Of a stretch of DNA of 64,000 bases, positions 1 through 64,000 are shown piece after piece. Below the pieces are notes generated by a model, which worked only from the letters and a program-made list of their open reading frames with translations, was not told the DNA's origin and did not search any database. The DNA is from Kiritimatiellia bacterium. GTDB lineage: Bacteria; Verrucomicrobiota; Kiritimatiellia; RZYC01. The number at the start of each line of letters is the position of its first letter. The first letter of the stretch is position 1. The DNA is taken from contig JAQVYB010000002.1 of NCBI GenBank assembly GCA_028708815.1, positions 1,495-65,494 on the forward strand. The letters run 5' to 3'. A program made the position numbers and the translations under genes.

Positions 1-689
1 GTTTCAACGTGTCCATCAAGGGCGGCGTGAATGAGTATGTCTATTTTAAAAGTGCCACAGCGGGCGGAACGCCGGTGGGTGCCCTTTATCGGGAGTTGTT
101 TAGCTTTGCGAAGAAGCGTCGGCCTGATTTTCGGGGTGCGTTGGGGCTGGTGATTCGCGCCCAGCTTGGAGCCGTCTATGGTTCGGGCATCAAGAAGTCC
201 GCCGTCACACAGAATGCGCCCGCCAATGGAAAGATGATTCTGCATGAGAGTAACCGGGGCGAGTGGTTTGATGGCGACACGGCGCCTCGGCATACCCGTG
301 TGACCGGATTGATCGTGGGGATTGGCGCGGATCTTACCGCGGATCTCTCTGATTACGACGAGGAGGACTTCAACCGGGTGTTTTACATGCACCCGGCCAA
401 CATCAGCGGCAAGGAGGAAATGCTGCACAATCACGCCGTGATTTTTAATGAACAGCCCCTCCCGCAGCATCCGACGCGGCTGGAAGAGGAAATTCACCGG
501 GTGATTGAGCAGGGAACCTTTCTGGATATGCGCCACCTGCTGGACAGTTCCACGATCACCGAAGCACTGATCGGCATTCATTACCTCCAGGCGTTTCGTT
601 CCGATCCGGAGGGTGTTCCGCTTGATCAGGGCAAGGCGGAGCCCATGCCGGAAATCAAGAAAAGCCAGATGAGATATTACCAGGGCTAG
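1..689 (+). CDS. hypothetical protein, 5' end outside window
   Basis: Frame 3 is open from the window edge to TAG 687-689. The tracked start at 9 is an internal GTG. No family motif recognised. Confidence 0.5.
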   Translation, partial: FNVSIKGGVNEYVYFKSATAGGTPVGALYRELFSFAKKRRPDFRGALGLVIRAQLGAVYGSGIKKSAVTQNAPANGKMILHESNRGEWFDGDTAPRHTRVTGLIVGIGADLTADLSDYDEEDFNRVFYMHPANISGKEEMLHNHAVIFNEQPLPQHPTRLEEEIHRVIEQGTFLDMRHLLDSSTITEALIGIHYLQAFRSDPEGVPLDQGKAEPMPEIKKSQMRYYQG

Positions 690-952
690 CAATCCGTCAA
701 ACTCAGGGTGGATGCTTCATCACCACGGCCAACGAATAGTCGTTGCCGCATACCCCGGGACATCGTGACGGATTGCTTCATGCAAACGGATGTGTACGAG
801 TTTTCTTGTACTGAAGGGCAGCCGTCCAATCGCCGAGTGGATGGGAGGGGTCTTGAGAATCACACGCAACCCCCGCAGCGCTCGGAGAGCACCAGGCCAC
901 CCGGAGCGCCATGCTCCTTGTATGAGCCGTTGGCGGAAGTTGGAAACACGTC

Positions 953-1915
953 CTACCAGAGGGCATCCACCACGTTGATCGGCAGGGCATTGGCCTGAGC
1001 GAGCATGGCCGTATCCACCTGAGTCAACACGTAGTACTTGGTATACTTGGTCAGTTCAAGGGCGACATCGGTATCCCGGATTCGGCTTTCGGCGGCGCGA
1101 ATGTTTTCCTCGTAGGAGGAGAGGCCGCTGAGGGTCATTTCCATGCGTCGGAGTTCGGAACCGAGTACGGATCGTTTCGTGCTGAGGTAATCGATGCCGA
1201 TGTTGATTCTGGAAATGGCGCCCTGGGCGACGGACTGGGTGGAGATGCTGAGGTGTGCGCCACCGATCAGGCTGGCCCAATGCACGGTTTGCGGTCCGGC
1301 GCCGGAGCCGAGAATGGTCATGTTTATGGAGCCGTAGCTGTATTGCGTATAGGATCCCATGACGGCGAAATTGGTGGCGGTGAGGTTGATGGATTCTTCG
1401 GTAAAGGTTTGATTGCCGTCGGGTCCGATTTGAAGCGAGAGGTTGCCGCTCTGGACGGCTTCGGAGGCGGGAGTGGTGACGCCGTTTCCGCCCCGGAAGA
1501 GATAGATGCCGTTGAATTTGCCTGCGGCGGTTGCGCCGGTGGTGATCCGGGTGATTTCCTTCTGCATTTCGCGAAATTCTGTTTGGAGGTTATCGCGGTC
1601 GATCTGGGTTTTGGTGCCGTCGTTGGCCGAAACGGCCAGTTCGGACATTCGGTCCATCATGTCCTGCACCTTCTGGAGCCAGGCATCGGCTGTGAGCAGA
1701 TAGTTGATTTTGTTTTCCACGTTGGAGGAGGCTGCGGTGGAGTTTCGCAGTTGAGCGCGGAGGCGCTCGCTCATGGCGAGGCCGGCGGGGTCGTCACCCG
1801 CGTTGCGTATGCGCAGGCCCGATGAAAGCTTTGACATCGATTGGCGGAGTTTGTCGACATTGCCCGAGAAGTCCTTCCAGACGCCAAAGGCAGCCGCGTT
1901 ATTATAGATTTGCAT
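953..1915 (-). CDS. fliC: flagellin (paralogue 1, 320 aa)
   Basis: ATG at 1915 (MQIYNNAAAFGVWKDF) is preceded by GGAGGAACAAGGAC. The N-terminal LSSGLRIRNAGDDPAGLAMSERLR and C-terminal TQVDTAMLAQANALP flagellin helices are conserved. The tracked start at 1996 adds 27 non-homologous residues. Confidence 0.93.
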   Translation of the reverse strand: MQIYNNAAAFGVWKDFSGNVDKLRQSMSKLSSGLRIRNAGDDPAGLAMSERLRAQLRNSTAASSNVENKINYLLTADAWLQKVQDMMDRMSELAVSANDGTKTQIDRDNLQTEFREMQKEITRITTGATAAGKFNGIYLFRGGNGVTTPASEAVQSGNLSLQIGPDGNQTFTEESINLTATNFAVMGSYTQYSYGSINMTILGSGAGPQTVHWASLIGGAHLSISTQSVAQGAISRINIGIDYLSTKRSVLGSELRRMEMTLSGLSSYEENIRAAESRIRDTDVALELTKYTKYYVLTQVDTAMLAQANALPINVVDALW

Positions 1916-1999
1916 GTCCTTGTTCCTCCCGGAGGAAGAGGAGGGAGGGATACCGGAGTATCCCTCCCCGCCTTCCGGTTTACGGGATCTGTTCATCGC

Positions 2000-2962
2000 T
2001 TAACCAAGCATCTGCACCACCGAATTCGGCAGGGCATTGGCCTGGGCCAGCATGGCAGTGCCGACCTGTACCAGGATTTGGTACTTGGAGTATTGCGTGG
2101 TTTCATAGGCCACATCCACATCACGGATACGGCTTTCAGTGGCGCGGACATTTTCCTCGTAACTTCGCAGACCGCTCAAAGTCTGTTCCATACGTTTCAT
2201 TTCCGCGCCCAGGACGGCTCGCTTGGAACTGACGTAGTCAATCCCAATGTTGATTTTGTCCACGGCTCCCTGCGCGACCGACTGAGTGGAAATACTCAGG
2301 TTGGCGCCGCAGATGATGCTGGCCCAGCGGACGGTCCGCGGGCCGGACCCTGATCCAAGCAGGGTCATGTTCACCGAACCGTAGCTGTAGTTGGTGTAGG
2401 AACCGACTACGGCAAAGTTCGTGGCCGTGAGATTCACTTCTTCTTCTGTGAACACCATATTGCTGTCCGGTCCAATCTGCAGGCGTACGGAACCCGTTTC
2501 CACGCCGTCGCCGCTCAGGACGGGGACGCCGTTGCCTCCGCGGAAGAGATACAGCCCGTTAAACTTGCCTGCGGCGGTTGCGCCGCTGGTGATACGGGTG
2601 ATTTCCTTCTGCATCTGCGAGAATTCCTTCTGCAGGTTGTCACGGTCTACCTGGCTCTTGGTGCCATCGTTGGCCATCACGGCCAACTCGCCCATACGTC
2701 CCATCATGTCCTGGATCTTCTGGAGCCAGGCATCGGACGTTTGCAGGTAGTTTATTTTATTTTCCACGTTTGTGGTGGCAGCGGACGTGTTGCGGTACTG
2801 GGTCCGCAACCGTTCGCTCATCGCCAATCCGGATGGATCATCGCCGGCGTTGTTAATTCTCAACCCGGACGATAACTTCGACATGGAATTACGCAAACTG
2901 GTGACGTTTGCATTGTAATTCTTCCACACCGAAAAGGCCGAAATGTTATTATAGACTTGCAT
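2000..2962 (-). CDS. fliC: flagellin (paralogue 2, 320 aa)
   Basis: MQVYNNISAFSVWKNY...LSSGLRINNAGDDPSGLAMSERLRTQ...LVQVGTAMLAQANALP. SD AAGGAGGA lies at 2970-2977 (minus strand). Confidence 0.95.
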   Translation of the reverse strand: MQVYNNISAFSVWKNYNANVTSLRNSMSKLSSGLRINNAGDDPSGLAMSERLRTQYRNTSAATTNVENKINYLQTSDAWLQKIQDMMGRMGELAVMANDGTKSQVDRDNLQKEFSQMQKEITRITSGATAAGKFNGLYLFRGGNGVPVLSGDGVETGSVRLQIGPDSNMVFTEEEVNLTATNFAVVGSYTNYSYGSVNMTLLGSGSGPRTVRWASIICGANLSISTQSVAQGAVDKINIGIDYVSSKRAVLGAEMKRMEQTLSGLRSYEENVRATESRIRDVDVAYETTQYSKYQILVQVGTAMLAQANALPNSVVQMLG

Positions 2963-3136
2963 CTTTCATTCCTCCTTGAATGTCCTTTCTTTATTTCGCC
3001 CGCAGACCTCCTTGGCCACGGGCAAAGCCCTATTCCGCCACTCGGCGGAATCCTCTTTTTCTCATCTATCCCGTAAACCAGTGCATCTTGGCACCTCCTT
3101 ACTCGTGTTGAATGCACGGGTAATCCGTCACAAAGA

Positions 3137-3163
3137 AAATCGGACAGACCTCGCGCCTTATTA
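3137..3163 (-). promoter_or_regulatory. weak sigma28-like promoter candidate for flagellin paralogue 2
   Basis: Minus strand reads TAAT-N15-TCCGATTT against consensus TAAA-N15-GCCGATAA. The CCGAT core and the spacing are kept. It sits about 175 nt upstream of the ATG. Confidence 0.3.
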
Positions 3164-3460
3164 AGGGATAGAAGAATTCCGGGGGGCGTGCGGCAAGCCT
3201 TTCCGTTTTATGCGGGAGGAGGGGGCACTCTTTTCCGATAAATGAACATTTCGTAAAAAAGTTCGGTTGAATATTTAAGTGCGGGGGTGTTCGAATGCGG
3301 CATTCAATGGCCTGTGCTCGCCGGAGGAAGGCCCTTCGCAAGCCGCCTTACCAGCGAAATTTCGGTTGAGTAAGGGGGTGCGCGGATGATGCCGGCGGAA
3401 AGGTGTTTGGAAGATCATGGAGAACTTGCATTGGGCGGCGAAGGGACTAAAATCGGCGTC

Positions 3461-4711
3461 ATGAATCGAACTCCTTCACTGACGGCGGTGGTTTTGACCT
3501 GCGATCGTCCGGAGCGCTGCCGGGAGTCGGTGGCGCATAATGCACGTGCGCTGGCCGCGCTGCCTCAGTCCGAATTGCTGGTGCTGAACAACGGGCGTCT
3601 TCCCGTTGAACTTCCCGAACGGATTGGGGAGGTGCCCATCCGGGTGATTTCGATGCCGCGCAATCTGGGTGCGGAGGCGCGAAATGCCGCGTTGAACGCC
3701 GCACGGGGGGAGCGGCTGTTTTTTTTGGATGATGATGTTTATATTGAGCCGGAACACGTGGCGGCGCTGGGGGCTGTCTTTTCGGAGCATCCGGATACGG
3801 GTGCGGTGGGATTCAGGATTTTCAATCGGGGCGCGGAGGAGGGGTCGCTGCTGCCTTCGGTTTTTCATGGGTGTGCGGTGGGGATTTTGCGCGAAGCGCT
3901 GTATGCGGCAGGGGGGTATCCTCGGGGTTACGGGTATTACGCCGAGGAATATCACGTTTCGTTTCGTTTGCGTCAGGCGGGTTATGTGCTTCGGTTTGCG
4001 GAAACAAGCAGGCCGGTGCAGCACGTGCGCGACCCGGGCGGGCGAAGCAAGGACCACATTGTCTACCGGCTGGTACGCAACAACACCCGGCTTCTGGCCG
4101 CTTTTCTGCCCGTGGGGGTGTTGGCGGGGGCTTTTCGCGACATGCTTCAGCGCTACCGGTTGGTTGGCATCAAGGAACACGCCGAGGCGGGGTGGCGGCA
4201 GGGCCTTCGGTCGATTCCCTGGTCATTTGTGCGTGGTTTGACCGAGCGAAAACCCCTTTCGGAGGCCCTTTTTGCGGAATTTGCCCTTTTACGGCAGTTG
4301 AATGAGGGGATTCGGCGTCTTCGGGAGGTTGGTGCGGGGGAGGTGGTGCTTTGCGGCACGGGACGTTTTCCTTCGCTTTGGCTGGCTGGTCTGCGCGGTG
4401 CCGGAGTGCGTGTCGCGGCCTTTCTCGACAGCAATTCCTGCTGGGAAAATCAGCATATTCGGGGTATTCCGGTGATTTCTTCGCTTGAAAAATGCCTCGA
4501 AATGGCGGGGGAAGGGCCGATTTTTTGTTTTTCCGGCCTTTCATCGCTTCCGGAAACCGCTTTTTGGACCGAAGAGCTTGCCCGCGGCGGTTTTTGTTGT
4601 CTGGAAGAGGCAAAACCTGCGCTCGAATCGGAAAAAGATACCTGCAAAAACGCCTTTTTGCTTCATGAAACGGCCAAAATCGGTTTTTGGCGGTTTCCGT
4701 CCGGTTTTTGA
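3461..4711 (+). CDS. family 2 glycosyltransferase with C-terminal Rossmann-like (NeuD/PglD-N-like) domain
   Basis: LTAVVLTCDRPE...LLVLNNG...FFLDDDVYIEPEH is a GT-A/GT2 signature. The C-terminus (VVLCGTGRFPS...AAFLDSN) looks like a nucleotide-binding fold. ATG 3461 is preferred over the tracked 3386 because homology begins there. Confidence 0.75.
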   Translation: MNRTPSLTAVVLTCDRPERCRESVAHNARALAALPQSELLVLNNGRLPVELPERIGEVPIRVISMPRNLGAEARNAALNAARGERLFFLDDDVYIEPEHVAALGAVFSEHPDTGAVGFRIFNRGAEEGSLLPSVFHGCAVGILREALYAAGGYPRGYGYYAEEYHVSFRLRQAGYVLRFAETSRPVQHVRDPGGRSKDHIVYRLVRNNTRLLAAFLPVGVLAGAFRDMLQRYRLVGIKEHAEAGWRQGLRSIPWSFVRGLTERKPLSEALFAEFALLRQLNEGIRRLREVGAGEVVLCGTGRFPSLWLAGLRGAGVRVAAFLDSNSCWENQHIRGIPVISSLEKCLEMAGEGPIFCFSGLSSLPETAFWTEELARGGFCCLEEAKPALESEKDTCKNAFLLHETAKIGFWRFPSGF

Positions 4712-4842
4712 GGCGCACAGAAGGCAAAAGGGCGATAATATTTCTTAACCGATGGTATTTAGAGGCTTGCGCAGGTTGTTGTTGGCGGATTTTAAGGAAA
4801 AGGGCTCGAAAAAGGGGTGGAAAAGGGTAGGTCGGGCTTCTG

Positions 4843-4858
4843 CGGCACCGGATTTGCT
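4843..4858 (+). promoter_or_regulatory. sigma54 (-24/-12) promoter upstream of fliW-csrA
   Basis: cGGCACcggatTTGCT has the GG-N10-GC spacing and matches TGGCAC-N5-TTGCW. It lies 56 nt upstream of the fliW ATG. Confidence 0.65.
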
Positions 4859-4912
4859 AGGAAAGGGCGTCGCTGAAAGGTGGCCCAAGGGAAAGAAACA
4901 TCGAGGTAGCAG

Positions 4913-5470
4913 ATGAAAACATTGATGAATCCGCGTTACAGCCAGAACAGCACGAACCCCGCCGAGCAGGGAGCAACAAACATCAGTCCGTATTCACGAC
5001 TGGTGGCGCTGCCCGTCCAGTCGGAAAATATTTTTCATTTTCCGGATGGCATTCCGGCATTTGAAAACATCAAGGAGTTTGTCTTTTTGAGCAAGCCGGA
5101 TTCGCGTCCATTCATGTTCATGCAGGCGTTGCAGCCGCAGGATTTGAGTTTTGTCTGCATTGATCCGTTTTTGATTTATCCGGATTACGCGCCGCGCGTG
5201 AGCTCGGCGGATGTGCGTTTTCTGCATTTGAATGACATTACGGATGCTCTGGTGTTGAGCATTGTGACCGTTAATCGGGACGTTTCGGAGACCACGGCCA
5301 ACCTGCAGGGGCCGATCGTGATCAATATGCGTGCCTGTATTGGAAAACAAATCATTTGTGATGGACAAAACTACAGCGTCCGATACAAAATCTGGGACGC
5401 GATCGAAAGCATGGAGCGCCGCCAAACCGAGCATCATCAGGCGAGCCGTGCGGCGGGTGCTGTGGTCTAA
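4913..5470 (+). CDS. fliW: flagellar assembly factor FliW (CsrA antagonist)
   Basis: IFHFPDGIPAFENIKEFVFL...FMFMQALQPQDLSFVCIDPF...TANLQGPIVINMRACIGKQII is typical of FliW. A GAGG SD lies 7 nt upstream. Confidence 0.9.
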   Translation: MKTLMNPRYSQNSTNPAEQGATNISPYSRLVALPVQSENIFHFPDGIPAFENIKEFVFLSKPDSRPFMFMQALQPQDLSFVCIDPFLIYPDYAPRVSSADVRFLHLNDITDALVLSIVTVNRDVSETTANLQGPIVINMRACIGKQIICDGQNYSVRYKIWDAIESMERRQTEHHQASRAAGAVV

Positions 5471-5507
5471 CCACATCCACCAGCGAGCGCCAAGGAGGGC
5501 CAATATC

Positions 5508-5804
5508 ATGTTAGTTTTGACAAGGAAGTCGGAAGAAAGCGTCATTATCGGCAACAACATCGAAGTGAAGGTGCTTGCCGTGCGGGGGGATCAGGTCAGT
5601 ATCGGCTTCAGTGCGCCGGATGATGTGAGCATCTACCGCAAAGAAGTGTACGACGCGATTCAGAAGGAAAACCTCCAGGCCGTCAAGCACGCCAATCAGG
5701 ATATGAGCTGGCTGCAGGATAAGCTCAGCAATGTGTTCGGGAAGCCAACCGCCAACCACCAACCGCAGGAAAGGGGGGATGTTCAGGAAAGTATAAAGAA
5801 ATAG
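5508..5804 (+). CDS. csrA: carbon storage regulator CsrA (98 aa, long C-terminal tail)
   Basis: MLVLTRKSEESVIIGNNIEVKVLAVRGDQVSIGFSAPDDVSIYRKEVY. AGGAGG SD upstream of ATG 5508. The tracked ORF start at 5331 overlaps fliW and is spurious. Confidence 0.95.
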   Translation: MLVLTRKSEESVIIGNNIEVKVLAVRGDQVSIGFSAPDDVSIYRKEVYDAIQKENLQAVKHANQDMSWLQDKLSNVFGKPTANHQPQERGDVQESIKK

Positions 5805-5869
5805 ACATTCTGGAAGCGGCGGGACCCGTGTGCCGGGAAGGTTCCAAAGCTGAAGTTCAACCGGCCAAG

Positions 5870-5883
5870 GGGCAAGGATGCCC
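5870..5883 (+). promoter_or_regulatory. candidate CsrA binding hairpin (GGA in tetraloop) in the leader of flagellin paralogue 3
   Basis: GGGCA-AGGA-TGCCC is a 5-bp stem presenting AGGA in the loop. A second GGA site overlaps the SD (AAGGAGGA, 5915-5922). Confidence 0.5.
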
Positions 5884-5927
5884 AAGTTGAAACAAGACAA
5901 AAACAACAAGATTCAAGGAGGAATCAA

Positions 5928-6890
5928 ATGCAAGTCTATAATAACGTACCAGCCTTCTCTGTGTGGAAACATTACAATTCCAACGTTTCCAGCCTACGGA
6001 GTTCCATGTCCAAACTGTCGTCCGGCCTGCGCATTAACAATGCCGGCGATGATCCGTCCGGTTTGGCGATGAGCGAGCGCCTGCGCACGCAGTATCGCAA
6101 CACGGCCGCGGCGGCATCCAACGTGGAAAACAAGATCAACTATCTGCAAACCGCCGATTCCTGGATGCAGAAGATCCATGACATGATGGGCCGTATGGCC
6201 GAATTGGCCGTGATGGCCAACGATGGCACGAAGAGCCAGGTGGACCGCGATAATCTGCAGAAGGAATTCGGTCAGATGCAGAAGGAAATTGCACGCATCA
6301 CCAGTGGCGCCACGGCTGCGGGCAAGTTCAACAGCCTGTATCTGTTCCGCGGCGGCAGCGGTGTGGCCACCATGACCGGCGATGGCGTGGTTGCCGGAAA
6401 CGTCCACCTGCAGATCGGCCCGGACAGCAACATGGTGTTTAGCGAGGAGGAAATCAACCTCACGGCCACGAACTTCGCGGTCATCGGTTCCTATGCCAAA
6501 TACAGCTACGGATCGGTGAACATGACCCTGCTCGGTTCCGGAGGCGGCCCGCAGGCGGTCCGTTGGGCGAGCGTGATCTGCGGAGCCAACCTCAGCATCT
6601 CGACCCAGTCGGTTGCTCAGGGTGCCGTGGATAAAATGAACATTGCCATCGACTTCATCAGTTCGAAGCGCGCGGTACTCGGCGCCGAGATGAAGCGTAT
6701 GGAACAGACCCTCAGCGGTCTGCGCAACTATGAAGAAAATGCGCGTGCCACCGAAAGCCGCATCCGTGATGTGGACGTGGCCTATGAAACCACGCAGTAC
6801 TCGAAGTATCAGATTCTGGTGCAGGTTGGTACGGCGATGCTCGCCCAGGCCAACGCGCTGCCGCAGGGTGTGCTCCAGATGCTCGGATAA
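5928..6890 (+). CDS. fliC: flagellin (paralogue 3, 320 aa)
   Basis: MQVYNNVPAFSVWKHY...GLRINNAGDDPSGLAMSERLRTQ...LVQVGTAMLAQANALP. Confidence 0.95.
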   Translation: MQVYNNVPAFSVWKHYNSNVSSLRSSMSKLSSGLRINNAGDDPSGLAMSERLRTQYRNTAAAASNVENKINYLQTADSWMQKIHDMMGRMAELAVMANDGTKSQVDRDNLQKEFGQMQKEIARITSGATAAGKFNSLYLFRGGSGVATMTGDGVVAGNVHLQIGPDSNMVFSEEEINLTATNFAVIGSYAKYSYGSVNMTLLGSGGGPQAVRWASVICGANLSISTQSVAQGAVDKMNIAIDFISSKRAVLGAEMKRMEQTLSGLRNYEENARATESRIRDVDVAYETTQYSKYQILVQVGTAMLAQANALPQGVLQMLG

Positions 6891-6915
6891 TCGCTGATCC
6901 GACGGTTCATGCCAA

Positions 6916-6950
6916 CGCCCGGTCGAACTCGACCGGGCGTTTTCTTTTTC
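6916..6950 (+). terminator. rho-independent terminator after flagellin 3
   Basis: CGCCCGGTCG-aact-CGACCGGGCG followed by TTTTCTTTTT. Confidence 0.8.
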
Positions 6951-7177
6951 CTGAACCCCCGCGCACAAAGTCATTCCGCTCCGCGTTCACGAAATTCCGA
7001 TTTTCCGCCTGCCTCGAGGTGCATTTATTGCCGTTTGGCTGTTTTTTATGCTGTGCCGGCCTATCCGGGTTCCTTTTCATTTGGATTCTGCAATACCACA
7101 TCTTGAGGGGTAGGGGTTTGTATCCCACAAGATTTATGTTGGAGGAGTCTTTTTCCTCTCTGTGTGCATATACGTCG

Positions 7178-7193
7178 TGGCACGGCCCATGCT
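7178..7193 (+). promoter_or_regulatory. sigma54 (-24/-12) promoter of flagellin paralogue 4
   Basis: TGGCACggcccATGCT with correct GG-N10-GC spacing, 63 nt upstream of the ATG. Confidence 0.6.
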
Positions 7194-7254
7194 TTATGCA
7201 CGTTGCCCTGAAAAATGGTAAAAAACAGGGTGAAAAACAAACAGGGAGCAAACC

Positions 7255-8232
7255 ATGCAAGTATATAATAACTCTACAGCGTTCGGTGTTTGGAAACACT
7301 ATAACGCGAATGTATCGAGTATGCGCAGTTCGATGAGCAAACTCTCGTCGGGGCTTCGCATTAACTTTGCCGGCGATGATCCGGCCGGTCTGGCGATCAG
7401 TGAACGGCTGCGCATGCAGTATCGTAATACAGCCGCTGCCGCCACCAACGTGGAAAACAAGATCAATTATCTGCAGACGGCTGATTCCTGGCTGCAGAAA
7501 ATTCACGACATGCTGGGCCGTATGGCCGAGTTGGCCATCATGGCCAATGACGGCACCAAGAGCCAGGTGGACCGTGACAACCTGCAAAAGGAATTCCGGC
7601 AAATGCAGGATGAAATCTCGCGTATCACCAGCGGCGCGACCTCGGCGGGCAAGTTCAATGGGTTGTATCTGTTCCGAGGCGGCAACGGTGTGGCCCTGAT
7701 GACGGGGGACCAGGTGTATGGTTCCGGGGATGCCCGCAATTCGGTGTATCTGCAGGTCGGCCCGGACAGCAACATGGTTTTCAAGGAAGAACCGATCAAC
7801 CTGACGGCTACGAACTTCGCCGTGATGGGTTCTTATGCGAAATACAGCTACGGTTCGGCCAATATGACCCTGCTCGGTTCAGGCGGCGGCCCGACTGCCG
7901 TGCGCTGGGCCAGCATCATCTGCGGCGCGAATCTCAGTATTTCGCTTCAGTCCTGCGCGCAGTCGGCGGTGGACAAGCTGAATCTGGCGATTGACTATGT
8001 CAGTTCCAAACGTGCCGTTCTCGGTGCGGAAATGAAGCGGATGGAGCAAACTCTGGGCGGCCTGCGTAATTATGAAGAAAATGCACGTGCCACGGAAAGC
8101 CGTATTCGTGACGTGGATGTGGCCCTGGAAACGACGCAGTATTCCAAATATCAGATTCTGGTGCAGATCGGTACGGCGATGATGGCTCAGGCCAACGCCA
8201 TGCCGCAATCCGTCCTCCAGATGCTCGGATAA
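7255..8232 (+). CDS. fliC: flagellin (paralogue 4, 325 aa)
   Basis: MQVYNNSTAFGVWKHY...GLRINFAGDDPAGLAISERLRMQ...LVQIGTAMMAQANAMP. Nearly identical to paralogue 5. Confidence 0.95.
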   Translation: MQVYNNSTAFGVWKHYNANVSSMRSSMSKLSSGLRINFAGDDPAGLAISERLRMQYRNTAAAATNVENKINYLQTADSWLQKIHDMLGRMAELAIMANDGTKSQVDRDNLQKEFRQMQDEISRITSGATSAGKFNGLYLFRGGNGVALMTGDQVYGSGDARNSVYLQVGPDSNMVFKEEPINLTATNFAVMGSYAKYSYGSANMTLLGSGGGPTAVRWASIICGANLSISLQSCAQSAVDKLNLAIDYVSSKRAVLGAEMKRMEQTLGGLRNYEENARATESRIRDVDVALETTQYSKYQILVQIGTAMMAQANAMPQSVLQMLG

Positions 8233-8252
8233 CCTCCGACTCTCCCTGTTTA

Positions 8253-8292
8253 CGCCCGGTTCTGAACACAGAGCCGGGCGTTTTTTGTTTTT
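8253..8292 (+). terminator. rho-independent terminator after flagellin 4
   Basis: CGCCCGGTTCTG-aaca-CAGAGCCGGGCG (one G-U pair) followed by TTTTTTGTTTTT. Confidence 0.8.
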
Positions 8293-8487
8293 CAGGGCTT
8301 TCGCAGCCCTTGAAGTATCATTTTCAGCCCGTTTTCGGGTAATTGTTGCCTGCCGTCCGGTTCGCGTGCCGCAAAATGCAACATTTAAGCACTTTTTGGT
8401 CGTATTTTAGTAAAAAGCGGCCTGGTTTCGACCATTTTTTAGGTCAAATCGGCAAAAAGGGGCGCATCGGCAGAAGATCCGCCTCCG

Positions 8488-8503
8488 TGGCACATTGCCT
8501 GCT
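8488..8503 (+). promoter_or_regulatory. sigma54 (-24/-12) promoter of flagellin paralogue 5
   Basis: TGGCACattgcCTGCT, 64 nt upstream of the ATG. The downstream GCCCTGAAAA is shared with the paralogue 4 leader. Confidence 0.6.
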
Positions 8504-8565
8504 ATAAGCAAGTCGCCCTGAAAAGCAAGAGAAAGAGGGGCGGGAAACAACATAGGGAGCGAATT

Positions 8566-9543
8566 ATGCAAGTATATAATAACTCTACAGCATTCGGTGT
8601 TTGGAAACACTACAACTCGAATGTAAGCAGTATGCGCAGCTCGATGAGCAAACTCTCATCGGGGCTTCGCATTAACTTTGCGGGTGATGACCCGGCCGGT
8701 TTGGCGATCAGTGAGCGGCTGCGTATGCAGTATCGCAACACATCGGCCGCCGCCTCCAACGTGGAAAACAAGATCAATTATCTGCAGACGGCTGATTCCT
8801 GGTTGCAGAAGATTCACGACATGCTGGGCCGTATGGCCGAGTTGGCCATCATGGCCAATGATGGCACGAAGAGCCAGGTGGACCGTGACAACCTGCAAAA
8901 GGAATTCCGGCAAATGCAGGATGAAATCTCGCGTATCACCAGCGGCGCCACGGCGGCAGGTAAGTTCAATGGGCTGTATCTGTTCCGAGGCGGCAATGGT
9001 GTGGCCCTGATGACGGGGGACCAGGTGTATGGTTCCGGCGATACACACAACTCGGTGTATCTGCAGGTCGGCCCGGACAGCAACATGACCTTTAAGGAAG
9101 AACCGATCAACCTGACGGCTACGAACTTCGCCGTGATGGGTTCGTATGCGAAATACAGCTACGGCTCGGCCAATATGACCCTGCTCGGTTCAGGCGGCGG
9201 CCCGACTGCCGTGCGCTGGGCCAGCATCATCTGCGGCGCGAATCTCAGTATTTCGCTTCAGTCCTGTGCGCAGTCGGCGGTGGACAAGCTGAATCTGGCG
9301 ATTGACTATGTCAGTTCAAAACGTGCCGTTCTTGGTGCGGAAATGAAGCGGATGGAACAAACTCTGGGCGGCCTGCGTAATTATGAAGAAAATGCACGCG
9401 CCACGGAAAGCCGTATTCGTGACGTGGATGTGGCCCTGGAAACGACGCAGTATTCCAAATATCAGATTCTGGTGCAGATCGGTACGGCGATGATGGCTCA
9501 GGCCAACGCCATGCCGCAATCCGTCCTCCAGATGCTTGGATAA
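8566..9543 (+). CDS. fliC: flagellin (paralogue 5, 325 aa)
   Basis: Same length and the same conserved N- and C-terminal motifs as paralogue 4. I count about 8 amino-acid differences by eye. Confidence 0.95.
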   Translation: MQVYNNSTAFGVWKHYNSNVSSMRSSMSKLSSGLRINFAGDDPAGLAISERLRMQYRNTSAAASNVENKINYLQTADSWLQKIHDMLGRMAELAIMANDGTKSQVDRDNLQKEFRQMQDEISRITSGATAAGKFNGLYLFRGGNGVALMTGDQVYGSGDTHNSVYLQVGPDSNMTFKEEPINLTATNFAVMGSYAKYSYGSANMTLLGSGGGPTAVRWASIICGANLSISLQSCAQSAVDKLNLAIDYVSSKRAVLGAEMKRMEQTLGGLRNYEENARATESRIRDVDVALETTQYSKYQILVQIGTAMMAQANAMPQSVLQMLG

Positions 9544-9564
9544 TTCGCAGCTCTCTTGCTTAGG

Positions 9565-9598
9565 CCCGGTTCGGACGCCCACGAACCGGGTTTTTTTT
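9565..9598 (+). terminator. rho-independent terminator after flagellin 5
   Basis: CCCGGTTCG-loop-CGAACCGGG followed by T8. Confidence 0.8.
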
Positions 9599-9631
9599 GC
9601 CCTTTTTTAACGGCGCCAGCTTGGCTCCGCG

Positions 9632-9647
9632 TGGCATGTCGCCTGCT
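9632..9647 (+). promoter_or_regulatory. sigma54 (-24/-12) promoter of the hyp-maf-fliS operon
   Basis: TGGCATgtcgcCTGCT with correct spacing, 83 nt upstream of ATG 9729. Confidence 0.55.
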
Positions 9648-9728
9648 TGTTTATGGCGTTCCGCCGGGAAAAAGGTGCGTACCCGGACGCTATATTGCGC
9701 AACAGAACAATAAGAGGAGTGACAGGAT

Positions 9729-10178
9729 ATGAATACCCAGGAAGATGTCATCGAAATCAACACGCTGGAAGAGTTTACCACCCATTGCCTGGACCGATCG
9801 CTCGAAGGGCTCGAGGAGCTTCGCCGCGACAGCATTCACTGTGGGGATACCCTGCTGCAGAATCAGCCGAAAGGGCTCACCCAGTTTGCCTCTTTGTGCG
9901 AGGCCCTGCGCGATTTTTACGTGTTCGAGGGTGATATACGTTCCATTTTCCTGCTGGATACCGACCTGCTTTTTGATCGCCGGGGTTCGCTGAAGGAAAC
10001 GGAAACCCGATTTGAGGAATTGCTCGATTCGATGCCGGCCCTGTTGACGGCCACAGAAGTGCCCGTGTTGGCCGAACACCTGAAAACCACACTCCCCGGC
10101 ATTATCGATCGCTTTCAGGATCTGTTGCCTACGCTGAAGAACTATATCGAGGATGAATATATCAATTACGATAAATAG
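9729..10178 (+). CDS. hypothetical protein (flagellar locus)
   Basis: 149-aa acidic helical ORF with an AGAGGAG SD. Sits first in the operon with maf and fliS. No family recognised. Confidence 0.55.
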   Translation: MNTQEDVIEINTLEEFTTHCLDRSLEGLEELRRDSIHCGDTLLQNQPKGLTQFASLCEALRDFYVFEGDIRSIFLLDTDLLFDRRGSLKETETRFEELLDSMPALLTATEVPVLAEHLKTTLPGIIDRFQDLLPTLKNYIEDEYINYDK

Positions 10179-10189
10179 ACGGCGGTTCC

Positions 10190-12025
10190 ATGCCCATGAA
10201 TACAGTCCTTTCACAGCGAATTGAACAGTTGCGTCCGATGTTGCCCGGCCTGGAGGCGGATCTGGATTCTCTGTTGCGCAATACCGGTGAATCCGCCGGA
10301 ACGATCCGCGCATCCGACACGCAACTCTGCGCCGAGATTCAGGCCTGGCTGCAAGCGGAACGCATGGCCGAAACGCCGCAGTTCATCGTGGTGATGGGAT
10401 GTCTTTCCATGGCGGAGTTCATGGCTGTGACGGGACGCCTGAAAAAACAGGATCATCTCCTCATGCTGGAGGCCGATTCGTCGGCCGTCCTGCGTTTTAT
10501 TCAGCTTAATCTGGTTGAGCGGTGGTTGCGTGATCAGCGGATCGGATTGGCCGTCGGGCACCGTAAGGAGACCGTTAAACAACAGTTTTTTTCTTTGTAT
10601 CACCCGAAGCGGGATCCGGAGATTGTCTTTTTGGATACCGGGCGGAGCCGCCCGGATGACCATGCTTTTTATATGGAAACCCTCCGGGAAATCCGCGAGG
10701 AAATCCGGCTGGATGTGTTCAACGCAGGCACGCTGGTGTGCCGCGGGCCGCTTTGGCAGTTTAATACGCTGATCAATCTGCCGCTGCTGGCGACCCATCC
10801 CGGAATCCGTGCGCTGGAAGGTCTTTTTGGCGGGAGGCCCGCCCTGGTGGTTGGCGCCGGTCCCTCGCTCAATGAAGCCCTGCCGCTGATCAAGCAGCAG
10901 GCCGACCGCTTTGTCATTATTTCCACCGGCACGGCCCTGCGTCCGTTGCGCGAATGCGGCATCCGCCCCGATCTTGTCGTGGCGGTGGATGGCAGCCATC
11001 TGATTCGTCCGCAATTTGAAACCGAATGTTCCGATCTGTTCTTCTCCTGCTCCTCGCTGGTCTATTCGGATATTACCAATAAGTTTCGTGGTATTTTCAG
11101 CGGAGGGCTTGAGGCCAGCCCGTTGGATCATTGGATTGATGAACGCATCGCCCCGCGCGGTATGATGTATGCGGGTGGAACGGTGACGTGCAGCGCGATG
11201 TATCTGGCTGCCCTGATGGGTTGCCCCACCGTTTGTACTGTTGGACTGGACCTTTGCTTTCTGGACGATGGAACGACGCATGCCGGCGGCACGATGTATG
11301 ACGGGCACCGCAACGACCCCCGCTCCCTCATTCAGGTGCCCGGCAATTACCGCGCTGCCGTAAGCACCACGCAACAGTTTCAATGCTATATTGACCTGAT
11401 CCGTGATTTTGTGGCGCGCACGCCCCAAAGCACCTTTGTGAATCTGAACAGCGATGGCGCCCGCATTCCGGGTATGACCCTGGCGCCGATCGGCGCCCTG
11501 GCGGAATTCGCCGGGGAAACATTCGATGCCTACGCAGTCATCGAGAACGCGCACCAGGCCTTTCGTCCGGTCGGGTTGGATGCCCTGCGCGCTGAATTGC
11601 GCGAGGTGCGCAATCAACTCGACACCATTCAGGGGCGGAGCCGGGAAGGCGCGGAGTTGTGCAACCGTATCGTGATGCACCTGAAGGCGCCGCAGGCCGA
11701 CACCCTGGAGCAGATCCGTCCCTGTGTGGACCAGTTGTCCGAACTGGAAGACGAGCTCGAAGCGGCGAAAACCTCCAATATTTTCACGCGGATGAGCCTG
11801 TGGCCCGCTTTCTATGAATTTTCCGCCCATCAGAACGATCACGAGGAAAGCACCGTGGAGAGTCAAAGCGAAACTTTTCACCGCTTCAGAAAACTGTATG
11901 AACAGGTGGCGGGCGCATCCAAATGGACGCGCGATGCCCTGGATCAGGTGCTGGGCAGATGGGCGAAAGAGGAAAGCGTAACAGATGAAGCGGCGCAAAC
12001 GGGGTTAAGAAAAGTGAACAGGTGA
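10190..12025 (+). CDS. motility accessory factor (Maf/DUF115, MptE-like) putative flagellin glycosyltransferase
   Basis: ALVVGAGPSLNEALPLI...FVIISTGTALRPL...PDLVVAVDGS matches the DUF115 core found in Campylobacter/Helicobacter Maf proteins. Position between the flagellins and fliS fits. Confidence 0.7.
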   Translation: MPMNTVLSQRIEQLRPMLPGLEADLDSLLRNTGESAGTIRASDTQLCAEIQAWLQAERMAETPQFIVVMGCLSMAEFMAVTGRLKKQDHLLMLEADSSAVLRFIQLNLVERWLRDQRIGLAVGHRKETVKQQFFSLYHPKRDPEIVFLDTGRSRPDDHAFYMETLREIREEIRLDVFNAGTLVCRGPLWQFNTLINLPLLATHPGIRALEGLFGGRPALVVGAGPSLNEALPLIKQQADRFVIISTGTALRPLRECGIRPDLVVAVDGSHLIRPQFETECSDLFFSCSSLVYSDITNKFRGIFSGGLEASPLDHWIDERIAPRGMMYAGGTVTCSAMYLAALMGCPTVCTVGLDLCFLDDGTTHAGGTMYDGHRNDPRSLIQVPGNYRAAVSTTQQFQCYIDLIRDFVARTPQSTFVNLNSDGARIPGMTLAPIGALAEFAGETFDAYAVIENAHQAFRPVGLDALRAELREVRNQLDTIQGRSREGAELCNRIVMHLKAPQADTLEQIRPCVDQLSELEDELEAAKTSNIFTRMSLWPAFYEFSAHQNDHEESTVESQSETFHRFRKLYEQVAGASKWTRDALDQVLGRWAKEESVTDEAAQTGLRKVNR

Positions 12026-12036
12026 GGAGGAGAGCT

Positions 12037-12483
12037 ATGGCCACGGCAACGATGTATCAGACCAATACCTACCAGCAAACCGACGTGATGACGGCCAGCC
12101 CCATGCAGTTGGTGCTCATGCTCTATGAAGAGTGCATCCGTTCGCTTGAAAAGGCTGAAAAAGCCTTTCGTCAGGAAGACCCCGCCCGTATCGAGATTAT
12201 CGGTAAAAACCTGCTCCACGCGCAGGATGTGATCACGGAACTGGCCATCTCGCTCGATATGGAAAACGGCGGAGAAATTGCCGAAAACCTGCATCGGCTT
12301 TATGATTTTACCCTCAGCCATCTAAGCACGGCCAATGTGCAGCAGAAATTGCAGCCCGTGCGCGATGTGATTGTAATCATGACGGAGCTGAAGGAGGCCT
12401 GGACCGAAGTGGCCAAACAGGAACCCGTTCGCGTGGAGACCGCGCGCCCGGTGGAACACGGCAGTTTTCATATCACGGGTTGA
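12037..12483 (+). CDS. fliS: flagellin export chaperone FliS
   Basis: ASPMQLVLMLYEECIRSLEKA...LLHAQDVITELAISLDMENGGEIAENLHRLYDF. ATG 12037 follows a GAGGAGGAG SD. The tracked start at 12022 is a GTG inside that SD. Confidence 0.9.
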   Translation: MATATMYQTNTYQQTDVMTASPMQLVLMLYEECIRSLEKAEKAFRQEDPARIEIIGKNLLHAQDVITELAISLDMENGGEIAENLHRLYDFTLSHLSTANVQQKLQPVRDVIVIMTELKEAWTEVAKQEPVRVETARPVEHGSFHITG

Positions 12484-12502
12484 GGCCTGAAAGGAACACC
12501 CC

Positions 12503-12838
12503 ATGCAGGACCTGTGCCGCCGCATTCAGGAACAAACCAGAGTCATGGAAAAGGCTCTGAGCGATGGGCGTATTCAGGATTTCACCAAACTGATTTCCGT
12601 ACGGAGAGCGCTTCTCGAAGAATTGCTGCGAACACCCGGATTTTCACGCATGGATCACCCCTGGATATCGCCCATGCTCCGGCGTAATCAGCAATGGCTC
12701 GCCTGCATAAGGGAAAACAAGGTGGATGTGACGGAGAAACTTCGGCGTGCCCGCTGGAAACGAAGTTCACTCAGCCGTCTCCATGGCGCCTATGCCGCAA
12801 ACAGCGGCGGCGGCAATGTGATACGCCGAAAAGGCTGA
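12503..12838 (+). CDS. hypothetical helical protein, possibly FliT-like chaperone
   Basis: 111-aa helical ORF directly after fliS. The FliT-like call rests on position and composition only. Confidence 0.35.
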   Translation: MQDLCRRIQEQTRVMEKALSDGRIQDFTKLISVRRALLEELLRTPGFSRMDHPWISPMLRRNQQWLACIRENKVDVTEKLRRARWKRSSLSRLHGAYAANSGGGNVIRRKG

Positions 12839-12960
12839 AACGCAATTCTCCACCAAGAAAGTCCTTTTCAAATTCGGACGAGCGGCGTATGTTCGCTGCA
12901 CAAGGTGCGGACACAGCCCGTAATACAACGCCCGCAGGTTTAACCAACGCTGGAGATCTT

Positions 12961-13344
12961 ATGAGCGACCATAGTAGTGCACAGATATTGATTGTCGATG
13001 ACTCATCCACCATGCGACGCATTATGCGCCTGACCCTCGGCAAGTGCGGCTACAGCAATACCGAGGAAGCCGAAAACGGGATGCTGGGGCTGGAAAAAGC
13101 AAAAACCAAACAGTTCGACTGCGTCATTTCCGATTGGAACATGCCCGAAATGACCGGCGTGGAAATGGTCGCTGAACTGCGCAAACTGCCGAGTTATGCC
13201 TCCACCCCGATTTTGATGGTCACCACCGAAGGTGGAAAAGAGGCCGTGGTCGAAGCATTGCAGGCCGGGGTCTCTTCCTTCATTGTCAAGCCCTTCACGG
13301 CCGATGTGCTGCGTCAGAAAATGGACACCCTTTGGGGAGATTGA
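12961..13344 (+). CDS. cheY: chemotaxis response regulator CheY
   Basis: ILIVDDSSTMRR...CVISDWNMPEMTG...MVTTEG...IVKPF carries all CheY acidic-pocket, T and K residues. The tracked start at 12694 is upstream read-through. Confidence 0.9.
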   Translation: MSDHSSAQILIVDDSSTMRRIMRLTLGKCGYSNTEEAENGMLGLEKAKTKQFDCVISDWNMPEMTGVEMVAELRKLPSYASTPILMVTTEGGKEAVVEALQAGVSSFIVKPFTADVLRQKMDTLWGD

Positions 13345-13349
13345 AGCTT

Positions 13350-13667
13350 ATGGCCAGTCTGGATTCAGATACCAATAAGGTCTATCGGAAAAAATATTTC
13401 ATGGACGCCGAAAAGGTGGTCTTCTCCGATATCGAAGAGCAAAAAGAGATCAAGGATGAAGTCTGCCCGCTGATTACGGCGGAAGATGTTCAGGTTGAAG
13501 ACGATGCGGTCACGATCACGCATGGGTTGGATCACCCGCAGGAGGCCATCCGGGTCGAAGCTCTGAAAGAGGGGGACCGCGTGACCAAGCTGAAGATTGT
13601 CTGTCCGTGCGGTCGGCAGACGGAAATTGATCTGCAGTATGCGCCGGAGCATACGGCGCGTAAATAA
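13350..13667 (+). CDS. hypothetical small protein between cheY and cheX
   Basis: 105-aa ORF from ATG 13350, 5 nt after the cheY stop. Contains a CPCG motif. No family recognised. Confidence 0.45.
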   Translation: MASLDSDTNKVYRKKYFMDAEKVVFSDIEEQKEIKDEVCPLITAEDVQVEDDAVTITHGLDHPQEAIRVEALKEGDRVTKLKIVCPCGRQTEIDLQYAPEHTARK

Positions 13668-13685
13668 ACGGAAAGGATTCCCCTT

Positions 13686-14165
13686 ATGACCAAGACGATT
13701 CAGGAGTTGTACCCGGCTTTTGTCGAAAGCGTTCAGGAAATTTTTGAGACCATGGTGTTTATGCCGATCACCGCCGAAGAGCCGCTGCCAGGCGCGCACG
13801 AGCCCCCGCGCGGCGGAATTGCCGGCTCGCTGAGTGTTACCGGAGATGAACTCACGATCAATCTCTCCTTGGTCTTCGGCACGGACCTTGCTTTCTCCAT
13901 CTTCAGAGCGATGATGGGTATGGAAGAATCGGAACCCGTCGAGATAGAGGAAGTCAGTGATATTGTCGGCGAACTGGCCAACATGACGTCGGGAGGCGCC
14001 AAGACGCGGTTGCAGGAGGAATATCCGCACCTGCAATTGGGCTTGCCCTCGGTGGTGGTCGGACAGGAGCTCTATGTGGATCCGCCGAAAAACGCACAGA
14101 CGGTGGTTATTCCTCTAATCGCGGGCTCCGGCAAATTCTTCCTCGAAATCTCGCTGTCCGCCTGA
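13686..14165 (+). CDS. cheX: CheX/CheC-family CheY-P phosphatase
   Basis: The size (159 aa) and the segment EVSDIVGELANMTSGGAKT (E-x2-N phosphatase motif) fit CheX. Adjacent to cheY. Confidence 0.65.
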   Translation: MTKTIQELYPAFVESVQEIFETMVFMPITAEEPLPGAHEPPRGGIAGSLSVTGDELTINLSLVFGTDLAFSIFRAMMGMEESEPVEIEEVSDIVGELANMTSGGAKTRLQEEYPHLQLGLPSVVVGQELYVDPPKNAQTVVIPLIAGSGKFFLEISLSA

Positions 14166-14190
14166 AGAGGGGCGGCAGAACAGGAAGAGT

Positions 14191-14916
14191 ATGTGCACAG
14201 CAAAACAATGGCGGTCGGTGGCGGTTCTTCTTCCGGCCTGGGTATTGGCGGCCGGGCTCTCCGGCTGTGTTCTGCAGCGGGGTGTTGACTTCGGCAGTCG
14301 AGCAGGGCGGGCCGAAAATATCCCGGTGATTCGTGTTTATAATGTGATGAACGAGGCTTGGCCCGATCAAACACAGACGGTTCTGCTGCTTCCGCCGCTG
14401 GGGCAGGTCACTCCGAAATACCGCGAAAGCCTTCAGTTGGACCTCCAGGAGGAATTTCAGAAGTACTTCAACTCTCGGGTGGTCAGCGTGGGTGCACGGG
14501 GTAAAATGGAAGAATACGTGGCTGAAAAAAATCTGGTGCCGGAATCCGGCTTCTTTGATTTTGAGGAAATCAAGCGTCTGGGGGAACTGATGCAGACCGA
14601 TTATGTGGTTTGCACCTGGATTCAGGAGGTGCGTCCGTATCCGCCGCAGAGTCTCTCTCTCTATATTACCATTCTGGACGTGACGCGCGGCGACCTGCTC
14701 ATCGAGCTCGATGCCACCTTCAACGCCGCTGAACAGAAAGTGGTGGTGGCTCTGGAGAATTATCTGCAACGCCGCCGCGCAAGGACCTATGATCGAAACA
14801 GCCTCGACATGATGCTGCAATCGCCCTCTGATTTTCACCTTTTCGCCATTTCTGAATGTTGCCGCGCCATGGCTCTGGAATTGGCCCCGACGCTCCAAAC
14901 AAAAATCTGGCCTTGA
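14191..14916 (+). CDS. lipoprotein, unknown function (flagellar locus)
   Basis: Signal peptide with lipobox: AVLLPAWVLAAGLSGC. Confidence 0.6.
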   Translation: MCTAKQWRSVAVLLPAWVLAAGLSGCVLQRGVDFGSRAGRAENIPVIRVYNVMNEAWPDQTQTVLLLPPLGQVTPKYRESLQLDLQEEFQKYFNSRVVSVGARGKMEEYVAEKNLVPESGFFDFEEIKRLGELMQTDYVVCTWIQEVRPYPPQSLSLYITILDVTRGDLLIELDATFNAAEQKVVVALENYLQRRRARTYDRNSLDMMLQSPSDFHLFAISECCRAMALELAPTLQTKIWP

Positions 14917-14919
14917 ATT

Positions 14920-14946
14920 TAAGCTTCGAAGGCGCTATGCCGATAA
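14920..14946 (+). promoter_or_regulatory. sigma28 (FliA) promoter of the flgM-like gene
   Basis: TAAG-N15-GCCGATAA against consensus TAAA-N15-GCCGATAA, with a perfect -10 element. It lies 22 nt upstream of ATG 14969. Confidence 0.7.
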
Positions 14947-14968
14947 TAATTTACAGGAGGAAGGAAAA

Positions 14969-15262
14969 ATGAATATCAACGAAATCACCGGTGGGCATCC
15001 ACTGGGCTCGGCTGCCTCGCTCAAGGCACTTACAAACCCGGCTCAGTCGCCTGCAGGATCTTCCTCACGAAGCGGCATAAGCAGTGACAGCGTGGATACC
15101 TCTGTTTTCAGCAAGCTGATGCAGCGGGGCGCACGCGAGTTGCGGGATCACCTGCAACCGCGACCAGAAAAAACAGCCGAATGGGCCGGGAAACTGAATG
15201 ACCCGTTGGATATGTCCGACGCCGTCATTCATACCGTCATGCGGCATATGGTCGGCGCCTGA
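14969..15262 (+). CDS. flgM: anti-sigma-28 factor FlgM-like protein
   Basis: 97 aa, with a Ser/Ala-rich disordered N-terminus and a helical C-terminus. Strong AGGAGGAAGG SD. Sigma28 promoter, location upstream of flgF and size all fit FlgM. Confidence 0.5.
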   Translation: MNINEITGGHPLGSAASLKALTNPAQSPAGSSSRSGISSDSVDTSVFSKLMQRGARELRDHLQPRPEKTAEWAGKLNDPLDMSDAVIHTVMRHMVGA

Positions 15263-15292
15263 TTCTGCCTGTCATTGGGACGGCAAACAAGG

Positions 15293-15324
15293 GCCCCTCT
15301 TCTCAGGGAGAGGGGCTTTTTTTT
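15293..15324 (+). terminator. rho-independent terminator after flgM
   Basis: GCCCCTCT-tctcaggg-AGAGGGGC followed by T8. Confidence 0.8.
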
Positions 15325-15495
15325 GGTTTGGCGCCTTATCATGGCACAGCCATGTGTCTGTATTCAGGGGATTTCCATCTTGCCGGGGCGGCTCCCCTCA
15401 AAAAAGGGGGCCTGAGAGAGCAGCAAAATGTGCCGAAATTTCATTTAAATCCGCCGTGAGATTCTGTGCAGGCACTTTTTGAGCGTGGTTCTGCG

Positions 15496-15511
15496 TGGCA
15501 TATATCCTGCT
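15496..15511 (+). promoter_or_regulatory. sigma54 (-24/-12) promoter-like element immediately upstream of flgF
   Basis: TGGCATatatcCTGCT. The -12 GC ends 11 nt before ATG 15523. Confidence 0.5.
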
Positions 15512-15522
15512 ATTTCTACGGC

Positions 15523-16272
15523 ATGAGTGCCGATTTCTACAGTCCGGAGTTTCAGATGATTGGCCGGGAGCAGGACCGTCTCCAGTCGATCAGCGAGAAT
15601 ATCGCGAACAGCTCCATGCCCGGGTTTAAGAAGCTCACCGTGGGCGACCAGGTGTTTGATACCCTCCTGAACCAGTCGGTTGATTTCTATAAAGATCTGC
15701 GCGAAAAAGGCCGATTTGATCCGGTATTCATTGATTTTACCGAGGGGCCGCTCAAGCAGACCGAACGCCCCCTCGACTTCGCCGTGCAGGGAAGCGGGTT
15801 TTTCGTGGTACGGGATGACAAACGCGATCTATACACCCGAAACGGCCACTTCAAGGTGGGGCCGGATGGTACGCTGCAGAATATGGATGGGATGCCGGTG
15901 CAGGGCGCCAATGGCAATATTGTCGTGCCGCCGGAGGCCAATTTATCCCAACTCATTGCCGGGCCGGATGGGACCATTCGGGATGAGCAGAACAATCTGC
16001 TCGGTACGCTCAAGGTGGTTCAGTTTGAAGATCTGCAGCGTCTTGATCGGGCCGGAACGGCTCTTTACAGCGCCCCCGAAGACATGCCGGCCCGGGAGGG
16101 CGATATCGAAAAATACGAGGTTGTTCACAAAACACTCGAAGGAAGCAATACGACGATTTACGACGAGTTGGCGGAGATGATCAGTTGCATGCGGGCTTTT
16201 GAGGCCAATCAGCGGATGGTCCGGACCTTTGATGAAGATCAAAGCAAAATGATCAATACCCTGGGCGCCTAA
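15523..16272 (+). CDS. flgF: flagellar basal-body rod protein FlgF
   Basis: MSADFY...SENIANSSMPGFKK aligns in length with E. coli MDHAIY...NLANASTPGFR. C-terminal LEGSNTTIYDELAEMISCMRAFEANQRM. The tracked start at 15466 is a GTG upstream of the promoter element. Confidence 0.85.
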   Translation: MSADFYSPEFQMIGREQDRLQSISENIANSSMPGFKKLTVGDQVFDTLLNQSVDFYKDLREKGRFDPVFIDFTEGPLKQTERPLDFAVQGSGFFVVRDDKRDLYTRNGHFKVGPDGTLQNMDGMPVQGANGNIVVPPEANLSQLIAGPDGTIRDEQNNLLGTLKVVQFEDLQRLDRAGTALYSAPEDMPAREGDIEKYEVVHKTLEGSNTTIYDELAEMISCMRAFEANQRMVRTFDEDQSKMINTLGA

Positions 16273-16296
16273 TCGATTTTTACACAAGGAGGAGTT

Positions 16297-17079
16297 ATGG
16301 AACGTTCATTATGGGCAGGTGTATCGGGGATGAGGGCACAGGAATTGGCGCTGGATACCATCGCCAATAATCTGGCCAACATCAATACCACCGGCTACAA
16401 ACCAAGCCGCATCTCCTTTGAGGACATGCTCTACTCTACGCTGATAACCCCCGGCGCCGAATCCGGCGATGCCCAGATTCCAAACGGCATACAGATTGGA
16501 CATGGCACCAAGGTGTCTGAAATCGCCAAAGTCTTCCGGCAGGGCTCGCTCAAGGAAACCGGACGCGACCTGGATTTCGCGGTCGAAGGGGAAGGGTTTT
16601 TTGAGGTTACGTTGCCCGATGGTACTGCTGCCTACACCCGCGACGGCAACTTCCGCAGCACCTCCACCGGCGAGGTGGTCACGGTGGACGGCTACCGCGT
16701 CACCGGGTTCGACAACATCCCCGAAGGAACCACCGAAGTCACCGTTGCACCCGATGGGTCCTTTACCGTGATTGTCAACGGGGATCCGGTCCAGCTGGCC
16801 CAGGTCACGCTCGTCCGTTTTCAAAATCCCGAAGGCCTGCGCAGCATCGGTCGAAATCTGTTTACGGAATCGGAAGGCAGTGGCGCCCCGCAGGCCGGCA
16901 TGATTCCCGGAGAGGAAGGCATGGGTACGATTGCTCATAAATATACCGAAGCCTCCGCCGTGAATGCCGCCGAGGAACTCGTGCACATGATCCTCTCGCA
17001 GCGCGCCTATGAAGCCAACTCGAAAACCATCAAAGCCGCCGATGAAATGGAAGGCATTGCCAATACCCTGAGGCGGTAA
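16297..17079 (+). CDS. flgG: flagellar distal rod protein FlgG
   Basis: SLWAGVSGMRAQELALDTIANNLANINTTGYK...LVHMILSQRAYEANSKTIKAADEM. Confidence 0.95.
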   Translation: MERSLWAGVSGMRAQELALDTIANNLANINTTGYKPSRISFEDMLYSTLITPGAESGDAQIPNGIQIGHGTKVSEIAKVFRQGSLKETGRDLDFAVEGEGFFEVTLPDGTAAYTRDGNFRSTSTGEVVTVDGYRVTGFDNIPEGTTEVTVAPDGSFTVIVNGDPVQLAQVTLVRFQNPEGLRSIGRNLFTESEGSGAPQAGMIPGEEGMGTIAHKYTEASAVNAAEELVHMILSQRAYEANSKTIKAADEMEGIANTLRR

Positions 17080-17097
17080 GTATTATTTAAAAGGAGC

Positions 17098-18069
17098 ATG
17101 GTGATGAAAAAATACGCCCGCACCCACGCCCGGAGACTGCTGCTGATTGCTTGCTGTCTCGCACTACCCGCCTTCGCCTGCGCCCAAAGACTGATGATCA
17201 AATCGGATGTGGTTTCAACCGGACCCGACATCCTCCTGCGGGATATGCTGATGGACCAGACCGGCATCCCGGAAGACTGGCTCGGGCGCAAGGTGTTCGA
17301 TGCCCCGCTCGACAACGAATCGGTGGTTTATCCTCTCTCCTCTGTGGCCTACGCCCTTCAGCAATATGCTGATATGAAATCGGCCAGCGTGAGCGGAAGC
17401 ATTAAAATCACCGTCAGCCGTTCCCAACGGCGCGTCACTCCGCGCGAAGTGACGGAGGCCGTAGAGCAACATTTGGGAATAAAGAACGGAAAATCCGATG
17501 AGTTCCTGCTGGAATTTGCGCCGATCCAGCGCAACATCTGGATACCGAGAGGTGAAACCGCTTTTCAGGTGACGCGCTCGCGCAAGGCCAGAAATTTCAA
17601 TCAATACGACACCTATCTGGTCGACATCTCTGTGGATGGCGCGCCGGTGTGTAACGTCCCGGTCCGGCTGAAAAAATATGAATTACACCAGGTTTGGGTG
17701 GCTGGACGGGCTCTGGATTGCGGGCAGCTTCTTCAGCCGGAAGATTTGCGCAGTGAACGGATGCCGGTGGAACAAAAAGGGGAAAAGCGCATTCCGGTGG
17801 ATGAAAGTATCACCGGCCAGGAAATGGACCGAGCCGTTAAGCAGGGAACGCCTATCTTGCGCAACTATGTGCGGACTCCCTTGTGTGCCAAAAAAGGCGA
17901 CTACGTCATGGTGACCGCCGGACAGGGCAGCCTGCAGATTTCTCTGCGTGCCAAGGCCCTCAGCACCGGGCGCCTCGGCGAGCGCATCCTTTGCATGAAC
18001 GAACGCTCCAAACGGCAGATTCTCGTGCAGCTCACCGGGATTCAAAAAGCCCGCGTCGCCCAACTCTAG
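17098..18069 (+). CDS. flgA: flagellar P-ring assembly chaperone FlgA
   Basis: Signal peptide, plus a C-terminal SAF-like domain: LRNYVRTPLCAKKGDYVMVTAGQGSLQISLRAKALSTGRLGERI. Confidence 0.75.
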   Translation: MVMKKYARTHARRLLLIACCLALPAFACAQRLMIKSDVVSTGPDILLRDMLMDQTGIPEDWLGRKVFDAPLDNESVVYPLSSVAYALQQYADMKSASVSGSIKITVSRSQRRVTPREVTEAVEQHLGIKNGKSDEFLLEFAPIQRNIWIPRGETAFQVTRSRKARNFNQYDTYLVDISVDGAPVCNVPVRLKKYELHQVWVAGRALDCGQLLQPEDLRSERMPVEQKGEKRIPVDESITGQEMDRAVKQGTPILRNYVRTPLCAKKGDYVMVTAGQGSLQISLRAKALSTGRLGERILCMNERSKRQILVQLTGIQKARVAQL

Positions 18070-18232
18070 CCATTCGTCGGACGGGCGGCGCATGGCTGCC
18101 CGAAGCCTTGGTCAACGATAAGGGGTGCGAACGACTTCATGCCTCCAAAATGGATTGCTTGATGCGAATATCTGCGGGGTTCTCCTGAAATCCGCGGTTG
18201 CCGTTTTGTGTTTGAGGTGATAGATTAACCCC

Positions 18233-19315
18233 ATGAAGTGTGGGTTTAAAGGCACAGGAACAAAACGTTGGCTGCATTATATAAATTGCTCCACGTGTTG
18301 TTTGCTGGTATGCGCGGCATGCGATTATTCCCTTCCCCCCAAAAAGGAATGGGCACCCCATACCAGATGCGCGTTGGATTTGCCGGACTTCACTCCCTCC
18401 GCAACGACAGGGCGTGTTCTGGTGTGTCACAGTTATCATCCGGGATATGCCTGGTGCCGGTTGATTAATCAGGGGCTTTCCAATGGATGGGAATCGGTGC
18501 CGCTGGAGGTTCGGTATCATTATATGGATACCAAGCGAAACCCGACGGAGGCCTGGAAGAAGCAGGCGGGAGAAAAGGCGAGAAAGATCGTTGATCAGTA
18601 TCAGCCCGATGTGTTGGTTTTGGCCGATGACGATGCACAACTATATGTGGGGTCGGCTTATGTGGATACGGAATTGCCCATTGTTTTCTGCGGAGTGAAT
18701 GACGATCCCGCAAAATACGGATACCCCGCCGATAACGTAACCGGATTCATTGAGCGTCCGCCGTTGATCGAGGCGCTGGCTTTTCTGCGTCGCTTCGGAT
18801 TGGTTAACCGACTGGCCTTTCTGAGCAATGACGACAACACGTCCCGTGGAGCGATGACCTATGCCAGGAATATATATATCGGGGAATCCATTGTGGAATG
18901 GCGGCTTGTCAGTACGTTTGACGCATGGAAGAAGGTGGTTGAGGAATACAATGCGACGATGGATGCGGTTTTGCTGTATACCTATCACACCCTGACCGAT
19001 GAGGCCGGACGGCACGTGACTCCCGAAGAGGTAATGAGATGGACCCGGGAGCATGTGAAAATTCCCCTGTTGACGTTTTTTGAATTTGGCGTGCCGGATG
19101 GTGCGCCGCTGGGCGTGGTGGAGTCCGGGGAGGAATTCGGAGAGCGTTCGGCCGATTATGTGTTGCGCATTCTTTCCGGCGTTTCCCCGGCTGATTTGCC
19201 GATATCGCGAAATACAAACTTTCGATATATGGTTAACACGACGGCGTTGAAACGGTTAAACATGGCGTGCCCGCCATCAGTCTGTTCCGAAGCGGAACAG
19301 GTCAGGGAGAACTAA
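18233..19315 (+). CDS. periplasmic solute-binding-like protein (ABC_sub_bind-type fold)
   Basis: VLVCHSYHPGYAW...DVLVLADDDAQLYV...PIVFCGVNDDPAKYGYP resembles ABC_sub_bind-type binding proteins. Its stop overlaps the kinase start (TAATG). Confidence 0.5.
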   Translation: MKCGFKGTGTKRWLHYINCSTCCLLVCAACDYSLPPKKEWAPHTRCALDLPDFTPSATTGRVLVCHSYHPGYAWCRLINQGLSNGWESVPLEVRYHYMDTKRNPTEAWKKQAGEKARKIVDQYQPDVLVLADDDAQLYVGSAYVDTELPIVFCGVNDDPAKYGYPADNVTGFIERPPLIEALAFLRRFGLVNRLAFLSNDDNTSRGAMTYARNIYIGESIVEWRLVSTFDAWKKVVEEYNATMDAVLLYTYHTLTDEAGRHVTPEEVMRWTREHVKIPLLTFFEFGVPDGAPLGVVESGEEFGERSADYVLRILSGVSPADLPISRNTNFRYMVNTTALKRLNMACPPSVCSEAEQVREN

Positions 19316-22300
19316 TGGCCCGAAAAATTTCCATTTATGTGCTGATCGTGGTGTTGCTGGCGAATTTATGCATGTCGCTGTTGATCGGCGTGAGTCTGCT
19401 CAGGAGCACGGTGGATTATGTGGATAACGAAGGATGCAAAGTGGCTCAGACCGGCGCACATCTGTTTGAATATGCCATAGATGCCTCCATTCGAAACGGG
19501 GTGTTTGACGAAGCGGATTATTTTGTGTCGGAAGAGAGGGGAAGTCCCGAAGAGATCCCCGAGAGAATACCGTATAAACTCTATCTGCAACGCAACCTGG
19601 AACGGAATATGGAGAGTCTCTGCCACAGCCTCCCTGTTTATTATGTCTACGGAGTGAATCGTGGCGGGGAAATGCTCCTTCATACCGAATCGGGTTTCTC
19701 GCTGAAGGATGCCGTCGCCCCCGAAGGGTGCGAGGAAACGCGTTCGCATTATGGAGACACCCGCATCACCCGTTGGCGGGCGGATAACGGCGTGGAATAC
19801 TACGATTACGAAGAGCCGGTGTACGTGCGCAACCGCCCTTGGGGAAGCTTCCATGCCGGGATACCCGTCAATTATATCGGAAGCCAGATCCACATGGAAG
19901 CGGTTCGACTGATCCTGTATTCACTGATGGTTGCCGCCCTTTGTGCGTGGCTGGTTTATCTCGCGGTGAAGCATTGGATGAGTCCGTTGCAGGCGTTAAT
20001 TTCGGATACCCAGGAGATGACGATGGGAAATCTGGACGTGATGTCGCCCTATGGAAAAAATCAAGATGAGTTAGGTGCGTTGGCACGTGCATTTAACGGC
20101 ATGGCCGCCACCATCCGCATTAGCGTGCAGACCCTGGAGGCCCAGGTCAGGGAGCGGACGGCGGGCCTCAATACGCTTATTGAAAGCAGCCCGGTCGGAT
20201 TGCTTGTGGTGAATGAAAAGGACGGGCGGGTTGTACGGGCGAACCAGGCCCTCGGGTCGTTGCTGAATGAATCGGTGGAAGCCATGACGGGGCGCACGCT
20301 GGATGAGCTGTTCGGCCAAAAAGAAGGGTGCAGCGCACTGGCTCAAGGTGACTTTTTGCAGGTAGTGAAGCTGAGCATTCCCGCCCGACAGGGGGATGTG
20401 TCGGTTGTGCTGGCCCGTCAGGTTCGTATTGTTATGGATGGCGCAACCTGCCGGCTTATTATTCTGCTGGATATTACCGACCAGGAAAAGGCCTGGCGTG
20501 CGGTGGAGGATAGTGAACATCGTTATCGCCAGCTCATCACTCAACTGAATACGGCGATTATTGTGTTCGATGCGGATCTGCGGGTGCAGATGATCAATCA
20601 AAGCGCCATGCGTCTACTGCGGTTTCGGCCGGAGGTGATGGGCCGGCACTGCGATGAACTGGACTGGGGTGATATGCCGTGCGGCAATGCCTCCCCCCCT
20701 AATGGCGGGCAGATTTCCGAGTTGGTGCGCGAGGTAAGCCGCGACGGCATGATGATATCCAACCGTTTGATTGAACGATGTGCGCAAGAGCGGGATGATG
20801 CCAGGCGTTACTGGGTCCTGGCCGGAGCGGTTCCACTGTATGATGAGCACGGAGAATCCTCGCAGCTTGTCCTTTCGCTGAATGATGTGAGTGAGTTGAA
20901 GCAGATTCAGGAGGAGTATCGGGCGCTCTCGGATAAACGGCGCGAGCTGGAATCGATCATTGAACACAGCGATATGAGTGTACTCCTGATTCAACTGAAT
21001 CCTGCCAGACTGGAATACGCCTCAGCCAATGTGAAGCAATATGGATTTTCGCCGGAGGATTTCGGCCAGAGCGCGGGGATGCTCTTGCGCATGGTGGCTC
21101 GCGAGGATCGTCCGATGATTCTGGAATTGATCAAGAAGCTGCGGGATGGGCATTGCGGGTTTGAGCGGCTCATTTTCCGTATTGAACCGCGCACGGGCCC
21201 GCAGCGCTGGGTTGAGGCGGGCGTGTGGGCCCGGGAGCGCGAAGGCATGGGGGTGACGCATGTTCAGGTGATCTTTACGAACATCACCGAGCGAAAAATG
21301 CTCGAGGAGGAGGTTTCGCGGGCCTACGCGGTCATTCAGAATTCACCGGATCCGATATTCTTCATCGATCCCTCGCGGCATGTGGCCTATGTGAACACGG
21401 CCTGCCGAAAAATGTTCTGCATTATCGAGGGGATCGTGGATGCCGAGGCGCTGCGTCCGGTACTCGAGCATGAGACGGTTGTCGGGGCGATTGAGCGGGT
21501 CGAAAAAGGAGGAGAGGGGGAGGGAGTCGAAGCAACAATTATGCTTGGAAAGGGGCGTTCATATACCGTCTATATTCGGGTGATTTCGCTTATAGGAGAA
21601 ACGGCGCAACAGAATGGTGTCGGAATTATCATTAATGACCTGACCAGTGAAAAAGAGGCGGAGAAGAGGCGCAAGGTGCTGGAGGCACAATATTTTCAAT
21701 CGCAGAAACTGGAGTCCATCGGTCAGCTTGCTGCGGGTATCGCGCATGAAATTAACACCCCCAGCCAGTTTGTGGGTGATAATCTCCGTTTCCTGCAGGA
21801 TGCGTTTAGAGACGTATCAAGGCTTTGTCTGGCGTATGAAGACTGTGTAAAAAAGCATGAGGACGTCTTGTCGGAAGCCCCCGAGTTGGAAGAGTTGACC
21901 CGGGAACTGGACGCGGAATACCTGCTGGAAGAATCGCCGAAGGCGATCAGTCAGTCACTCGACGGGATTCAGCGCATCTCCGATATCGTCCGTGCGATGA
22001 AAGAATTTTCACATCCGGGCAGCGGGGAAATGCAGCCGGTGGATTTAAACCGGGCCATTCAGAATACGGTGGCCGTAGCGCGAAATGAGTGGAAGTATCA
22101 TGCCGAGATGGTCCTGTCTTTGGATGAGAAACTGCCTCCGGTGCCTTGTCGCGTCGGGGAGTTCAATCAGGTGATGCTGAACCTGATTGTCAATTCAGCG
22201 CATGCCATCAAGGAAGTGGTGGGAATCGAGGGGTCCGGGAAGGGATCGATTGAAATCCATACGCACGTGGTGGATGGACTCTGGGCGGAAGTGACGGTAC

Positions 22301-22536
22301 GTGATACGGGAATGGGAATCCCGGAAGAGATCCAGGCCCGCGTCTTCGATCCTTTTTTCACGACGAAGGGCGTGGGTCTCGGCACGGGTCAGGGTCTGGC
22401 CATTGTATACGATGTGATTATGCATCGGCATCATGGCGAGGTGTTTTTCGAGAGCGAGTCCGGAAAGGGAACCACCTTTCACGTGCGGCTGCCGTTGATT
22501 CAGGCCAACCAGGATGACGAGGAACATCATGGATAA
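19315..22536 (+). CDS. sensor histidine kinase (TM-periplasmic domain-TM, HAMP, multiple PAS, HisKA, HATPase)
   Basis: N-terminal TM ISIYVLIVVLLANL. HAMP ELGALARAFNGMAATI. H-box AAGIAHEINTPSQFV. ATP lid DTGMGIPEEIQARVFDPFFTTKGVGLGTGQGLAIV. Confidence 0.9.
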   Translation: MARKISIYVLIVVLLANLCMSLLIGVSLLRSTVDYVDNEGCKVAQTGAHLFEYAIDASIRNGVFDEADYFVSEERGSPEEIPERIPYKLYLQRNLERNMESLCHSLPVYYVYGVNRGGEMLLHTESGFSLKDAVAPEGCEETRSHYGDTRITRWRADNGVEYYDYEEPVYVRNRPWGSFHAGIPVNYIGSQIHMEAVRLILYSLMVAALCAWLVYLAVKHWMSPLQALISDTQEMTMGNLDVMSPYGKNQDELGALARAFNGMAATIRISVQTLEAQVRERTAGLNTLIESSPVGLLVVNEKDGRVVRANQALGSLLNESVEAMTGRTLDELFGQKEGCSALAQGDFLQVVKLSIPARQGDVSVVLARQVRIVMDGATCRLIILLDITDQEKAWRAVEDSEHRYRQLITQLNTAIIVFDADLRVQMINQSAMRLLRFRPEVMGRHCDELDWGDMPCGNASPPNGGQISELVREVSRDGMMISNRLIERCAQERDDARRYWVLAGAVPLYDEHGESSQLVLSLNDVSELKQIQEEYRALSDKRRELESIIEHSDMSVLLIQLNPARLEYASANVKQYGFSPEDFGQSAGMLLRMVAREDRPMILELIKKLRDGHCGFERLIFRIEPRTGPQRWVEAGVWAREREGMGVTHVQVIFTNITERKMLEEEVSRAYAVIQNSPDPIFFIDPSRHVAYVNTACRKMFCIIEGIVDAEALRPVLEHETVVGAIERVEKGGEGEGVEATIMLGKGRSYTVYIRVISLIGETAQQNGVGIIINDLTSEKEAEKRRKVLEAQYFQSQKLESIGQLAAGIAHEINTPSQFVGDNLRFLQDAFRDVSRLCLAYEDCVKKHEDVLSEAPELEELTRELDAEYLLEESPKAISQSLDGIQRISDIVRAMKEFSHPGSGEMQPVDLNRAIQNTVAVARNEWKYHAEMVLSLDEKLPPVPCRVGEFNQVMLNLIVNSAHAIKEVVGIEGSGKGSIEIHTHVVDGLWAEVTVRDTGMGIPEEIQARVFDPFFTTKGVGLGTGQGLAIVYDVIMHRHHGEVFFESESGKGTTFHVRLPLIQANQDDEEHHG

Positions 22537-23716
22537 GCAGGTCGGCGAAAAAATCAGACTGCTGTTTGTGGATGATGACCCGAACATTCTGTCCGGTCTT
22601 CGCAGAATGCTCCGGCCGTGGCGCCAGGAGTGGGTGGTGGACTTCTCCAATAACGGCTACGAGGCGCTCGAACGGATGGACCAGACAGAATTCGACGTGT
22701 TGATTACGGATATGCGCATGCCGGGCATGGATGGCGCCAACCTGCTTCAGGAGGTGTCTCAGCGCTACCCGCATGTCGTCCGCCTTGTTCTTTCGGGGCA
22801 GTCGGATCGAGCAACGATTCTGCGTGCTGTTGGCGCGGCCCACCAGTTTATTTCAAAGCCGTGTGAGGTGGACTATCTGCGGCGGGTGGTCAATCGCACG
22901 ATGATTCGGCGTCGGGTGGTCGCCAATGAAGCTGTCAGAAACCGTATCGCGCAGATTAAATCCATTCCAAGCCCCCTGGAGACCTGCCAGAACCTGTGTG
23001 GTTGCCTGGAAGAGGAGGCGCCGGAGATAAATACCGTGGCCGGGATCGTGGCGGATGACGTGGCGCTGACGGCGAAGGTGTTTCAGTTAATCAACTCCGA
23101 TCTGTTCGGTCGGGTGAAAAATCTTCAAACGGTTGAGCAGTCCGTAAATCTTTTGGGTCTGGAGGTGCTTGGCGCCATGATGGAGACGTCGGACCTGTTT
23201 ACGGTGTATGATCCCCCGCAGGAGGGTATCCCTTTCCCGGTGGAGATGCTGGAGGAGAACAGCCGGGCGATGGCGCGTGGCGCGTGGCGCGTGGCGGAAG
23301 CGGCGGGTGTGGCGCGCGAGATGCGTATCAAGGTGTGGCTGGCGGGTATGTTGCAGGATATCGGTCAGCTGATCCTGCTTTCCTGTATGCCGGAGGCTTA
23401 CCCGAAACTGCTGCAGAAGCATTCGGTAAAAGGAGCGATGCTTTGTGCAGAGGAAAAGGCGGCTTTTGGGGTGTCGCATACGGAGGCAGGCGCCTACCTG
23501 TTGAGCCTGTGGGGCTATTCCGAAAGTATTGTCGAAGCGGTGGAGTATTGCCATTCGCCTGCCCGGGCTACGGCAAAAGATCAACCCGCACTCGCCGCCG
23601 TGCACCTGGCCCATGCCGTTCTGTGCCGCCGGCAGGGATTTTCGGCGGAGGTGGATGCCGAATTTCTGGAAAGGCAGGGCCTGCAATCCGATCTGGAACG
23701 ATGGCTGAATGAGTAG
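22529..23716 (+). CDS. response regulator, REC + HDOD domain
   Basis: REC: IRLLFVDDD...DVLITDMRMPGMDG. HDOD: IKSIPSPLETCQNL...VAGIVADDVALTAKVFQLINSDLFG...VEQSVNLLGLE. The start overlaps the kinase stop by 8 nt. Confidence 0.85.
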   Translation: MDKQVGEKIRLLFVDDDPNILSGLRRMLRPWRQEWVVDFSNNGYEALERMDQTEFDVLITDMRMPGMDGANLLQEVSQRYPHVVRLVLSGQSDRATILRAVGAAHQFISKPCEVDYLRRVVNRTMIRRRVVANEAVRNRIAQIKSIPSPLETCQNLCGCLEEEAPEINTVAGIVADDVALTAKVFQLINSDLFGRVKNLQTVEQSVNLLGLEVLGAMMETSDLFTVYDPPQEGIPFPVEMLEENSRAMARGAWRVAEAAGVAREMRIKVWLAGMLQDIGQLILLSCMPEAYPKLLQKHSVKGAMLCAEEKAAFGVSHTEAGAYLLSLWGYSESIVEAVEYCHSPARATAKDQPALAAVHLAHAVLCRRQGFSAEVDAEFLERQGLQSDLERWLNE

Positions 23717-23742
23717 CAGAACTGATCAATGAGGTGGAACAC

Positions 23743-24885
23743 ATGGAGCAGAATAAAAAAATACTGTTTGTCGATGATGATGAAAATGTGTTGGATGCCA
23801 TGAAGCGTAATCTGCGGCGGGCCTTTGATGTGCATACGGCCGCCGGCGGCGAGGCGGGCCTGCGCGTGATTCAGGAGAGCGGCCCCTTCGCGGTCGTTGT
23901 CTCGGACATGAGTATGCCGGGGATGGATGGCGCAGCGTTTTTGGCGAAGGTCTGCGAGCTGGCGCCGGATACGGTGCGCATCATGCTGACCGGTCAGGCT
24001 GATTTGCATAATGCCATGGCCGCTGTGAACGAGGGGAATATCTTTCGTTTTGTGACCAAGCCGGCGGACCCTAAAATCATGGCGCGGGCGATGAAGGCCG
24101 CATTTGATCAGTATCAACTGATCACGGCGGAGCGCAATCTGCTGGAGGAGACGCTGAATGCAAGCGTCCAGGTGTTGGTCGATATGCTTTCGATTACGAA
24201 CCCGGCGGCTTTCAGCCAGACGATGCGGGTGAAAGATTTGACCATGCGTCTGGCGGAACGGTTGGAGCTGAAGGATCGCTGGCAACTTGAGCTGGCGGCG
24301 CTGCTTTCTCAGTTGGGGGCGGTGACGGTGCCGGTTGAGACGATGAGCCGTTATCTTTCCGGGTCCCGGCTTTCGGAGCATGAACAGAAAATGATTGAGG
24401 AGCATCCGGCGGTCGCCGGGCGGTTAATCGCGAGCATCCCGCGACTGGAGGATGTGGCACGCATCGTGAAACATCAGCAACGCGCAGCCGGCCCCGTGGA
24501 ATATACGGCGGAGCTGGACAAAAACGACCTGGTTAAATGCGGGGCCCACGTGCTGCGCGCCGCGATTGATTTTGACATGCTGATGGCACAGGGTATGAGT
24601 CGGGCCCAGGCCATGATGAGCATGCAGACCCGACAGGATACCTATCATCCGCGCGTGCTGACGGCTTTGGGACATGTCGATATTCAGGAACGAAAAGATG
24701 CCGTAAAGGTGGTTCGCGTACCCGAATTATGCAACGGCATGGTGTTGGCCGAGGATGTCAAGTCGCGGAATGGCGTATTGATTGTGACCCGTGGGCAGAA
24801 GGTGACCGATACGCTGCGCCGCTGTCTGGAAAATAATTACATACAGAGCAATATTCCCGATATGATTCGGGTGTGCAGCACCTGA
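23743..24885 (+). CDS. response regulator, REC + degenerate HD-GYP-like domain
   Basis: REC: KILFVDDDENV...VVVSDMSMPGMDG. The output domain aligns with HD-GYP, but HD is replaced (LLSQLG) and the HHExxDGxGYP block is lost (KHQQRAAGPVEY). Confidence 0.75.
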   Translation: MEQNKKILFVDDDENVLDAMKRNLRRAFDVHTAAGGEAGLRVIQESGPFAVVVSDMSMPGMDGAAFLAKVCELAPDTVRIMLTGQADLHNAMAAVNEGNIFRFVTKPADPKIMARAMKAAFDQYQLITAERNLLEETLNASVQVLVDMLSITNPAAFSQTMRVKDLTMRLAERLELKDRWQLELAALLSQLGAVTVPVETMSRYLSGSRLSEHEQKMIEEHPAVAGRLIASIPRLEDVARIVKHQQRAAGPVEYTAELDKNDLVKCGAHVLRAAIDFDMLMAQGMSRAQAMMSMQTRQDTYHPRVLTALGHVDIQERKDAVKVVRVPELCNGMVLAEDVKSRNGVLIVTRGQKVTDTLRRCLENNYIQSNIPDMIRVCST

Positions 24886-24893
24886 GGAGCACG

Positions 24894-25631
24894 ATGCATG
24901 ACCGGAAACACTTAGAACAGGTGTCCGCCCTGATTGTGGATGATGACGAGCTGTTTCGCAACGGAGTGAAGCGGGTCATGCGAAGTATGCGCGGCGTATC
25001 GTTTTCGAGCGTGGAGGAGGCGTCCACCGGTGCGGAGGGGTTACTCGTATTTGAGCGGCATCCCGCCCAGGTGATTTTGCTGGATTATCAGATGCCCGGG
25101 GGAACGGGGACAAGCTGGTTGGATAAATTCCGGGCATTGGATGAAGATGTGGCTGTGATTATGGTCACCGGGCGCGGGGATGAAGCCATTGCCGTGGAGG
25201 CCATGCGAAGCGGTGCATCCGATTATCTGGTAAAAGGCTCCTTTACCGGCGAACGCCTGACGCAGGCGATTATCGCTGCGCTGGATCGGCGGCAGATGAG
25301 GCAGGCGCTGGATCAGCAGGGGCGTGTTTTGATTGAAGCCGAGCGGCAACGGGTGATGCTGGAGAGTCTCGGGGCGGCCTGTCACCATATGGGTCAGCCC
25401 GCCACCATCATGATGGCATATCTTGAGCTGCTGAAAGAAGGCGAAACCGATCCGGAACGCCGGCAGATGATTAACCAGTGTATCGACTCAGCAAACCGTA
25501 TGGCGGAAATCCTGCATAAACTGCAAACGGTGACGGAATACCGAACCGTGCCCTATGTCAAGGGGGGAGCGGGTGAGGTCAGCATTTTGGATATCGGCCC
25601 CTTTCCGTCGCCCCACATCCATTCGGATTGA
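24894..25631 (+). CDS. response regulator, REC + HisKA-like dimerisation (DHp) domain without ATPase
   Basis: REC: ALIVDDDELF...VILLDYQMPGGTG...DYLVKG. A coiled segment and an H-box-like ACHHMGQPATIMMAYLELL follow. No G1/G2 boxes. Confidence 0.7.
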   Translation: MHDRKHLEQVSALIVDDDELFRNGVKRVMRSMRGVSFSSVEEASTGAEGLLVFERHPAQVILLDYQMPGGTGTSWLDKFRALDEDVAVIMVTGRGDEAIAVEAMRSGASDYLVKGSFTGERLTQAIIAALDRRQMRQALDQQGRVLIEAERQRVMLESLGAACHHMGQPATIMMAYLELLKEGETDPERRQMINQCIDSANRMAEILHKLQTVTEYRTVPYVKGGAGEVSILDIGPFPSPHIHSD

Positions 25632-25858
25632 ATGCACGTGGAGGAGGGCGAGCGACCACACGAGTCTTCCTGCTCAATGTTTGGGCTGCGATCTCCCCGC
25701 CGTTTCGGGGTTCATTGTCTCCGGGTGTTTCTTCCGAGCGGATGCGGCAAATAGATGTTTGCATAAGGTCATTCGTCTTGACGTTCATGAGTGGATTACA
25801 CCCGTTATCATGGACGGGATCTACGGGCGGCAATCTGTATCCTGCGTTTGACAGGTTG

Positions 25859-27583
25859 TTAGGGGAACGGGGCGCCGCAGGCCACCCAGAATGCGAGACG
25901 TGCCTCGAGGTGGGCCTGTTCCAGAGCACGGGTCTCGAGGGCGATGTCACTGATCTGTTGAAGCATCTGCAGATATTCATCCGGGCGGAGCAGGTTGCTG
26001 TTGCGCAGAATTTGGATGCGTTTGGCCAACTCGCGAACGGAGGGCAGCATGGTTCTTTTGAACTGAACGAGATCGTTGCGCGATTTTCGGAGGATAAGCA
26101 ACTGGGTGCGGATGTCCCGTCGGGCGGCCTGACGGGTGCTCTGTAAGTCGGCCAGCGCGGCGCGGGCCCGGTCACGACTCTTGGCGGACTGCCCGGAGAA
26201 CCATTGAAAGAGCGGAATTTCAATGGCGGCCTGTACGCTCCATTCGTCGGACGAACGGGAGGCTGTCTCGGCACCGGTTTCCTGCTGACGGATGTGGGTT
26301 TGCCCGTCGGACGAGCGTACGGAGGTGCGGCGGTCTCCATCCGCGAAGTCTGTGTAGGTGGTGGAGCCCTGGCGTTCCCGTTGCAGGGCGGATGATTCGG
26401 AGTTGTACCCGCCGGATTCGTCGCGATTTCCGTGATCGTAGGCGACGTCAATATTTCGGAACCAGGGGATGTTGTCGGCTCGTGCAGCCTGATAATCAGC
26501 CAGGAGTTCACAGGTCTGCCAATAGGCCAGGGCTATTTCCGGGCGGCGCGTATGGGCGCCGCGCAGAAGGGGCGCCAGTTCTTCCCTGTTGATGGCGGAT
26601 GCAGGAAGCCAATCCCAGGTTTCTTTGAGTTTTTCCGGTGGCACGGGTTCGCCGGTCAGACGGGCCAAATCGGAGAGGAGCCCGGCCAGCTCACGTTGGG
26701 TTTTGGCAAGCCGGCTTTGGATTTCGAGCGTACGCCGGAGGGTGTCGGCATGATCCTTGACGGGTCTTTTTTCAGCGAGCGCGAGTTGTTTTCGGGCGGC
26801 CGATTCCAGTTGGTGAAGCAGCTGAAGCCGCACCTGAGTCGCCAGGATGCGGGCGGTGCAAATGGCCGTATCCTTCGTTACGGCAAGCTGCTCCTGTCGT
26901 AGGCATGCCTCGGCGGCATGGAGTCTGGCTTCGGTTCTGGAAACTTCGGCGGCGTACCCCCAGGGATTCGGCGGATAAAGGCGCAGTCCGACGCTCCAGC
27001 TCTCGTCGTCGAGGTCGGCCCAACTGTAGCGGCTTCCGGAGGTTTCGCGGGTTGATGAGGAGCTGGAGGTTTCGTTGGCTGTTGAGCGAGGCCCGGTTCG
27101 CAGCGGAACAATATCGCGGGTATATCCGCTTTCTGTTTCGTAGGAATCGGCCTGCCGGAGTCCGCTTTCCGTTCGCGATGCGGAGGCGTCGGCATTGCCC
27201 TGAGCGGCACCCAATCGGATTTCGGGCGAACGGAGTATGCGGGCACGTCCGGCGCTGCTGTCTAGCCGGCGTATATCGTGAAGGCGGGTTCGTATGCCTG
27301 CGTTGTGTGAGAGGGCGGCGTTAATCAGGGCCAGCGGCGTATCCGGAAAATCACCGGCAGGTTTCGTCGTCTCGGCAAGAAATTCGCTGATCGAGCCCTC
27401 GTCCTCGAAGAGGGCCGTTTCAGGGGGAGTGGGCGGAGAAAAAACCGCGCAGCCGACTGACAGAGTCAGGTAAAGAAGGGCAAGGAGGGCCGGCGTGGCG
27501 GCTGAAGCCCCGCGCCGTTGAGCCGGGTTGCGCTGCGCTGCGCTCCTTCTCGGGGGGGGCTGGATTATTTTCGGGTGAACCAT
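25859..27583 (-). CDS. TolC/NodT-family outer-membrane channel lipoprotein
   Basis: Lipobox LTLSVGC. OEP-type helical repeats (LALINAALSHNAGIRT..., ALEQAHLEARLAFWVA). Overlaps the HlyD gene end by 19 nt. Confidence 0.65.
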   Translation of the reverse strand: MVHPKIIQPPPRRSAAQRNPAQRRGASAATPALLALLYLTLSVGCAVFSPPTPPETALFEDEGSISEFLAETTKPAGDFPDTPLALINAALSHNAGIRTRLHDIRRLDSSAGRARILRSPEIRLGAAQGNADASASRTESGLRQADSYETESGYTRDIVPLRTGPRSTANETSSSSSTRETSGSRYSWADLDDESWSVGLRLYPPNPWGYAAEVSRTEARLHAAEACLRQEQLAVTKDTAICTARILATQVRLQLLHQLESAARKQLALAEKRPVKDHADTLRRTLEIQSRLAKTQRELAGLLSDLARLTGEPVPPEKLKETWDWLPASAINREELAPLLRGAHTRRPEIALAYWQTCELLADYQAARADNIPWFRNIDVAYDHGNRDESGGYNSESSALQRERQGSTTYTDFADGDRRTSVRSSDGQTHIRQQETGAETASRSSDEWSVQAAIEIPLFQWFSGQSAKSRDRARAALADLQSTRQAARRDIRTQLLILRKSRNDLVQFKRTMLPSVRELAKRIQILRNSNLLRPDEYLQMLQQISDIALETRALEQAHLEARLAFWVACGAPFP

Positions 27584-28740
27584 GATTTAACAACGGATAA
27601 GGGGGAGTTTGGACGAACAGGTGTTGGGCTGACCTCTACCGCCTCGCCGGCCAGCAACCGGGCTTCGCCCGGATTTTGCAGACGCAGCGTGGCACGCCGG
27701 GTGCGCACGGGTACAATACGGCCTCCGATGTTGACCTGCGCGGACTCCATACGGATTTCCTCCGAGAGCGTTTCCACCACGGCTTTCAGGCCGACGCGCC
27801 CCCGTTCGGGTACGTGTACCGCACTGACCCACACCCTGTCGCCCGGAGTAAAATACATGGCGCGTTGCTCGGGAATCAGCGCGGTGACCGTCTCAATGGA
27901 AGGGGGAACCATGCGCATAATGATGTGCTCCGGCCAAACGACCTCGCCGGTGCGCCCGCTGATTTCAGAGACCTGTCCATCGCACGGGGCCCGCAGAATA
28001 TAGGTGTCGCGATAGCGTTCGGCGTCCTGTTGAATCTGTGAAAGCACCGGCTGTACAATCGCATGCCCCTCCATCTTCTCCAATGTATCGAGCTCCCCTT
28101 TCAGCACATCCGTGCGCTCCGTGGCTTCGCGATATTGACGTTCCAGAATCTGGACGACATTGCTGTGCTCTACGATCGTTTGTTCGAGCTCCGCCATGCG
28201 GGGCGTCAGCCGATTCAAATCCATAAAACTGATCAATCCGCTTTCATAGTCGCGTTGCAGTACGGGACGATCAGCGTGAATGCGTTCGAGCTCACCTTTC
28301 GCGCCGACCAGTTCGAGGCGTGCTTCGGCCAGGCGGGCCTCGACGTCCGCCGCCGCGTTGTCCTGACGAAGCAGCGCGGTGTTCAGTGTCAGTCGGCTGT
28401 CGGTGAATCCCTGTGCATCCCGATACGCATCCAGCATGCTGCCGGCGATGTCCAAATCGATGGCCGCCGTATCCAGCGCAATCAGGGCCTGGTTGTTGGT
28501 AACCTGCTCCCCGCTGTGTACATAAATCTGTTTAATGCGGGCGGTAGCCTCCGGGGTAATCAGGATGGGTTCGCCTCCGACCAGCCCATGAATACGAATG
28601 GAAGAATCCCAGTTGCCCTCATGCCGAATCAGGACAACAGCAATCACGACGGTCAGCAGCCAGACCAAGAGCGGCCAGGAATAGCGCAGGCGCAAAGAAA
28701 AAGGAAGCCTTTGAAGAAAGTAGCCACGTCGAGTCTTCAT
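27565..28740 (-). CDS. HlyD-family periplasmic adaptor (membrane fusion protein)
   Basis: N-terminal TM, a lipoyl-like segment (IKQIYVHSGEQVTNNQALIALD), a long coiled coil and a beta-barrel C-terminus. ATG 28740 has a GGAGGA SD. The tracked 28764 is a GTG. Confidence 0.8.
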   Translation of the reverse strand: MKTRRGYFLQRLPFSLRLRYSWPLLVWLLTVVIAVVLIRHEGNWDSSIRIHGLVGGEPILITPEATARIKQIYVHSGEQVTNNQALIALDTAAIDLDIAGSMLDAYRDAQGFTDSRLTLNTALLRQDNAAADVEARLAEARLELVGAKGELERIHADRPVLQRDYESGLISFMDLNRLTPRMAELEQTIVEHSNVVQILERQYREATERTDVLKGELDTLEKMEGHAIVQPVLSQIQQDAERYRDTYILRAPCDGQVSEISGRTGEVVWPEHIIMRMVPPSIETVTALIPEQRAMYFTPGDRVWVSAVHVPERGRVGLKAVVETLSEEIRMESAQVNIGGRIVPVRTRRATLRLQNPGEARLLAGEAVEVSPTPVRPNSPLSVVKSWFTRK

Positions 28741-28941
28741 GCCAATCGTTCCTCCAGCCTGCACGCAGCGCTAGGACCTCGTTTTGGCGAGAGCGGTATG
28801 ATTCCTTTTTGAGTTGTCATGGAGGTTTGTTTTCTCATCGGTGAAAGCGGTTCCTTTGCGACGCACCATCCTGTTTCCACATCCACATATCGTTCTGCCC
28901 GGTTGGCTGAAAAGACGGGCACAGAGTACTTGCAGCGGGCC

Positions 28942-31900
28942 TCATGGGTCAACCCAAACATTCATCCAACTGGAATCGTTCCCCTCGCCGGGGATCTCCA
29001 CGGAGATACGAAACGCCGGAGCGAGGCGATCCAATGGGAGCGGTACGTTCGTCCAGGCGTCTGAGCCGGCCAGCCCATCCATCCAGGAGGTCCAGGAGGA
29101 AACGCCCAGCTGTTCGTTGATCTCAATCGAATACAGGCGCCCTGCTTTGCCAAAGAAACGCAGAGTCGGAGGTGCTCCCTGCGCAAGTGCCGTCATTAGA
29201 TAGGCCGCCGGATTGGTGGGCGAGGTAAGCGAAATATATTCCTCCAAATTGTTGAATGAATCCTCATCCTCATCCACCTGGGGCTGTCCCCAGGTTCCAC
29301 CGAGTTCGTCTCTTTCCCAAGCGTCGGGCAGGTCATCGGCATCCAAGTCGTTTGTATCGGCGGACGGGAACCAGGCGCGAACGGACGCAAACTGCTGCGT
29401 TTGTTCGCCCCAGGTATTTCCGGAGGCATAGGTGGACGAGGAGGCGTCATCCCAGCAAATCCAGGAGACGTAATCGTTCGAGGCTTCGCGCCGGGCCGCT
29501 TCATCGGATGAAAGACTCATCGTGGGCGTCATGGATTCTCCGAAGGGGCCGAATACCACGTTGCTCTGCGCATCGAGCAACCGCACAATCCAATTTTCAT
29601 GTCCCACGGCATAATAACCTGGTTCGGCGTCTGGCACATTCGAGCGGGTGGATACCAGCGGCACGCTTTCCCCGGCTTCTTCCACGCTGCAGATATTGAT
29701 TTGCCAGCACTCATTGATGGGATCAAAGCGCAGATTGCTCCCATTCGTCGCGACGGATTCTTCGCAGAATGTCATCAGCGTACCCTTGCGTAAATCGGCC
29801 AGGTACATATTTTGGCTGAGCAGAAGCTCGCCCTGCTTGATCCGGCCATCCGGATACCAGATTACCGAGCCATCGGTGATTGTGGTGCCTTCCAGCTCCG
29901 CCCATTGCAGGTGCCATCCCCGCACGTCGAGATGATCGGTCAGCACCATCCATTCCATCCAGTTTCCTCCATTGCCGGCGCGCCTTCCGAACCAGGTGTC
30001 GGTTCCGCCATCCTTTAGCCACTCGCCGCCCGCGACCACGTTATACTCATTAAGCACCATGGCCGCTTTCTCCACACCCGCCCGCAGGGTCTGCCAATCC
30101 TGGTCGGGAGCATCCTCCTGCTCATTGGGCAAGCCGAAGGAGCTGTCGTCGGCATCGGCATACAAATAAGAACTGACATCGGATGGATCGCCCGCATAGC
30201 GAATCACTTCATTCGCCGACACGGATTTTTCCATGTAGGCCTCGCCCACCGGGCCAAATCGCAGGCGCCCATCGGCATCCAGAATATTGGCGCACCAGTT
30301 CGCCGAATCCATTCGAAAGCGTCCCGGCAGGTTTGTGGTGTACTGAAGGCGCGCCGCTACCAGCGGATTTGCCTGCGTTGCCTCATGCAGTGTGCTGATG
30401 TGAATCCAGTCGTTCCCCATGCACGGGGCATACGAAGCGTCACTTCCGGCAAAGACCACGTCGCCGCCATCATTGGTTAGGCAGGCATTCTGCGCGATGG
30501 TGATCGCGGTGCCTCGGCGCAGATCGCTCCAAAGCGAGTCCTCTGAAAAAATCAGCGTGCCCGAGGCATTGGTCACGGCGCCCGCATCATTCGTCACCAC
30601 CCCCGCATCCTGCCACTCCATTGTCCAGCCCCGTATATCGAGGTGATCCGCCAAAACGAGCCATTCCATCCACGGCCCGCCATTCCCCGGAATGCGACCG
30701 AAAAGATCATCGTGATCGTTGTTGTCTGCAAAGGCGCCTCCTCCAAGAAACTGATCCTCCGCCACAAAGTTGGCCTCGTTGATCATCATCTCCTGCGCAT
30801 TGGTGAACACCTGCCAGACCCGCATCCACGTGGCCTCCTGCGCGACGCCATTGTCCGTATTCAATTCGCTGAAACTCGAGTACTTCCTGTCGTCATAATC
30901 CACGGCCGTGGTCATGCGCGTCGAGAAATCCGCATCCAATGCCAGCACCTCTTCCGAGCTGACCGAACAGTCGCACCCGTTGACGCCCTCGCCCGCCAGA
31001 GGCGCCACCAGGATGCCCTCCGCATTGACAATCCTCGCCCGCCAATTGTCGCTTCCGACGGAAAACGAGCCGGGGGAGTCGTCGTCGTTGCTGTCGGTGG
31101 TCATATACCGCCCGTCTCGTCCCGCTTCCTCGACCGTACAAAGATTGATCCACCAATCCCCCGTCGAGGGATTGATGTTCAAATCCGAAAACGACACCAC
31201 CCCGGAAACACTCGTGTGTTGCTGTTCAATGAGAGTGAGAATCGAGCCTGCGCGCAGGTTTGCCAAATCCGCGTGATCCGAAAAAACCAGTTCGCCCTGT
31301 GCGCAAACGGCGTCCCCAACCCAGATGTCACGCGGAACATCCGCCGCCTTTCCGGCGAGCGCCCACTGAATGCGCCAACCGCGCACATCCAGATGATCCT
31401 GCAGCACCACCAGTTCCATCCAGTTGCCGCCGTTTCCATCCACCGCACCGAACCAGGGATCCGGCGTTTCAATCTGTTTTTCCGAGTCCACCGCATTCGC
31501 CTCATTCAAGACCAGCGCCCCGCATGTGGTCATCACATGAAGCGCCACCTCCACGGTGGTGGTACCGTTTGAATTCACTGCATCAAACCATACGGTGTGC
31601 GTGCCCGAGGTGCCCGACGTCCACTGGAAAGACGACGTAACAGAACCCGAGCCAACGCCGCCAGGGAAAACCGCGCCCGCAGGAAGCCCGCGTGCCGACA
31701 ACTCAAGCGAGCCGCCGGCGTTGTTCGAGGCCGTTACCACAAACGCCGCCGAGTCGCCCGGACGCAGATAATACTCGTTCTTGGCCGGATTCAGCGCAAT
31801 CGCCGGGCGGGGCGGTCCCCAGGCGATCCCCTGCACCAGCACGTTGTCAAATCCGCACGAGCCTTTCGTCCCGCCAACCAGCTCGTCTATGCGCAGAAAA

Positions 31901-32418
31901 ACCGATGAAACATCCTGCAACGCAGTCACCCCGGATAGATCATACATATACTCTTGGAAACCGTTCGTTTGAAAAAGCACCCCGGAGACCAAGGCCACAT
32001 ACTCTTCACTGCCGACCCGATAAGAAACCCGGAACGACTGGGGTCCCTGGTTCATGCCGGAATCATCCGTATACGCGTCAAACCGCAGCGAAGTGAGTTT
32101 GTAGCCGGAGGCATCCAGATTGATCACCCATTCACCGGCCTCATCCCAGGCCTCATCCCAGGCCGCACACTGGCCCGCCGAATGGCTCATTCCGTCCGGA
32201 TCGGTATAACTCGTGCCATTCTTGCCGTTCGGATCGATTTTGCTGTTCCCCAGGGCCGTCAGGGTGAAGGTCGCCTCGCCTTCCGTCCGGTTGATGTCCG
32301 GTTCTTGAGTGTAAAGAGTTCCTGAGGGCCCGAAACTCCAATACGCCAGCATCTCGGCATGCGTCCCCGTAAGTACGGTCAGACACAAGCTGAGGGATAA
32401 AACTAATTTAGTCATCAT
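28942..32418 (-). CDS. secreted protein with three lamin-tail-domain-like repeats
   Basis: Signal peptide MMTKLVLSLSLCLTVLTGTHA from ATG 32418. The block NE.N......GNGG.WME..VL.DHLD(V/I)RGW..(Q/E)W recurs three times. An acidic DTNDLDADDLPDAWE stretch lies near the C-terminus. Confidence 0.6.
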   Translation of the reverse strand: MMTKLVLSLSLCLTVLTGTHAEMLAYWSFGPSGTLYTQEPDINRTEGEATFTLTALGNSKIDPNGKNGTSYTDPDGMSHSAGQCAAWDEAWDEAGEWVINLDASGYKLTSLRFDAYTDDSGMNQGPQSFRVSYRVGSEEYVALVSGVLFQTNGFQEYMYDLSGVTALQDVSSVFLRIDELVGGTKGSCGFDNVLVQGIAWGPPRPAIALNPAKNEYYLRPGDSAAFVVTASNNAGGSLELSARGLPAGAVFPGGVGSGSVTSSFQWTSGTSGTHTVWFDAVNSNGTTTVEVALHVMTTCGALVLNEANAVDSEKQIETPDPWFGAVDGNGGNWMELVVLQDHLDVRGWRIQWALAGKAADVPRDIWVGDAVCAQGELVFSDHADLANLRAGSILTLIEQQHTSVSGVVSFSDLNINPSTGDWWINLCTVEEAGRDGRYMTTDSNDDDSPGSFSVGSDNWRARIVNAEGILVAPLAGEGVNGCDCSVSSEEVLALDADFSTRMTTAVDYDDRKYSSFSELNTDNGVAQEATWMRVWQVFTNAQEMMINEANFVAEDQFLGGGAFADNNDHDDLFGRIPGNGGPWMEWLVLADHLDIRGWTMEWQDAGVVTNDAGAVTNASGTLIFSEDSLWSDLRRGTAITIAQNACLTNDGGDVVFAGSDASYAPCMGNDWIHISTLHEATQANPLVAARLQYTTNLPGRFRMDSANWCANILDADGRLRFGPVGEAYMEKSVSANEVIRYAGDPSDVSSYLYADADDSSFGLPNEQEDAPDQDWQTLRAGVEKAAMVLNEYNVVAGGEWLKDGGTDTWFGRRAGNGGNWMEWMVLTDHLDVRGWHLQWAELEGTTITDGSVIWYPDGRIKQGELLLSQNMYLADLRKGTLMTFCEESVATNGSNLRFDPINECWQINICSVEEAGESVPLVSTRSNVPDAEPGYYAVGHENWIVRLLDAQSNVVFGPFGESMTPTMSLSSDEAARREASNDYVSWICWDDASSSTYASGNTWGEQTQQFASVRAWFPSADTNDLDADDLPDAWERDELGGTWGQPQVDEDEDSFNNLEEYISLTSPTNPAAYLMTALAQGAPPTLRFFGKAGRLYSIEINEQLGVSSWTSWMDGLAGSDAWTNVPLPLDRLAPAFRISVEIPGEGNDSSWMNVWVDP
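29530..31520 (-). repeat. three tandem ~220-250-aa coding repeats (LTD-like modules)
   Basis: The GNGGNWMELVV, GNGGPWMEWLV and GNGGNWMEWMV cores lie near 31400-31460, 30657-30705 and 29945-29995. Confidence 0.7.
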
Positions 32419-32605
32419 GCTGCGAAACCTACCCGCCTGGACCGATGATGAACAGCATAAAAAGGAGCGATCTGGGGGGAGGGGAGGATATTGAGGGTCA
32501 TGTTTCTTTGCTATCCGGGGATACTCCAAATCAGGGCCATGGTCGGGAACGAAAAAGACGGCAAGATGCTGCATCTGATTGAAGGTGTCGCACGAGCTCC
32601 AGAAC

Positions 32606-32634
32606 GAAACGGCAACCGGGATGGTTGCCGTTTC
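32606..32634 (-). terminator. perfect 12-bp hairpin downstream of the giant gene (possible terminator)
   Basis: GAAACGGCAACC-gggat-GGTTGCCGTTTC, 26 nt after stop 32660. On the minus strand the 3' flank is only moderately U-rich (UUCGUUCU). Confidence 0.45.
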
Positions 32635-32659
32635 TTGGTCTTTTGCTGCTGCTGTTTTA

Positions 32660-35600
32660 TCAATCAGCCGTATTGGACCAGCGGATCTGATCGACGATAT
32701 ATTCGGCGGCATCGTAGGACGTAATCATGAACATCCCCTTGATTCTCGAAAAATCAACTGCCGGGAAGTTGGTCATCGGGATGGAATAATGAGTCCAGTA
32801 AATACTGGTTGGTCCGACATTTGCCGTACCCTTATGGCCATCCATATCTTCAATTTCAACTTTCATGGTATCCAGCGCAAACAGCGAGAATTTTAAATAT
32901 CCGTTGGTATAGGCACTCAAGTCAACCCCGCCGGTATCGAAGATTCCCCAGCCAATGTAGGAAAGGAAGTTCAGCGTGTAGAAGGTTTCAACCCCTTCTG
33001 CGGCCGGCCAAATTGTAAATTCACTGTCCCATGTGCCACCCCCGCCGGACCAGGTGAACAGATCGCTGTCGGCCGGGATGCCTGCGTCGGAATAGACCAC
33101 GAAATCACCATCAACGATCGAAGTCACCTCAATGGTTGTTTCCGGTGCGATCGGCGCGCCCATTTCCACAGGCTGGAAGCAGAAGGTGTCATCCAGGCCG
33201 ATTCGCTGAAGCATCGGATTGGTGGCCGTCGTTGGGTAGAAGTAGGCCAGCCAATTGTAATTTTTACCGGCCGCGGCACCTGCATCAATCGTCAACTCAA
33301 ACTCCGCCGTGCCGGTGGCATTGGTAATATCAAATGTACCGCGTGCCGCATTAGTCCCGAGATACGGGTCTTCCAGCGACAGCTTCAATTTGCCCGCCGA
33401 TCCCGTTCCCAGGCCCTCCCATTCCACCGGCACCGTGACGGTTTCACCACGGGCCATGCGGGTCGGGAAGTTGGATGATTCAACCATCAGCCGCGGGGAA
33501 AAGTAGATATTCACGTCCTGGCGGGCATACACCCCATCCTTTCCTTTGAAATGGATGAACCACTCATACTGGCAGCCCTCGTTTGCTCCGCCATGTTCAA
33601 TCATGTTCGGATCATAGTCCGGAACCGTCGGCCAAGTCCCCGTCGGAACATCATTCGTCGGGAAACTGACCCCGTTGACGGTTGACCAAACCACCGCATA
33701 TTCCTCATCCACAACTCTGATATTATCCCACGCCGCATAACCGGTCATTGTCGGTGCAATCAGCCCGATGGTGTTCGAGTTGAAGTTGGTCACCTCAATA
33801 TCTTCCGTTACGAAAACCAACTCATTTCCAACACGGACATCACTGCGCATATACGGATTTCCGTCACGAAGGTTCACCACGACGTGATACCAGACCCCCG
33901 TGGTCAACGGGTTGTTCGTGTAATTAGGATCGTCATCCACCCAGCCGCAGCGCGTCGGATTCAGATCCAGTTTCACGCCGCGATAGATGATACCGCCCGA
34001 AGCGGCACCATTTTCAAACAGCACGTCATATTCAAACGTGATATTCGTGTTATTCAACGCCAACCCATTACGCGTGATATACGACTCACCGCCGGCGCCG
34101 CTCACCGACGCACGAAGCGCACCATCTGTCACACTCCAACTGATGTTGGCATTGGGTGACACGGTCCACCCGGTATAATTGCCGTCATCAAAATGGTCCT
34201 GAATATCAATGACGCCTTTGTCCTTCAACCCATACGCCAACACCAATTCCTGTGTTCGTGTATTGTAGGCGATCCATTTATCCCAGTCACGTCCGGCATA
34301 GGCCACATCGGTAATTCCAAGGACCTGAAGGCCGACCCCGCTTAAACTTGTGTATAACGGGGCACCTGCTTCATCTTCTGAAGTATAGAACCCGCCATGA
34401 TCCCGCCACGGATCGGTCGAATCCCACGGATGTACATACATCACCCAATACAGATTATCTCCGGTCATAATGTTGTTTTCCGGTATATCGACCATCAGCG
34501 TGTTTGTTCCCGACCCTGTCAACAGCCACCCGGTTGTTTTCAGGATGACAAAATCAAATGCATTGGTTGATTGCGTGTCATACTTCAGCTCCAGTGTAAC
34601 CTGATACGCCTCGCCTCGCGCCCATTCAAAGGCCCGCTGTGCCGGCATGCTGAACGTATTGGTTAACTGCCCGCCGGATGCCGCATCGAAATTGAACACA
34701 ATCACTTTCGACGGTGAATCCGGATGATCAGCGCGCTGATTCAGGATTAATCCCGGCACGGCGACCGTTCCGTTGTCCAGTGTCAGCACATCGACAGCTG
34801 ATGAAAGAAGTGAATTATAGGCAAAGGCATTTCCGCTGATCGATATCGTATCGCCAGTGTCATAATCCAGCGTTGCATAATGCCCGTCATCACCAACCGT
34901 CGCAGAGGTCAGATTGCTGACGACCGTCACCGAGGCCGCAACCCCCAGCAGTTCTTCGATCCGGCCCATATCGCTTACACCCAGTTCATTCTCACAGGCC
35001 ACTCCGCCATCAAGAACAATCAGACTGTTCAGGCCTGAATCAATCCAGGTCACCACATTGGACACTTCCACATCGCTCATGACATATGTTCCCGGCAGCA
35101 TCAGGGTCGGGAAGAAACCAACCAGATAGCCGTAATCCAGATTCAGGGGAGAGGCTTCGGTGACCGTCGTATCAATGCCGCCGTAATAGCTGTATTCATC
35201 GTCATCAATGAAGTAATACCCCTTACGCGGTTCCCAGATGCCCAGCTGTGTTGCTTTGGTGCCAACGCCGATTTTCCCGGCGCTGAATGTTGTGTCGACA
35301 AAGGTATTTACATATGCGCCATTGAAATAGACATCAAACACCCCGCCGGTGGCATCCACGCGCAGGTTATACGTTACGTCTTCAACCGGACTGTTCGTTT
35401 TCTGGAAATCAAACAGCCAGCTCGTTTCGGCATTGTCTGCATCAATGCGAACCGTACGTTTCAACCGCCAGAATCCGAAGAAGTTTTCGATGCCGACCTT
35501 AACGAAATTATTGCGGTCCACATAACGAAGATAAACTTCTGCATCATTCAGGTAGTGCCCCTGCTCATTGTATGTGATATCCACGCGCACCGAATAATTG

Positions 35601-38600
35601 GTCCAGTCACTTCCCGTCAGCATAATGTTATCATCATTGCCAATGCGCGAAGCGCGAAGCGCGCCATTCTCCACATTCCAGTTGGCGCAACCCGCCGCAC
35701 GCACCCAGCCGTCCGCATTGCCATCACTGAAGGTATCCGAGAACAGGCCGGGAACCGTCACGTTATCGAACGAGATATCCAGCTTGTTTCCCGGCTCATA
35801 ACCCATTGTTTCCAGCCAGTCAGCCACCGCATTCACCGTATCAAAATGACCGGGATAGGCCTGTTCCGTTTTCGATGAACGGAAAATGGCAATACGGGCC
35901 GGATAGGCATCCGCACGGGCCAGCGGTGTTGCTTCCCAGGGCAGATACTCATACAGATCTTCCCACTCGATATCGATCTGTACGCTGTCGCCTTTATCCA
36001 TCGTCTCCGGCAGTTCGCCCGTCGGGCGAACGCCCCACGTCAACTGAACGGCCTGTGGCACCGCTTCTTCTACCCGATTACTCGAAGCATCTTCCAGCCA
36101 GGCTGTGAACTCATACGCCCCGCCATCCACCGTGGAGATATAGTCCGAATCATTCAGATCCGCATTGGGAATCCAGATTTCAAACACATGCGTGCCACTG
36201 CCGGAAACGGCCGCCGTCAATTGCTGATAGATTTCATTGGGCTGGCTGTCGCCATTGTCACCCTTTTCATTGAAGGCCAGATTCAGCGTTAGGTCAGCCC
36301 GGGCCAGGCAGTCATATCGCACGATGACCTGATACACCTTGTCGCCAAACGGATGCACCAGCGCCGGAGCATCTTCAATCTGCACAATCTGACTCACCGT
36401 ATTCGTATCAAATACATGCAGGATTTCCATGCCGTCCGGAACCAGCGTCAACTCAGTCGTACCATCGCTGTTTTCTTCCAGTATTTTACCCGCTTCAAAG
36501 GCCTGGATTGTTTTACCGGCAAACAGATCGCTCTGAATGGTAAAGGTCTGCGAATCACCGCCCCCCGCATTGGTAAAGCTTGCGGGGAAATTGGTGTCCC
36601 ACATATAGTTTTTCACCTGCCACAGAGTAGAGTCATCCACCAACGTTCTGTATTCGACCATCGCCAGGTGGGAGTTGGATCCCTGAATTTCCAGCTGTGG
36701 CGCCACATCGAAGTAATTCTTCACCAGTGACTCAAAGATGTCGTAGCGCCATTTCCACGGAAGCACATCCATCTCGCGATCTTCATTGCCGTCCGGTTCA
36801 ACATCACCCACCCCATAGAGGAAAATGGCGGCTTTCCCTTTGCCGGCGCCATGATCTTTCACCACTACAGCCGGAGAGCGTGTCTTGCCATCCACATATA
36901 ATGATCCGCCCGGCGATGTGTTCCGAATGAAGATATCATCAGCCATGAAGCGTCCATCACCACTGGTGTGATCATTACAGCGAACCACAATGCGTGCCTT
37001 CGTCGCAGTCGTGGGCACGGTCGCCGTTCCTTCTGAATTGATCCAGGTGTTTTGCGGAGAGTTTGTGCTGATTGTTGGCGATGCCGCAATCGTCGAAAGC
37101 CTGGTTTCCCCATTATAGAATTCCAGTTCGACCGTGCCATATTTTGTACCGTCGCGTAACGGATCTGCCGTGTTCTCCATGGAGATCGTGGCCGAATCCC
37201 AATAGGTATCGAGATTATAATTTGTCCCGGCCGCGGCCACCATCACCAGACGCGCAAAGGCTGTGTTGGCCGGAGCCGTTCCGGATGCGGATAACACATG
37301 CCACGTATCCTGCCCGGAAGCGGCTGTAATTATCGCAGACGTGACCGCGCCCCCCAGATCAGAACCACCAGAGTTCTTCCACTCAAGGATAAGGTATGCC
37401 TGATCACCGTTCTGCATAGGATTTCCGGCCAGGCTCCAGTCATACATTTTCGCCTCAGCAGTATATTCATCTCCTTCTGCCGCATTGACGTCCTGATACA
37501 GGGTCATCTTCTGGTTCGGCCAGCCCTGGAAAATCTTGGCCGCCTTTGTACCATCATCCGCAAAATTATGGTTCTCACACCATGCGTTGCCATTGCCTGA
37601 TTTGGTCCAGAACGACGGCGGTGTCGTGCCGCTGCTATCTGCTTCAAAGCTGACATTCGATAGCGCCGGTGATTCCGCCGACCCGCCCGGCGTAAAGAAA
37701 TGCCCGCCGAAGACCAGCTGATCTCCACTGATGATGCTGTCCGTAACATCCTGATAAATACCGCCATCCCACCAGAAGGCCCAGGCGTTGTTCCCGGAAC
37801 GATAGTATTCGGTATCCGGATCATGCGAATCATTGTTCCATCCGGCCCAGCCGGTCGGTGCATCGCCCGACCCATCCAGTTCGCCATTCGACACCAGGTT
37901 CGGATGATGACTTGCATTAAATGCATACAGGTCATCCGCAAAGAACGTGCCATCGCCGGCCGAATAATCATTACACCGAACCAGCACACGGGTATTTACG
38001 GCATTCACAGGAACGATGAAATCACCCTCCGACAAAATCCATACCCCTTTGGCACTGTCTTTTGATATCGTTGGTGATGCGGAAACAGACGAAATCAGAT
38101 TGTTGGCGTCGTCACTGAATTCCACCTGAATCACACCATGTTTCGACCCATCGCGCAGCGGATCACCACTACTCGGATTCTGAAGCGTCAGGCTTACACT
38201 GTCCCAGTAAACCTGCACGTTGTTATTCGCCCCCGCAGCCAGTGCGAGTACCATTCTGGCAGATGCCGTATCGGCCGGTGCAGCCCCCGTCACAGAAAGC
38301 AGATGCCAACTGTCCTGCCCGGAGGCCGACGTGATTACGGATGACGTCACCGAGCCCGCCAGCAAAGAGCCCCCGGAATCGCGCCATTCAATAACGGTGT
38401 AGGCCTTATCACCACTCTCCATGGGGTTCCCCGACAAACTCCAATCATACACGTTGGCCGATGCAATAAATTCATCCCCTTCAGAAGCACCAAGTTCCTG
38501 ATAAAGCACCTGCGTATAATTGGCGTAGCCCTGATAGATTTTTGCTACTTTCGTTCCCGCGTCGGCAAACCCCTGAACTTCGCACCAGACGCTTCCGTTT

Positions 38601-41320
38601 CCTGCTTTTGTCCAGCCGGTCGGAGGAGAAACTCCGCTGCTGTCATCTTCAAAACCTGCGTTGGACAAGTCGGACGCAGCGCTGCCGCCGGCCTCCGTGT
38701 ATAACCAGCCACCAACCCGAAGCACATCACCTGCGGAAAAACCACTGTCAATGTCCTGATAAATGCCTCCATCCCACCAGAATTTCCAGGCATCGTTGCC
38801 CGAGTGCGTGATAGAGGTTTCCGGGTCATGCGAATCACTGTTCCAGTCCGACCACCCCGTCGGCGCGCTGCCGGTACCTGCCAACGTACCATTTGAAAGC
38901 AGGTTTGTGGATGCCGTCGCGACACGCGTAATCCGCCGCGCCGTCCAGGGTTGCCGCTCGGAGCGCTGGGCTCCGCCACCCGCAGGAGCAAGCCCATCCG
39001 CCGTGTATTTAACCCACGAATCATTCGGCGTGCTGCCGGTCAGCGGCTCGCTGTTTACCGTCGACATCAGCACATCCTCTTCATCCCGAAATTCAAGTTG
39101 AACCACGCCATATGCCCCGCCGCGTAACGGATCATCCGCGTTGCTGCGTAAATACTGGCTGTGCGAATAGCGTCCGTAGGGCACCACATCCCATTGATTC
39201 CAGAGACCCGCCTCACCCCACATCTGCACCATATTGCTGCCTTCATACACGCTGTCCCAGCCGGAGCGCACATGCGTCTCACCCCACTTGCCCCAGCCAT
39301 CGGCATTGGTATTGCAGGTTTCAAACCCCTTGTTGCGATGTGTATCCATGGTCGCCCACAGGGTGCCATCCGTCACTTCGATTTCATCACTGTACTTCCA
39401 GGTATAGGGCCTGTAGCTGTAATTCCCGTCCAAAGGACTGGCCGCACTTGCCGTAAACTGAACATCAACCGGCGTCCAGTACCACGAAATATATTCCTGT
39501 CGCCTGTTCGGAAATTCGTAGCCGCCGATATCACTTGCATCAATACCGAACAGGTCATCCAGCTTTTCTGCAAAATCCGCATATTCTTTCCCATGCTGAT
39601 CCTGCAAGCCGGGCAGATCTGCCGTAGCAATCACATTCACTCCCGCAGGAATGACGTTACTGACAATGAAATCGATCACCCCCATACCTGAATTCGGCAC
39701 TTCGTTTTCAACACGCATATTACGGGGAAGAATAAGCACGCTGTAGTTCGTATAAACATGGTTCGCCAAATCATCGAGATTCATGAAGTTGGGCTCATAT
39801 CCCAGTCGCTCCAGGGCGCCGGCAATCTGCTGCATTTCACATTCGTAGCGATTATATTGCGAATCATTCGCGGCCGTCCACAGAAAGGCAATATCGGGTT
39901 TAGGATCTTCAGATCCCATCAACAAATCCTGAATATCCACCTGATCCATCAGCGTAAACGTATTGCGGTTTTCCCAGAATGCCGGTTTAATGCGCCGATC
40001 CGCATAGAGAATACCAAAGCCTTTTTCACGCTCGGTGATATATGGACGATCCATCCACGAAAAGATATGCGTTCCGATCGCGCCGGCTTCAAGACTTTCC
40101 CACAGCGCGTTGTCAATCAACTGGCCCTGCCGATGGATGTCCATATGCGGCCACATCGTCTCCGAACTCGAAAACCCGGTCTCGGAATAGAGTACCGGCA
40201 CGCCGTTCGGTTGAGCCCCCGACCGCGTGGCGAATTTGGTGAACGAGATGCCCCACTGGCCGTTTTGCGATTCATGCCCCAGAATCGACCACGGATAATT
40301 ATTCACAGAAAAGAAATCAATCGGGGCCCCGACTTCCGCTGCTTTCTGCGTAATTTTGCCTCGGTCTTCCGCATGATAACGCCAGTCTTCTTCGCCCCAC
40401 TGCATGCCTACGGTCGAATAAGAAATCAAGTGATTGGTATCAGCGGCTTTGGACGCCGCAGCACTGGCCGCCGTAAACCCGGCAATCGAATCTTCACGGA
40501 ACTGAACCATATCCGCCCACTGTGCTCCCGGCGGACCATAAGCACGGTACTGCTCAATAAAAACAATATCTTCAAAGCTGCTGTACGAAGACCCCCACGT
40601 CGCATTCACCTGTTCGATGGTCGAATATTCATTGGAACACCACACGCGGAAAGCCTGCTCGGTTTCGTCATCATATCCATCCGGCAAACCACTCCACAAC
40701 CCAAGATAGCCATACTCATTGCCTACGACCCAGCCCACAATGGCTTTATTGGTACTGTAGCGCGAACACACCTGATAAATCCAGTTGGAATACTGTGCAC
40801 GTGCCTCAGGATGTTCATAGTTGATAATGTCCGACTGCCAGCGGTTGGTGTGTTCAATTCCTTCTGAATCCAGCTCCGGCGGATGCTTTGTATACCATTC
40901 ATCCGGAAACCAGTTCGGCGGCCACTGATAGCCCACCAAGGCAAAAATACGAATGTTGCGTTCTTCACACGCCTTCACAAAATAATCATAATTGTCCCAG
41001 CTGAAGATATCATCCCCCAACTCCTCTGCATGCTGCCAGACAATGTCAATGCGAACACTGTTCGCGCCCATCTTCACCATCTCGTCCAGATCGTAGTCAA
41101 CCTGCTCGAAGGTCTGCCAAACGCCCAGGGGGCGATTCCACGTCTGATACGCGATACCATGGGGAACCCAGGCCTCGCCTGTGGTCCGGTCGAAAAAATA
41201 GCCGTTCGTTATGCCAATGAATCCCTCAAAGGCCTGTCCCACTACCGTGAAAAGCAGCAGAAACAGAAGGACTAAACTTGAAATGACTAATGAACCACCC
41301 GCGGAATGACCTGAACGCAT
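32660..41320 (-). CDS. giant (2886 aa) surface protein: GH-A clan (GH42-like) glycosidase + CBM-like modules + LamG/DUF1080-like domains
   Basis: ATG 41320 with AAGGAGG SD and signal/anchor LVISSLVLLFLLLFTVVG. (beta/alpha)8 motifs MVKMGANSVRIDIVW and VGWVVGNEYG. Repeated CBM-like units follow. Two DUF1080/LamG-like segments (FSDGNADGWV...NWNVENGALRA; FDDGNYTGWTV...SWSVTDGALRA). Confidence 0.7.
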   Translation of the reverse strand: MRSGHSAGGSLVISSLVLLFLLLFTVVGQAFEGFIGITNGYFFDRTTGEAWVPHGIAYQTWNRPLGVWQTFEQVDYDLDEMVKMGANSVRIDIVWQHAEELGDDIFSWDNYDYFVKACEERNIRIFALVGYQWPPNWFPDEWYTKHPPELDSEGIEHTNRWQSDIINYEHPEARAQYSNWIYQVCSRYSTNKAIVGWVVGNEYGYLGLWSGLPDGYDDETEQAFRVWCSNEYSTIEQVNATWGSSYSSFEDIVFIEQYRAYGPPGAQWADMVQFREDSIAGFTAASAAASKAADTNHLISYSTVGMQWGEEDWRYHAEDRGKITQKAAEVGAPIDFFSVNNYPWSILGHESQNGQWGISFTKFATRSGAQPNGVPVLYSETGFSSSETMWPHMDIHRQGQLIDNALWESLEAGAIGTHIFSWMDRPYITEREKGFGILYADRRIKPAFWENRNTFTLMDQVDIQDLLMGSEDPKPDIAFLWTAANDSQYNRYECEMQQIAGALERLGYEPNFMNLDDLANHVYTNYSVLILPRNMRVENEVPNSGMGVIDFIVSNVIPAGVNVIATADLPGLQDQHGKEYADFAEKLDDLFGIDASDIGGYEFPNRRQEYISWYWTPVDVQFTASAASPLDGNYSYRPYTWKYSDEIEVTDGTLWATMDTHRNKGFETCNTNADGWGKWGETHVRSGWDSVYEGSNMVQMWGEAGLWNQWDVVPYGRYSHSQYLRSNADDPLRGGAYGVVQLEFRDEEDVLMSTVNSEPLTGSTPNDSWVKYTADGLAPAGGGAQRSERQPWTARRITRVATASTNLLSNGTLAGTGSAPTGWSDWNSDSHDPETSITHSGNDAWKFWWDGGIYQDIDSGFSAGDVLRVGGWLYTEAGGSAASDLSNAGFEDDSSGVSPPTGWTKAGNGSVWCEVQGFADAGTKVAKIYQGYANYTQVLYQELGASEGDEFIASANVYDWSLSGNPMESGDKAYTVIEWRDSGGSLLAGSVTSSVITSASGQDSWHLLSVTGAAPADTASARMVLALAAGANNNVQVYWDSVSLTLQNPSSGDPLRDGSKHGVIQVEFSDDANNLISSVSASPTISKDSAKGVWILSEGDFIVPVNAVNTRVLVRCNDYSAGDGTFFADDLYAFNASHHPNLVSNGELDGSGDAPTGWAGWNNDSHDPDTEYYRSGNNAWAFWWDGGIYQDVTDSIISGDQLVFGGHFFTPGGSAESPALSNVSFEADSSGTTPPSFWTKSGNGNAWCENHNFADDGTKAAKIFQGWPNQKMTLYQDVNAAEGDEYTAEAKMYDWSLAGNPMQNGDQAYLILEWKNSGGSDLGGAVTSAIITAASGQDTWHVLSASGTAPANTAFARLVMVAAAGTNYNLDTYWDSATISMENTADPLRDGTKYGTVELEFYNGETRLSTIAASPTISTNSPQNTWINSEGTATVPTTATKARIVVRCNDHTSGDGRFMADDIFIRNTSPGGSLYVDGKTRSPAVVVKDHGAGKGKAAIFLYGVGDVEPDGNEDREMDVLPWKWRYDIFESLVKNYFDVAPQLEIQGSNSHLAMVEYRTLVDDSTLWQVKNYMWDTNFPASFTNAGGGDSQTFTIQSDLFAGKTIQAFEAGKILEENSDGTTELTLVPDGMEILHVFDTNTVSQIVQIEDAPALVHPFGDKVYQVIVRYDCLARADLTLNLAFNEKGDNGDSQPNEIYQQLTAAVSGSGTHVFEIWIPNADLNDSDYISTVDGGAYEFTAWLEDASSNRVEEAVPQAVQLTWGVRPTGELPETMDKGDSVQIDIEWEDLYEYLPWEATPLARADAYPARIAIFRSSKTEQAYPGHFDTVNAVADWLETMGYEPGNKLDISFDNVTVPGLFSDTFSDGNADGWVRAAGCANWNVENGALRASRIGNDDNIMLTGSDWTNYSVRVDITYNEQGHYLNDAEVYLRYVDRNNFVKVGIENFFGFWRLKRTVRIDADNAETSWLFDFQKTNSPVEDVTYNLRVDATGGVFDVYFNGAYVNTFVDTTFSAGKIGVGTKATQLGIWEPRKGYYFIDDDEYSYYGGIDTTVTEASPLNLDYGYLVGFFPTLMLPGTYVMSDVEVSNVVTWIDSGLNSLIVLDGGVACENELGVSDMGRIEELLGVAASVTVVSNLTSATVGDDGHYATLDYDTGDTISISGNAFAYNSLLSSAVDVLTLDNGTVAVPGLILNQRADHPDSPSKVIVFNFDAASGGQLTNTFSMPAQRAFEWARGEAYQVTLELKYDTQSTNAFDFVILKTTGWLLTGSGTNTLMVDIPENNIMTGDNLYWVMYVHPWDSTDPWRDHGGFYTSEDEAGAPLYTSLSGVGLQVLGITDVAYAGRDWDKWIAYNTRTQELVLAYGLKDKGVIDIQDHFDDGNYTGWTVSPNANISWSVTDGALRASVSGAGGESYITRNGLALNNTNITFEYDVLFENGAASGGIIYRGVKLDLNPTRCGWVDDDPNYTNNPLTTGVWYHVVVNLRDGNPYMRSDVRVGNELVFVTEDIEVTNFNSNTIGLIAPTMTGYAAWDNIRVVDEEYAVVWSTVNGVSFPTNDVPTGTWPTVPDYDPNMIEHGGANEGCQYEWFIHFKGKDGVYARQDVNIYFSPRLMVESSNFPTRMARGETVTVPVEWEGLGTGSAGKLKLSLEDPYLGTNAARGTFDITNATGTAEFELTIDAGAAAGKNYNWLAYFYPTTATNPMLQRIGLDDTFCFQPVEMGAPIAPETTIEVTSIVDGDFVVYSDAGIPADSDLFTWSGGGGTWDSEFTIWPAAEGVETFYTLNFLSYIGWGIFDTGGVDLSAYTNGYLKFSLFALDTMKVEIEDMDGHKGTANVGPTSIYWTHYSIPMTNFPAVDFSRIKGMFMITSYDAAEYIVDQIRWSNTAD
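36920..38908 (-). repeat. internal tandem duplication of a ~336-aa three-module unit in the giant protein
   Basis: Unit 1 starts at TNLLSNGTLAGTGSAPTGWSDWNSDSHDP (about 38908). Unit 2 starts at PNLVSNGELDGSGDAPTGWAGWNNDSHDP (about 37900). Both end with ...RCND(Y/H).(A/S)GDG.F.ADD. Confidence 0.75.
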
Positions 41321-41371
41321 GACCAGCCTCCTTCTTTCTTTTACACACACCACCCTTCAGACAGTACTAGT

Positions 41372-41400
41372 ATTATGAAGCATAGCACTTCGGGGGTCAA
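41372..41400 (-). promoter_or_regulatory. sigma70-type promoter candidate for the giant gene
   Basis: Minus strand reads TTGACC-17 nt-CATAAT in an AT-rich stretch, about 45 nt upstream of ATG 41320. Confidence 0.4.
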
Positions 41401-41440
41401 ATATATATACTGGAATAATCCTGGTAGTTATATATGAGGG

Positions 41441-41492
41441 TAAAAAAGGCTCTTTTCAGCGATTTCGTTGGTTTTTTACCGCAAAAAGAGCC
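41441..41492 (-). terminator. candidate intrinsic terminator after the 226-aa gene
   Basis: Minus strand reads GGCTCTTTT-26 nt loop-AAAAGAGCC followed by TTTTTT. The stop codon lies in the loop. Confidence 0.45.
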
Positions 41493-42156
41493 AGGAATCC
41501 GGTTCGAGGCCGAGGCGCAGCATGTCGCCGACGAGGTTTTGAAGCGGGTGGGTTTCTTTCAAGGGCGGTTGCTCAAGGGGGGAATAGGCGAAACGATACA
41601 AAACAAGCCCGGCGCGAATCAGGGCGGATGGCCAGTCCATGGATTCCGGCGCTTCGTCCCTTTTCGCGGTCAGGAACCCGGCGTCGGCGGGCAGCGCCCG
41701 CTTGCAGGAAAAAATACCGGTACCGACGGCGGCTGCATCCGTGATCAGATCGTTGTCTTTCGCGGGTACGCGGATGGCCGAGGGGGCGATTCCGACCGGT
41801 CCGAGAATGGCCGTGTGTGGTTCCAGGTGCCGGGCGTGCAGCCTGAAATGTTCCACCAGCAGAAACGGGTCCGCATGGGCCTCTTCTTCGAGAAAAAGGG
41901 CCAGCGGAGGCTCGATACCGGTGGCCGCGTGACGCAGGGCCGCCAGGCGGTCGGCTTCGGGATGCTGGATGATTCGAAGGTGGAGGGTGGAGGCGCATCC
42001 GGCCAGATTTTCGTGGATGAATCCAGGGGGCGAGGTGGTGATGAGTGTGACGAAGAAAGGCGGCGCGGCCACCTGAGATGCCAGGGCTTCAAGTAGATCG
42101 CGCGGAAGATACGGGCGGCGCATAGTCAGAATTACTTCGACGAGCGGACGGTTCAT
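41476..42156 (-). CDS. hypothetical protein, possibly divergent GT-A-like
   Basis: 226-aa ORF translationally coupled (ATGA) to the upstream GT1 gene. The N-terminal VEVILTMRRP is only weakly GT2-like. Confidence 0.35.
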   Translation of the reverse strand: MNRPLVEVILTMRRPYLPRDLLEALASQVAAPPFFVTLITTSPPGFIHENLAGCASTLHLRIIQHPEADRLAALRHAATGIEPPLALFLEEEAHADPFLLVEHFRLHARHLEPHTAILGPVGIAPSAIRVPAKDNDLITDAAAVGTGIFSCKRALPADAGFLTAKRDEAPESMDWPSALIRAGLVLYRFAYSPLEQPPLKETHPLQNLVGDMLRLGLEPDSWLFLR

Positions 42157-43349
42157 GTCGTTTTCCCCCCGGTTGCTTCAAGGACTTCGGCGAGTGCCGC
42201 TTCGGCCTGTTGGGTGGAAAAATGGGTTTCGATATGCTCAAGGGCCTTTTCGCGGAGTCGGCTCCAGAGGGTTTCGTCGGCATGCAGGCGGACGACCTGT
42301 GCGGCGAAGGCTTCCGGGGTATCGGCGATGAGGGCGGTGCGTTCGTGCTCGAGCGACATCCCTTCGGCGCCGATGGTCGTGGTGACCACGGGGAGCCCGT
42401 ATCCCATGGCCTGTCCGATTTTGCCCTTCATTCCCGCGCCGGCCCGAAGAGGTGCGATGAACAGGCGCGCGTCATTAAAGCAGGGCTCGACCTGCGGCAC
42501 GAATCCCGCCACGCGCACCTGCTGCGATTGCAGCGCCTGAATCTCGGGCGTGGGGTTGCTGCCCACAATGGTTAGGCGGATGTCCGGGAGGGTTTCGGCG
42601 ATCAGCGGAAGCACATCGCTCGCAAACCAGCGCATGGCATCGCCATTGGGCGTATGCTCGAATCCGCCGATGAACATCAACCCGTCGCGCTCGGAAAAAG
42701 GACGGGGCAGCGCATTGATTTCATGAATATTGTGCAGCAGGTGAACGCGGGTGCCGGGCCATCGTTCGAGGATGATGTGGCGTTCATCTTCCGTGATGGC
42801 CAGCACGGCATCGGCGTGCGGGATCAGGAGTGATTCCATTCGGAAGTCGTGATGGGCGAGGATGCGCAGGGCGGGATTTTGCTCGGCGTCGGACTGCCGC
42901 AGACGCCGCATCCAGTGGAGGTCCACCGTATCGTAAATCAGGGGCACATCAGGTATGAACACCTGGAAGGCCATCAGATAGCGTACGCCCACATGCGGTT
43001 TGGATGCGATCACCGCCTGATAGGCGCCTCTGTTTTTTTTCAGGTGCGCGAGGGCGTTTTCCCTTCCTGCGATGGTGCGGATTCCCTTGGCTTCGAGGAT
43101 TTGGCGATAGGTCTCTGGTGCGCCGGCATCGTCGGCCACGAAGGTGACGTGGAACCCGAGGCGGATCAGGGCCTCAAGCATCCCGGTCATGCGGACGGAA
43201 CCGGAGTCCTGGTCCGGCGTGGGCCAGCGGTAATCCACCACCAGGATAGCGGGAGCGACGGGGGTGAAGTCGGAAAACGTCGGCGCTGCCGCCTTCGGTT
43301 CGGGCAGGCGACGGAAAAGACGCGACAGGTGTTCCCTGATTCGTTTCAT
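42153..43349 (-). CDS. family 1 (GT4-like) glycosyltransferase
   Basis: FIGGFEHTPNGDAM...RLFIAPLRAGAGMKGKIGQAMGYGLPVVTTTIGAEGM is a GT-B C-terminal signature. The start is placed at M87 (ATG 43349), because the longer ORF overlaps a convincing plus-strand membrane ORF. Confidence 0.75.
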   Translation of the reverse strand: MKRIREHLSRLFRRLPEPKAAAPTFSDFTPVAPAILVVDYRWPTPDQDSGSVRMTGMLEALIRLGFHVTFVADDAGAPETYRQILEAKGIRTIAGRENALAHLKKNRGAYQAVIASKPHVGVRYLMAFQVFIPDVPLIYDTVDLHWMRRLRQSDAEQNPALRILAHHDFRMESLLIPHADAVLAITEDERHIILERWPGTRVHLLHNIHEINALPRPFSERDGLMFIGGFEHTPNGDAMRWFASDVLPLIAETLPDIRLTIVGSNPTPEIQALQSQQVRVAGFVPQVEPCFNDARLFIAPLRAGAGMKGKIGQAMGYGLPVVTTTIGAEGMSLEHERTALIADTPEAFAAQVVRLHADETLWSRLREKALEHIETHFSTQQAEAALAEVLEATGGKTT

Positions 43350-43506
43350 CGGCGTATCTTCGTGTACGCCTCCGGAATTATCAAGCGTGGGGCGTGAAAA
43401 TATGCCTTCTTTGGAGTCTGGGTGCTGTTTTTTATTGCCAAGAACGATCCAACGAGGGTACTCGTGTGGATCAAATTCAGCCGCAATCCCGGAGTCGGTG
43501 TCCCGC

Positions 43507-44203
43507 ATGTCATGTATTCCGCATATCCTTCGAACAAACAAAACAGCGTTTATCATCGCCGGCGTTCTGTTGCCGGCGTTGCTGGCCGTCAAGCTGTGGA
43601 CGGCCATTATTTATAACGGTCCGATTTTGTTTTTTGATGAGCTTTTATATAAGCAAAACGCGCTATATATGTTGAAAGGGCAATACGCCAATGCGCATTA
43701 CCCGCCGCTTTATTCCATTTTCCTGTTACCGGCGTTTTTGGCTGGGCCCCGTTTTTACCTCTGGATGAAGGTGATCAATGTATTTATATCGATGTTTACG
43801 GCCTGGCCTGCCTTTTTGCTGGCTCGGCGTTTTCTTTCGAAAGAGAAGAGCGTGTTTATCGCCCTGCTGTTTCATTCTGTTCTCCGCGCTGGCTTGGCAA
43901 CCGCTGTATCATTGGGTTCATGAACATCCTCAGGCACTGGTCCGTTATGTGGGGGATCATCTGCAAGGCCGGGATAAAATCATTTATCACAATACCCTCT
44001 CCGAAAATTATCAGATCAGGGATTATCTGACATTCTGGAATTACGACATTCGTGACGTGGACCGGGCGGATGAGCCGACGGATTGTACCGATGACGGCTA
44101 TTTGATTACCTCCCGAAATTACGATGCCAGGCGTTATGAATACCAGGCATACGGACAGACGATGTATATCTATGAAACACCGCTGCCGGGGGATGCATAT
44201 TGA
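43507..44203 (+). pseudogene. truncated/frameshifted ArnT/PMT-like (GT-C) membrane glycosyltransferase remnant
   Basis: Frame 1 (43507-43923) encodes an ArnT-like N-terminus (AFIIAGVLLPALLAVKLW...FFDELLYKQNA...YPPLYSIFLLPAFL). The reading continues in frame 2 (43778-44203). Total length is about 230 aa against about 500 for the family. Confidence 0.4.
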
Positions 44204-44236
44204 GAAGCGGCATGCTTTGTGAAAGAGAGATTCTGT

Positions 44237-46417
44237 TCAGCTTGTGGGAATCGGTGCAAACAGGATTTTTTCGTAGGCAGCGAGAAATCGTTCGGCCATG
44301 TGGGTATGCGTAAACTCGCTCAACACGCGTTCGCGTCCGGCGCGGCCCATATGCCCGCGTTCGGCGTCGTCGGTCATGAGTCGGTTCAGGGCGTTTAGCA
44401 GGGCGGGTGCATCGCCGGGGGGCGTGAGGAGTCCGTCGATGCCGTCGCGCACCACTTCCGGCACGCCGCCGGTGACGCAGCCGACCACGGCCTTGCCGTA
44501 CTGCATGGCTTCGAGATAAATCAATCCGAACGATTCAAAAAGGGATGGCGCGACAAAAAGATCGCACTGTTGGTAGGCCCGGTGCATTTCCTCTTCCGTG
44601 CATACCCCTTTGAATGTCACGCGCGCAGCCAGATGGGGAGGACAGGTTTTCTGAAAACGGTCTTTAAAGGGCTGGCCATCGGTGTCGGGGATGGTGTCGT
44701 TGCCAATGAGTATGCACTGCCAGTCCGGATGCTTTTCGAGGAGGTCCGGGAGAATTTCCAGCAGCACATGAATGCCTTTGCGACGTTCGCAGCGGCCGAC
44801 GAACAGCAGCGTTTTGAACGGGCCGGATTTTATGGGCTCCGTCATTTGGCGGGGGACAATGCCCAGCGGAACGATGGCCACTTCCGCGAGGCGTTCTTCC
44901 GGGATGTTCATGAGGGTTCGATAGCTCTCCAGCACGCCGCGCGTAGGGGCGCACAGTTGGGCCGCGTGAAGAACCTGCCAATGGTCGGTGGCAATGCATG
45001 CGCGTTTTTCATCGTCGTAGTTCCATTGCATTTCCACCACATCGGCGGCCAGCGAGGTGACGAGGGTGAGAGATACGGGAGTTTTTCCGGCCTGGATAAC
45101 GGCCAGCGCTTCCGCGTTCCAGTTGGTGGCGTGGATGATGTCGAAAGAGATTCCAGCGAGGGCGAGGCGGTCCAGTCGATGCTGAATCGCGAGGCCGTAG
45201 CAGAGGTTGTGATTCAATTCGGGATGACTGCTCATCGGATTCCAGCGTCCGATTTCCTCTTCGGAAATACCATGAATGAAAAAGTCCAGTGACTCATGAT
45301 GGAGCGGACGTGTATCCCGGCAGAGAATGTGCACCTCATGGCCCAGATGATGCAGGCCTTTCGCCAGATCAAAGGTATAGCGTCCGATGCCGCCGCAACC
45401 GGGGTGCGATGGAATGTCGGTGGTCAGCAGGGCGATACACCGTTTTGCGGCGGGGTTCGGATTCGCAGCCATTTTAAAGGACATTGGAGCCGGGTCGAAT
45501 GTGGTGGTTCGTCGTCGGGTGAAGAGCCCGAGATAGAGCCCTGCGAGCAATCCTTGCATCCAGTGCCGGCGCAGGGCCAAACGCTCCGCGAAGCTCAGCA
45601 ATCCTCGTTTCGTATAATCGCGTATGATGCGGCAGTAATATTTATTCGGGGCGAAGCGCAGGGTGTTGAATAGGCGAAGAGGAAGGAGGTCGTCGCTGTT
45701 TTTCAGTGAAAAACAGGTATCGCTTCGCGTGATGGTCGCCCACTTGTCCGGCGGAAGGCCCATCTTGAATTGGGTGCGTGTGGGATAATGCCGCACGGGA
45801 TTCTCCATCAGAAACCGGTACGTGAAACCGGCCTGATGCAATCGGAAGAAAACGTCCGTCTCATCCAGCCAGAAGCGGAAGCGTTCGTCGTAACCGCCGA
45901 TGGCGGCGAGGGCGCTTCGTCGGAACGCGCAGTTGCAGCCCTGTCCGCGTTCGATCCAGGGCCTGCCATCGGGGGATGGCGCGTTGGCATCCAGCGAGTC
46001 GAAGCGCTGGAAAGCGTAGGCGGTGGTGGCGCCGCCGGTATATTCATAGTCGTTGGAATCGTAGGCCAGCACCGATCCGGCGGCGCCTCCGAGTTGCGGG
46101 TCCGACTCAAACGCATCCACATATCGCTTTAACCAGAGCCCGCTGCCGGGAACCGCATCATCATCAATAAAGACCAGGACATCGCCCGATGCGGCCGCAA
46201 TCCCGATATTGCGGGAGACGGAAAGATTCATGACGGGGCAGTGCGCTACTTTGATTTGGGCAGCATACTGATCCAATACGCTCAATGAGTCATCGGTGGA
46301 TGGTCCGTTAACCACCACGATTTCCATTTCCACATCCACCAGATGCAAGAGTCCCGGCAGGAGCCGTTTCAGATGCTCCGCGCGGTTGCAGGTGTTAATG
46401 ATGATCGAACTTTTCAT
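44237..46417 (-). CDS. bifunctional GT2 (N-terminal) / GT1 (C-terminal) glycosyltransferase
   Basis: GT2: SSIIINTCNRAEHL...IVVVNGPSTDDS...FIDDDAVP. GT1: LLFVGRCERRKGIHVLL...FVAPSLFESFGLIYLEAMQYGKAVVG. ATG 46417 is preferred over 46429, which lies inside the palindrome. Confidence 0.85.
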   Translation of the reverse strand: MKSSIIINTCNRAEHLKRLLPGLLHLVDVEMEIVVVNGPSTDDSLSVLDQYAAQIKVAHCPVMNLSVSRNIGIAAASGDVLVFIDDDAVPGSGLWLKRYVDAFESDPQLGGAAGSVLAYDSNDYEYTGGATTAYAFQRFDSLDANAPSPDGRPWIERGQGCNCAFRRSALAAIGGYDERFRFWLDETDVFFRLHQAGFTYRFLMENPVRHYPTRTQFKMGLPPDKWATITRSDTCFSLKNSDDLLPLRLFNTLRFAPNKYYCRIIRDYTKRGLLSFAERLALRRHWMQGLLAGLYLGLFTRRRTTTFDPAPMSFKMAANPNPAAKRCIALLTTDIPSHPGCGGIGRYTFDLAKGLHHLGHEVHILCRDTRPLHHESLDFFIHGISEEEIGRWNPMSSHPELNHNLCYGLAIQHRLDRLALAGISFDIIHATNWNAEALAVIQAGKTPVSLTLVTSLAADVVEMQWNYDDEKRACIATDHWQVLHAAQLCAPTRGVLESYRTLMNIPEERLAEVAIVPLGIVPRQMTEPIKSGPFKTLLFVGRCERRKGIHVLLEILPDLLEKHPDWQCILIGNDTIPDTDGQPFKDRFQKTCPPHLAARVTFKGVCTEEEMHRAYQQCDLFVAPSLFESFGLIYLEAMQYGKAVVGCVTGGVPEVVRDGIDGLLTPPGDAPALLNALNRLMTDDAERGHMGRAGRERVLSEFTHTHMAERFLAAYEKILFAPIPTS

Positions 46418-46449
46418 TTTTCCAATCATTGGAAGGGTCCTCAGGACCC
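46369..46449. repeat. 81-bp segment (GT gene 5' end + two palindromes), copy A
   Basis: 75/81 identical to 47181-47261 by manual alignment. Confidence 0.85.
46420..46449. promoter_or_regulatory. adjacent palindromes TTCCAATCATTGGAA + GGGTCCTCAGGACCC at the GT2-GT1 gene start
   Basis: Both are perfect 7+1+7 inverted repeats: 46420-46434 and 46435-46449. Confidence 0.6.
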
Positions 46450-46450
46450 C

Positions 46451-47179
46451 TTACTGGCCCGTACAACGGTTTGCATAACAAAACTTCATCACCTTCGCAA
46501 TTTCTTCCAGCGAATAGCCTTCCCAGGCGAATCCCGCCAGGTGGATTAAAAAATCTCTGGAGGGAAACCGGCAAAGATTATACGGATCTGCGGGGTCCAG
46601 GTAACTGTTGAATAGGTTGTGTTCCATGATGACCCGGGTATGTTTTCGTACGTTCTTATCCGATTCATACAGGTGAATAAACGCTTTGTTTTCCCACCAG
46701 GGGTGATCAATGAATTCCGTCTGGGCATACAGGCGATCCATGAACTCGAACGACCATGAGCAGCGTTTTACGAAGAAATTTCCCATATTCAGATTATTTT
46801 TAGCATCCCGCGTAAGCATAAATGATTTATGGCCCATGTGTTCTCTGATCAAATCGTGCAGCTTGATGGCGCCGTTGATGATGACCACGTCCGCATCACT
46901 GAAAAACACATAATCGTAGTTCGGCAGGTACTTCTTGATTAACTGGATTTTGGACCAGGATGGCGGGCGTCCAGTGTCGAGGATCTCTTCCCCGCCGATG
47001 AATAAATCATACCCATGATGGCGGCAATATTCCTCCTTGCTGCGAAGGCCGGGCGCCATGGCATCCCGATAGAAATTACCTGTGCATAGCGTTAGCATGG
47101 CGATGCGGGGAGGATGTCGGAAGGGTGCGCATCCGGAAAACGTATTTTTCAGATATTGGATTACAGTCCGAAAGGACAT
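46451..47179 (-). CDS. GT34/GMA12-like nucleotide-sugar transferase (putative)
   Basis: IAMLTLCTGNFY...YCRHHGYDL...SWSKIQLIKKYLPNYDYVFFSDADVVI resembles the galactosyl/mannosyl transferase (DUF273/GT34) pattern. AT-richer codon usage than its neighbours. Confidence 0.5.
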   Translation of the reverse strand: MSFRTVIQYLKNTFSGCAPFRHPPRIAMLTLCTGNFYRDAMAPGLRSKEEYCRHHGYDLFIGGEEILDTGRPPSWSKIQLIKKYLPNYDYVFFSDADVVIINGAIKLHDLIREHMGHKSFMLTRDAKNNLNMGNFFVKRCSWSFEFMDRLYAQTEFIDHPWWENKAFIHLYESDKNVRKHTRVIMEHNLFNSYLDPADPYNLCRFPSRDFLIHLAGFAWEGYSLEEIAKVMKFCYANRCTGQ

Positions 47180-47180
47180 A

Positions 47181-47261
47181 TCAGATGCTCCGCACGGTTG
47201 CCGGTGTTAATGATGACCGAACGTTTCATTTTTCCAATCATTGGAAGGTTTCTCAGGACCC
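47181..47261. repeat. 81-bp segment, copy B (pseudo 5' end of a GT gene plus palindromes)
   Basis: Encodes MKRSVIINTGNRAEHL, against MKSSIIINTCNRAEHL in copy A. It then runs out of frame into the GT34-like gene. Confidence 0.85.
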
Positions 47262-47288
47262 CCTTTCCATTTTTTCCAATCATTGGAA
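47232..47288. promoter_or_regulatory. two further copies of TTCCAATCATTGGAA (47232-47246, 47274-47288)
   Basis: Exact matches. The second contains the TGA stop of the methyltransferase gene. Confidence 0.6.
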
Positions 47289-48050
47289 ACTTCTGCCTGT
47301 TACAATAGTGTTCCACGTTATCGGTTGAAGCATGCGCGGGGCGTGTTTTTCCAGGATACGATCCATGCCGCAACAAAGGGCGCTGAGTGGATTCATGAGC
47401 CAATGCGGTTTTAGTATGATTTCTGCAAATGGCGTTGAAAACAGGCCCTGTGGATATGCGGCTATGTCGGAAAATTCCGCCTTCTGGAAATAATCATGCA
47501 GCTGGATGGCACTTAATTCCTGCTGTTCACACGAGTAGGAGGAGTCGACTTTCGTTCTCAATTTTCGAAGATGGCTGAAAAGGGGATTGGCGGGCTGTGG
47601 TTCGTTGACCACAAGAGATCCCCCCGGCTTGAGCAGCTGTTTGGCTGTTTTCAGAGCGCGAGGAATGTCGTTCATGTGGTGCAGGACGCCGATCATCAGG
47701 ATGAGGTCATAGCGGGTTTCCGTGTTGAACTCATAGAAATTAACGGATTGGAAAAGGGCATTCGGTGTCGCATTCAACTGCTTGGCATGCTCAATCAGAT
47801 CAGCGGAATAATCGATGCCGGTATACGTTCTGCATGAATTCTGAAGATAACGTGCGGAAAACCCTGCGCCGCAGCCGACTTCCAGAATATCTGTGTCCGC
47901 ATTTGTTCGCGCGTACCGAATTGACTGCATCAATCGCAATGCACGGGCTCTTCTGGATGGGCCCCACTGATCCTTTCGAATATAGCTGTTGGCGATGCGA
48001 TCAAACAATTCCATATCCCTTTTTGATCGAGTTGTCTGATCATCATCCAT
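47280..48050 (-). CDS. class I SAM-dependent methyltransferase
   Basis: ILEVGCGAGFSARYL (motif I)...DLILMIGVLHHMND...LKPGGSLVV. Confidence 0.85.
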   Translation of the reverse strand: MDDDQTTRSKRDMELFDRIANSYIRKDQWGPSRRARALRLMQSIRYARTNADTDILEVGCGAGFSARYLQNSCRTYTGIDYSADLIEHAKQLNATPNALFQSVNFYEFNTETRYDLILMIGVLHHMNDIPRALKTAKQLLKPGGSLVVNEPQPANPLFSHLRKLRTKVDSSYSCEQQELSAIQLHDYFQKAEFSDIAAYPQGLFSTPFAEIILKPHWLMNPLSALCCGMDRILEKHAPRMLQPITWNTIVTGRSFQ

Positions 48051-48480
48051 GAGCCCCCCTCCCGTGCGGTTTGAATACGAAAAAACGGTAAGTCAGAAAC
48101 TTGACTGCATAAAAAGAACAGAGCGAGATGAACACCGCCAGCAGATACCAGAGACCGAGGTACGTGTAGAGCAGGGTAAAGGTCAGATATTCTCCGATGC
48201 GAAAGCACAGCGATGTAGCCAGAAAACGGGTAAGCTGTTTTCCTATGGTCATTTGGGCAGAAGAAAATACCCAGAAACGGGCCAAAAGAAAATTCATCAC
48301 ATAAGCGATGGCCAGTACCAGGGCAAAAGAAAACCGGGGATCCAGATGGAGAAATTCGTGCAGAAAAAAGGTTCCTCCGAAATTCAGGCACATGGATAGG
48401 AGTGTCAGGACCATGAATCGTGCGGCCGCTCCGCTATGCTGCCGAACGAACAGAATAATGCGTTGTTGAAAGGGTGTCAT
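48043..48480 (-). CDS. GtrA-family membrane protein
   Basis: 145 aa with four TM segments. The RFMVLTLLSMCLNFGGTFFL...FLLARFWVF pattern is typical of GtrA. Overlaps the downstream gene by 8 nt. Confidence 0.8.
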   Translation of the reverse strand: MTPFQQRIILFVRQHSGAAARFMVLTLLSMCLNFGGTFFLHEFLHLDPRFSFALVLAIAYVMNFLLARFWVFSSAQMTIGKQLTRFLATSLCFRIGEYLTFTLLYTYLGLWYLLAVFISLCSFYAVKFLTYRFFVFKPHGRGAHG

Positions 48481-48522
48481 GGTTGTGTGGCGCTTAAAAA
48501 GTTGCGTTGCCGAAGAATGGGG

Positions 48523-49389
48523 TTATCTCAACCGTTTATCAATCATATCCGCCAGCAGGGAAAACATGGTGATCATGGCGGTGAACATAAAGAGAAAGAC
48601 GGTCTTATCGGTCAGATTATTGAGGATCAAGACATCGTAAGCCAAGCATAGGAGAAAGACGAGGAAGGTGGTCGAGGCGATGGGCATAAAAACTCGCATA
48701 GGGGAAAAATAGACGCCAATGCGGAAGATCAGTTTAAAAAAATTCAAGGTGTCGCGTATGGGACGGATTTTTGAATGGCCGACCCGGGTAGCGTAGTTAA
48801 TCGGCACGTAGCGGACATCGTAGTGATTGGTCAGCATGGCCAAGGTGATGGTGGTGGTAAAGCTGAAGCCGTCCGGAAACAGGTGAAAGAATTTCTCCGC
48901 GATTTCGCGGCGAAAAACGCGCATGCCGGAGTTGATGTCCGGGATTTTCCGTCCGGCAATCCAGGAGGCGTAAGCGGTGATAAAGAGTTTCGGGATTTTC
49001 TTTATCAGCGGGTATGTCACATCGTCGCCAGTGCGTGCGCCCACCACCATATCCACATCGTGAGCCTGCCCGATCAATGTTTCCAACTGATCGATGGGAT
49101 AGGTTCCGTCGGCATCGACAATGGCAATCCATTCGGAGTGACTGCGGCGAATACCCGTTTTCAGAGCGGACCCGTATCCACCGTTTCGCTCGTGGTGAAC
49201 GACCCGCATGTTCTTGTGGCCGGCGGTCATTTTCTCCAGGAGGTCTCCGGTTTGGTCGCTGGAACCATCGTTGATAAAGACAAACTCCAGGTCGTCTGGT
49301 TTTGACAGGCGGGTTCTGAACAGGTTGATCGTTTTTTCGATGGATTCCTGTTCGTTGTAGCAGGGAACGATTACAGTGCAAGCGGGCAT
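48523..49389 (-). CDS. GT2 polyprenyl-phosphate glycosyltransferase (DPM1/GtrB/ArnC-like)
   Basis: TVIVPCYNEQESI...FINDGSSDQT...HERNGGYGSALKTG...IVDADGTYP plus two C-terminal TM helices. Start uncertain: ATG 49389, ATG 49422 or TTG 49446. Confidence 0.8.
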   Translation of the reverse strand: MPACTVIVPCYNEQESIEKTINLFRTRLSKPDDLEFVFINDGSSDQTGDLLEKMTAGHKNMRVVHHERNGGYGSALKTGIRRSHSEWIAIVDADGTYPIDQLETLIGQAHDVDMVVGARTGDDVTYPLIKKIPKLFITAYASWIAGRKIPDINSGMRVFRREIAEKFFHLFPDGFSFTTTITLAMLTNHYDVRYVPINYATRVGHSKIRPIRDTLNFFKLIFRIGVYFSPMRVFMPIASTTFLVFLLCLAYDVLILNNLTDKTVFLFMFTAMITMFSLLADMIDKRLR

Positions 49390-49512
49390 GGTCAGAAAGG
49401 ATCCTTTTTCATTTGTTTTCATGTGGTGGAATACGTTACGAAACAAGAAACTATCACACTTTTATAAAATGGGAAGTCGTCATCGCGATTAACTGCTAAT
49501 TCAAGGAATGGA

Positions 49513-51705
49513 ATGGAAAAAAGGAGCAATGTATTCAACCGGCCCGTCGAGAAACAAAAGTGTGATGGGTTCCTCTTCTTTACTTTGTATAGCCTGGCCT
49601 CCGTGGCGGTTTGTATCTTCCAATATTGCATCCCGTCATCGCTATTTGGGGGGAATGGCCTCATTCCAGTGGTTATAAGCCTCTGGATTCTATCGTTTTT
49701 CATCGCCAGACGATATGATCCAAGGGAAATGCGTCTGATTTTTCGCATGCTTCCGGGTGGTTGGGCCGGGCTGTGCCTGATTTCGGGATTCTATTTCTTT
49801 TATACAATACCCATTCCTCCTCTACCCGTGGTTTCGAGTGTAAAAGTCGAAACCACGAACCGCCAAAACGACCAGTCAGAAAGTAATGAGGCGTGGATCA
49901 CCGGAATATTCCTCCCATCCGGGGCGCGGGTCGTACCCCCTGAATCATTCACAGCCGTTAACGGACGATGGCTATGGACCAACGAGGCTGTCTGTTCCCC
50001 CTGCCAACAGGAAGCTATCCTGGAGTGGAATGGGTATGCTCCGAAAGAGGCCGCATTGCAGATCATAAAGAGTCCCTGGTCGGGGATTGTCAACGTGACG
50101 CTTGACGGACGAACAGAGACGATGGATCTTTATGCGGAACGTAACTGTATGGTGGATATTCCGCTCACCAGTGGGGAAACACCATTCACGCTACTGAGTG
50201 TTGTCTATCTGATTGCTCATGCTGTGATGCTAGGTGGTGCGTTGTTTTACTTCACCGCATGGTTGATTCTCCGCCCTTCCGTTTTGATGGAGAAACGAGA
50301 GACGTCTGCATGGTGGGTGATTGCTTTTTCAGCGCCCGCTCTTTGCTGCTGGACCTGGTTGCTGGTACAGTTTTGGCCGGGCCTCATGACCAACGACTCC
50401 TTTGATCAGTGGGGCCAGATGCTGTCGGGAAAGTATGTGGACCACCATCCCGTCGTTCATACGTTGTCGAATTGGCTATGCACCCGCATATGGCTGAGTC
50501 CGGCCAGTGTGGCCGTTGCACAGATTGTCGGACTGTCCTTGGCGGCAGGAATTTTCCTTTACCGACAAGTCTGCTGGGGGCTTCCCCGCACAGCGGCCGT
50601 AATCATAGGAATCCTTTTCGCCCTGTTTCCCGTTAACGGGTTTATGGCCATCACGCTCTGGAAAGATGTGGCTTACACCATCTGTATGCTTCTTTTCGCC
50701 GTTTGTATGTTCGAAATCGCCGCGAGCAGGGGGGCGTGGTTACGCAGGAGGTCGGCCTGGTTCTTTTTGGGGCTTGTGGCGGCGTTGTGTTCCCTGTTCC
50801 GTCACAATGGCCTTCCCGTGGTTACCGGTACCTATATTTTGCTGCTTATTCTTGCGTTTCGATACTGGAAGTCGATCACGGCCTCTTTGATTCTGTGCAT
50901 GCTGCTTGTTGCTGCCGTAAAAGGGCCCCTATATTCAGCTCTTCATGTAGACAGCAACGTGGCTATTAAACATGCAAAACTTACCAACATCTGTCTGCCT
51001 TTCGTCATGGCTCATGTCATGCAGGGAGCTGAATTGACGCCGGAACAGAAAGAGGTGCTTCGGGATATTTATCCCGGGGAATGGAGGATTCCCTATTCTG
51101 AACGGACCCTACGTCAGATCTATTTCGCGCCGGAATTTTCACGAGATAAATTATATGGAACGCGCAGCCAGGATATAAACCGGCTTGCCTTTGAGTTATT
51201 CAAAGAAGATCCATGGATTGATGTGGAGCACTTCCTCTATGGAACGGAATATATCTGGTCCATTCAGCAACAGAAAAACAACCGCTATGAGATGGTTTCT
51301 TTCTGGTTGTCGAATGGCCAGGTAAACTATTCCACGTTAAACCATGATTCTGTATGTCGATTTCCTGTTGAGCCCCTGAGAATCAAAAAGGAGATGCCTA
51401 TTGTACGCCGACTGCTGGAATTCACGGCACGGAACAGTTGGTTTGCCTGTCGAACAGCGATTTATCTTTATCTGATTCTGTTTCTGTCGTTATGCGCAGC
51501 CTTGCGCAGCCGTAGCGTGTTGTGGTTGTTTCTGGCGGTACCGGTGGTGTTGCATACCGGGCTTCTGCTTTTGGCGATCTCATTCGCCAGCAATTTCCGC
51601 TATCAATATCCTGTCATGGTGATCGGATTGCTGGTTGTTCCTTTCCTGGCGTTTCTCGTGCCGAAGGCGGAAGTTCCGCCATGCGTACAGAAGCAGGATT
51701 TGTAA
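49513..51705 (+). CDS. large polytopic membrane protein, possible GT-C-type glycosyltransferase/polymerase
   Basis: 730 aa with more than 10 predicted TM segments and an extracytoplasmic insert. A WPGLMTNDSFDQW loop motif follows a TM helix. The family assignment is tentative. Confidence 0.45.
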   Translation: MEKRSNVFNRPVEKQKCDGFLFFTLYSLASVAVCIFQYCIPSSLFGGNGLIPVVISLWILSFFIARRYDPREMRLIFRMLPGGWAGLCLISGFYFFYTIPIPPLPVVSSVKVETTNRQNDQSESNEAWITGIFLPSGARVVPPESFTAVNGRWLWTNEAVCSPCQQEAILEWNGYAPKEAALQIIKSPWSGIVNVTLDGRTETMDLYAERNCMVDIPLTSGETPFTLLSVVYLIAHAVMLGGALFYFTAWLILRPSVLMEKRETSAWWVIAFSAPALCCWTWLLVQFWPGLMTNDSFDQWGQMLSGKYVDHHPVVHTLSNWLCTRIWLSPASVAVAQIVGLSLAAGIFLYRQVCWGLPRTAAVIIGILFALFPVNGFMAITLWKDVAYTICMLLFAVCMFEIAASRGAWLRRRSAWFFLGLVAALCSLFRHNGLPVVTGTYILLLILAFRYWKSITASLILCMLLVAAVKGPLYSALHVDSNVAIKHAKLTNICLPFVMAHVMQGAELTPEQKEVLRDIYPGEWRIPYSERTLRQIYFAPEFSRDKLYGTRSQDINRLAFELFKEDPWIDVEHFLYGTEYIWSIQQQKNNRYEMVSFWLSNGQVNYSTLNHDSVCRFPVEPLRIKKEMPIVRRLLEFTARNSWFACRTAIYLYLILFLSLCAALRSRSVLWLFLAVPVVLHTGLLLLAISFASNFRYQYPVMVIGLLVVPFLAFLVPKAEVPPCVQKQDL

Positions 51706-51920
51706 AACACAACACAGCGCAAAAGGATGTTGTTTGTCATCCTATCAAGCAGATGAAGGACGAACGATCAACGATTCGGCGAAAAAGGGCCTGTCGGCAC
51801 AAACGGGAACTGGTTTTGGATCAGCCTGCGTTCAGCGTGGGATTTCGAGTGCAATCACTGACGCCGCTTTTGTTGATTGTGATGGCCGGGGTGGAAATGG
51901 TCGATGCGTCCGTCAACGTT

Positions 51921-54158
51921 TTATGTCCATAATGCCTGCCGGATGGTCTCGCAGGAATTCCCGTGCGTTGCGATGGTATCCCGATAGTATTGTGCGTAAC
52001 GATCAGCCATCGCGAGATAATTCAATTCGCGGTAAACGCGTTCCTGACCGCGCAGGCCCATGTTTCTGCGGAGGGTTTCATCGTCCATCAGGCGCTGGAG
52101 TGCGGCCCGTAATTCCGTCACGTTCCCGGGTTCGATAAGGATTCCAGAAACCCCGTCATCCACCACTTCCGGAATACCGCCGGTCCGGCAACCAATTACC
52201 GGCTTGCCGAATTGCATGGCTTCCAGATAAATCAACCCGAATGATTCATACAAAGAGGGTGCTGCAAAAAGGGCACATTCGCGGTAGAGGCGTTGCAGCT
52301 CTTCCTCGGCGACAAACCCATGAAAGTGCACGCGGGAAATCCAGGAGCTGGTGCCGTATTTTTCCAGAAATTCGTCTTTGTAGGCTCTGTCCCGTTCGTT
52401 GGGGATTTGGTCATTGCCCACAATGTCGCATGTCCATTGCGGATGAGATTCCAGAAGGTTTGGCAGCACCTCCAGGAGCGTATGGATGCCCTTGCGCCGT
52501 TCGCAGCGTCCGACGAAAAGGATGTTCTTTTGTTTTTCACCCGGGGTTGCGGGGCGGGGATCTACGGGTACAATCCCCAGGGGAAGAGGGGCGGTACGCC
52601 CGCATACTTCGTCAGGAATGCCCATGAGAGAACGGTAGCTGTCCATTACGCCGGATGAAGGAGAGCACAGGGCATGAGCGTGTGTGATTTGCCAGTGATC
52701 CAGCGCAATCGAAAGGCGCATGTCGCTGTTCCAATCCCATTGCTGTTCAATCACATCCTGGGCAAGCGAGGTAACCAGCAGGAGAATCACCGGATATGCT
52801 CCGCTGCGCAGAACGGCTACCCCCTCAGCATCCCAGTTATTCCCATGAATGACATCGAACACCAACCCCTGTTCGGAGAGTTTTTGCATGCGATGATAGA
52901 CGGCTGTGCTGTAGGCTGTGTTTTTGTTAAGTACGGGAAGATTGGGAAAGGTTGATGGCGCATTGCTGTATTCCTCCTTCGTAATCCCGTGTGCTTCCAG
53001 ACCCAGCCGCAAATAACGGCGTGGTTCGTTGTCTTTGTAAAAGAGATGTACTTCGTGGCCGAGTTCATGAAGGCCAAGGGCCAGATCATACATGTACCGC
53101 CCGATCCCTCCGTAATCTTTATTGATGGGGAGTGTTTGGGAGAGTAATGCAATTCGGAGTGGACTGTTTATGCGGTCGGCTCCAGTTGCGGTGAACGGAA
53201 GAAATGGAGGAGGCGGAGAGAACGTCTGTGTTTTTCTTTTCCAGAAAATCCCGGCAAGACAACCAGCTGCCACGCCGAAATACCAATGACTCAGAATGGA
53301 ATAATAGGTCATTCGAGAGAATGACTTCTTTTTAAAACCTGACTTAATTTCCGGATAGAAATGCTTCTTCTTAGCGTAGTGGAGCGTGCGCGCAAGCCGC
53401 CTCCAGAAGGCCCCTGTTGCGTTCTTCATGGCAAAATAGGTATCGCTTCGCGTGATGACAAAATACTTTTTCGCGAGTGCCTGATTGGATCCGAACACAC
53501 GTTGGGGATAGTGGCGGATTGGATTGTATTCCAAGTGCGTGATTCTGTCTCCGTTCCTAAAGAAGCGCAAACAGACATCGGTTTCATCAGCATAATATTT
53601 GTAGAATTCATCGAACCCGCCAAGAGCGATGAGCTTTTCTCTGTGATAAGCGCAGTTTCCACCGGGCACCCGCAGCACCCATTCCTCCTGATCCGGAGAA
53701 GGGGAGCGCTTCTGTGAACAATCAAAGTGTTGAAACCCGTAACATGTTGTTAACCCACCATTGTATTCCGTCCATTCAGAGTCCCCAACCAGCACTTTCC
53801 CGCCAACAGCGGCAAGATGGTCATCCTTTTCAAAGGCATCCACAAAACGTTTCAACCAGGATGAATCACCAGGTAGTGCATCATCATCAAGAAAGGCCAC
53901 CAGATCGCCTGCCGCTTGGGCTATGCCGATATTTCTGGAAACGGAAAGATTACAGACAGGGCACCCAACATGTTTTATCCGTCCCTTGTACTCCGCCAGC
54001 ACGGATTCCGTGTCATCGCTGGAGGGCCCGTTCACCACGACAACCTCAAACACCGCGCCGTCCAGGTGGTCCAGACTGGGCAGAAGATTGCGCAGGTACT
54101 TCGCCCGGTTGTAGGTGTTAATGATTACGGAGCAGGTGAGTGTTTTTTTTTCAGGCAT
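51921..54158 (-). CDS. bifunctional GT2 / GT1 glycosyltransferase (paralogue of 44237-46417)
   Basis: CSVIINTYNRAKYL...VVVVNGPSSDDT...FLDDDALP, then ILFVGRCERRKGIHTLL...FAAPSLYESFGLIYLEAMQFGKPVIG. Confidence 0.85.
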   Translation of the reverse strand: MPEKKTLTCSVIINTYNRAKYLRNLLPSLDHLDGAVFEVVVVNGPSSDDTESVLAEYKGRIKHVGCPVCNLSVSRNIGIAQAAGDLVAFLDDDALPGDSSWLKRFVDAFEKDDHLAAVGGKVLVGDSEWTEYNGGLTTCYGFQHFDCSQKRSPSPDQEEWVLRVPGGNCAYHREKLIALGGFDEFYKYYADETDVCLRFFRNGDRITHLEYNPIRHYPQRVFGSNQALAKKYFVITRSDTYFAMKNATGAFWRRLARTLHYAKKKHFYPEIKSGFKKKSFSRMTYYSILSHWYFGVAAGCLAGIFWKRKTQTFSPPPPFLPFTATGADRINSPLRIALLSQTLPINKDYGGIGRYMYDLALGLHELGHEVHLFYKDNEPRRYLRLGLEAHGITKEEYSNAPSTFPNLPVLNKNTAYSTAVYHRMQKLSEQGLVFDVIHGNNWDAEGVAVLRSGAYPVILLLVTSLAQDVIEQQWDWNSDMRLSIALDHWQITHAHALCSPSSGVMDSYRSLMGIPDEVCGRTAPLPLGIVPVDPRPATPGEKQKNILFVGRCERRKGIHTLLEVLPNLLESHPQWTCDIVGNDQIPNERDRAYKDEFLEKYGTSSWISRVHFHGFVAEEELQRLYRECALFAAPSLYESFGLIYLEAMQFGKPVIGCRTGGIPEVVDDGVSGILIEPGNVTELRAALQRLMDDETLRRNMGLRGQERVYRELNYLAMADRYAQYYRDTIATHGNSCETIRQALWT

Positions 54159-55857
54159 GGTCGGATGGCTCCAGAGTGAAAAGAAGCGGGGACAAGGTTT
54201 CGCTTTGCAGGTAATCCACGGCGGCTTTCAGCCGCTCCGAAACAGCAGGCTCGGAAAATCGATGAATGTTTTTGTACTGGGCGGTGATGATTTGTCGGCG
54301 GAACAGGACGTCGTGTCGGAGTCGGTACAGCAGATCGGCCAGAGCGGGGATGTCCCAGCGGGGAACGCAAAGCGTGTCAGGTCCCATGGTCTCCGGGACC
54401 GCAGCGGCAGCCAGACCAAGCACCGGAAGATTCAGCGCCATGGATTGGACGATCGGTACGCAGAATCCCTCATGTTCGGAGGCGCTGATGAACACGTGAG
54501 CGCCGCGATAGAAGGCGAACATCTCCTCATCGGTCACGCTGCCGGTGAAGTGAATGTTTCGCCCGGAATCCATCATGTTGCGCAGGCGTTCCAGTTCATG
54601 GCGGTAGTTGGGGTCCTGGCGGTCGTTTCCGACCAGCCAGAGATGCGCGCGTGAATCCGTGAATCGGTAGTAATGATCAAAAAGTGCCATTAAGTTCTCC
54701 TGGCGCTTGTTGCGGGCGATTCGTCCAACAAAAAGAAAATGTGTCGCGCCGCTATCCGCTTGCAGCGACTGCACACGCGCCGCATTGAAGGGTCGAGCCT
54801 GCAGGTTGGCGGAATCCAGGAACGGCGGAACGATCAGGGCCGGTCTGGGGGCGTGTAGGTAGGGGCGCAGGGTTTCCAGATTGTAGATGGAGACCCCGAT
54901 AAAAAGATCAAAGCGGTTTACAATCCGGCCAAGTTGTCGGTAGCCCAGTGCGCAGGTGTTATGGCAGCGGGAACCGCTCGGGAAGAAATCCGGCGGGGTG
55001 ATGTTGTGGTAGTACATCGCCTTTTTGCCGCGAACTTTGTTCAACAGCCAGACGTCGGGGTTGTAATTCCAGTGGTGAAAGAGCACGGTACAATTCGGGT
55101 CTCGAAAAAAGTCCAGAACAGGTCGGATCTCATGCGCCAGTTCATGCGGGTAATGGCGAGCCACTATTTTCGGGTCGACTCCCATCGGCGCGAGAAGCCG
55201 GGCATTGTCGCGCGTAATGTTGCTGACGGCGTCGCGCGTGGTCAATGCGGTCATGACCTGGCATATCCGTCCGGTATTATCGGAAGCGGGAGGGGGGGGG
55301 GCCGTAGCCTCGCGGCAGGGGCGACCCGTTTCGCTGCCGTAGGCGCATCGCACAGGTCCGAAGGACTTCCATAAAAATTCCGCCCTTCTCATGCGGGCCT
55401 CAATCATTCCCGCAAACTCGGCGCATCGTTCCTGAAGGATTTGGGTCCAGTGTATTTCTGCCGGAGTGAGGCCGTCGGTGGTTGGGGCTTCCCAGGCCGA
55501 GAGAACAATGGGGACTTCGGCGTGCAGGAGTGCAACATATCCCAGCGCTTGGTCGATCGGTACGTCGAGGACCTCAAACGGCGACTCCCCGTGAAGCTGT
55601 TGCCACTTTTCATAGAGGGCCTGTCCGTCTCGCAGGACTCGATTGATCATGGGGTGCGTGGAGTAAATACGGATTTCCGCCGCTCGGACTTCATGACAGG
55701 TAAACCCGCCGTCGACGAGGGTCTGGTGATCCTGTGTACCCACGTAGAGGACATGCACATCATGTCCGGCCCGGGCGAGGGTGGTGCACGCGCTGTTCAC
55801 CGTGAACCGGAACCCGGTCGAATCAGATGGGAAAGGGCTGATCAGTGCAATTCTCAT
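54151..55857 (-). CDS. family 1 glycosyltransferase
   Basis: MRIALISPFP... N-terminal GT-B half, then FLFVGRIARNKRQENL...FISASEHEGFCVPIVQSMALNLPVLG. ATG 55857 overlaps the upstream stop (ATGA). Confidence 0.8.
   Translation of the reverse strand: MRIALISPFPSDSTGFRFTVNSACTTLARAGHDVHVLYVGTQDHQTLVDGGFTCHEVRAAEIRIYSTHPMINRVLRDGQALYEKWQQLHGESPFEVLDVPIDQALGYVALLHAEVPIVLSAWEAPTTDGLTPAEIHWTQILQERCAEFAGMIEARMRRAEFLWKSFGPVRCAYGSETGRPCREATAPPPPASDNTGRICQVMTALTTRDAVSNITRDNARLLAPMGVDPKIVARHYPHELAHEIRPVLDFFRDPNCTVLFHHWNYNPDVWLLNKVRGKKAMYYHNITPPDFFPSGSRCHNTCALGYRQLGRIVNRFDLFIGVSIYNLETLRPYLHAPRPALIVPPFLDSANLQARPFNAARVQSLQADSGATHFLFVGRIARNKRQENLMALFDHYYRFTDSRAHLWLVGNDRQDPNYRHELERLRNMMDSGRNIHFTGSVTDEEMFAFYRGAHVFISASEHEGFCVPIVQSMALNLPVLGLAAAAVPETMGPDTLCVPRWDIPALADLLYRLRHDVLFRRQIITAQYKNIHRFSEPAVSERLKAAVDYLQSETLSPLLFTLEPSDHA
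55292..55301. repeat. G10 (coding-strand C10) homopolymer inside the GT1 gene
   Basis: The sequence aggggggggggcc encodes the APPPPA segment of the GT1 protein. Confidence 0.9.
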
Positions 55858-57059
55858 GGCGCAACGGCGACCAGTTCCATTTCCGGGCAATGCCCGTTCA
55901 TGCGTTCTGCTTCCACTACGGTGACGGAGGCAAAGCCGCAATCCTTCAAGAGAGCAGAAAGCGTTTCCGGCGTATACATGGCGTAATGGTCATCCCCGTC
56001 ATAATCCTGCGCGCCGAAGGTGATTTGTTTGAAGGCGGCAAGGGTCATGGTTCCGGCGTGGAGATGATTCAGCATGGCTTCCCAGTTGGGGCAGACGATT
56101 CGCAGGCATCCGCCGGACCTCAGCAGTTTCATCCACTGCGGGACGATGGTTTGGCGCAATTGCTGTTCGCGGAAATGCTCCACCAGGTGCTCGGAGGTGA
56201 TTTCATCCAGCGAAGCGGGTTCAAACGGGAGGGTCCGGATGTCGGCCACCACATCCACGCCCGGCAGTTCTGCGCGGTCTACGTTGAGGTAGTCGGGTTT
56301 GGGTTTCTCGCCGCAGCCGAGGTTGATCCGTATGCTTCCACCCATCGCTGCGATTTTCTGCTGGTAGGCGTTTTCATCCGGGATGCGTGGGGGAGGGATA
56401 TTTTCCAGGGGGGAGGAGCTGCCGACACTCTGCTGCTCGCGCACGGCGAGGGAAAGGCGCATTAGTTTGGCTTCGACCAGTCGAATCCAGTCTCCGTTTC
56501 CGCGCGTTTCTTTGGATACGGAATCCAACCATTTTGTGGTGCCGCGATATTCGTGTTCCAACTGTTTCAGTTGGTTGCCGAGTTCGATAATCTGCGATTC
56601 GCTTGCGGCCAGATCGTCCAGCCGCTGGTTCGTTTGATCAAGCATTTCACTGATTCGCCGGTCCTGATAGCGCTGGTAGTCGGCAATAGCCCGCATGTGT
56701 TCGGTTTGATGGATCAGGGCGTCGAGGGTGTCGGCGATGTGCTTATTGAACTGTTCCTGTTTTTTTCCAAAGAAGAACAGCGGGATATTCATCAGATAAG
56801 CGATCTTGGAAAGGAGGCGCCCACCGAGTACAAAATACGGGGCGTGGAGAGAACGAAGCCCGCCAACGAGCTGCCGAAGCGGTGCGGCGTCCGGGGGATC
56901 ACAAGGCGGATCAAAGCGCTGTAGGGCGGCCCGAGCGGACGCTTCGTCGCCGGAAACGGGGACCCGCAGCAGATTTTCATCTATTTTCCGGAGAATATCC
57001 GCCAGTTCCTGTCCGTCGCGTTTGATATCGAAAAAAGTGTGGGTCGATTGCTCATTCAT
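55854..57059 (-). CDS. coiled-coil protein with C-terminal class I SAM methyltransferase domain
   Basis: INLGCGEKPKPDYLNVD...ITSEHLVEHF...LRSGGCLRIVCPN. Start ambiguous: ATG 57059, or TTG 57158 as tracked. Confidence 0.7.
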   Translation of the reverse strand: MNEQSTHTFFDIKRDGQELADILRKIDENLLRVPVSGDEASARAALQRFDPPCDPPDAAPLRQLVGGLRSLHAPYFVLGGRLLSKIAYLMNIPLFFFGKKQEQFNKHIADTLDALIHQTEHMRAIADYQRYQDRRISEMLDQTNQRLDDLAASESQIIELGNQLKQLEHEYRGTTKWLDSVSKETRGNGDWIRLVEAKLMRLSLAVREQQSVGSSSPLENIPPPRIPDENAYQQKIAAMGGSIRINLGCGEKPKPDYLNVDRAELPGVDVVADIRTLPFEPASLDEITSEHLVEHFREQQLRQTIVPQWMKLLRSGGCLRIVCPNWEAMLNHLHAGTMTLAAFKQITFGAQDYDGDDHYAMYTPETLSALLKDCGFASVTVVEAERMNGHCPEMELVAVAP

Positions 57060-57313
57060 TGGGAACGCCGCTCCTGGGACAAATTGGTTTGTAACATAAG
57101 ACTTAGCTGAAAGCGCCTGGTTTGGCAACCATTCAAGTGGGTCGCCTTCCTGACGCAACGAACAGGAGAAAAAGGTCTTTTTGATTCGATATCCCCCGCC
57201 CCGGGAGTAAACCGTCTTATAAACAAGGTTGACACAAAGGCGCGGGGTGTGGTGTATTCCCGCTCATTTCCGGGCGGAGGGGATGTGTTTTTGAGTGAGG
57301 AAGGGTTGTGTGA

Positions 57314-59125
57314 ATGGTCAAGTGTTCAGGATGGATATTGGTTTTGTTTTGTTTTGCGTTCGGGGTGTTCCCGGCGTGTTGGGGGGTGGCGCAGGAGGTG
57401 TATACGGCGCCGGAGGTGGTGGTGAGTGCGTCGGAAACGGATGCGGCTTTTACGGATCCGGAGGGTGGCTTGGCAGCGCAGGCGGCCGTTCTGCCGGGGG
57501 TTGTGCTGGATGCTCAGGGCGGGCCGGGCGGCCAGGGGGATCTGCGGATTCGGGGCGGCGCGTTCAGCGGGGCCGGTTTATCCGTGAACGGGCTCTCGCT
57601 CGGGAATGCGCAGACGGAGCATTTCAATGCGGAGCTTCCTTTGGCGGCGACGTTGTTTGATGAACCGTTTGTGCTGACAGGGGTTGAGCAGGCCTTGCAG
57701 GCAGAGGGGCATTTGAATGGTACGGTCAGCCTGAGGTTGCGTCCGATGGCGTTCTGCACGGAGGGCGAGGCGGGAATCGGGGCATATGAGAGCGGGTGGT
57801 TGCGCGGTTGCACGGCACAACGCGTGATGACTTCGGCCTCGGGCGGTCGGCTCGGGGTGGCGGCGTTTGGAGGTTATGACCGTTTCAATCATGTGAACGA
57901 TGAGGATAATGATAACGAGGGAGTGCTGGGAGGCGGTCAGGTTCAGTGGTTGCGCGGGGATGTGCAGGCGGATGCCGTGGCCGGATATCGGGAAAAGTCT
58001 TTCGGAGCGCGTGGTTACTACGGCGTGCATCCGGATTATCCGGCGGATGAGAAGACGAAGGATTTTCTGCTGTTGGGTTCGTTGAGGCAAGGCACGGAGG
58101 AGAAATACACGGAAGGATCGGCGGCATACCGGGATTTTAATGATGATTACCGATTGGAGCTGCCGACATCGCTGTATCATAACGAACACCGCACCCGTAC
58201 GGTATCGGCACAGGTCGGCGGGCGGAAACCGTTTTCCGATTGGGCGGGGGGCGTGTGGCGTTTGAGCGCGGATCAGGAGGAGCTGACGAGCGAGTCACTG
58301 GGGGATCACCGGCGGAGTCATGCCGCGCTGACACTGATTCCGGAGGTGCGGTTGAAGGCGTGGTGTTTTGCGGCGGGTGTGCGGCAGGAATGGTTCGAAC
58401 GGGAGGAACCGGCGATGCTTCCGCAGGTTTCGGTGCAGTGGGAGGGGGTGTACGGTCAGTTGGTGGAGTTGGCCTGGAGTCGAACGGTGCGGCAGCCTTC
58501 GTATACGGAATTGAATTATGAATCACCGGCGAGTCTGGGGCAGGAGGGTTTGGATAATCAGTTTGCCGATACGCTGGAGCTGCATTGGAAGCTGGCGCGC
58601 GATGTGTGGAGTTTGGAGATCGGGCCGTTCGCGCGGGAAACGAGGGATACGGTGGATTGGGTGCGCCCGACGGAGGCGTCGACGCGGTGGCTGGCTGAAA
58701 ATGTCGGTACGGTTCGGGCGCTGGGCGCGGATGGTTCTGCGGTGTGGATGGTGCGGGAGGATTTGCGTTTGCGGGCGGATGGCATGTGGATGAGTCAGTC
58801 GGACAATGCGGATATTTATGCGAGCCGCTATGCGCTGGATTATATGCGGGTGCTGGTGCGGGTGCATGCGCAGTGGCAGGTGACGCACCGGGTGGATTGC
58901 GCGTTCAGTCAGGGGTACCGCCTTCAGGCGGAAAATCCGATGCGCGGACATGGTGACGAGCAGTGGCTCGCGGCGTTGCGGTTGGGGGTGCGCCTGCCGG
59001 GGTGCCGGGATGTGCGGTTGGTGCTTTCAGTGGAAAATTTGTGGGACGATGATTTCGAGGAGTTCCCGGGCCAGGCCACGGCCACGGGACGCCGCGTTTA
59101 CGCGGGGGTGACGGCTGTTTTCTGA
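57314..59125 (+). CDS. TonB-dependent outer-membrane receptor (small, 603 aa)
   Basis: Signal peptide, plug motifs (APEVVVSASE...LPGVVLDAQGGPGGQGDLRIRGG...VNGLSL), beta-barrel repeats and a terminal aromatic residue (AGVTAVF). Confidence 0.8.
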   Translation: MVKCSGWILVLFCFAFGVFPACWGVAQEVYTAPEVVVSASETDAAFTDPEGGLAAQAAVLPGVVLDAQGGPGGQGDLRIRGGAFSGAGLSVNGLSLGNAQTEHFNAELPLAATLFDEPFVLTGVEQALQAEGHLNGTVSLRLRPMAFCTEGEAGIGAYESGWLRGCTAQRVMTSASGGRLGVAAFGGYDRFNHVNDEDNDNEGVLGGGQVQWLRGDVQADAVAGYREKSFGARGYYGVHPDYPADEKTKDFLLLGSLRQGTEEKYTEGSAAYRDFNDDYRLELPTSLYHNEHRTRTVSAQVGGRKPFSDWAGGVWRLSADQEELTSESLGDHRRSHAALTLIPEVRLKAWCFAAGVRQEWFEREEPAMLPQVSVQWEGVYGQLVELAWSRTVRQPSYTELNYESPASLGQEGLDNQFADTLELHWKLARDVWSLEIGPFARETRDTVDWVRPTEASTRWLAENVGTVRALGADGSAVWMVREDLRLRADGMWMSQSDNADIYASRYALDYMRVLVRVHAQWQVTHRVDCAFSQGYRLQAENPMRGHGDEQWLAALRLGVRLPGCRDVRLVLSVENLWDDDFEEFPGQATATGRRVYAGVTAVF

Positions 59126-61233
59126 GCGGTGCGGTTCGCGTCGGGTTTTGCGTGTTGGCGGGGGGCAGACTTTTTCGTTGGGGTGTTTTGTTGTTCGCGG
59201 CGGGGGCATTCCACGTCCATGAGGGCGCCGGTGCGGGTGAGGCGCAGGGCACGCGGGCCAATGTTCGGCAGGTTGACGGGGCGCAGCAGGACATGCAGTT
59301 GAAGCAACTCGCGCAGCTGGTGATCGTTCAGGGCGAGTTCTTTGTAGGTGCGCCAGAGCACGTAGGTGCAGCCTTCCTTCCAATGCGAGCAGCCAATGCC
59401 CTTTTTGCCGGCGATGAGTTCGGCGCCGCAGAGGGGACAGCGTCCCCAGCGGGCCGGGTTCACGCGGGCGGCGACGGCGCCGCGCACGAGCTGGGCGGTG
59501 TAGTCGGCAATGGCCCGCATGAAGGCTTCGGGGGCATAGGTGCCTCGCTCGATGCGGTGGAGTTTCTCTTCCCATTCGCCGGTCATTTCGGGCGACTTGA
59601 GAAGGTTGTCCTGCAGGAGGGAGATGAGGAAGCGGCCCATGTCGGTGGCGAGTATGGTTTTCTTTTCGCGTCGGATGTAATTTCTTCGCAGAAGGGTTTC
59701 AATGATGGCGGCGCGGGTGGCGGGTGTGCCGATGCCGCTTTCCTTGAGGGCCTCGCGGAGGGTTTCATCTTCCACGAATTTGCCGGCGGACTCCATGGCG
59801 GCGAGGAGTGAATTTTCGGTGTAGTGTTTCGGGGGTTTTGTTTTGCCCTCGCGTACGGCGGGTTCGTGGGGGCCCTGCTCGCCGGCGGTGAAGGCGGGCA
59901 GTTCCTGGTCGTCCTCTTCCTTTTTCCTGGGCGCGGGGAAGAGGGCGGTCCAGCCGGGTTGGAGGATGACGGTGCCTTTGGCCTGAAAGGGCACGCCGTT
60001 GCTTTCGCCATCCACGGTGGTGACTTCCTTTTCGCAGTCGGGATAGAAGGCGGCGATGAGCTGCACCAGGATGGCATCGTAGACCTGCTGTGCGCGTTTA
60101 TCGAGGGCATGCGGCGGGACGCCGGTGGGGATGATGGCGTGGTGATCTTTCACTTTTTCGTTGTCGGTGATGCGCTTGGAAAAGGCGAGGTGTTCGAGAT
60201 CGAGTGCGGCGATGGCTTTGGGCTGAAGGGCGGCGAGGTCGTGCAGGATGCGGGGGATGCGCGGCTCGATGTCGGCGGTGAGGTAGCGCGAATCGGTTCG
60301 GGGATAGGTGATGACCTTCTGTTCGTAGAGGGTTTGGGCAATGGAAAGGGTCTGGGCGGCGGAGAGGTTGTAGCGGCGGTTCATGTCGCGCTGAAGGGCG
60401 GTGAGGTCGTAGAGCTGCGGGGAGCGGTCGGTTTTTTTTGCACCTTTGATGGAGCGGATGATGAAGGGCTGCCCCTGAATGGCGGCGAGTTGTTCGTTGG
60501 CCTTGGAGGGATCGGTGAAGCGTTCGCCGGTATATTTGAAGAGGACTTTGCGGTAGACCGTGGTGAGTTCCCAGAAGGGTTGCGTGTTGAAAAGATCGAT
60601 GTCGTCGTCGCGCTCGACGATCAGGGCGAGTACGGGAGTCTGGACGCGTCCGAGGCTCCACAGCACGCGGTCGCCGCCGCCTGCCGTGCCGTAGCGTACG
60701 GTGTGGCAGCGGGTGGCGTTGAGGCCGACGATCCAGTCGGACTCACTGCGGCATCGGGCGGCGGCGTAGAGGGCGTCGTAGTCGTGTCCGTCCCGCAGAC
60801 GGGCGAAGGCGTCGCGGACGGCTTCGGTGGTGAGGGAGTTGAGCCAGAGGCGTCGGAAGGGTTTGTCTTTGCATCCGGCGAGATCGGCGAGGTAGCGGAA
60901 GATGAGTTCGCCCTCCCGCCCGGCATCGGTTGCGCAGATGATGTCGTCGGCTTCGTTCAGCAGGCGCTGAATGACTTCGAACTGTTCTTTGACGCCCCTG
61001 TTCTGAATGAGTTTAAGGCGGAAGGCTTCAGGAATGAAAGGGAGCGTTTGCAGGTTCCAGCTCTTGAGTTCGGGGGCGTAGTCGCCGGGTTCCAGGAGGG
61101 TGACGAGATGCCCAAAGGCCCAGGTTACGGCGCAGCCCTTGCCTTCGAGGTAGCCGTCGCGCTTCGTTTTGATACCCCATACGGCGGCAATGTCGCGCGC
61201 CACGGAGGGCTTTTCTGTTAGGATAACTTTCAT
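59098..61233 (-). CDS. topB: DNA topoisomerase III
   Basis: MKVILTEKPSVARDIA...VTWAFGHL (Toprim), ITYPRTDSRYL (active-site Tyr), and a C-terminal zinc ribbon CPLCGAEL...CSHWKEGC. Confidence 0.9.
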   Translation of the reverse strand: MKVILTEKPSVARDIAAVWGIKTKRDGYLEGKGCAVTWAFGHLVTLLEPGDYAPELKSWNLQTLPFIPEAFRLKLIQNRGVKEQFEVIQRLLNEADDIICATDAGREGELIFRYLADLAGCKDKPFRRLWLNSLTTEAVRDAFARLRDGHDYDALYAAARCRSESDWIVGLNATRCHTVRYGTAGGGDRVLWSLGRVQTPVLALIVERDDDIDLFNTQPFWELTTVYRKVLFKYTGERFTDPSKANEQLAAIQGQPFIIRSIKGAKKTDRSPQLYDLTALQRDMNRRYNLSAAQTLSIAQTLYEQKVITYPRTDSRYLTADIEPRIPRILHDLAALQPKAIAALDLEHLAFSKRITDNEKVKDHHAIIPTGVPPHALDKRAQQVYDAILVQLIAAFYPDCEKEVTTVDGESNGVPFQAKGTVILQPGWTALFPAPRKKEEDDQELPAFTAGEQGPHEPAVREGKTKPPKHYTENSLLAAMESAGKFVEDETLREALKESGIGTPATRAAIIETLLRRNYIRREKKTILATDMGRFLISLLQDNLLKSPEMTGEWEEKLHRIERGTYAPEAFMRAIADYTAQLVRGAVAARVNPARWGRCPLCGAELIAGKKGIGCSHWKEGCTYVLWRTYKELALNDHQLRELLQLHVLLRPVNLPNIGPRALRLTRTGALMDVECPRREQQNTPTKKSAPRQHAKPDANRTAQKTAVTPA

Positions 61234-61339
61234 GTTTCTGAAATCTGCCCGCTGGTGTAGTCTCCGTTATACACAGATTGGGAGGGGTTATGGAAGAACA
61301 GAATAGCGCCGGGAGCGGTCGGGGGAGCGAAAAAAAAGT

Positions 61340-61478
61340 TTCCAATCATTGGAACTTTTTTTCTCGTTTTTTCCAATCATTGGAAACTTTTTTTCGGTTT
61401 TTTCCAATCGTTGGAAACTTTTCCGGCGTTTTTTCCAATCGTTGGAAACTTTTTTTTCATTTTTTCCAATCATTGGAA
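61340..61478. repeat. 31-bp tandem array (about 4.6 units), each unit carrying the TTCCAAT(C)(A/G)TTGGAA inverted repeat
   Basis: Cores at 61340, 61371, 61402, 61433 and 61464. Units 1, 2 and 5 are perfect 7+1+7 palindromes. Units 3 and 4 share an A->G change. Confidence 0.9.
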
Positions 61479-64000
61479 ACTTGTCGGGCGCCTGTTTTTG
61501 TTCGTTCGGCGGGGGTGCTGCTGCTGGTCTGCGCGGGGGTGACGGCGGCGGGGCCGGTTCCGTTTGAGGAGGACGATACGATCGAGGAAATCCGGGAGAA
61601 GATCGCACTGAATGGGTACGCCTTCGAGGTGGCGACGAATGCGGTGTTCAATCTGCCGAGGGCGGAACGCAAGGCGCTGCATAACCGGCGTGCTTCGGAG
61701 CCGTCGAATTACCGGATGGCGGTGCCGGAGGATGCGGGGCCGCTCGAAGAGGTGTTGAAGGAGAGAAAGGCGCTGCCGGCGGCGTTTGACTGGCGGGACG
61801 TCGAGGGGCGTGCCTACATTGGCGGGGTGCGGGATCAGGGCAGTTGCGGGTCGTGTTATGCGTTCGGTGCGTGCGCGGCGGCGGAGAGCACCTACAATTA
61901 CGCGATGGGTTTGTATGATGGGAGCGCGGTGGATTTTTCGGAATCGTTCATCATTTGGTGTCTGGGGACGTTGCCGGATTACAACGAGCATTTTTACGGA
62001 TGCGACGGCGCGGATTATGATTATGCGGAACTGACGGCGATGACGCGGGAGGGCATCAGCTATGAGTCGGCCTTTCCCTATACGGTTTCCGGCTCGTGCG
62101 GTACGCATTGGAATGATCCGCGCGTGGTGTTTGATTCCTGGCATCGGATTCCGTGCGGCGACATCGAGGCGATCAAGACGGCGATCATGACGTATGGCGC
62201 GGTGGACGTGGCGGTCTATGTCGGTTCGGCTTTTGATGCCTACAGCAGCGGTATCTATGAGGATACACGCACGGCGTGCAACGGGTCGCCCTGCTATTAC
62301 ACCACCGCCAATCACGCGGTTGCGCTGGTGGGCTGGAACGATGCCGACGGGGGATATTGGATTCTGCGCAACAGTTGGGGCACGGGTTGGGGCGAGGGTG
62401 GGTATATGCGCATCCGCTACACCTCCGCCGTGGTCTCCTGCGAGGCCTGTTATTTCTATATGGAAACAGGCCCCACGATCACCACGCTGGCCGCCTCGAA
62501 CCTGGGCGATAACACGGCCCGCCTGCACGGCACGGTCAACCCGAACAACCAGTATACGCAGTATTATTTTCAATACGGACTCAGCACCGCCTATGGGAAC
62601 AACACGCCCACCCAAAGCGCGGGCAGCGGAAGCACCGAGGTGAATGTGCAGGCCGATCTTACCGGACTCGAACCACGCACCCTCTACCACTTCCGCCTCC
62701 TGGGCGTGAGCGGCGGACGCAGTATCCCCGGCGCCGACCGAACCTTCACCACCACCGGCGCGGCCGTGCCGCCCGATGTGGTGAGCCTCCCCGCGACCGG
62801 CATTTCGCATGAGTATGCCACGTTGAATGCGACGGTGAATCCGCGCGGCGCGGCGACCACCGCCTGGTTTGAATACGGTACAAATGCCGCGTATGGAAGG
62901 GCCACGTCCAAAACGGCGCTCGGTTCGGGCTCCACGGCGGTAAGCGCGAACCGGGCCATTACCGGGCTCCTGCCCGAGACGACGTATCACTTTCGTGCCG
63001 CCGCTTCGAATGCCGCCGGGATCACGTACGGCACCGGCCTTACCCTGCTTACTCTCCCGACCCCGCTCACGTTTATTGAGGAGGGTTTCGAGCATGGCGG
63101 GGAGATGCCCTCGGGTTGGACGGAGGAGTATGTGCGCCCCTGCGTGAATTGGCTGTTCCGCAACGGCGGCGATCAGTATCCCACCGCCGCGCACTCCGGC
63201 AGCTATAATGCCTATGCGTATTATGAGGGATGGGATGGACGCAGCACGCGCCTGATCACCCCGCCCATTGATTTTGGAACCAACCGCTATGCGAAGCTGA
63301 CGTTCTGGCTGTTCAATGAAAACTGGGCGGGCGATCAGGATGTCCTGCGCGTACTGACCCGCAACTCCGAGCTGGAAGAATGGACGCTCACGGGAAGCTG
63401 GGATCAGAATCTCGCCGCGTGGACGCAGCAATCCATCTACCTGACGAATCTGAGCTCCACCTGTTTTGTCGCCTTCGAGGGCCTGCTCAATTACGGCTAT
63501 GGCATTGCCGTGGATGATGTCATCATTGCCACCTGTGAGGCGCCCCCGGCGCCCACTCCCGCGCCCCCGGCTGCCCGCGCCGTGCGCAATGATTTCGATG
63601 GCGATGCCCGTTCGGACATCGGCTGCTATTACCCGCCCTCGGGTGACTGGTATTTCTATTTCAGCTCGAGCGGGTACGCCCAACGCGTGCTCGGGCACGT
63701 TAATTTCGTGCCCGTGACGGATGATTTCGATGGCGACGGCCTCTGCGATTACGCCACCTATTACGCACCCTACGGTTGGTGGGATATTCAGTGTTCTTCT
63801 GAAGGCCTGCGCCAAAATGATTTTGGTTTCGCCGGAACCCTTCCGATCACCGGGGATTTCGATGGCGATCGCTACGCCGATTACGGATGCTATTATCCGC
63901 CCACCGGCGCGTGGTATATTTACAAGAGCCGCGGCGGCTTCTGGATGAATTATTTCGGCTACAGCGGGACCCTACCCGTGATCGGCGATTTCGATGGCGA
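61473..64000 (+). CDS. secreted papain-like (C1) cysteine peptidase with Fn3-like repeats, jelly-roll (MAM/choice-of-anchor-J-like) domain and FG-GAP/VCBS-like repeats; 3' end outside window
   Basis: Frame 3 is open to the window end, which is why it is absent from the ORF track. VRDQGSCGSCYAFGA (catalytic Cys), NHAVALVGW (His), ILRNSWGTGWGEGGY. Two LHGTVNP...Y.F.YG repeats. NDFDGD repeats at the end. Start uncertain: TTG 61473, GTG 61515 or ATG 61290. Confidence 0.8.
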   Translation, partial: METCRAPVFVRSAGVLLLVCAGVTAAGPVPFEEDDTIEEIREKIALNGYAFEVATNAVFNLPRAERKALHNRRASEPSNYRMAVPEDAGPLEEVLKERKALPAAFDWRDVEGRAYIGGVRDQGSCGSCYAFGACAAAESTYNYAMGLYDGSAVDFSESFIIWCLGTLPDYNEHFYGCDGADYDYAELTAMTREGISYESAFPYTVSGSCGTHWNDPRVVFDSWHRIPCGDIEAIKTAIMTYGAVDVAVYVGSAFDAYSSGIYEDTRTACNGSPCYYTTANHAVALVGWNDADGGYWILRNSWGTGWGEGGYMRIRYTSAVVSCEACYFYMETGPTITTLAASNLGDNTARLHGTVNPNNQYTQYYFQYGLSTAYGNNTPTQSAGSGSTEVNVQADLTGLEPRTLYHFRLLGVSGGRSIPGADRTFTTTGAAVPPDVVSLPATGISHEYATLNATVNPRGAATTAWFEYGTNAAYGRATSKTALGSGSTAVSANRAITGLLPETTYHFRAAASNAAGITYGTGLTLLTLPTPLTFIEEGFEHGGEMPSGWTEEYVRPCVNWLFRNGGDQYPTAAHSGSYNAYAYYEGWDGRSTRLITPPIDFGTNRYAKLTFWLFNENWAGDQDVLRVLTRNSELEEWTLTGSWDQNLAAWTQQSIYLTNLSSTCFVAFEGLLNYGYGIAVDDVIIATCEAPPAPTPAPPAARAVRNDFDGDARSDIGCYYPPSGDWYFYFSSSGYAQRVLGHVNFVPVTDDFDGDGLCDYATYYAPYGWWDIQCSSEGLRQNDFGFAGTLPITGDFDGDRYADYGCYYPPTGAWYIYKSRGGFWMNYFGYSGTLPVIGDFDG

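Follow-up and report, generated by a model that had tools for sequence, protein, structure and literature searches.

An intergenic palindrome family conserved across the class Kiritimatiellia and arranged in helically phased arrays

REP elements of Enterobacteria and Pseudomonads are imperfect palindromes of 20–40 nt whose head is asymmetric. Their orientation alternates within BIMEs, and they are confined to one species or genus and associated with RAYT (Y1) transposases. CRISPR arrays are long and have repeats of 23–47 nt, unique spacers of similar length and cas genes nearby. The Fur-family boxes of Bacillus subtilis have a 7-1-7 form (Fur, TGATAATnATTATCA; PerR, TTATAATnATTATAA; Zur, TCGTAATnATTACGA), and we know of no arrays at a 31-bp period and no 3′-end sites for Fur proteins. 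The dimer sites of Lrp/AsnC regulators are 13–15-bp palindromes, with adjacent sites on one face of the helix; Lrp-type regulators bind clusters of palindromes whose centers are two or three helical turns apart, and the DNA is wrapped (PMC2995911).

A 15-bp palindrome found in Kiritimatiellia DNA, termed P1 (TTCCAATCATTGGAA), displays the Lrp/AsnC type of architecture, i.e. short palindromes clustered in arrays of 2–6, with main spacing classes (22 and 30–32 bp) of two or three helical turns. The likeness is architectural only. Natural Lrp sites are degenerate and are located in control regions, whereas P1 is near-perfect, identical across the class, and found also after stop codons and between convergent genes. 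In its distribution P1 resembles REP elements: both are extragenic palindromes present singly or in clusters at many unrelated loci, often at gene 3′ ends or within operons between two genes, with copy numbers that vary among relatives. Unlike REP/BIME sequences, P1 is a perfect symmetric dyad of 15–19 bp in direct, helically phased arrays (periods of 22 or 30–32 nt), its 15-mer is class-wide (Pontiellaceae, Kiritimatiellales, Kiritimatiellae), and no linked transposase is seen at the loci. P1 also shares the plan of the Fur-family boxes: 15 bp in 7-1-7 form, with inverted repeats, an AATnATT core and T1/A15, with differences only at positions 2–4 and 12–14. However, the neighbors of P1 are not metal-homeostasis genes and its center is restricted to G or C. 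A phmmer search of the 837 proteins encoded at P1 loci yielded no homologues of E. coli Lrp, Fur, CRP, IHF or HU.

The features that carry or adjoin P1 in the 64-kb stretch of DNA analyzed (the window) are shown in Table 1. Six copies are exact: the three at 46.4–47.3 kb, and the first, second and fifth copies of the array at 61.3 kb. The third and fourth copies of this array have TCG at the center and represent a one-mismatch form (TTCCAATCGTTGGAA). The preliminary description reported a 15-mer present eight times, exactly or nearly so, and regarded this as beyond chance. The count of six exact and two one-mismatch copies bears this out; with up to 2 mismatches allowed there are 16 strand-matches, about 0.15 being expected by chance, and 0 of 100 shuffles gave as many. 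A search of the whole window for TTCCAA-N3-TTGGAA gave none beyond the known copies. The eight copies are real, but they do not represent eight separate gene-edge sites, as five of them form one tandem array and copies 1 and 2 belong to the arms of a duplication. As to strain variants of the window, only one other contig has the same TopoIII, and it is identical.

Table 1. Location of P1 copies and adjoining features in the window.
Feature	Position	Strand	Remarks
GT2-GT4 fusion glycosyltransferase gene	44237..46417	-	Pfam Glycos_transf_2 + Glyco_transf_4/Glycos_transf_1; downstream of P1 copy 1
82-nt direct repeat, arm A	46369..46450	-	P2, P1 copy 1, and GT2-GT4 ATG with first 17 codons
P1 copy 1	46420..46434		ends 2 nt upstream of likely GT2-GT4 ATG; position kept in orthologue locus L365
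P2, GGGTCCTCAGGACCC	46435..46449		perfect GC-rich 7-1-7 palindrome between GT34 stop codon (46451-46453) and P1 copy 1
GT34-family glycosyltransferase gene	46451..47179	-	Pfam Glyco_transf_34, E 1.9e-22
82-nt direct repeat, arm B	47181..47262	-	P2′, P1 copy 2, and 5′ remnant of GT2 gene
P1 copy 2	47232..47246		proximal member of ancestral pair; aligns with fourth palindrome of L365
P2′, GGTTTCTCAGGACCC (plus strand)	47247..47261		imperfect version of P2
P1 copy 3	47274..47288		distal member of ancestral pair; 42 bp center to center from copy 2
Class I SAM methyltransferase gene	47280..48050	-	last two codons and stop inside P1 copy 3
Type IA DNA topoisomerase (TopoIII-like) gene	59098..61233	-	Pfam Topoisom_bac, E 1.4e-112
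Five-copy P1 tandem array, 31-nt period	61339..61482		copies at 61340, 61371, 61402, 61433 and 61464; in divergent TopoIII/peptidase C1 spacer
Secreted papain-family (C1) peptidase ORF	61473..63998	+	Pfam Peptidase_C1; extends past window end

P1 copies 1 and 2, together with P2 and P2′, belong to arms A and B of a direct repeat of 82 nt (76 of 82 positions identical in the alignment) and are therefore not independent occurrences. The GT2 remnant in arm B is an open reading frame (positions 47161–47229, minus strand) that reads MKRSVIINTGNRAEHLICPFGL followed by a stop codon, and it overlaps the GT34 ATG at 47177–47179. Since the GT34 gene is flanked by this repeat, it is probably an inserted cassette. 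The GC content over the GT34 stretch is 0.47–0.48, as compared with 0.54–0.59 over the adjacent GT2-GT4 gene. The GT34 and GT2-GT4 genes were also considered as parts of one fusion gene that had been split; this was rejected because the GT34 domain appears C-terminal, not N-terminal, in a relative (P0123).

The layout of the P1 pair upstream of GT2-GT4 is common to an orthologue with 69% identity (P0122). In the orthologue locus L365, palindromes at positions 5939 and 5981 likewise have a 42-bp spacing and lie around a GC-rich element, a diverged counterpart of P2 at the equivalent place; 5 nt separate the end of a palindrome from the ATG of the orthologue. P2 and P2′ differ at two positions and the orthologue matches each at one. 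The P1 count at this site is 2 here, for the ancestral pair, vs. 4 in L365. The alignments indicate that the three copies in the window consist of an ancestral two-site module upstream of GT2-GT4 (42-bp spacing, enclosing P2) and one further copy that arose from the 82-bp duplication with the GT34 insertion. The pattern of “three boundaries” would represent a record of a gene-cassette insertion into a glycan locus, and not a glycan regulatory code.

Copy 1 had been described as overlapping the first ATG of the GT2-GT4 gene. The first in-frame ATG (46427–46429) is indeed inside the palindrome, but the likely start is the next ATG (46415–46417), which is outside it, as a protein that starts there enters the GT2 domain at residue 4, and the start of the orthologue aligns with this ATG. 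The methyltransferase open reading frame ends in FQ and a stop, encoded by TTC CAA TGA within copy 3, in agreement with the position first given for this stop codon. The preliminary description also correctly placed P2 next to copy 1 and a degenerate version of it next to copy 2, but P2 is not a partner motif of P1. P2 is unique within the window and local to this one locus; a set of 364 loci contains no exact P2, and in approximately 1.06 Mb of motif-bearing loci there is no relaxed P2-type hairpin (GGGTCC...GGACCC) near another P1. P2 was rejected as a second family motif.

At the topB-peptidase locus the TopoIII ATG is 106 nt from the nearest palindrome, and the array is upstream of a conserved topB promoter-like block. 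There are two candidate starts for the peptidase, a TTG (61473) inside the last palindrome and a GTG (61515) that is 36 nt after it. The GTG appears more likely; the TTG is open to doubt, as in a relative, L242, whose TopoIII is 93% identical, it is not in frame. The array is in the same place in L242, with one copy, an insertion of ~170–180 nt and then three copies (1+3, compared with 5 here), and also in L243 (TopoIII 81% identical), with at least 2 copies.

P1 is an intergenic palindrome family conserved across the class Kiritimatiellia. The family motif, tTTCCAAT-S-ATTGGAAa, is found across Kiritimatiellia MAGs, singly or in arrays. A scan for single sites with one genome per species displayed arrays in 30 of 119 loci. 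Twenty-eight of the 30 are from MAGs labeled Kiritimatiellae, Kiritimatiellales, Pontiellaceae, Verrucomicrobiota, “Spartobacteria” or Lentisphaerae, or unlabeled, with a GC content of 0.51–0.69; single matches in other phyla are at chance level in the same scan. The 15-mer is also present in rumen MAGs of 68%–70% GC. A search with a two-copy pattern, for which a chance origin is essentially impossible, yielded at least 120 metagenome loci, and 230 P1 clusters are present in about 1 Mb of motif-selected loci. An origin or use of P1 in phages was rejected: viral contigs show only isolated single matches among the matches listed in the single-site scan, and the two-copy pattern is found in one viral contig, a Mu-like element. 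Kiritimatiellia abound in marine, gut and sediment habitats, where they degrade sulfated polysaccharides, and to our knowledge essentially nothing is known about the control of their gene expression. No description of this palindrome family, and no relevant work on promoters, repeats or motifs of Kiritimatiellia, was found in the searchable literature; this family of intergenic repeats is apparently undescribed.

The P1 logo is symmetric and extends to 17–19 bp without an asymmetric flank, with G or C as the central base of 98% of copies. P1 lacks polarity relative to transcription: 138 copies have a central C and 125 a central G, and the flanks, too, are symmetric. The arms are exact in 558 copies; 52 in-phase copies have one arm mismatch, which breaks the pair in 33 of them, and double arm variants are compensatory in only 1 of 6. 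It is the sequence of the arms that is conserved, not mere pairing. A single copy forms a weak hairpin that folds at only −3.3 kcal/mol. RNA-folding z-scores of the arrays are strongly negative, but these are uninformative, as they reflect only the self-complementarity of repeated palindromes.

The centers of adjacent copies are 22, 30–32 or 42 bp apart, i.e. 2, 3 or 4 helical turns. Among loci fetched free of spacing bias, 85 of 89 spacings are within 1.5 nt of a multiple of 10.5 (21–23, 29–33, 42, 52, 63–65), compared with ~33% expected. In a larger set, where no array has more than 6 copies, 82 pairs are spaced at 22, 51 at 30, 212 at 31, 43 at 32 and 6 at 42. Spacers are constant in length, and spacer sequences from different loci have an identity of only 0.47 (0.33 when shuffled).

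Multi-copy clusters are nearly all intergenic, with 11 of 178 called coding by a home-made codon-usage gene caller, a sample of whose calls was checked against Pfam. The neighbors are unrelated: purM (AIR synthase), mreC, cysS, miaB-like, trmD, dnaJ, murJ, fucosidases, an MFS transporter, a HIT protein and TopoIII, as well as a GxGYxYP hydrolase and a cytidylyltransferase. Clustering of 278 array-neighbor proteins showed no dominant family. Arrays are found in divergent spacers and, as frequently, in convergent spacers. Two convergent-spacer arrays were validated with Pfam on both sides. In tandem spacers the median distance is 27 nt to the upstream stop and 85 nt to the downstream start.

Several known types of element were considered and rejected. 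The P1 array is not a CRISPR array: the repeat core is 15–19 nt, spacers are 7 or 16 nt, there are at most 6 units, and arrays are at many loci between ordinary genes. In Rfam 15 the best array matches have 24–27 bits against gathering scores of 72–170, and the array does not correspond to a known RNA family. A role as an intrinsic terminator was rejected on the basis of the weak hairpin, the lack of a consensus on the palindromes and the lack of T-tract polarity; no sigma-70 promoter or intrinsic terminator consensus was found at the palindromes between 46 and 48.5 kb, and in a scan of the 61.3-kb array the sole terminator-like match is a pairing between spacer sequence and one half of a palindrome.

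The leading interpretation, to which we give an even chance, is that the P1 arrays are phased binding sites for one abundant, conserved DNA-binding protein that is dimeric and oligomerizes. In its favor are the class-wide distribution, the helical spacing with unrelated spacer sequences, the conservation of arm sequence in a palindrome whose hairpin is weak, the lack of polarity, the retention at orthologous positions and the precedent of Lrp-type regulators. Each palindrome would be the site for one dimer of a conserved sequence-specific protein. As sites are 2, 3 or 4 helical turns apart, the dimers would share one DNA face and show cooperative binding, and the spacer would probably be wrapped or stiffened. 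Such a protein would in that sense be a global regulator or a nucleoid-associated protein. Its effect is expected to vary with location: where a site directly adjoins a start codon or a short leader, as at GT2-GT4, access of RNA polymerase or the ribosome should be hindered, and where an array precedes a core promoter (topB) or closely follows a stop codon, its role would be architectural or that of a roadblock.

Several findings weigh against binding sites. No candidate binding protein was identified among the locus proteins, as all-against-all clustering of the 837 showed no DNA-binding gene recurring beside arrays, and the search for a linked gene, whether for a binding protein or a transposase, gave nothing by clustering or phmmer. 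The constant period within an array is partly a result of descent by tandem duplication of the unit, and there are only about three independent spacing classes (22, 31 and 42). Arrays with robust flanking genes are in convergent spacers at the background rate (20 of 91, vs. 100 of 466 for all gene pairs). The closeness to the upstream stop is unusual for a transcription-factor operator and is typical of REP-like 3′ elements.

A broader form of the binding-site interpretation is tentative and somewhat unlikely. The arrays could be loading sites of a Kiritimatiellia-specific nucleoid-associated or insulator-type protein, with 2–6 dimers on one DNA face at gene boundaries in every orientation, and form boundaries or roadblocks throughout the genome that keep transcription units, and perhaps domains of supercoiling, apart. 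If true, this would be a feature of bacterial chromatin for which no equivalent has been described, and its readout would be through the perfectly conserved dyad of 15–19 bp.

P1 could also be a REP/BIME-like extragenic repeat, selfish or structural, that has spread through intergenic DNA. If active, it would act on the transcript, as a stabilizer of mRNA 3′ ends, as a terminator that is weak or works in both directions, or as an element between cistrons, or else as a single-stranded hairpin for a transposase-like enzyme. This is consistent with extragenic clusters beside unrelated genes and in convergent spacers, biased toward the upstream stop; with L067 (Pontiellaceae), where one P1 copy separates a stop codon from a canonical terminator; with the differences in copy number among close relatives at the topB and GT2-GT4 sites; and with flanks that are on average A-rich upstream and T-rich downstream. 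REPs are lineage-specific, whereas the P1 15-mer is kept across a class with a wide GC range, and arrays persist at the positions of orthologues whose proteins are as little as 69% identical. Compensatory variation is absent, and the hairpin is weak, without a terminator consensus at the palindromes and without polarity relative to transcription. Spacings are quantized at helical multiples though spacers are unrelated. No transposase or RAYT recurs among the 278 neighboring proteins; within the locus contigs there is one faint Y1_Tnp match (L244, 2917–3765), which is not flanked by P1. A REP-like nature of P1 is unlikely.

Recognition at the RNA level is improbable. Here the transcribed palindrome would be a hairpin for an RNA-binding protein or nuclease and would control translation or processing in 5′ or 3′ untranslated regions. 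Conservation of sequence without covariation would fit sequence-specific recognition, and where sites abut starts the GGAA arm could be a weak ribosome-binding site masked by the TTCC arm. However, helical-turn spacing has no rationale for RNA, both orientations are equally frequent although the central base would differ in RNA, and the array at topB is upstream of the promoter-like block.

The chance that P1 is a core promoter element is slight. The palindrome or pair would be read by RNA polymerase with a lineage-specific sigma factor, e.g. with TTGGAA as the −35 and TCCAAT 17 nt later as the −10 element, and would drive the adjacent genes with very short leaders. Many P1 copies end 2–45 nt before a credible start codon, from which a Shine-Dalgarno sequence separates them, the 31-nt period places TTGGAA and the next TCCAAT 17 nt apart, and the orthologue retains the site ahead of its GT2-GT4 start. 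Against this, arrays fill convergent spacers without a gene start (e.g. three P1 copies in the 118 nt between Wzy_C and MurJ), only about 3 of the ~40 spacers in the window carry P1, and the 22- and 42-nt spacings give no −35/−10 geometry. A perfect dyad would also be unnecessary, there is no orientation bias toward genes, and the palindrome is without a TAnnnT −10 box.

The preliminary description proposed that one factor co-regulates the surface-glycan genes and the secreted peptidase/topB region. A shared trans-acting factor is still the best reading, but a transcription factor dedicated to such a regulon is very improbable: although the palindromic form suits a dimeric regulator and every P1 copy in the window is at the edge of a glycan gene or within the peptidase/topB spacer, the ~15-kb glycan cluster has only one ancestral site pair and a third copy by duplication, the other ten or so genes of the cluster are without a site, the same palindrome is in phased arrays beside functionally unrelated genes in many Kiritimatiellia genomes, and convergent 3′ ends have arrays between them no less often than spacers that bear promoters. 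Sites are not confined to promoter or 5′ regions, and the target genes are not functionally related. P1 proves to be a repetitive extragenic element family at unrelated sites, an outcome that the preliminary description itself had named as contrary to its proposal.

The class-wide perfect dyad in phased arrays gives a direct experimental handle, and an array could be used as bait for the binding protein. P1 is also a practical marker by which contigs of Kiritimatiellia can be recognized in metagenomes. It gives warning of mis-called gene starts as well, since several gene calls in databases extend across arrays.

The 15-base palindrome TTCCAATCATTGGAA (termed P1) has six exact copies in the 64-kb window, and two more copies have the one-mismatch form TTCCAATCGTTGGAA. 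With up to two mismatches allowed there are 16 strand-matches against 0.15 expected, a number reached in none of 100 shuffles. This confirms the preliminary description, in which the recurrence of P1 was held not to be due to chance. No TTCCAA-N3-TTGGAA sequence is present elsewhere in the window.

Features of the window, with positions (for P1, first positions) and strand
Feature	Position	Strand	Remarks
Flagellin paralogues	953..1996; 2000..2962; 5928..6890; 7255..8232; 8566..9543		five genes
Large ORF	28942..32712		1256 aa; no Pfam match
Large ORF	32660..41353		2897 aa
GT2-GT4 fusion	44237..46417	minus	
82-nt direct repeat	46369–46450; 47181–47262		76/82 identical
P1 copies 1, 2 and 3	46420; 47232; 47274		exact
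P2	46435–46449		GGGTCCTCAGGACCC; adjoins copy 1
GT34-family transferase	46451..47179	minus	
Remnant ORF	47161..47229	minus	MKRSVIINTGNRAEHLICPFGL*; 22 codons
Class I methyltransferase	47280..48050	minus	
Second GT2-GT4 fusion paralogue	51921..54158		
TopoIII-like gene (topB)	59098..61233	minus	
Conserved block	~61250–61306	topB strand	CTATTCTGTTCTTCCATAA ... GTGTATAAC ... TACACCAG; kept in the 93% and 81% relatives
P1, 61.3-kb array	61340; 61371; 61464		exact
P1, 61.3-kb array	61402; 61433		one mismatch

Copies 1–3 are at 46.4–47.3 kb, where the gene order is methyltransferase, GT34, GT2-GT4 fusion. The methyltransferase ends in ...FQ*, and its TTC CAA TGA belongs to copy 3, so that the stop codon lies inside the palindrome as previously described. 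For the fusion open reading frame, the earliest in-frame ATG is within copy 1, as had also been noted, but the GT2 domain starts at residue 4 from the next ATG (46415–46417), 2 nt past the palindrome, and fits that start. P2, a GC-rich 7-1-7 palindrome, occurs once in the window and abuts copy 1; a degenerate version (P2′) abuts copy 2, both as had been noted.

Alignment of the two regions displays an 82-nt direct repeat, each arm of which comprises P2, P1 and the ATG with the first 17 codons of the GT2 gene. Copy 1 with P2 and copy 2 with P2′ are thus one feature, duplicated. A remnant open reading frame is what survives of the upstream arm; the GT34 start codon overlaps it, and the two may be translationally coupled. 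The GT34 gene sits in a stretch of lower GC. By this arrangement, a cassette seems to have entered the GT2-GT4 gene at its 5′ end. Across 46500–51500, which spans the methyltransferase, GtrA, GT2 and DUF6020 part of the glycan cluster, GC is 0.46–0.53 vs 0.56–0.64 in the flanks; this fits a horizontally exchanged island of the serotype type.

The nearest homologue of the GT2-GT4 protein in another genome (P0122, 69% identity) is encoded on a 43.7-kb contig of an NCBI MAG and, independently, on a Logan contig. Its N-terminus is MRASIIINTCNRAEHLKRL. Upstream of its start are three palindromes with a 31-nt period, a GC-rich element, GGGTCCCCGGGAAC, and a fourth palindrome, which is 42 nt from the third and ends 5 nt before the ATG. 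This region aligns column for column with copy 3, P2′, copy 2 and the ATG of the window, where copies 3 and 2 are likewise 42 nt apart. The alignment indicates that the palindrome pair enclosing P2 directly upstream of the GT2-GT4 gene is ancestral and has been kept, and that copy 1 with P2 was made by a duplication accompanying the GT34 cassette. The three glycan-gene boundaries previously proposed thus reduce to one conserved two-site module and a duplication. A more distant relative (P0123, L367 6001–9006, 61% identity), a triple fusion of 1001 aa, has GT34 and DUF273 domains in addition, apparently C-terminal; within this glycosyltransferase family the GT34 module is therefore shuffled.

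P2 had been regarded as a partner of P1. It has no exact copy in 364 loci, and a relaxed GGGTCC...GGACCC hairpin is found near no other P1 in ~1.06 Mb of motif-bearing loci. P2 is therefore local to this locus, and is ruled out as a family motif.

Between topB and a plus-strand secreted C1 peptidase gene, the five P1 copies of the 61.3-kb array recur in tandem with a period of 31 nt (4.6 units, 85% matching). The array position is kept in two relatives. L242 (TopoIII 93% identical) has one copy by the peptidase, an insertion of ~170–180 nt, and three copies at 31 nt; L243 (TopoIII 81% identical) has at least two copies before the contig end. The palindromes are unchanged among relatives, whereas the spacers between them have diverged. 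The L242 insertion (about 1169–1355), which splits the orthologous array, consists of several GC-rich hairpins and could represent either a miniature mobile element or a small structured RNA.

In the interval from the array to the topB ATG, one block is conserved in all three genomes. It is unrelated to the palindrome and probably holds the topB promoter or operator, which would place the array ~70 nt or more upstream of the promoter. Only in the window does the TTG within the last palindrome share the peptidase reading frame; as it is out of frame in L242, the GTG at 61515 is the more likely peptidase start. Palindrome arrays give rise to ATG and TTG codons that are in frame but spurious. In L242 (1–1482) and in another array-bearing relative, L244 (12061–13260 and 20593–21570), genes called in the database extend through arrays, and their start codons are thus probably placed too far upstream.

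A single-site scan of one genome per species (pattern TTCCAATNATTGGAA, 596 Gb) yielded at least 119 loci; ~2,000 matches are expected by chance. Among the matches listed, arrays are present in 30 of these loci, and 28 of the 30 are MAGs (GC 0.51–0.69) labelled Kiritimatiellae, Kiritimatiellales, Pontiellaceae, Pontiella, Verrucomicrobiota, “Spartobacteria”, Lentisphaerae or, without a group label, “uncultured bacterium”. Bacteroidota, Firmicutes, archaea and other groups show single matches only among those listed. A two-copy pattern (30 specified bases) was found at no fewer than 120 metagenome loci. P1 is thus a class-wide Kiritimatiellia family. The one match of the two-copy pattern in viral contigs (L240 3429–3505, three copies at 31 nt) is in a Mu-like element with a transposase match (phrog_310), in an apparent early regulatory region beside small HTH-like open reading frames. 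An Aurantiacibacter genome (L060, 6071 and 6137) and a Pseudobdellovibrionaceae MAG (L040, 2395) share a repeat, GGGCTTCC(A/C)ATCATTGGAAGGT(C/T)AAGA, which is not the Kiritimatiellia element; that the 15-mer lies within it is a matter of coincidence or convergence.

The family consensus is tTTCCAAT-S-ATTGGAAa, with G or C as the central base in 98% of copies; variation is mostly at the central three bases and arm positions 6 and 10. Clusters have one (51), two (61), three (43), four (46), five (17) or six (12) copies and never more. In loci fetched by the single-site pattern, which carries no spacing bias, 85 of 89 centre-to-centre spacings are within 1.5 nt of multiples of 10.5. The larger set has spacings of 22 (82), 30 (51), 31 (212), 32 (43) and 42 nt (6). 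Spacer identity between loci is 0.47 (0.33 when shuffled), though spacer length is fixed; the constant period within an array is partly due to tandem duplication. Arms are exact in 558 copies. One arm change is present in 52 in-phase copies, 33 of which break the pair, and of six double arm variants one is compensatory. What is conserved in the arms is the sequence and not the pairing. One copy folds with −3.3 kcal/mol.

Genes in the loci were called by codon usage, with a caller trained on the same loci, and a sample was checked against Pfam. By these calls nearly all multi-copy clusters are intergenic. Arrays with robust flanking genes lie in 53 tandem, 18 divergent and 20 convergent spacers, compared with 292, 74 and 100 for all gene pairs of the loci, and thus show no preference for promoter-containing spacers. 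Two convergent cases are Pfam-validated on both sides: three copies between Wzy_C and MurJ, where the array makes up almost all of a 118-nt spacer, and three between DnaJ and an alpha/beta hydrolase. The genes downstream of arrays are unrelated (AIR synthase, MreC, CysS, a MiaB-like enzyme, TrmD, alpha-L-fucosidase, GxGYxYP hydrolase, cytidylyltransferase, a HIT protein, an MFS transporter), and no recurrent gene family, transposase or regulator was found beside arrays among the neighbouring proteins. A 282-aa gene in L244 (2917–3765) has a faint match to Y1 transposases (IS200/RAYT type), with no palindrome flanking it. The preliminary description had proposed one factor co-regulating glycan genes and the peptidase/topB region; with a repeat family at unrelated sites that regulon fails the refutation test set in the same description, and a shared factor acting through P1 is still plausible.

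The main rival reading gives P1 a role at the RNA level or like that of REP elements. In how they are spread over spacers and in their closeness to stop codons (in tandem spacers, a median of 27 nt from the upstream stop vs 85 nt from the downstream start), arrays resemble REP/BIME elements more than a transcription-factor regulon. Still, in about 40% of tandem arrays no more than 42 nt, with a Shine-Dalgarno sequence, separate the array end from a credible start codon. We infer instead that P1 is recognised as duplex DNA by a conserved dimeric protein, since the perfect dyad stays the same throughout a class whose base composition differs widely, sequence rather than pairing is kept, hairpin energy is weak, the central base and flanks show no polarity relative to transcription, arrays occur in divergent spacers, and spacings are fixed at two, three and four helical turns despite unrelated spacers. 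Its putative dimers would occupy one helix face in a cooperative manner. No candidate for this protein was found among those encoded in the loci. When occupied, the orthologue-conserved site that precedes the GT2-GT4 start by 2 nt would have a negative effect, and the role of the topB upstream array would be architectural.

Fur-family boxes are generally known to have a 7-1-7 form and an AATnATT core, and P1 recalls them in both. The closest described architecture is that of Lrp/AsnC operator clusters, in which palindromic sites are two or three turns apart, centre to centre, and the DNA is wrapped (PMC2995911). Interspersed extragenic palindromes and phased operator clusters are known kinds of features. 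We have not found a description of the present combination: a perfect dyad of short length, repeated directly at helical periods, placed at gene boundaries of every kind and maintained throughout a class. No mention of the P1 motif, or of any Kiritimatiellia promoter or repeat motif, was found in the literature.

The flagellar region of the window (953–12483 and 15466–18069) has no P1 palindrome at its genes. Besides the flagellins it encodes FliW, FliS, rod proteins, FlgA and an MptE-like protein, possibly for flagellin glycosylation. At 25859–41353, two very large open reading frames neighbour genes of the HlyD-like and outer-membrane efflux kinds, possibly a locus for an adhesin with type I secretion.

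Follow-up and report, generated by a model that had tools for sequence, protein, structure and literature searches.

A 17-bp palindrome spaced at whole helical turns recurs across the Kiritimatiellota and may mark the sites of a dimeric DNA-binding protein

Introduction

The Kiritimatiellota, which degrade polysaccharides in sediments, rumen and gut, have been little studied as a phylum, and to our knowledge almost nothing has been established about their transcriptional or chromosomal organisation. In a 64-kb stretch of DNA from this group, referred to here as the window, five copies of a short palindrome stand in tandem between topB and the gene for a C1 peptidase. The question raised by this array is whether it serves only the locus in which it lies, as a partition centromere, a set of iterons, a local operator or simply a translated part of the peptidase, or whether it is one instance of something more widespread.

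The array between topB and the C1 peptidase gene

The features of the locus are as follows.

59098..61233, minus strand: topB, topoisomerase III type (Pfam Topoisom_bac and Toprim); points away from the array, with its ATG 106 nt from copy 1
61266..61306, no strand assigned: conserved block, present in three orthologous loci, that separates the array from the topB ATG
61328..61482, no strand assigned: whole array, five 31-bp units with phased A/T tracts
61339..61355, no strand assigned: palindrome copy 1 (TTTCCAATCATTGGAAC), the copy closest to topB, with A8 (61330-61337) on one side and T7 on the other
61370..61386, no strand assigned: palindrome copy 2 (TTTCCAATCATTGGAAA), an exact match to the consensus
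61401..61417, no strand assigned: palindrome copy 3 (TTTCCAATCGTTGGAAA), with A to G at position +1
61432..61448, no strand assigned: palindrome copy 4 (TTTCCAATCGTTGGAAA), with the same +1 variant as copy 3
61463..61479, no strand assigned: palindrome copy 5, exact consensus; the TTG within it (61473-61475) is the peptidase start used by the NCBI protein P0121 (MET...)
61473..64000, plus strand: C1 (papain-family) peptidase (Pfam Peptidase_C1), with C-terminal fn3, MAM-like and FG-GAP-like parts; continues past the end of the window

The sequence TTTCCAAT-C-(A/G)TTGGAAA occurs five times between 61339 and 61479 with a period of exactly 31 bp, its cores (TTCCAATC[A/G]TTGGAA) starting at 61340, 61371, 61402, 61433 and 61464. 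Tandem Repeats Finder describes the array as 4.6 copies of period 31 (score 209), and a separate repeat search returned spacings of 31, 31 and 31. Across the window, the 15-mer pattern was seen 17 times on both strands with up to two mismatches, against 0.8 expected, and TTCCA-N5-TGGAA nine times against 0.10. The array is 35% GC, compared with 55–67% in its flanks, and its A/T tracts are phased at about 10.3–10.5 bp, with a spectral power equalled in just 1.4% of within-unit permutations. Units 3 and 4 carry a common A to G change (AATCGTT); given this shared variant and the likeness of the units, local duplication did occur. Thus the first-pass annotation, which described five phased palindromes in an AT-rich array within a GC-rich locus and proposed unit-wise duplication, agrees with the positions, the period, the Pfam identity of the flanking genes, the base composition and the resemblance between units.

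Start codons and the conserved block

Homology places the start of the peptidase at TTG 61473, and the Logan gene call places it at GTG 61524. A longer reading is also available, since ATG 61290, with its strong Shine-Dalgarno sequence, opens a reading frame that runs across the array into the peptidase. The equivalent frame in L119, an orthologous locus whose TopB is 93% identical, is likewise open, while the other two L119 frames have stops. The earlier suggestion that the array is the peptidase N-terminus, translated from this ATG, is nevertheless disfavoured. The 31-bp period is not divisible by three, the plus strand of the array is free of stops in every frame anyway, and the copy number and content of the array differ between the 93%-identical orthologues. 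In all peptidase homologues the protein starts with a signal peptide, immediately ahead of a P[IV]PFE motif, with no array-encoded extension, and P0121, which is 98% identical to the peptidase, begins inside unit 5. The gene call on a Logan contig also includes a small open reading frame that starts at an ATG in copy 1 and extends to the topB ATG; it is not conserved and meets a stop after six codons in L119.

The conserved block at 61266..61306 can be read in two ways: on the topB strand as CATTCTGTTCTTCCATAA...GTATAAC, a putative promoter region for topB, and on the plus strand as the Shine-Dalgarno sequence with ATG 61290 (MEEQN). A sigma-70 scan of 61100-61700 returned no promoters and a terminator scan of the same interval no excess. 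The distance between the array and the putative topB -10 element is different by 6 bp in a second orthologous locus, L120, and strict activator-type promoter phasing is therefore not supported.

A palindrome shared across the clade

The full palindrome is 17 bp long, TTTCCAAT-S-ATTGGAAA, and has a central C:G pair. Dyad symmetry is perfect, the outer half-sites TTCCA and TGGAA are invariant and lie one helical turn apart, and mismatches are concentrated at positions ±1 and ±8. The same palindrome is present at three more sites in the window, with cores starting at 46420, 47232 and 47274, so that 64 kb hold three separate palindrome loci.

46419..46435, no strand assigned: single palindrome copy, ending 1 nt upstream of the ATG (46417) of a GT2/GT4 glycosyltransferase gene on the minus strand
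47231..47247, no strand assigned: palindrome copy within an 82-bp direct repeat, upstream of a GT34-like gene (46451..47179, minus strand)
47273..47289, no strand assigned: palindrome copy 42 bp, or four helical turns, from the copy at 47231..47247

Beyond the window, 42 assemblies contributed at least 105 more 8-kb blocks containing it; these assemblies are labelled Kiritimatiellae, Pontiellaceae, Tichowtungia or "Verrucomicrobiota" and include two NCBI classes. Clusters are estimated to occur once per 6 to 58 kb, with Pontiellaceae-like genomes at about one per 6 kb. Matches in viral contigs are mostly single chance occurrences in low-GC phages, and a three-copy array was seen only in L132. 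The array at topB and the peptidase gene is one local cluster of a clade-wide palindrome and is not specific to its locus.

This bears directly on the comparisons with the F-plasmid sopC centromere, iterons, ParB/KorB sites or a local multi-operator that the first-pass annotation had drawn, and which fail because the identical palindrome lies elsewhere in the window and in 42 other assemblies. The likeness is real in form, since sopC and iterons also consist of tandem units, each with a short inverted repeat, at a helical period. They are, however, single-locus elements beside partition or replication genes, whereas the palindrome is spread over genome and clade without such neighbours. Centromeres occupy one or a few loci near parAB or sopAB, and here there are many loci per assembly; iterons are direct repeats at a single origin beside a rep gene or DnaA boxes, and here palindromes at many loci are found, flanked in the window by topB and the peptidase gene. 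The odd-length 17-mer matches neither sopC nor the parS consensus, TGTTNCACGTGAAACA. Among the genes flanking the arrays, no par or rep gene and no other recurrent neighbour or cognate gene was found. A locus-specific element, or a translated N-terminus, is thus highly improbable.

The first-pass annotation recognised no described regulator in the consensus, and this stands: string searches of the literature turned up nothing relevant on the palindrome sequence or on Kiritimatiellota palindromes, promoters or inverted repeats, Rfam gave no match for the whole window at the gathering threshold, and for the array it gave only sub-threshold noise at E<=10.

Spacing is kept while spacers vary

Neighbouring copies lie about 22, 31–32, 42 or 52 bp apart, and these distances account for all spacings in 98 of 99 multi-site clusters. 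By count, 20 spacings fall at 20–23 bp, 145 at 30–33 bp and five at 42–43 bp, with 51–52 bp also present. The favoured value depends on the genome, being 32 bp in bin-1020, 31 bp in lineages like that of the window, and 22, 30 or 31 bp in rumen MAGs. Spacers are unrelated between loci and between genomes, and the spacing is kept.

Alignment of orthologous intergenic regions, which had been proposed as a check, gives the same picture of palindromes kept and spacers diverged. Upstream of topB, L119 has three sites and one distal site, and L120, with a TopB of 81% identity, has at least two sites, 31 bp apart and joined by a different spacer. A pair of sites is conserved between L092 and L097 at 72% nucleotide identity. 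These are properties of the phased operator arrays of oligomeric regulators: half-sites one turn apart, and centres at whole-turn spacing independent of spacer sequence.

Genomic location

Sites were found in 29 of 69 divergent intergenic regions (42%), 59 of 189 tandem regions (31%) and 7 of 53 convergent regions (13%), counts that rest on genes called by ORF heuristics in the related loci and on 8-kb blocks chosen for containing a site. In window-like lineages none of the 12 convergent regions is occupied. Site density is 7 to 130 times higher in non-coding than in coding DNA, the excess being 60- to 130-fold in window-like lineages and bin-1020, and reaches 1.4–7.8 sites per kb of non-coding DNA in the sampled blocks. 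In the bin-1020 blocks, about one third or more of the promoter-containing intergenic regions have a pair. Judged from position relative to called genes, there appears to be a clear bias towards promoter regions, yet copies also occur between convergent genes and inside genes. Seven clusters lie between convergent genes, where promoters are not expected, and Pontiellaceae-like genomes carry about 40 copies inside conserved genes, with 17, 14 and 12 in frames 0, 1 and 2. The centre base of these in-gene copies avoids making TGA. Because they occur in all three frames of conserved proteins that align without gaps, they arose by substitution and not by insertion.

There is no fixed distance from site to start codon, and an apparent peak at -11 reflects the ATG inside CCAATGATTGG. 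All-against-all BLASTP of the genes flanking arrays and clusters returned translated arrays and a few orthologues, with no shared neighbour, and among these flanking genes no DNA-binding, par or rep gene recurs. By eye, the genes downstream of arrays are unrelated (purM, a P-type ATPase, yggS, an acyl-CoA synthetase and secreted proteins), and no coherence as a regulon was seen among them.

A putative dimeric DNA-binding protein

The palindromes may well be the sites of a putative DNA-binding protein, a global regulator or else a nucleoid-associated protein, whose symmetric dimers would bind cooperatively on the same side of the helix; we place the balance of probability for this at even. Each 17-bp palindrome would most likely be recognised by a dimer of a protein specific for double-stranded DNA sequence, and the dyad symmetry and helical phasing, already noted in the first-pass annotation, are what would be expected of such a protein. 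From the sequence, its conservation and its spread we infer that the putative binder is conserved across the Kiritimatiellota and abundant enough for hundreds of sites per genome, and hence of one of these two kinds. Copies set at whole helical turns would place dimers on one face of the DNA, allowing cooperative binding, oligomerisation or wrapping, and in the window's lineage the phased A/T tracts of the spacers would assist by bending the DNA. At the topB locus the five sites fill the roughly 240-bp divergent control region shared with the peptidase gene, the last of them, copy 5, overlapping the start of the peptidase; occupied sites would thus repress the peptidase promoter and 5' end, or insulate them, and would modulate topB. 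Against a dimeric protein stand the lack of any DNA-binding gene recurring beside the arrays, the in-gene copies of Pontiellaceae-like genomes, which are unusual for an ordinary transcription factor, the convergent clusters and the variable distance from site to start.

Known systems offer partial precedents. Phased multi-operator arrays include Lrp/AsnC sites at about three turns, NrdR box pairs at 31–32 bp and NtrC sites at glnAp2 at 32 bp. The palindrome resembles these in having dyad sites of 15–17 bp in promoter-region clusters, with centres at whole turns, mostly 31–32 bp, the spacing kept and the spacer free. It differs in its consensus, in its far greater information and number of sites, in its identity across a phylum-level clade and in its in-gene copies. 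Among palindromic sites scattered over genomes are parS, the Noc-binding site ATTTCCCGGGAAAT, matS and the SlmA site. These too are chromosome-wide and occur within genes, and the outer TTTCC and GGAAA resemble the Noc site; the half-sites here are, however, 5 bp further apart, the length is odd, and the sites are many more and in tandem phased arrays. Fur-family 7-1-7 boxes and the sites of Noc/parS, CodY, TetR and NtrC appear to share only some features with the palindrome.

Alternative explanations

It is also conceivable that the palindrome is a selfish or domesticated element of the REP/BIME type, known from enterobacteria and pseudomonads, whose hairpin is spread by a RAYT-type (Y1/HUH) transposase and whose arrays grow by local amplification. 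Like REP sequences it is highly iterated, in hundreds of copies, mostly extragenic and clustered in tandem; the similar units of the window array with their shared variant, the 82-bp duplication that carries one site and brackets an inserted glycosyltransferase gene, and a faint Y1_Tnp match at one related locus all fit. That match, in L121, has no sites nearby, however, and no RAYT gene flanked by the palindrome was seen in the related loci. REP sequences are typically species- or genus-specific, whereas an identical 17-mer is present here in 42 assemblies spanning two NCBI classes. Spacers and flanks in bin-1020 are not conserved, so copies there are not replicas of one unit, and in-gene copies made by substitution do not suggest an element that spreads as a unit and keeps out of coding sequence. 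The hairpin is weak, and nothing about a hairpin element would call for copies set at multiples of about 10.5 bp. The first-pass annotation had taken REP- or MITE-like scatter without positional bias as evidence against regulatory sites; the spread over genome and clade is borne out, but the strong intergenic and promoter-side bias is not that of an inserted element, and we consider such an element unlikely. A DNA uptake signal, favoured by a competence receptor and accumulating by recombination drive, would account for strong over-representation common to the whole clade. DUS of Neisseria, USS of Pasteurellaceae and HIP1 of cyanobacteria are clade-wide oligomers tolerated in all coding frames, and Pontiellaceae-like genomes, with their dense clusters and substitution-made copies in three frames with a TGA-avoiding centre, show this pattern; they alone have over-representation that includes coding DNA in all frames. 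Yet known uptake signals do not form tandem arrays of four to seven copies at whole-turn spacing, and a 17-bp perfect palindrome with promoter-side bias is unlike them. Their non-coding excess is far below the 60- to 130-fold found in several lineages here, and DUS are associated with terminators, opposite to the greater occupancy of divergent than of convergent regions. We know of no competence in this phylum, and an uptake signal appears rather improbable.

Two further readings concern transcription and RNA. The palindrome, or a pair of palindromes, could be a symmetric, bidirectional core promoter element for the RNA polymerase holoenzyme of the clade, as the promoter-side bias and the frequency of pairs in bin-1020 would allow. 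With copies 31 bp apart, TTGGAA is separated from TCCAAT by 17 bp, as in sigma-70 promoters. The hexamers match poorly, however, TCCAAT lacking the key A at position 2, and the sigma-70 scan found no sites at the array. Neither perfect dyad symmetry nor the occurrence of single sites is typical of promoters, copies also lie in convergent gaps and within genes, and a conserved -10-like block distinct from the palindromes is found between the array and topB; a core promoter element therefore seems quite improbable. Alternatively, the palindrome might work as an RNA hairpin that terminates transcription in both directions, stabilises the 3' ends of mRNAs or forms part of 5' untranslated regions. 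In favour of this, a folding energy of -11.5 kcal/mol (z = -4.3) was computed for unit 1 together with the flanking A8 and T7 runs, RNA from either strand of the whole array folds well, and some clusters fill convergent gaps. Mirrored double changes are complementary in 14 of 27 cases against about one third expected, which is weak and confounded as evidence for a hairpin. Single-site hairpins reach only -4 to -5 kcal/mol with two G:C pairs, barely better than shuffled sequence, and most have no U-tract; a stable G+C-rich stem followed by a U-tract downstream of genes, as in intrinsic terminators, was not found, and the terminator scan gave no excess. The array lies between divergent genes, and in window-like lineages convergent regions are empty. 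The sequence itself is conserved beyond what pairing requires, and it belongs to no Rfam family. Since the hairpin is weak and a periodic spacing is a property of double-helical DNA, a role at the RNA level is argued against and has little probability.

Implications for the Kiritimatiellota

Whatever reads it, the palindrome can serve as an inexpensive taxonomic marker when contigs of Kiritimatiellota and of their phages are binned. It also carries a warning for gene callers, since its internal ATG and TTG, together with the stop-free strand, create false N-terminal extensions.

A palindrome identical across the clade, set at whole helical turns and present in hundreds of copies per genome would imply an undescribed major DNA-binding factor, and the motif provides a handle with which to find it. 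More tentatively, it is possible that the 17-bp palindrome, identical across at least two classes, is a new genome-wide signal of the Kiritimatiellota, read by an abundant, clade-specific and oligomerising protein that marks a large share of transcription-unit boundaries, and in some lineages written into coding sequence by substitution. In that case it would point to a new system for organising the nucleoid or for controlling transcription globally, or else would be the PVC group's first DNA uptake signal.

The array and the motif

The five palindromic cores reported by the first-pass annotation, TTCCAATC[A/G]TTGGAA, are borne out at 61340, 61371, 61402, 61433 and 61464, as is their exact 31-bp spacing: Tandem Repeats Finder returned a period of 31 bp (4.6 copies, score 209), and a separate repeat search of the array gave spacings of 31, 31 and 31. 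The A to G change common to units 3 and 4 is likewise present, the array is AT-rich (35% GC versus 55-67% around it), and Pfam confirms the flanking genes. The full palindrome is 17 bp, TTTCCAAT-S-ATTGGAAA, and copies are numbered here from the topB side.

59098..61233, minus strand: topB (Pfam Topoisom_bac and Toprim)
61328..61482: array of five 31-bp units, with copy 1 at 61339..61355 and copy 5 at 61463..61479
downstream of the array, plus strand: C1 peptidase gene (Pfam Peptidase_C1)
46420, 47232 and 47274: identical palindromes, each closely upstream of a minus-strand gene start

The window holds 17 matches to the core with at most 2 mismatches (both strands counted; 0.8 expected) and nine occurrences of TTCCA-N5-TGGAA (0.10 expected). 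A/T tracts inside the array are phased at ~10.3-10.5 bp, a spectral power reached by 1.4% of within-unit permutations.

Among the matches listed, 366 sites lie within 2 mismatches of the consensus. Their central pair is always C:G, TTCCA and TGGAA as outer half-sites hardly vary, and such variation as there is centres on positions +-1 and +-8. In locus L110 (~3520-3600), variant palindromes TTTCCATCCAATGGAAA and TTTCCATTCAATGGAAA adjoin canonical sites; they retain the outer TTTCCA/TGGAAA with the inner 5 bp rearranged, which suggests that the outer half-sites carry specificity. Centre-to-centre distances between neighbours are quantised, with a main peak at 31-32 bp (30-33 bp, n=145), a second at 22 bp (20-23 bp, n=20) and further classes at 42-43 bp (n=5) and 51-52 bp; no distances between these classes were found among the sites analysed, and 98 of 99 multi-site clusters have all their spacings within them. 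The palindromes at 47232 and 47274 are 42 bp apart. The preferred spacing is 31 bp in lineages like the window, 32 bp in the motif-rich genome bin-1020, and 22, 30 or 31 bp in rumen MAGs. Since the G+C-rich spacers of bin-1020 bear no relation to one another from pair to pair, the spacing is constrained in itself rather than a by-product of copying one unit. Clusters of one to seven sites number 89, 63, 15, 11, 4, 5 and 1, respectively, among the matches listed.

Other repeats and features of the window

46369-46450 and 47181-47262: 82-bp direct repeat, 93% identity
46451..47179, minus strand: GT34-like glycosyltransferase gene, bracketed by the 82-bp repeat
46436-46450 and 47248-47262: G+C-rich hairpin GGGTCCTGAGGACCC and its variant GGTTTCTCAGGACCCC
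7221-7520 and 8532-8831: 300-nt direct repeat, 88% identity, 1311 bp apart
7255..8232 and 8566..9543: two tandem paralogous 325-aa ORFs, to which the 300-nt repeat corresponds
28942..32712 and 32660..41353, minus strand: two adjacent very large ORFs (1256 and 2897 aa)

Each 82-bp copy comprises the initial ~48 nt of a GT2-type ORF (MK[SR]S[IV]IINT..NRAEHL), its ATG, one palindrome and the GC hairpin; the arrangement looks as if a gene had been inserted or duplicated at a gene start that carries the motif. The hairpin adjoins the palindrome between co-directional genes, where it may be a real terminator or processing hairpin.

The peptidase start

An ORF beginning at ATG 61290, behind a strong Shine-Dalgarno sequence, is open through the array into the peptidase, and the first-pass annotation had considered that the array might simply be translated as the peptidase N-terminus. 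The equivalent ORF is open in L119, a locus with an orthologous topB, in which the other two frames have stops. Three orthologues (window 61266-61306; L119 ~1465-1505; L120 ~85-125) share a conserved block that comprises, on the peptidase strand, the Shine-Dalgarno sequence, ATG and first codons (MEEQN or MKAQN), which speaks for translation. The balance is nevertheless against translation. The 31-bp period shifts the reading frame with each unit, the plus strand of the array is stop-free in every frame anyway, and close orthologues vary here by whole units and by a 190-bp insertion. All homologues start with a signal peptide of 25-30 residues, immediately followed by the conserved P[IV]PFE..DDT motif, and P0121, an NCBI protein 98% identical to the peptidase, begins METIWAPVF..., corresponding to a TTG inside copy 5. 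On this basis the start is placed at TTG 61473; the Logan gene call puts it at GTG 61524. With either start, copies 1-4 lie upstream of the peptidase and copy 5 overlaps its start.

The conserved block may instead contain the topB promoter on the opposite strand (...CTTCCATAA...GTATAAC, 32 nt before the ATG), although a simple sigma-70 scan called no promoter there; promoter, upstream ORF or chance could each account for it. On the Logan contig a gene caller also reported a 39-aa ORF (61230-61349, minus strand; L001 864-983), which starts at an ATG in copy 1 and whose end overlaps the topB start as ATGA. It is probably spurious, since in L119 its equivalent meets a stop after 6 codons. In related loci generally, the ATG within CCAATGATTGG is often mistaken for a start codon.

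Distribution and conservation

A scan for TTTCCAATSATTGGAAA in one genome per GTDB species matched at least 117 eight-kb blocks. Twelve are single matches within genes of unrelated taxa, for which our own calculation gives a chance expectation of ~70 over the whole collection. The remaining blocks, at least 105, come from at least 42 assemblies labelled Kiritimatiellae, Kiritimatiellales, Pontiellaceae, Pontiella, Tichowtungia, "Verrucomicrobiota", "Spartobacteria", "Lentisphaerae" or uncultured, several of these MAG labels being loose. NCBI taxonomy places Tichowtungia and Pontiellaceae in separate Kiritimatiellota classes. The window itself belongs to a Kiritimatiellae bacterium, the label under which NCBI lists the 98%-identical peptidase. 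This genome-wide and clade-wide distribution excludes the locus-specific centromere, iteron or dedicated operator to which the array had earlier been likened.

Corrected for each block having been chosen for holding one site, cluster density among the matches listed is estimated at ~1 per 6 kb in bin-1020 and Pontiellaceae-like genomes and ~1 per 30-60 kb in rumen genomes and lineages like the window. Unbiased samples gave three clusters in the 64-kb window and two arrays in the 22-kb locus L121. L132 (IMG/VR UViG_3300035698_006241), a contig of viral or proviral origin with 55% GC, has a 3-copy array at 31-bp spacing (3428-3506), and L141, L143 and L149 have two sites apiece; all may stem from phages or prophages of the motif-bearing clade, sharing the host motif.

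Alignment of orthologous regions, suggested earlier as a check, revealed sites kept in some relatives, with number and presence varying. L119 (93% TopB identity) has three sites at 31-bp spacing upstream of topB and a fourth, distal site, a split of 1 + 3 versus the window's contiguous five. A G+C-rich insertion of ~190 bp (~1170-1354), containing several short repeats that resemble hairpins, sets the distal site apart. L120 (81%) has at least two sites 31 bp apart with an unrelated spacer, at which point the contig ends, whilst L121 (66%) lacks an array upstream of topB and carries two 4 x 31-bp arrays elsewhere. Between L092 and L097 a site pair upstream of an orthologous gene is kept at 72% nucleotide identity, whereas the sequences between and beside the sites have drifted apart, with spacings of 32 and 31 bp, respectively. 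In the orthologous loci L046 and L061, sites flank the gene in one and are absent from the other. Together these comparisons show that the sites are under purifying selection but are also turning over.

Position relative to genes

Gene calls in related loci were our own heuristic, ORF-based ones, and a site at the very start of an ORF was counted as upstream of it. In the sampled blocks, all of which were selected for containing a site, 29/69 divergent, 59/189 tandem and 7/53 convergent intergenic regions are occupied; in lineages like the window, convergent occupancy is 0/12. The pattern is that of a promoter-side element, though convergent cases are real (L008 at 2804, L049 at 1416). Site density in these blocks is 1.4-7.8 per kb of non-coding and 0.06-0.23 per kb of coding sequence. 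The first-pass annotation had contemplated a motif scattered genome-wide without positional bias; the scatter beyond the array stands, yet the promoter-side bias does not agree with the second half. No gene family was found to recur among the genes flanking the sampled clusters. Those downstream of arrays are unrelated, and by eye we take them to include purM, a P-type ATPase, yggS, an acyl-CoA synthetase and large secreted proteins.

Pontiellaceae-like genomes also have, among the matches listed, ~40 sites mid-way in long ORFs. Loci with such palindromes include L044, L034, L062, L071 and L081, among whose host proteins PurB, GspF and LeuA/homocitrate-synthase-like enzymes can be recognised, together with an RND pump. 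All three frames are used (17, 14 and 12 copies), encoding FPMIGK, SNDWK or FQSLE, and in the one frame in which G at the centre would give TGA, the centre is C or an adjacent base is altered. In the RND pump the site region aligns ungapped to a homologue lacking the site. The use of all frames, the avoidance of TGA and this alignment indicate that in-gene copies arose by DNA-level substitution, not by element insertion. One is kept at an orthologous position in three genomes.

A proposed role for the palindrome

The element mixes features of a phased operator array, a REP-like iterated palindrome and the coding copies of an uptake signal, and none fits fully. A REP/BIME-type element is disfavoured by the occurrence of the same sequence across at least 42 assemblies, by unrelated spacers, helical-turn spacing and a weak hairpin, and by in-gene copies arising through substitution; furthermore, the sole Y1_Tnp gene seen (a faint match) has no sites nearby. 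A DNA uptake signal would account for the in-gene copies, but explains only part of the data, leaving aside the phased arrays, the excess in non-coding DNA (60-130-fold in several lineages) and the higher divergent than convergent occupancy. Action as a terminator or RNA hairpin fits poorly with the location and with a single hairpin of only -4 to -5 kcal/mol, scarcely more stable than shuffled sequence, and Rfam had no match in the window or array. Against a core promoter, the hexamers are poor and the symmetry is unlike that of a promoter.

From the sequence evidence, the sites are most likely recognised as double-stranded DNA by a symmetric dimer, acting cooperatively on one helix face. This reading draws on the dyad symmetry, with half-sites one helical turn apart, on the fact that the sequence, rather than pairing alone, is conserved, on whole-helical-turn spacing with free spacer sequence, on the phased A/T tracts and on the promoter-side bias. 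Mechanistically, the nearest parallels are arrays of the Lrp/AsnC type with a spacing of ~three turns, NrdR boxes paired at 31-32 bp and NtrC sites at a distance of 32 bp. Full-text literature searches for the motif in several notations, or for Kiritimatiellota with palindromes, promoters or inverted repeats, turned up no relevant publication.

Symmetric dimers would thus dock on the palindromes, cooperatively and on the same helix face. Here the five sites fill the divergent topB/peptidase control region, overlapping the peptidase start, with any regulatory effect, and its sign, being inferred. That the sites are so numerous and form no coherent regulon suggests that the putative binder would be a clade-conserved global regulator or nucleoid-associated protein.
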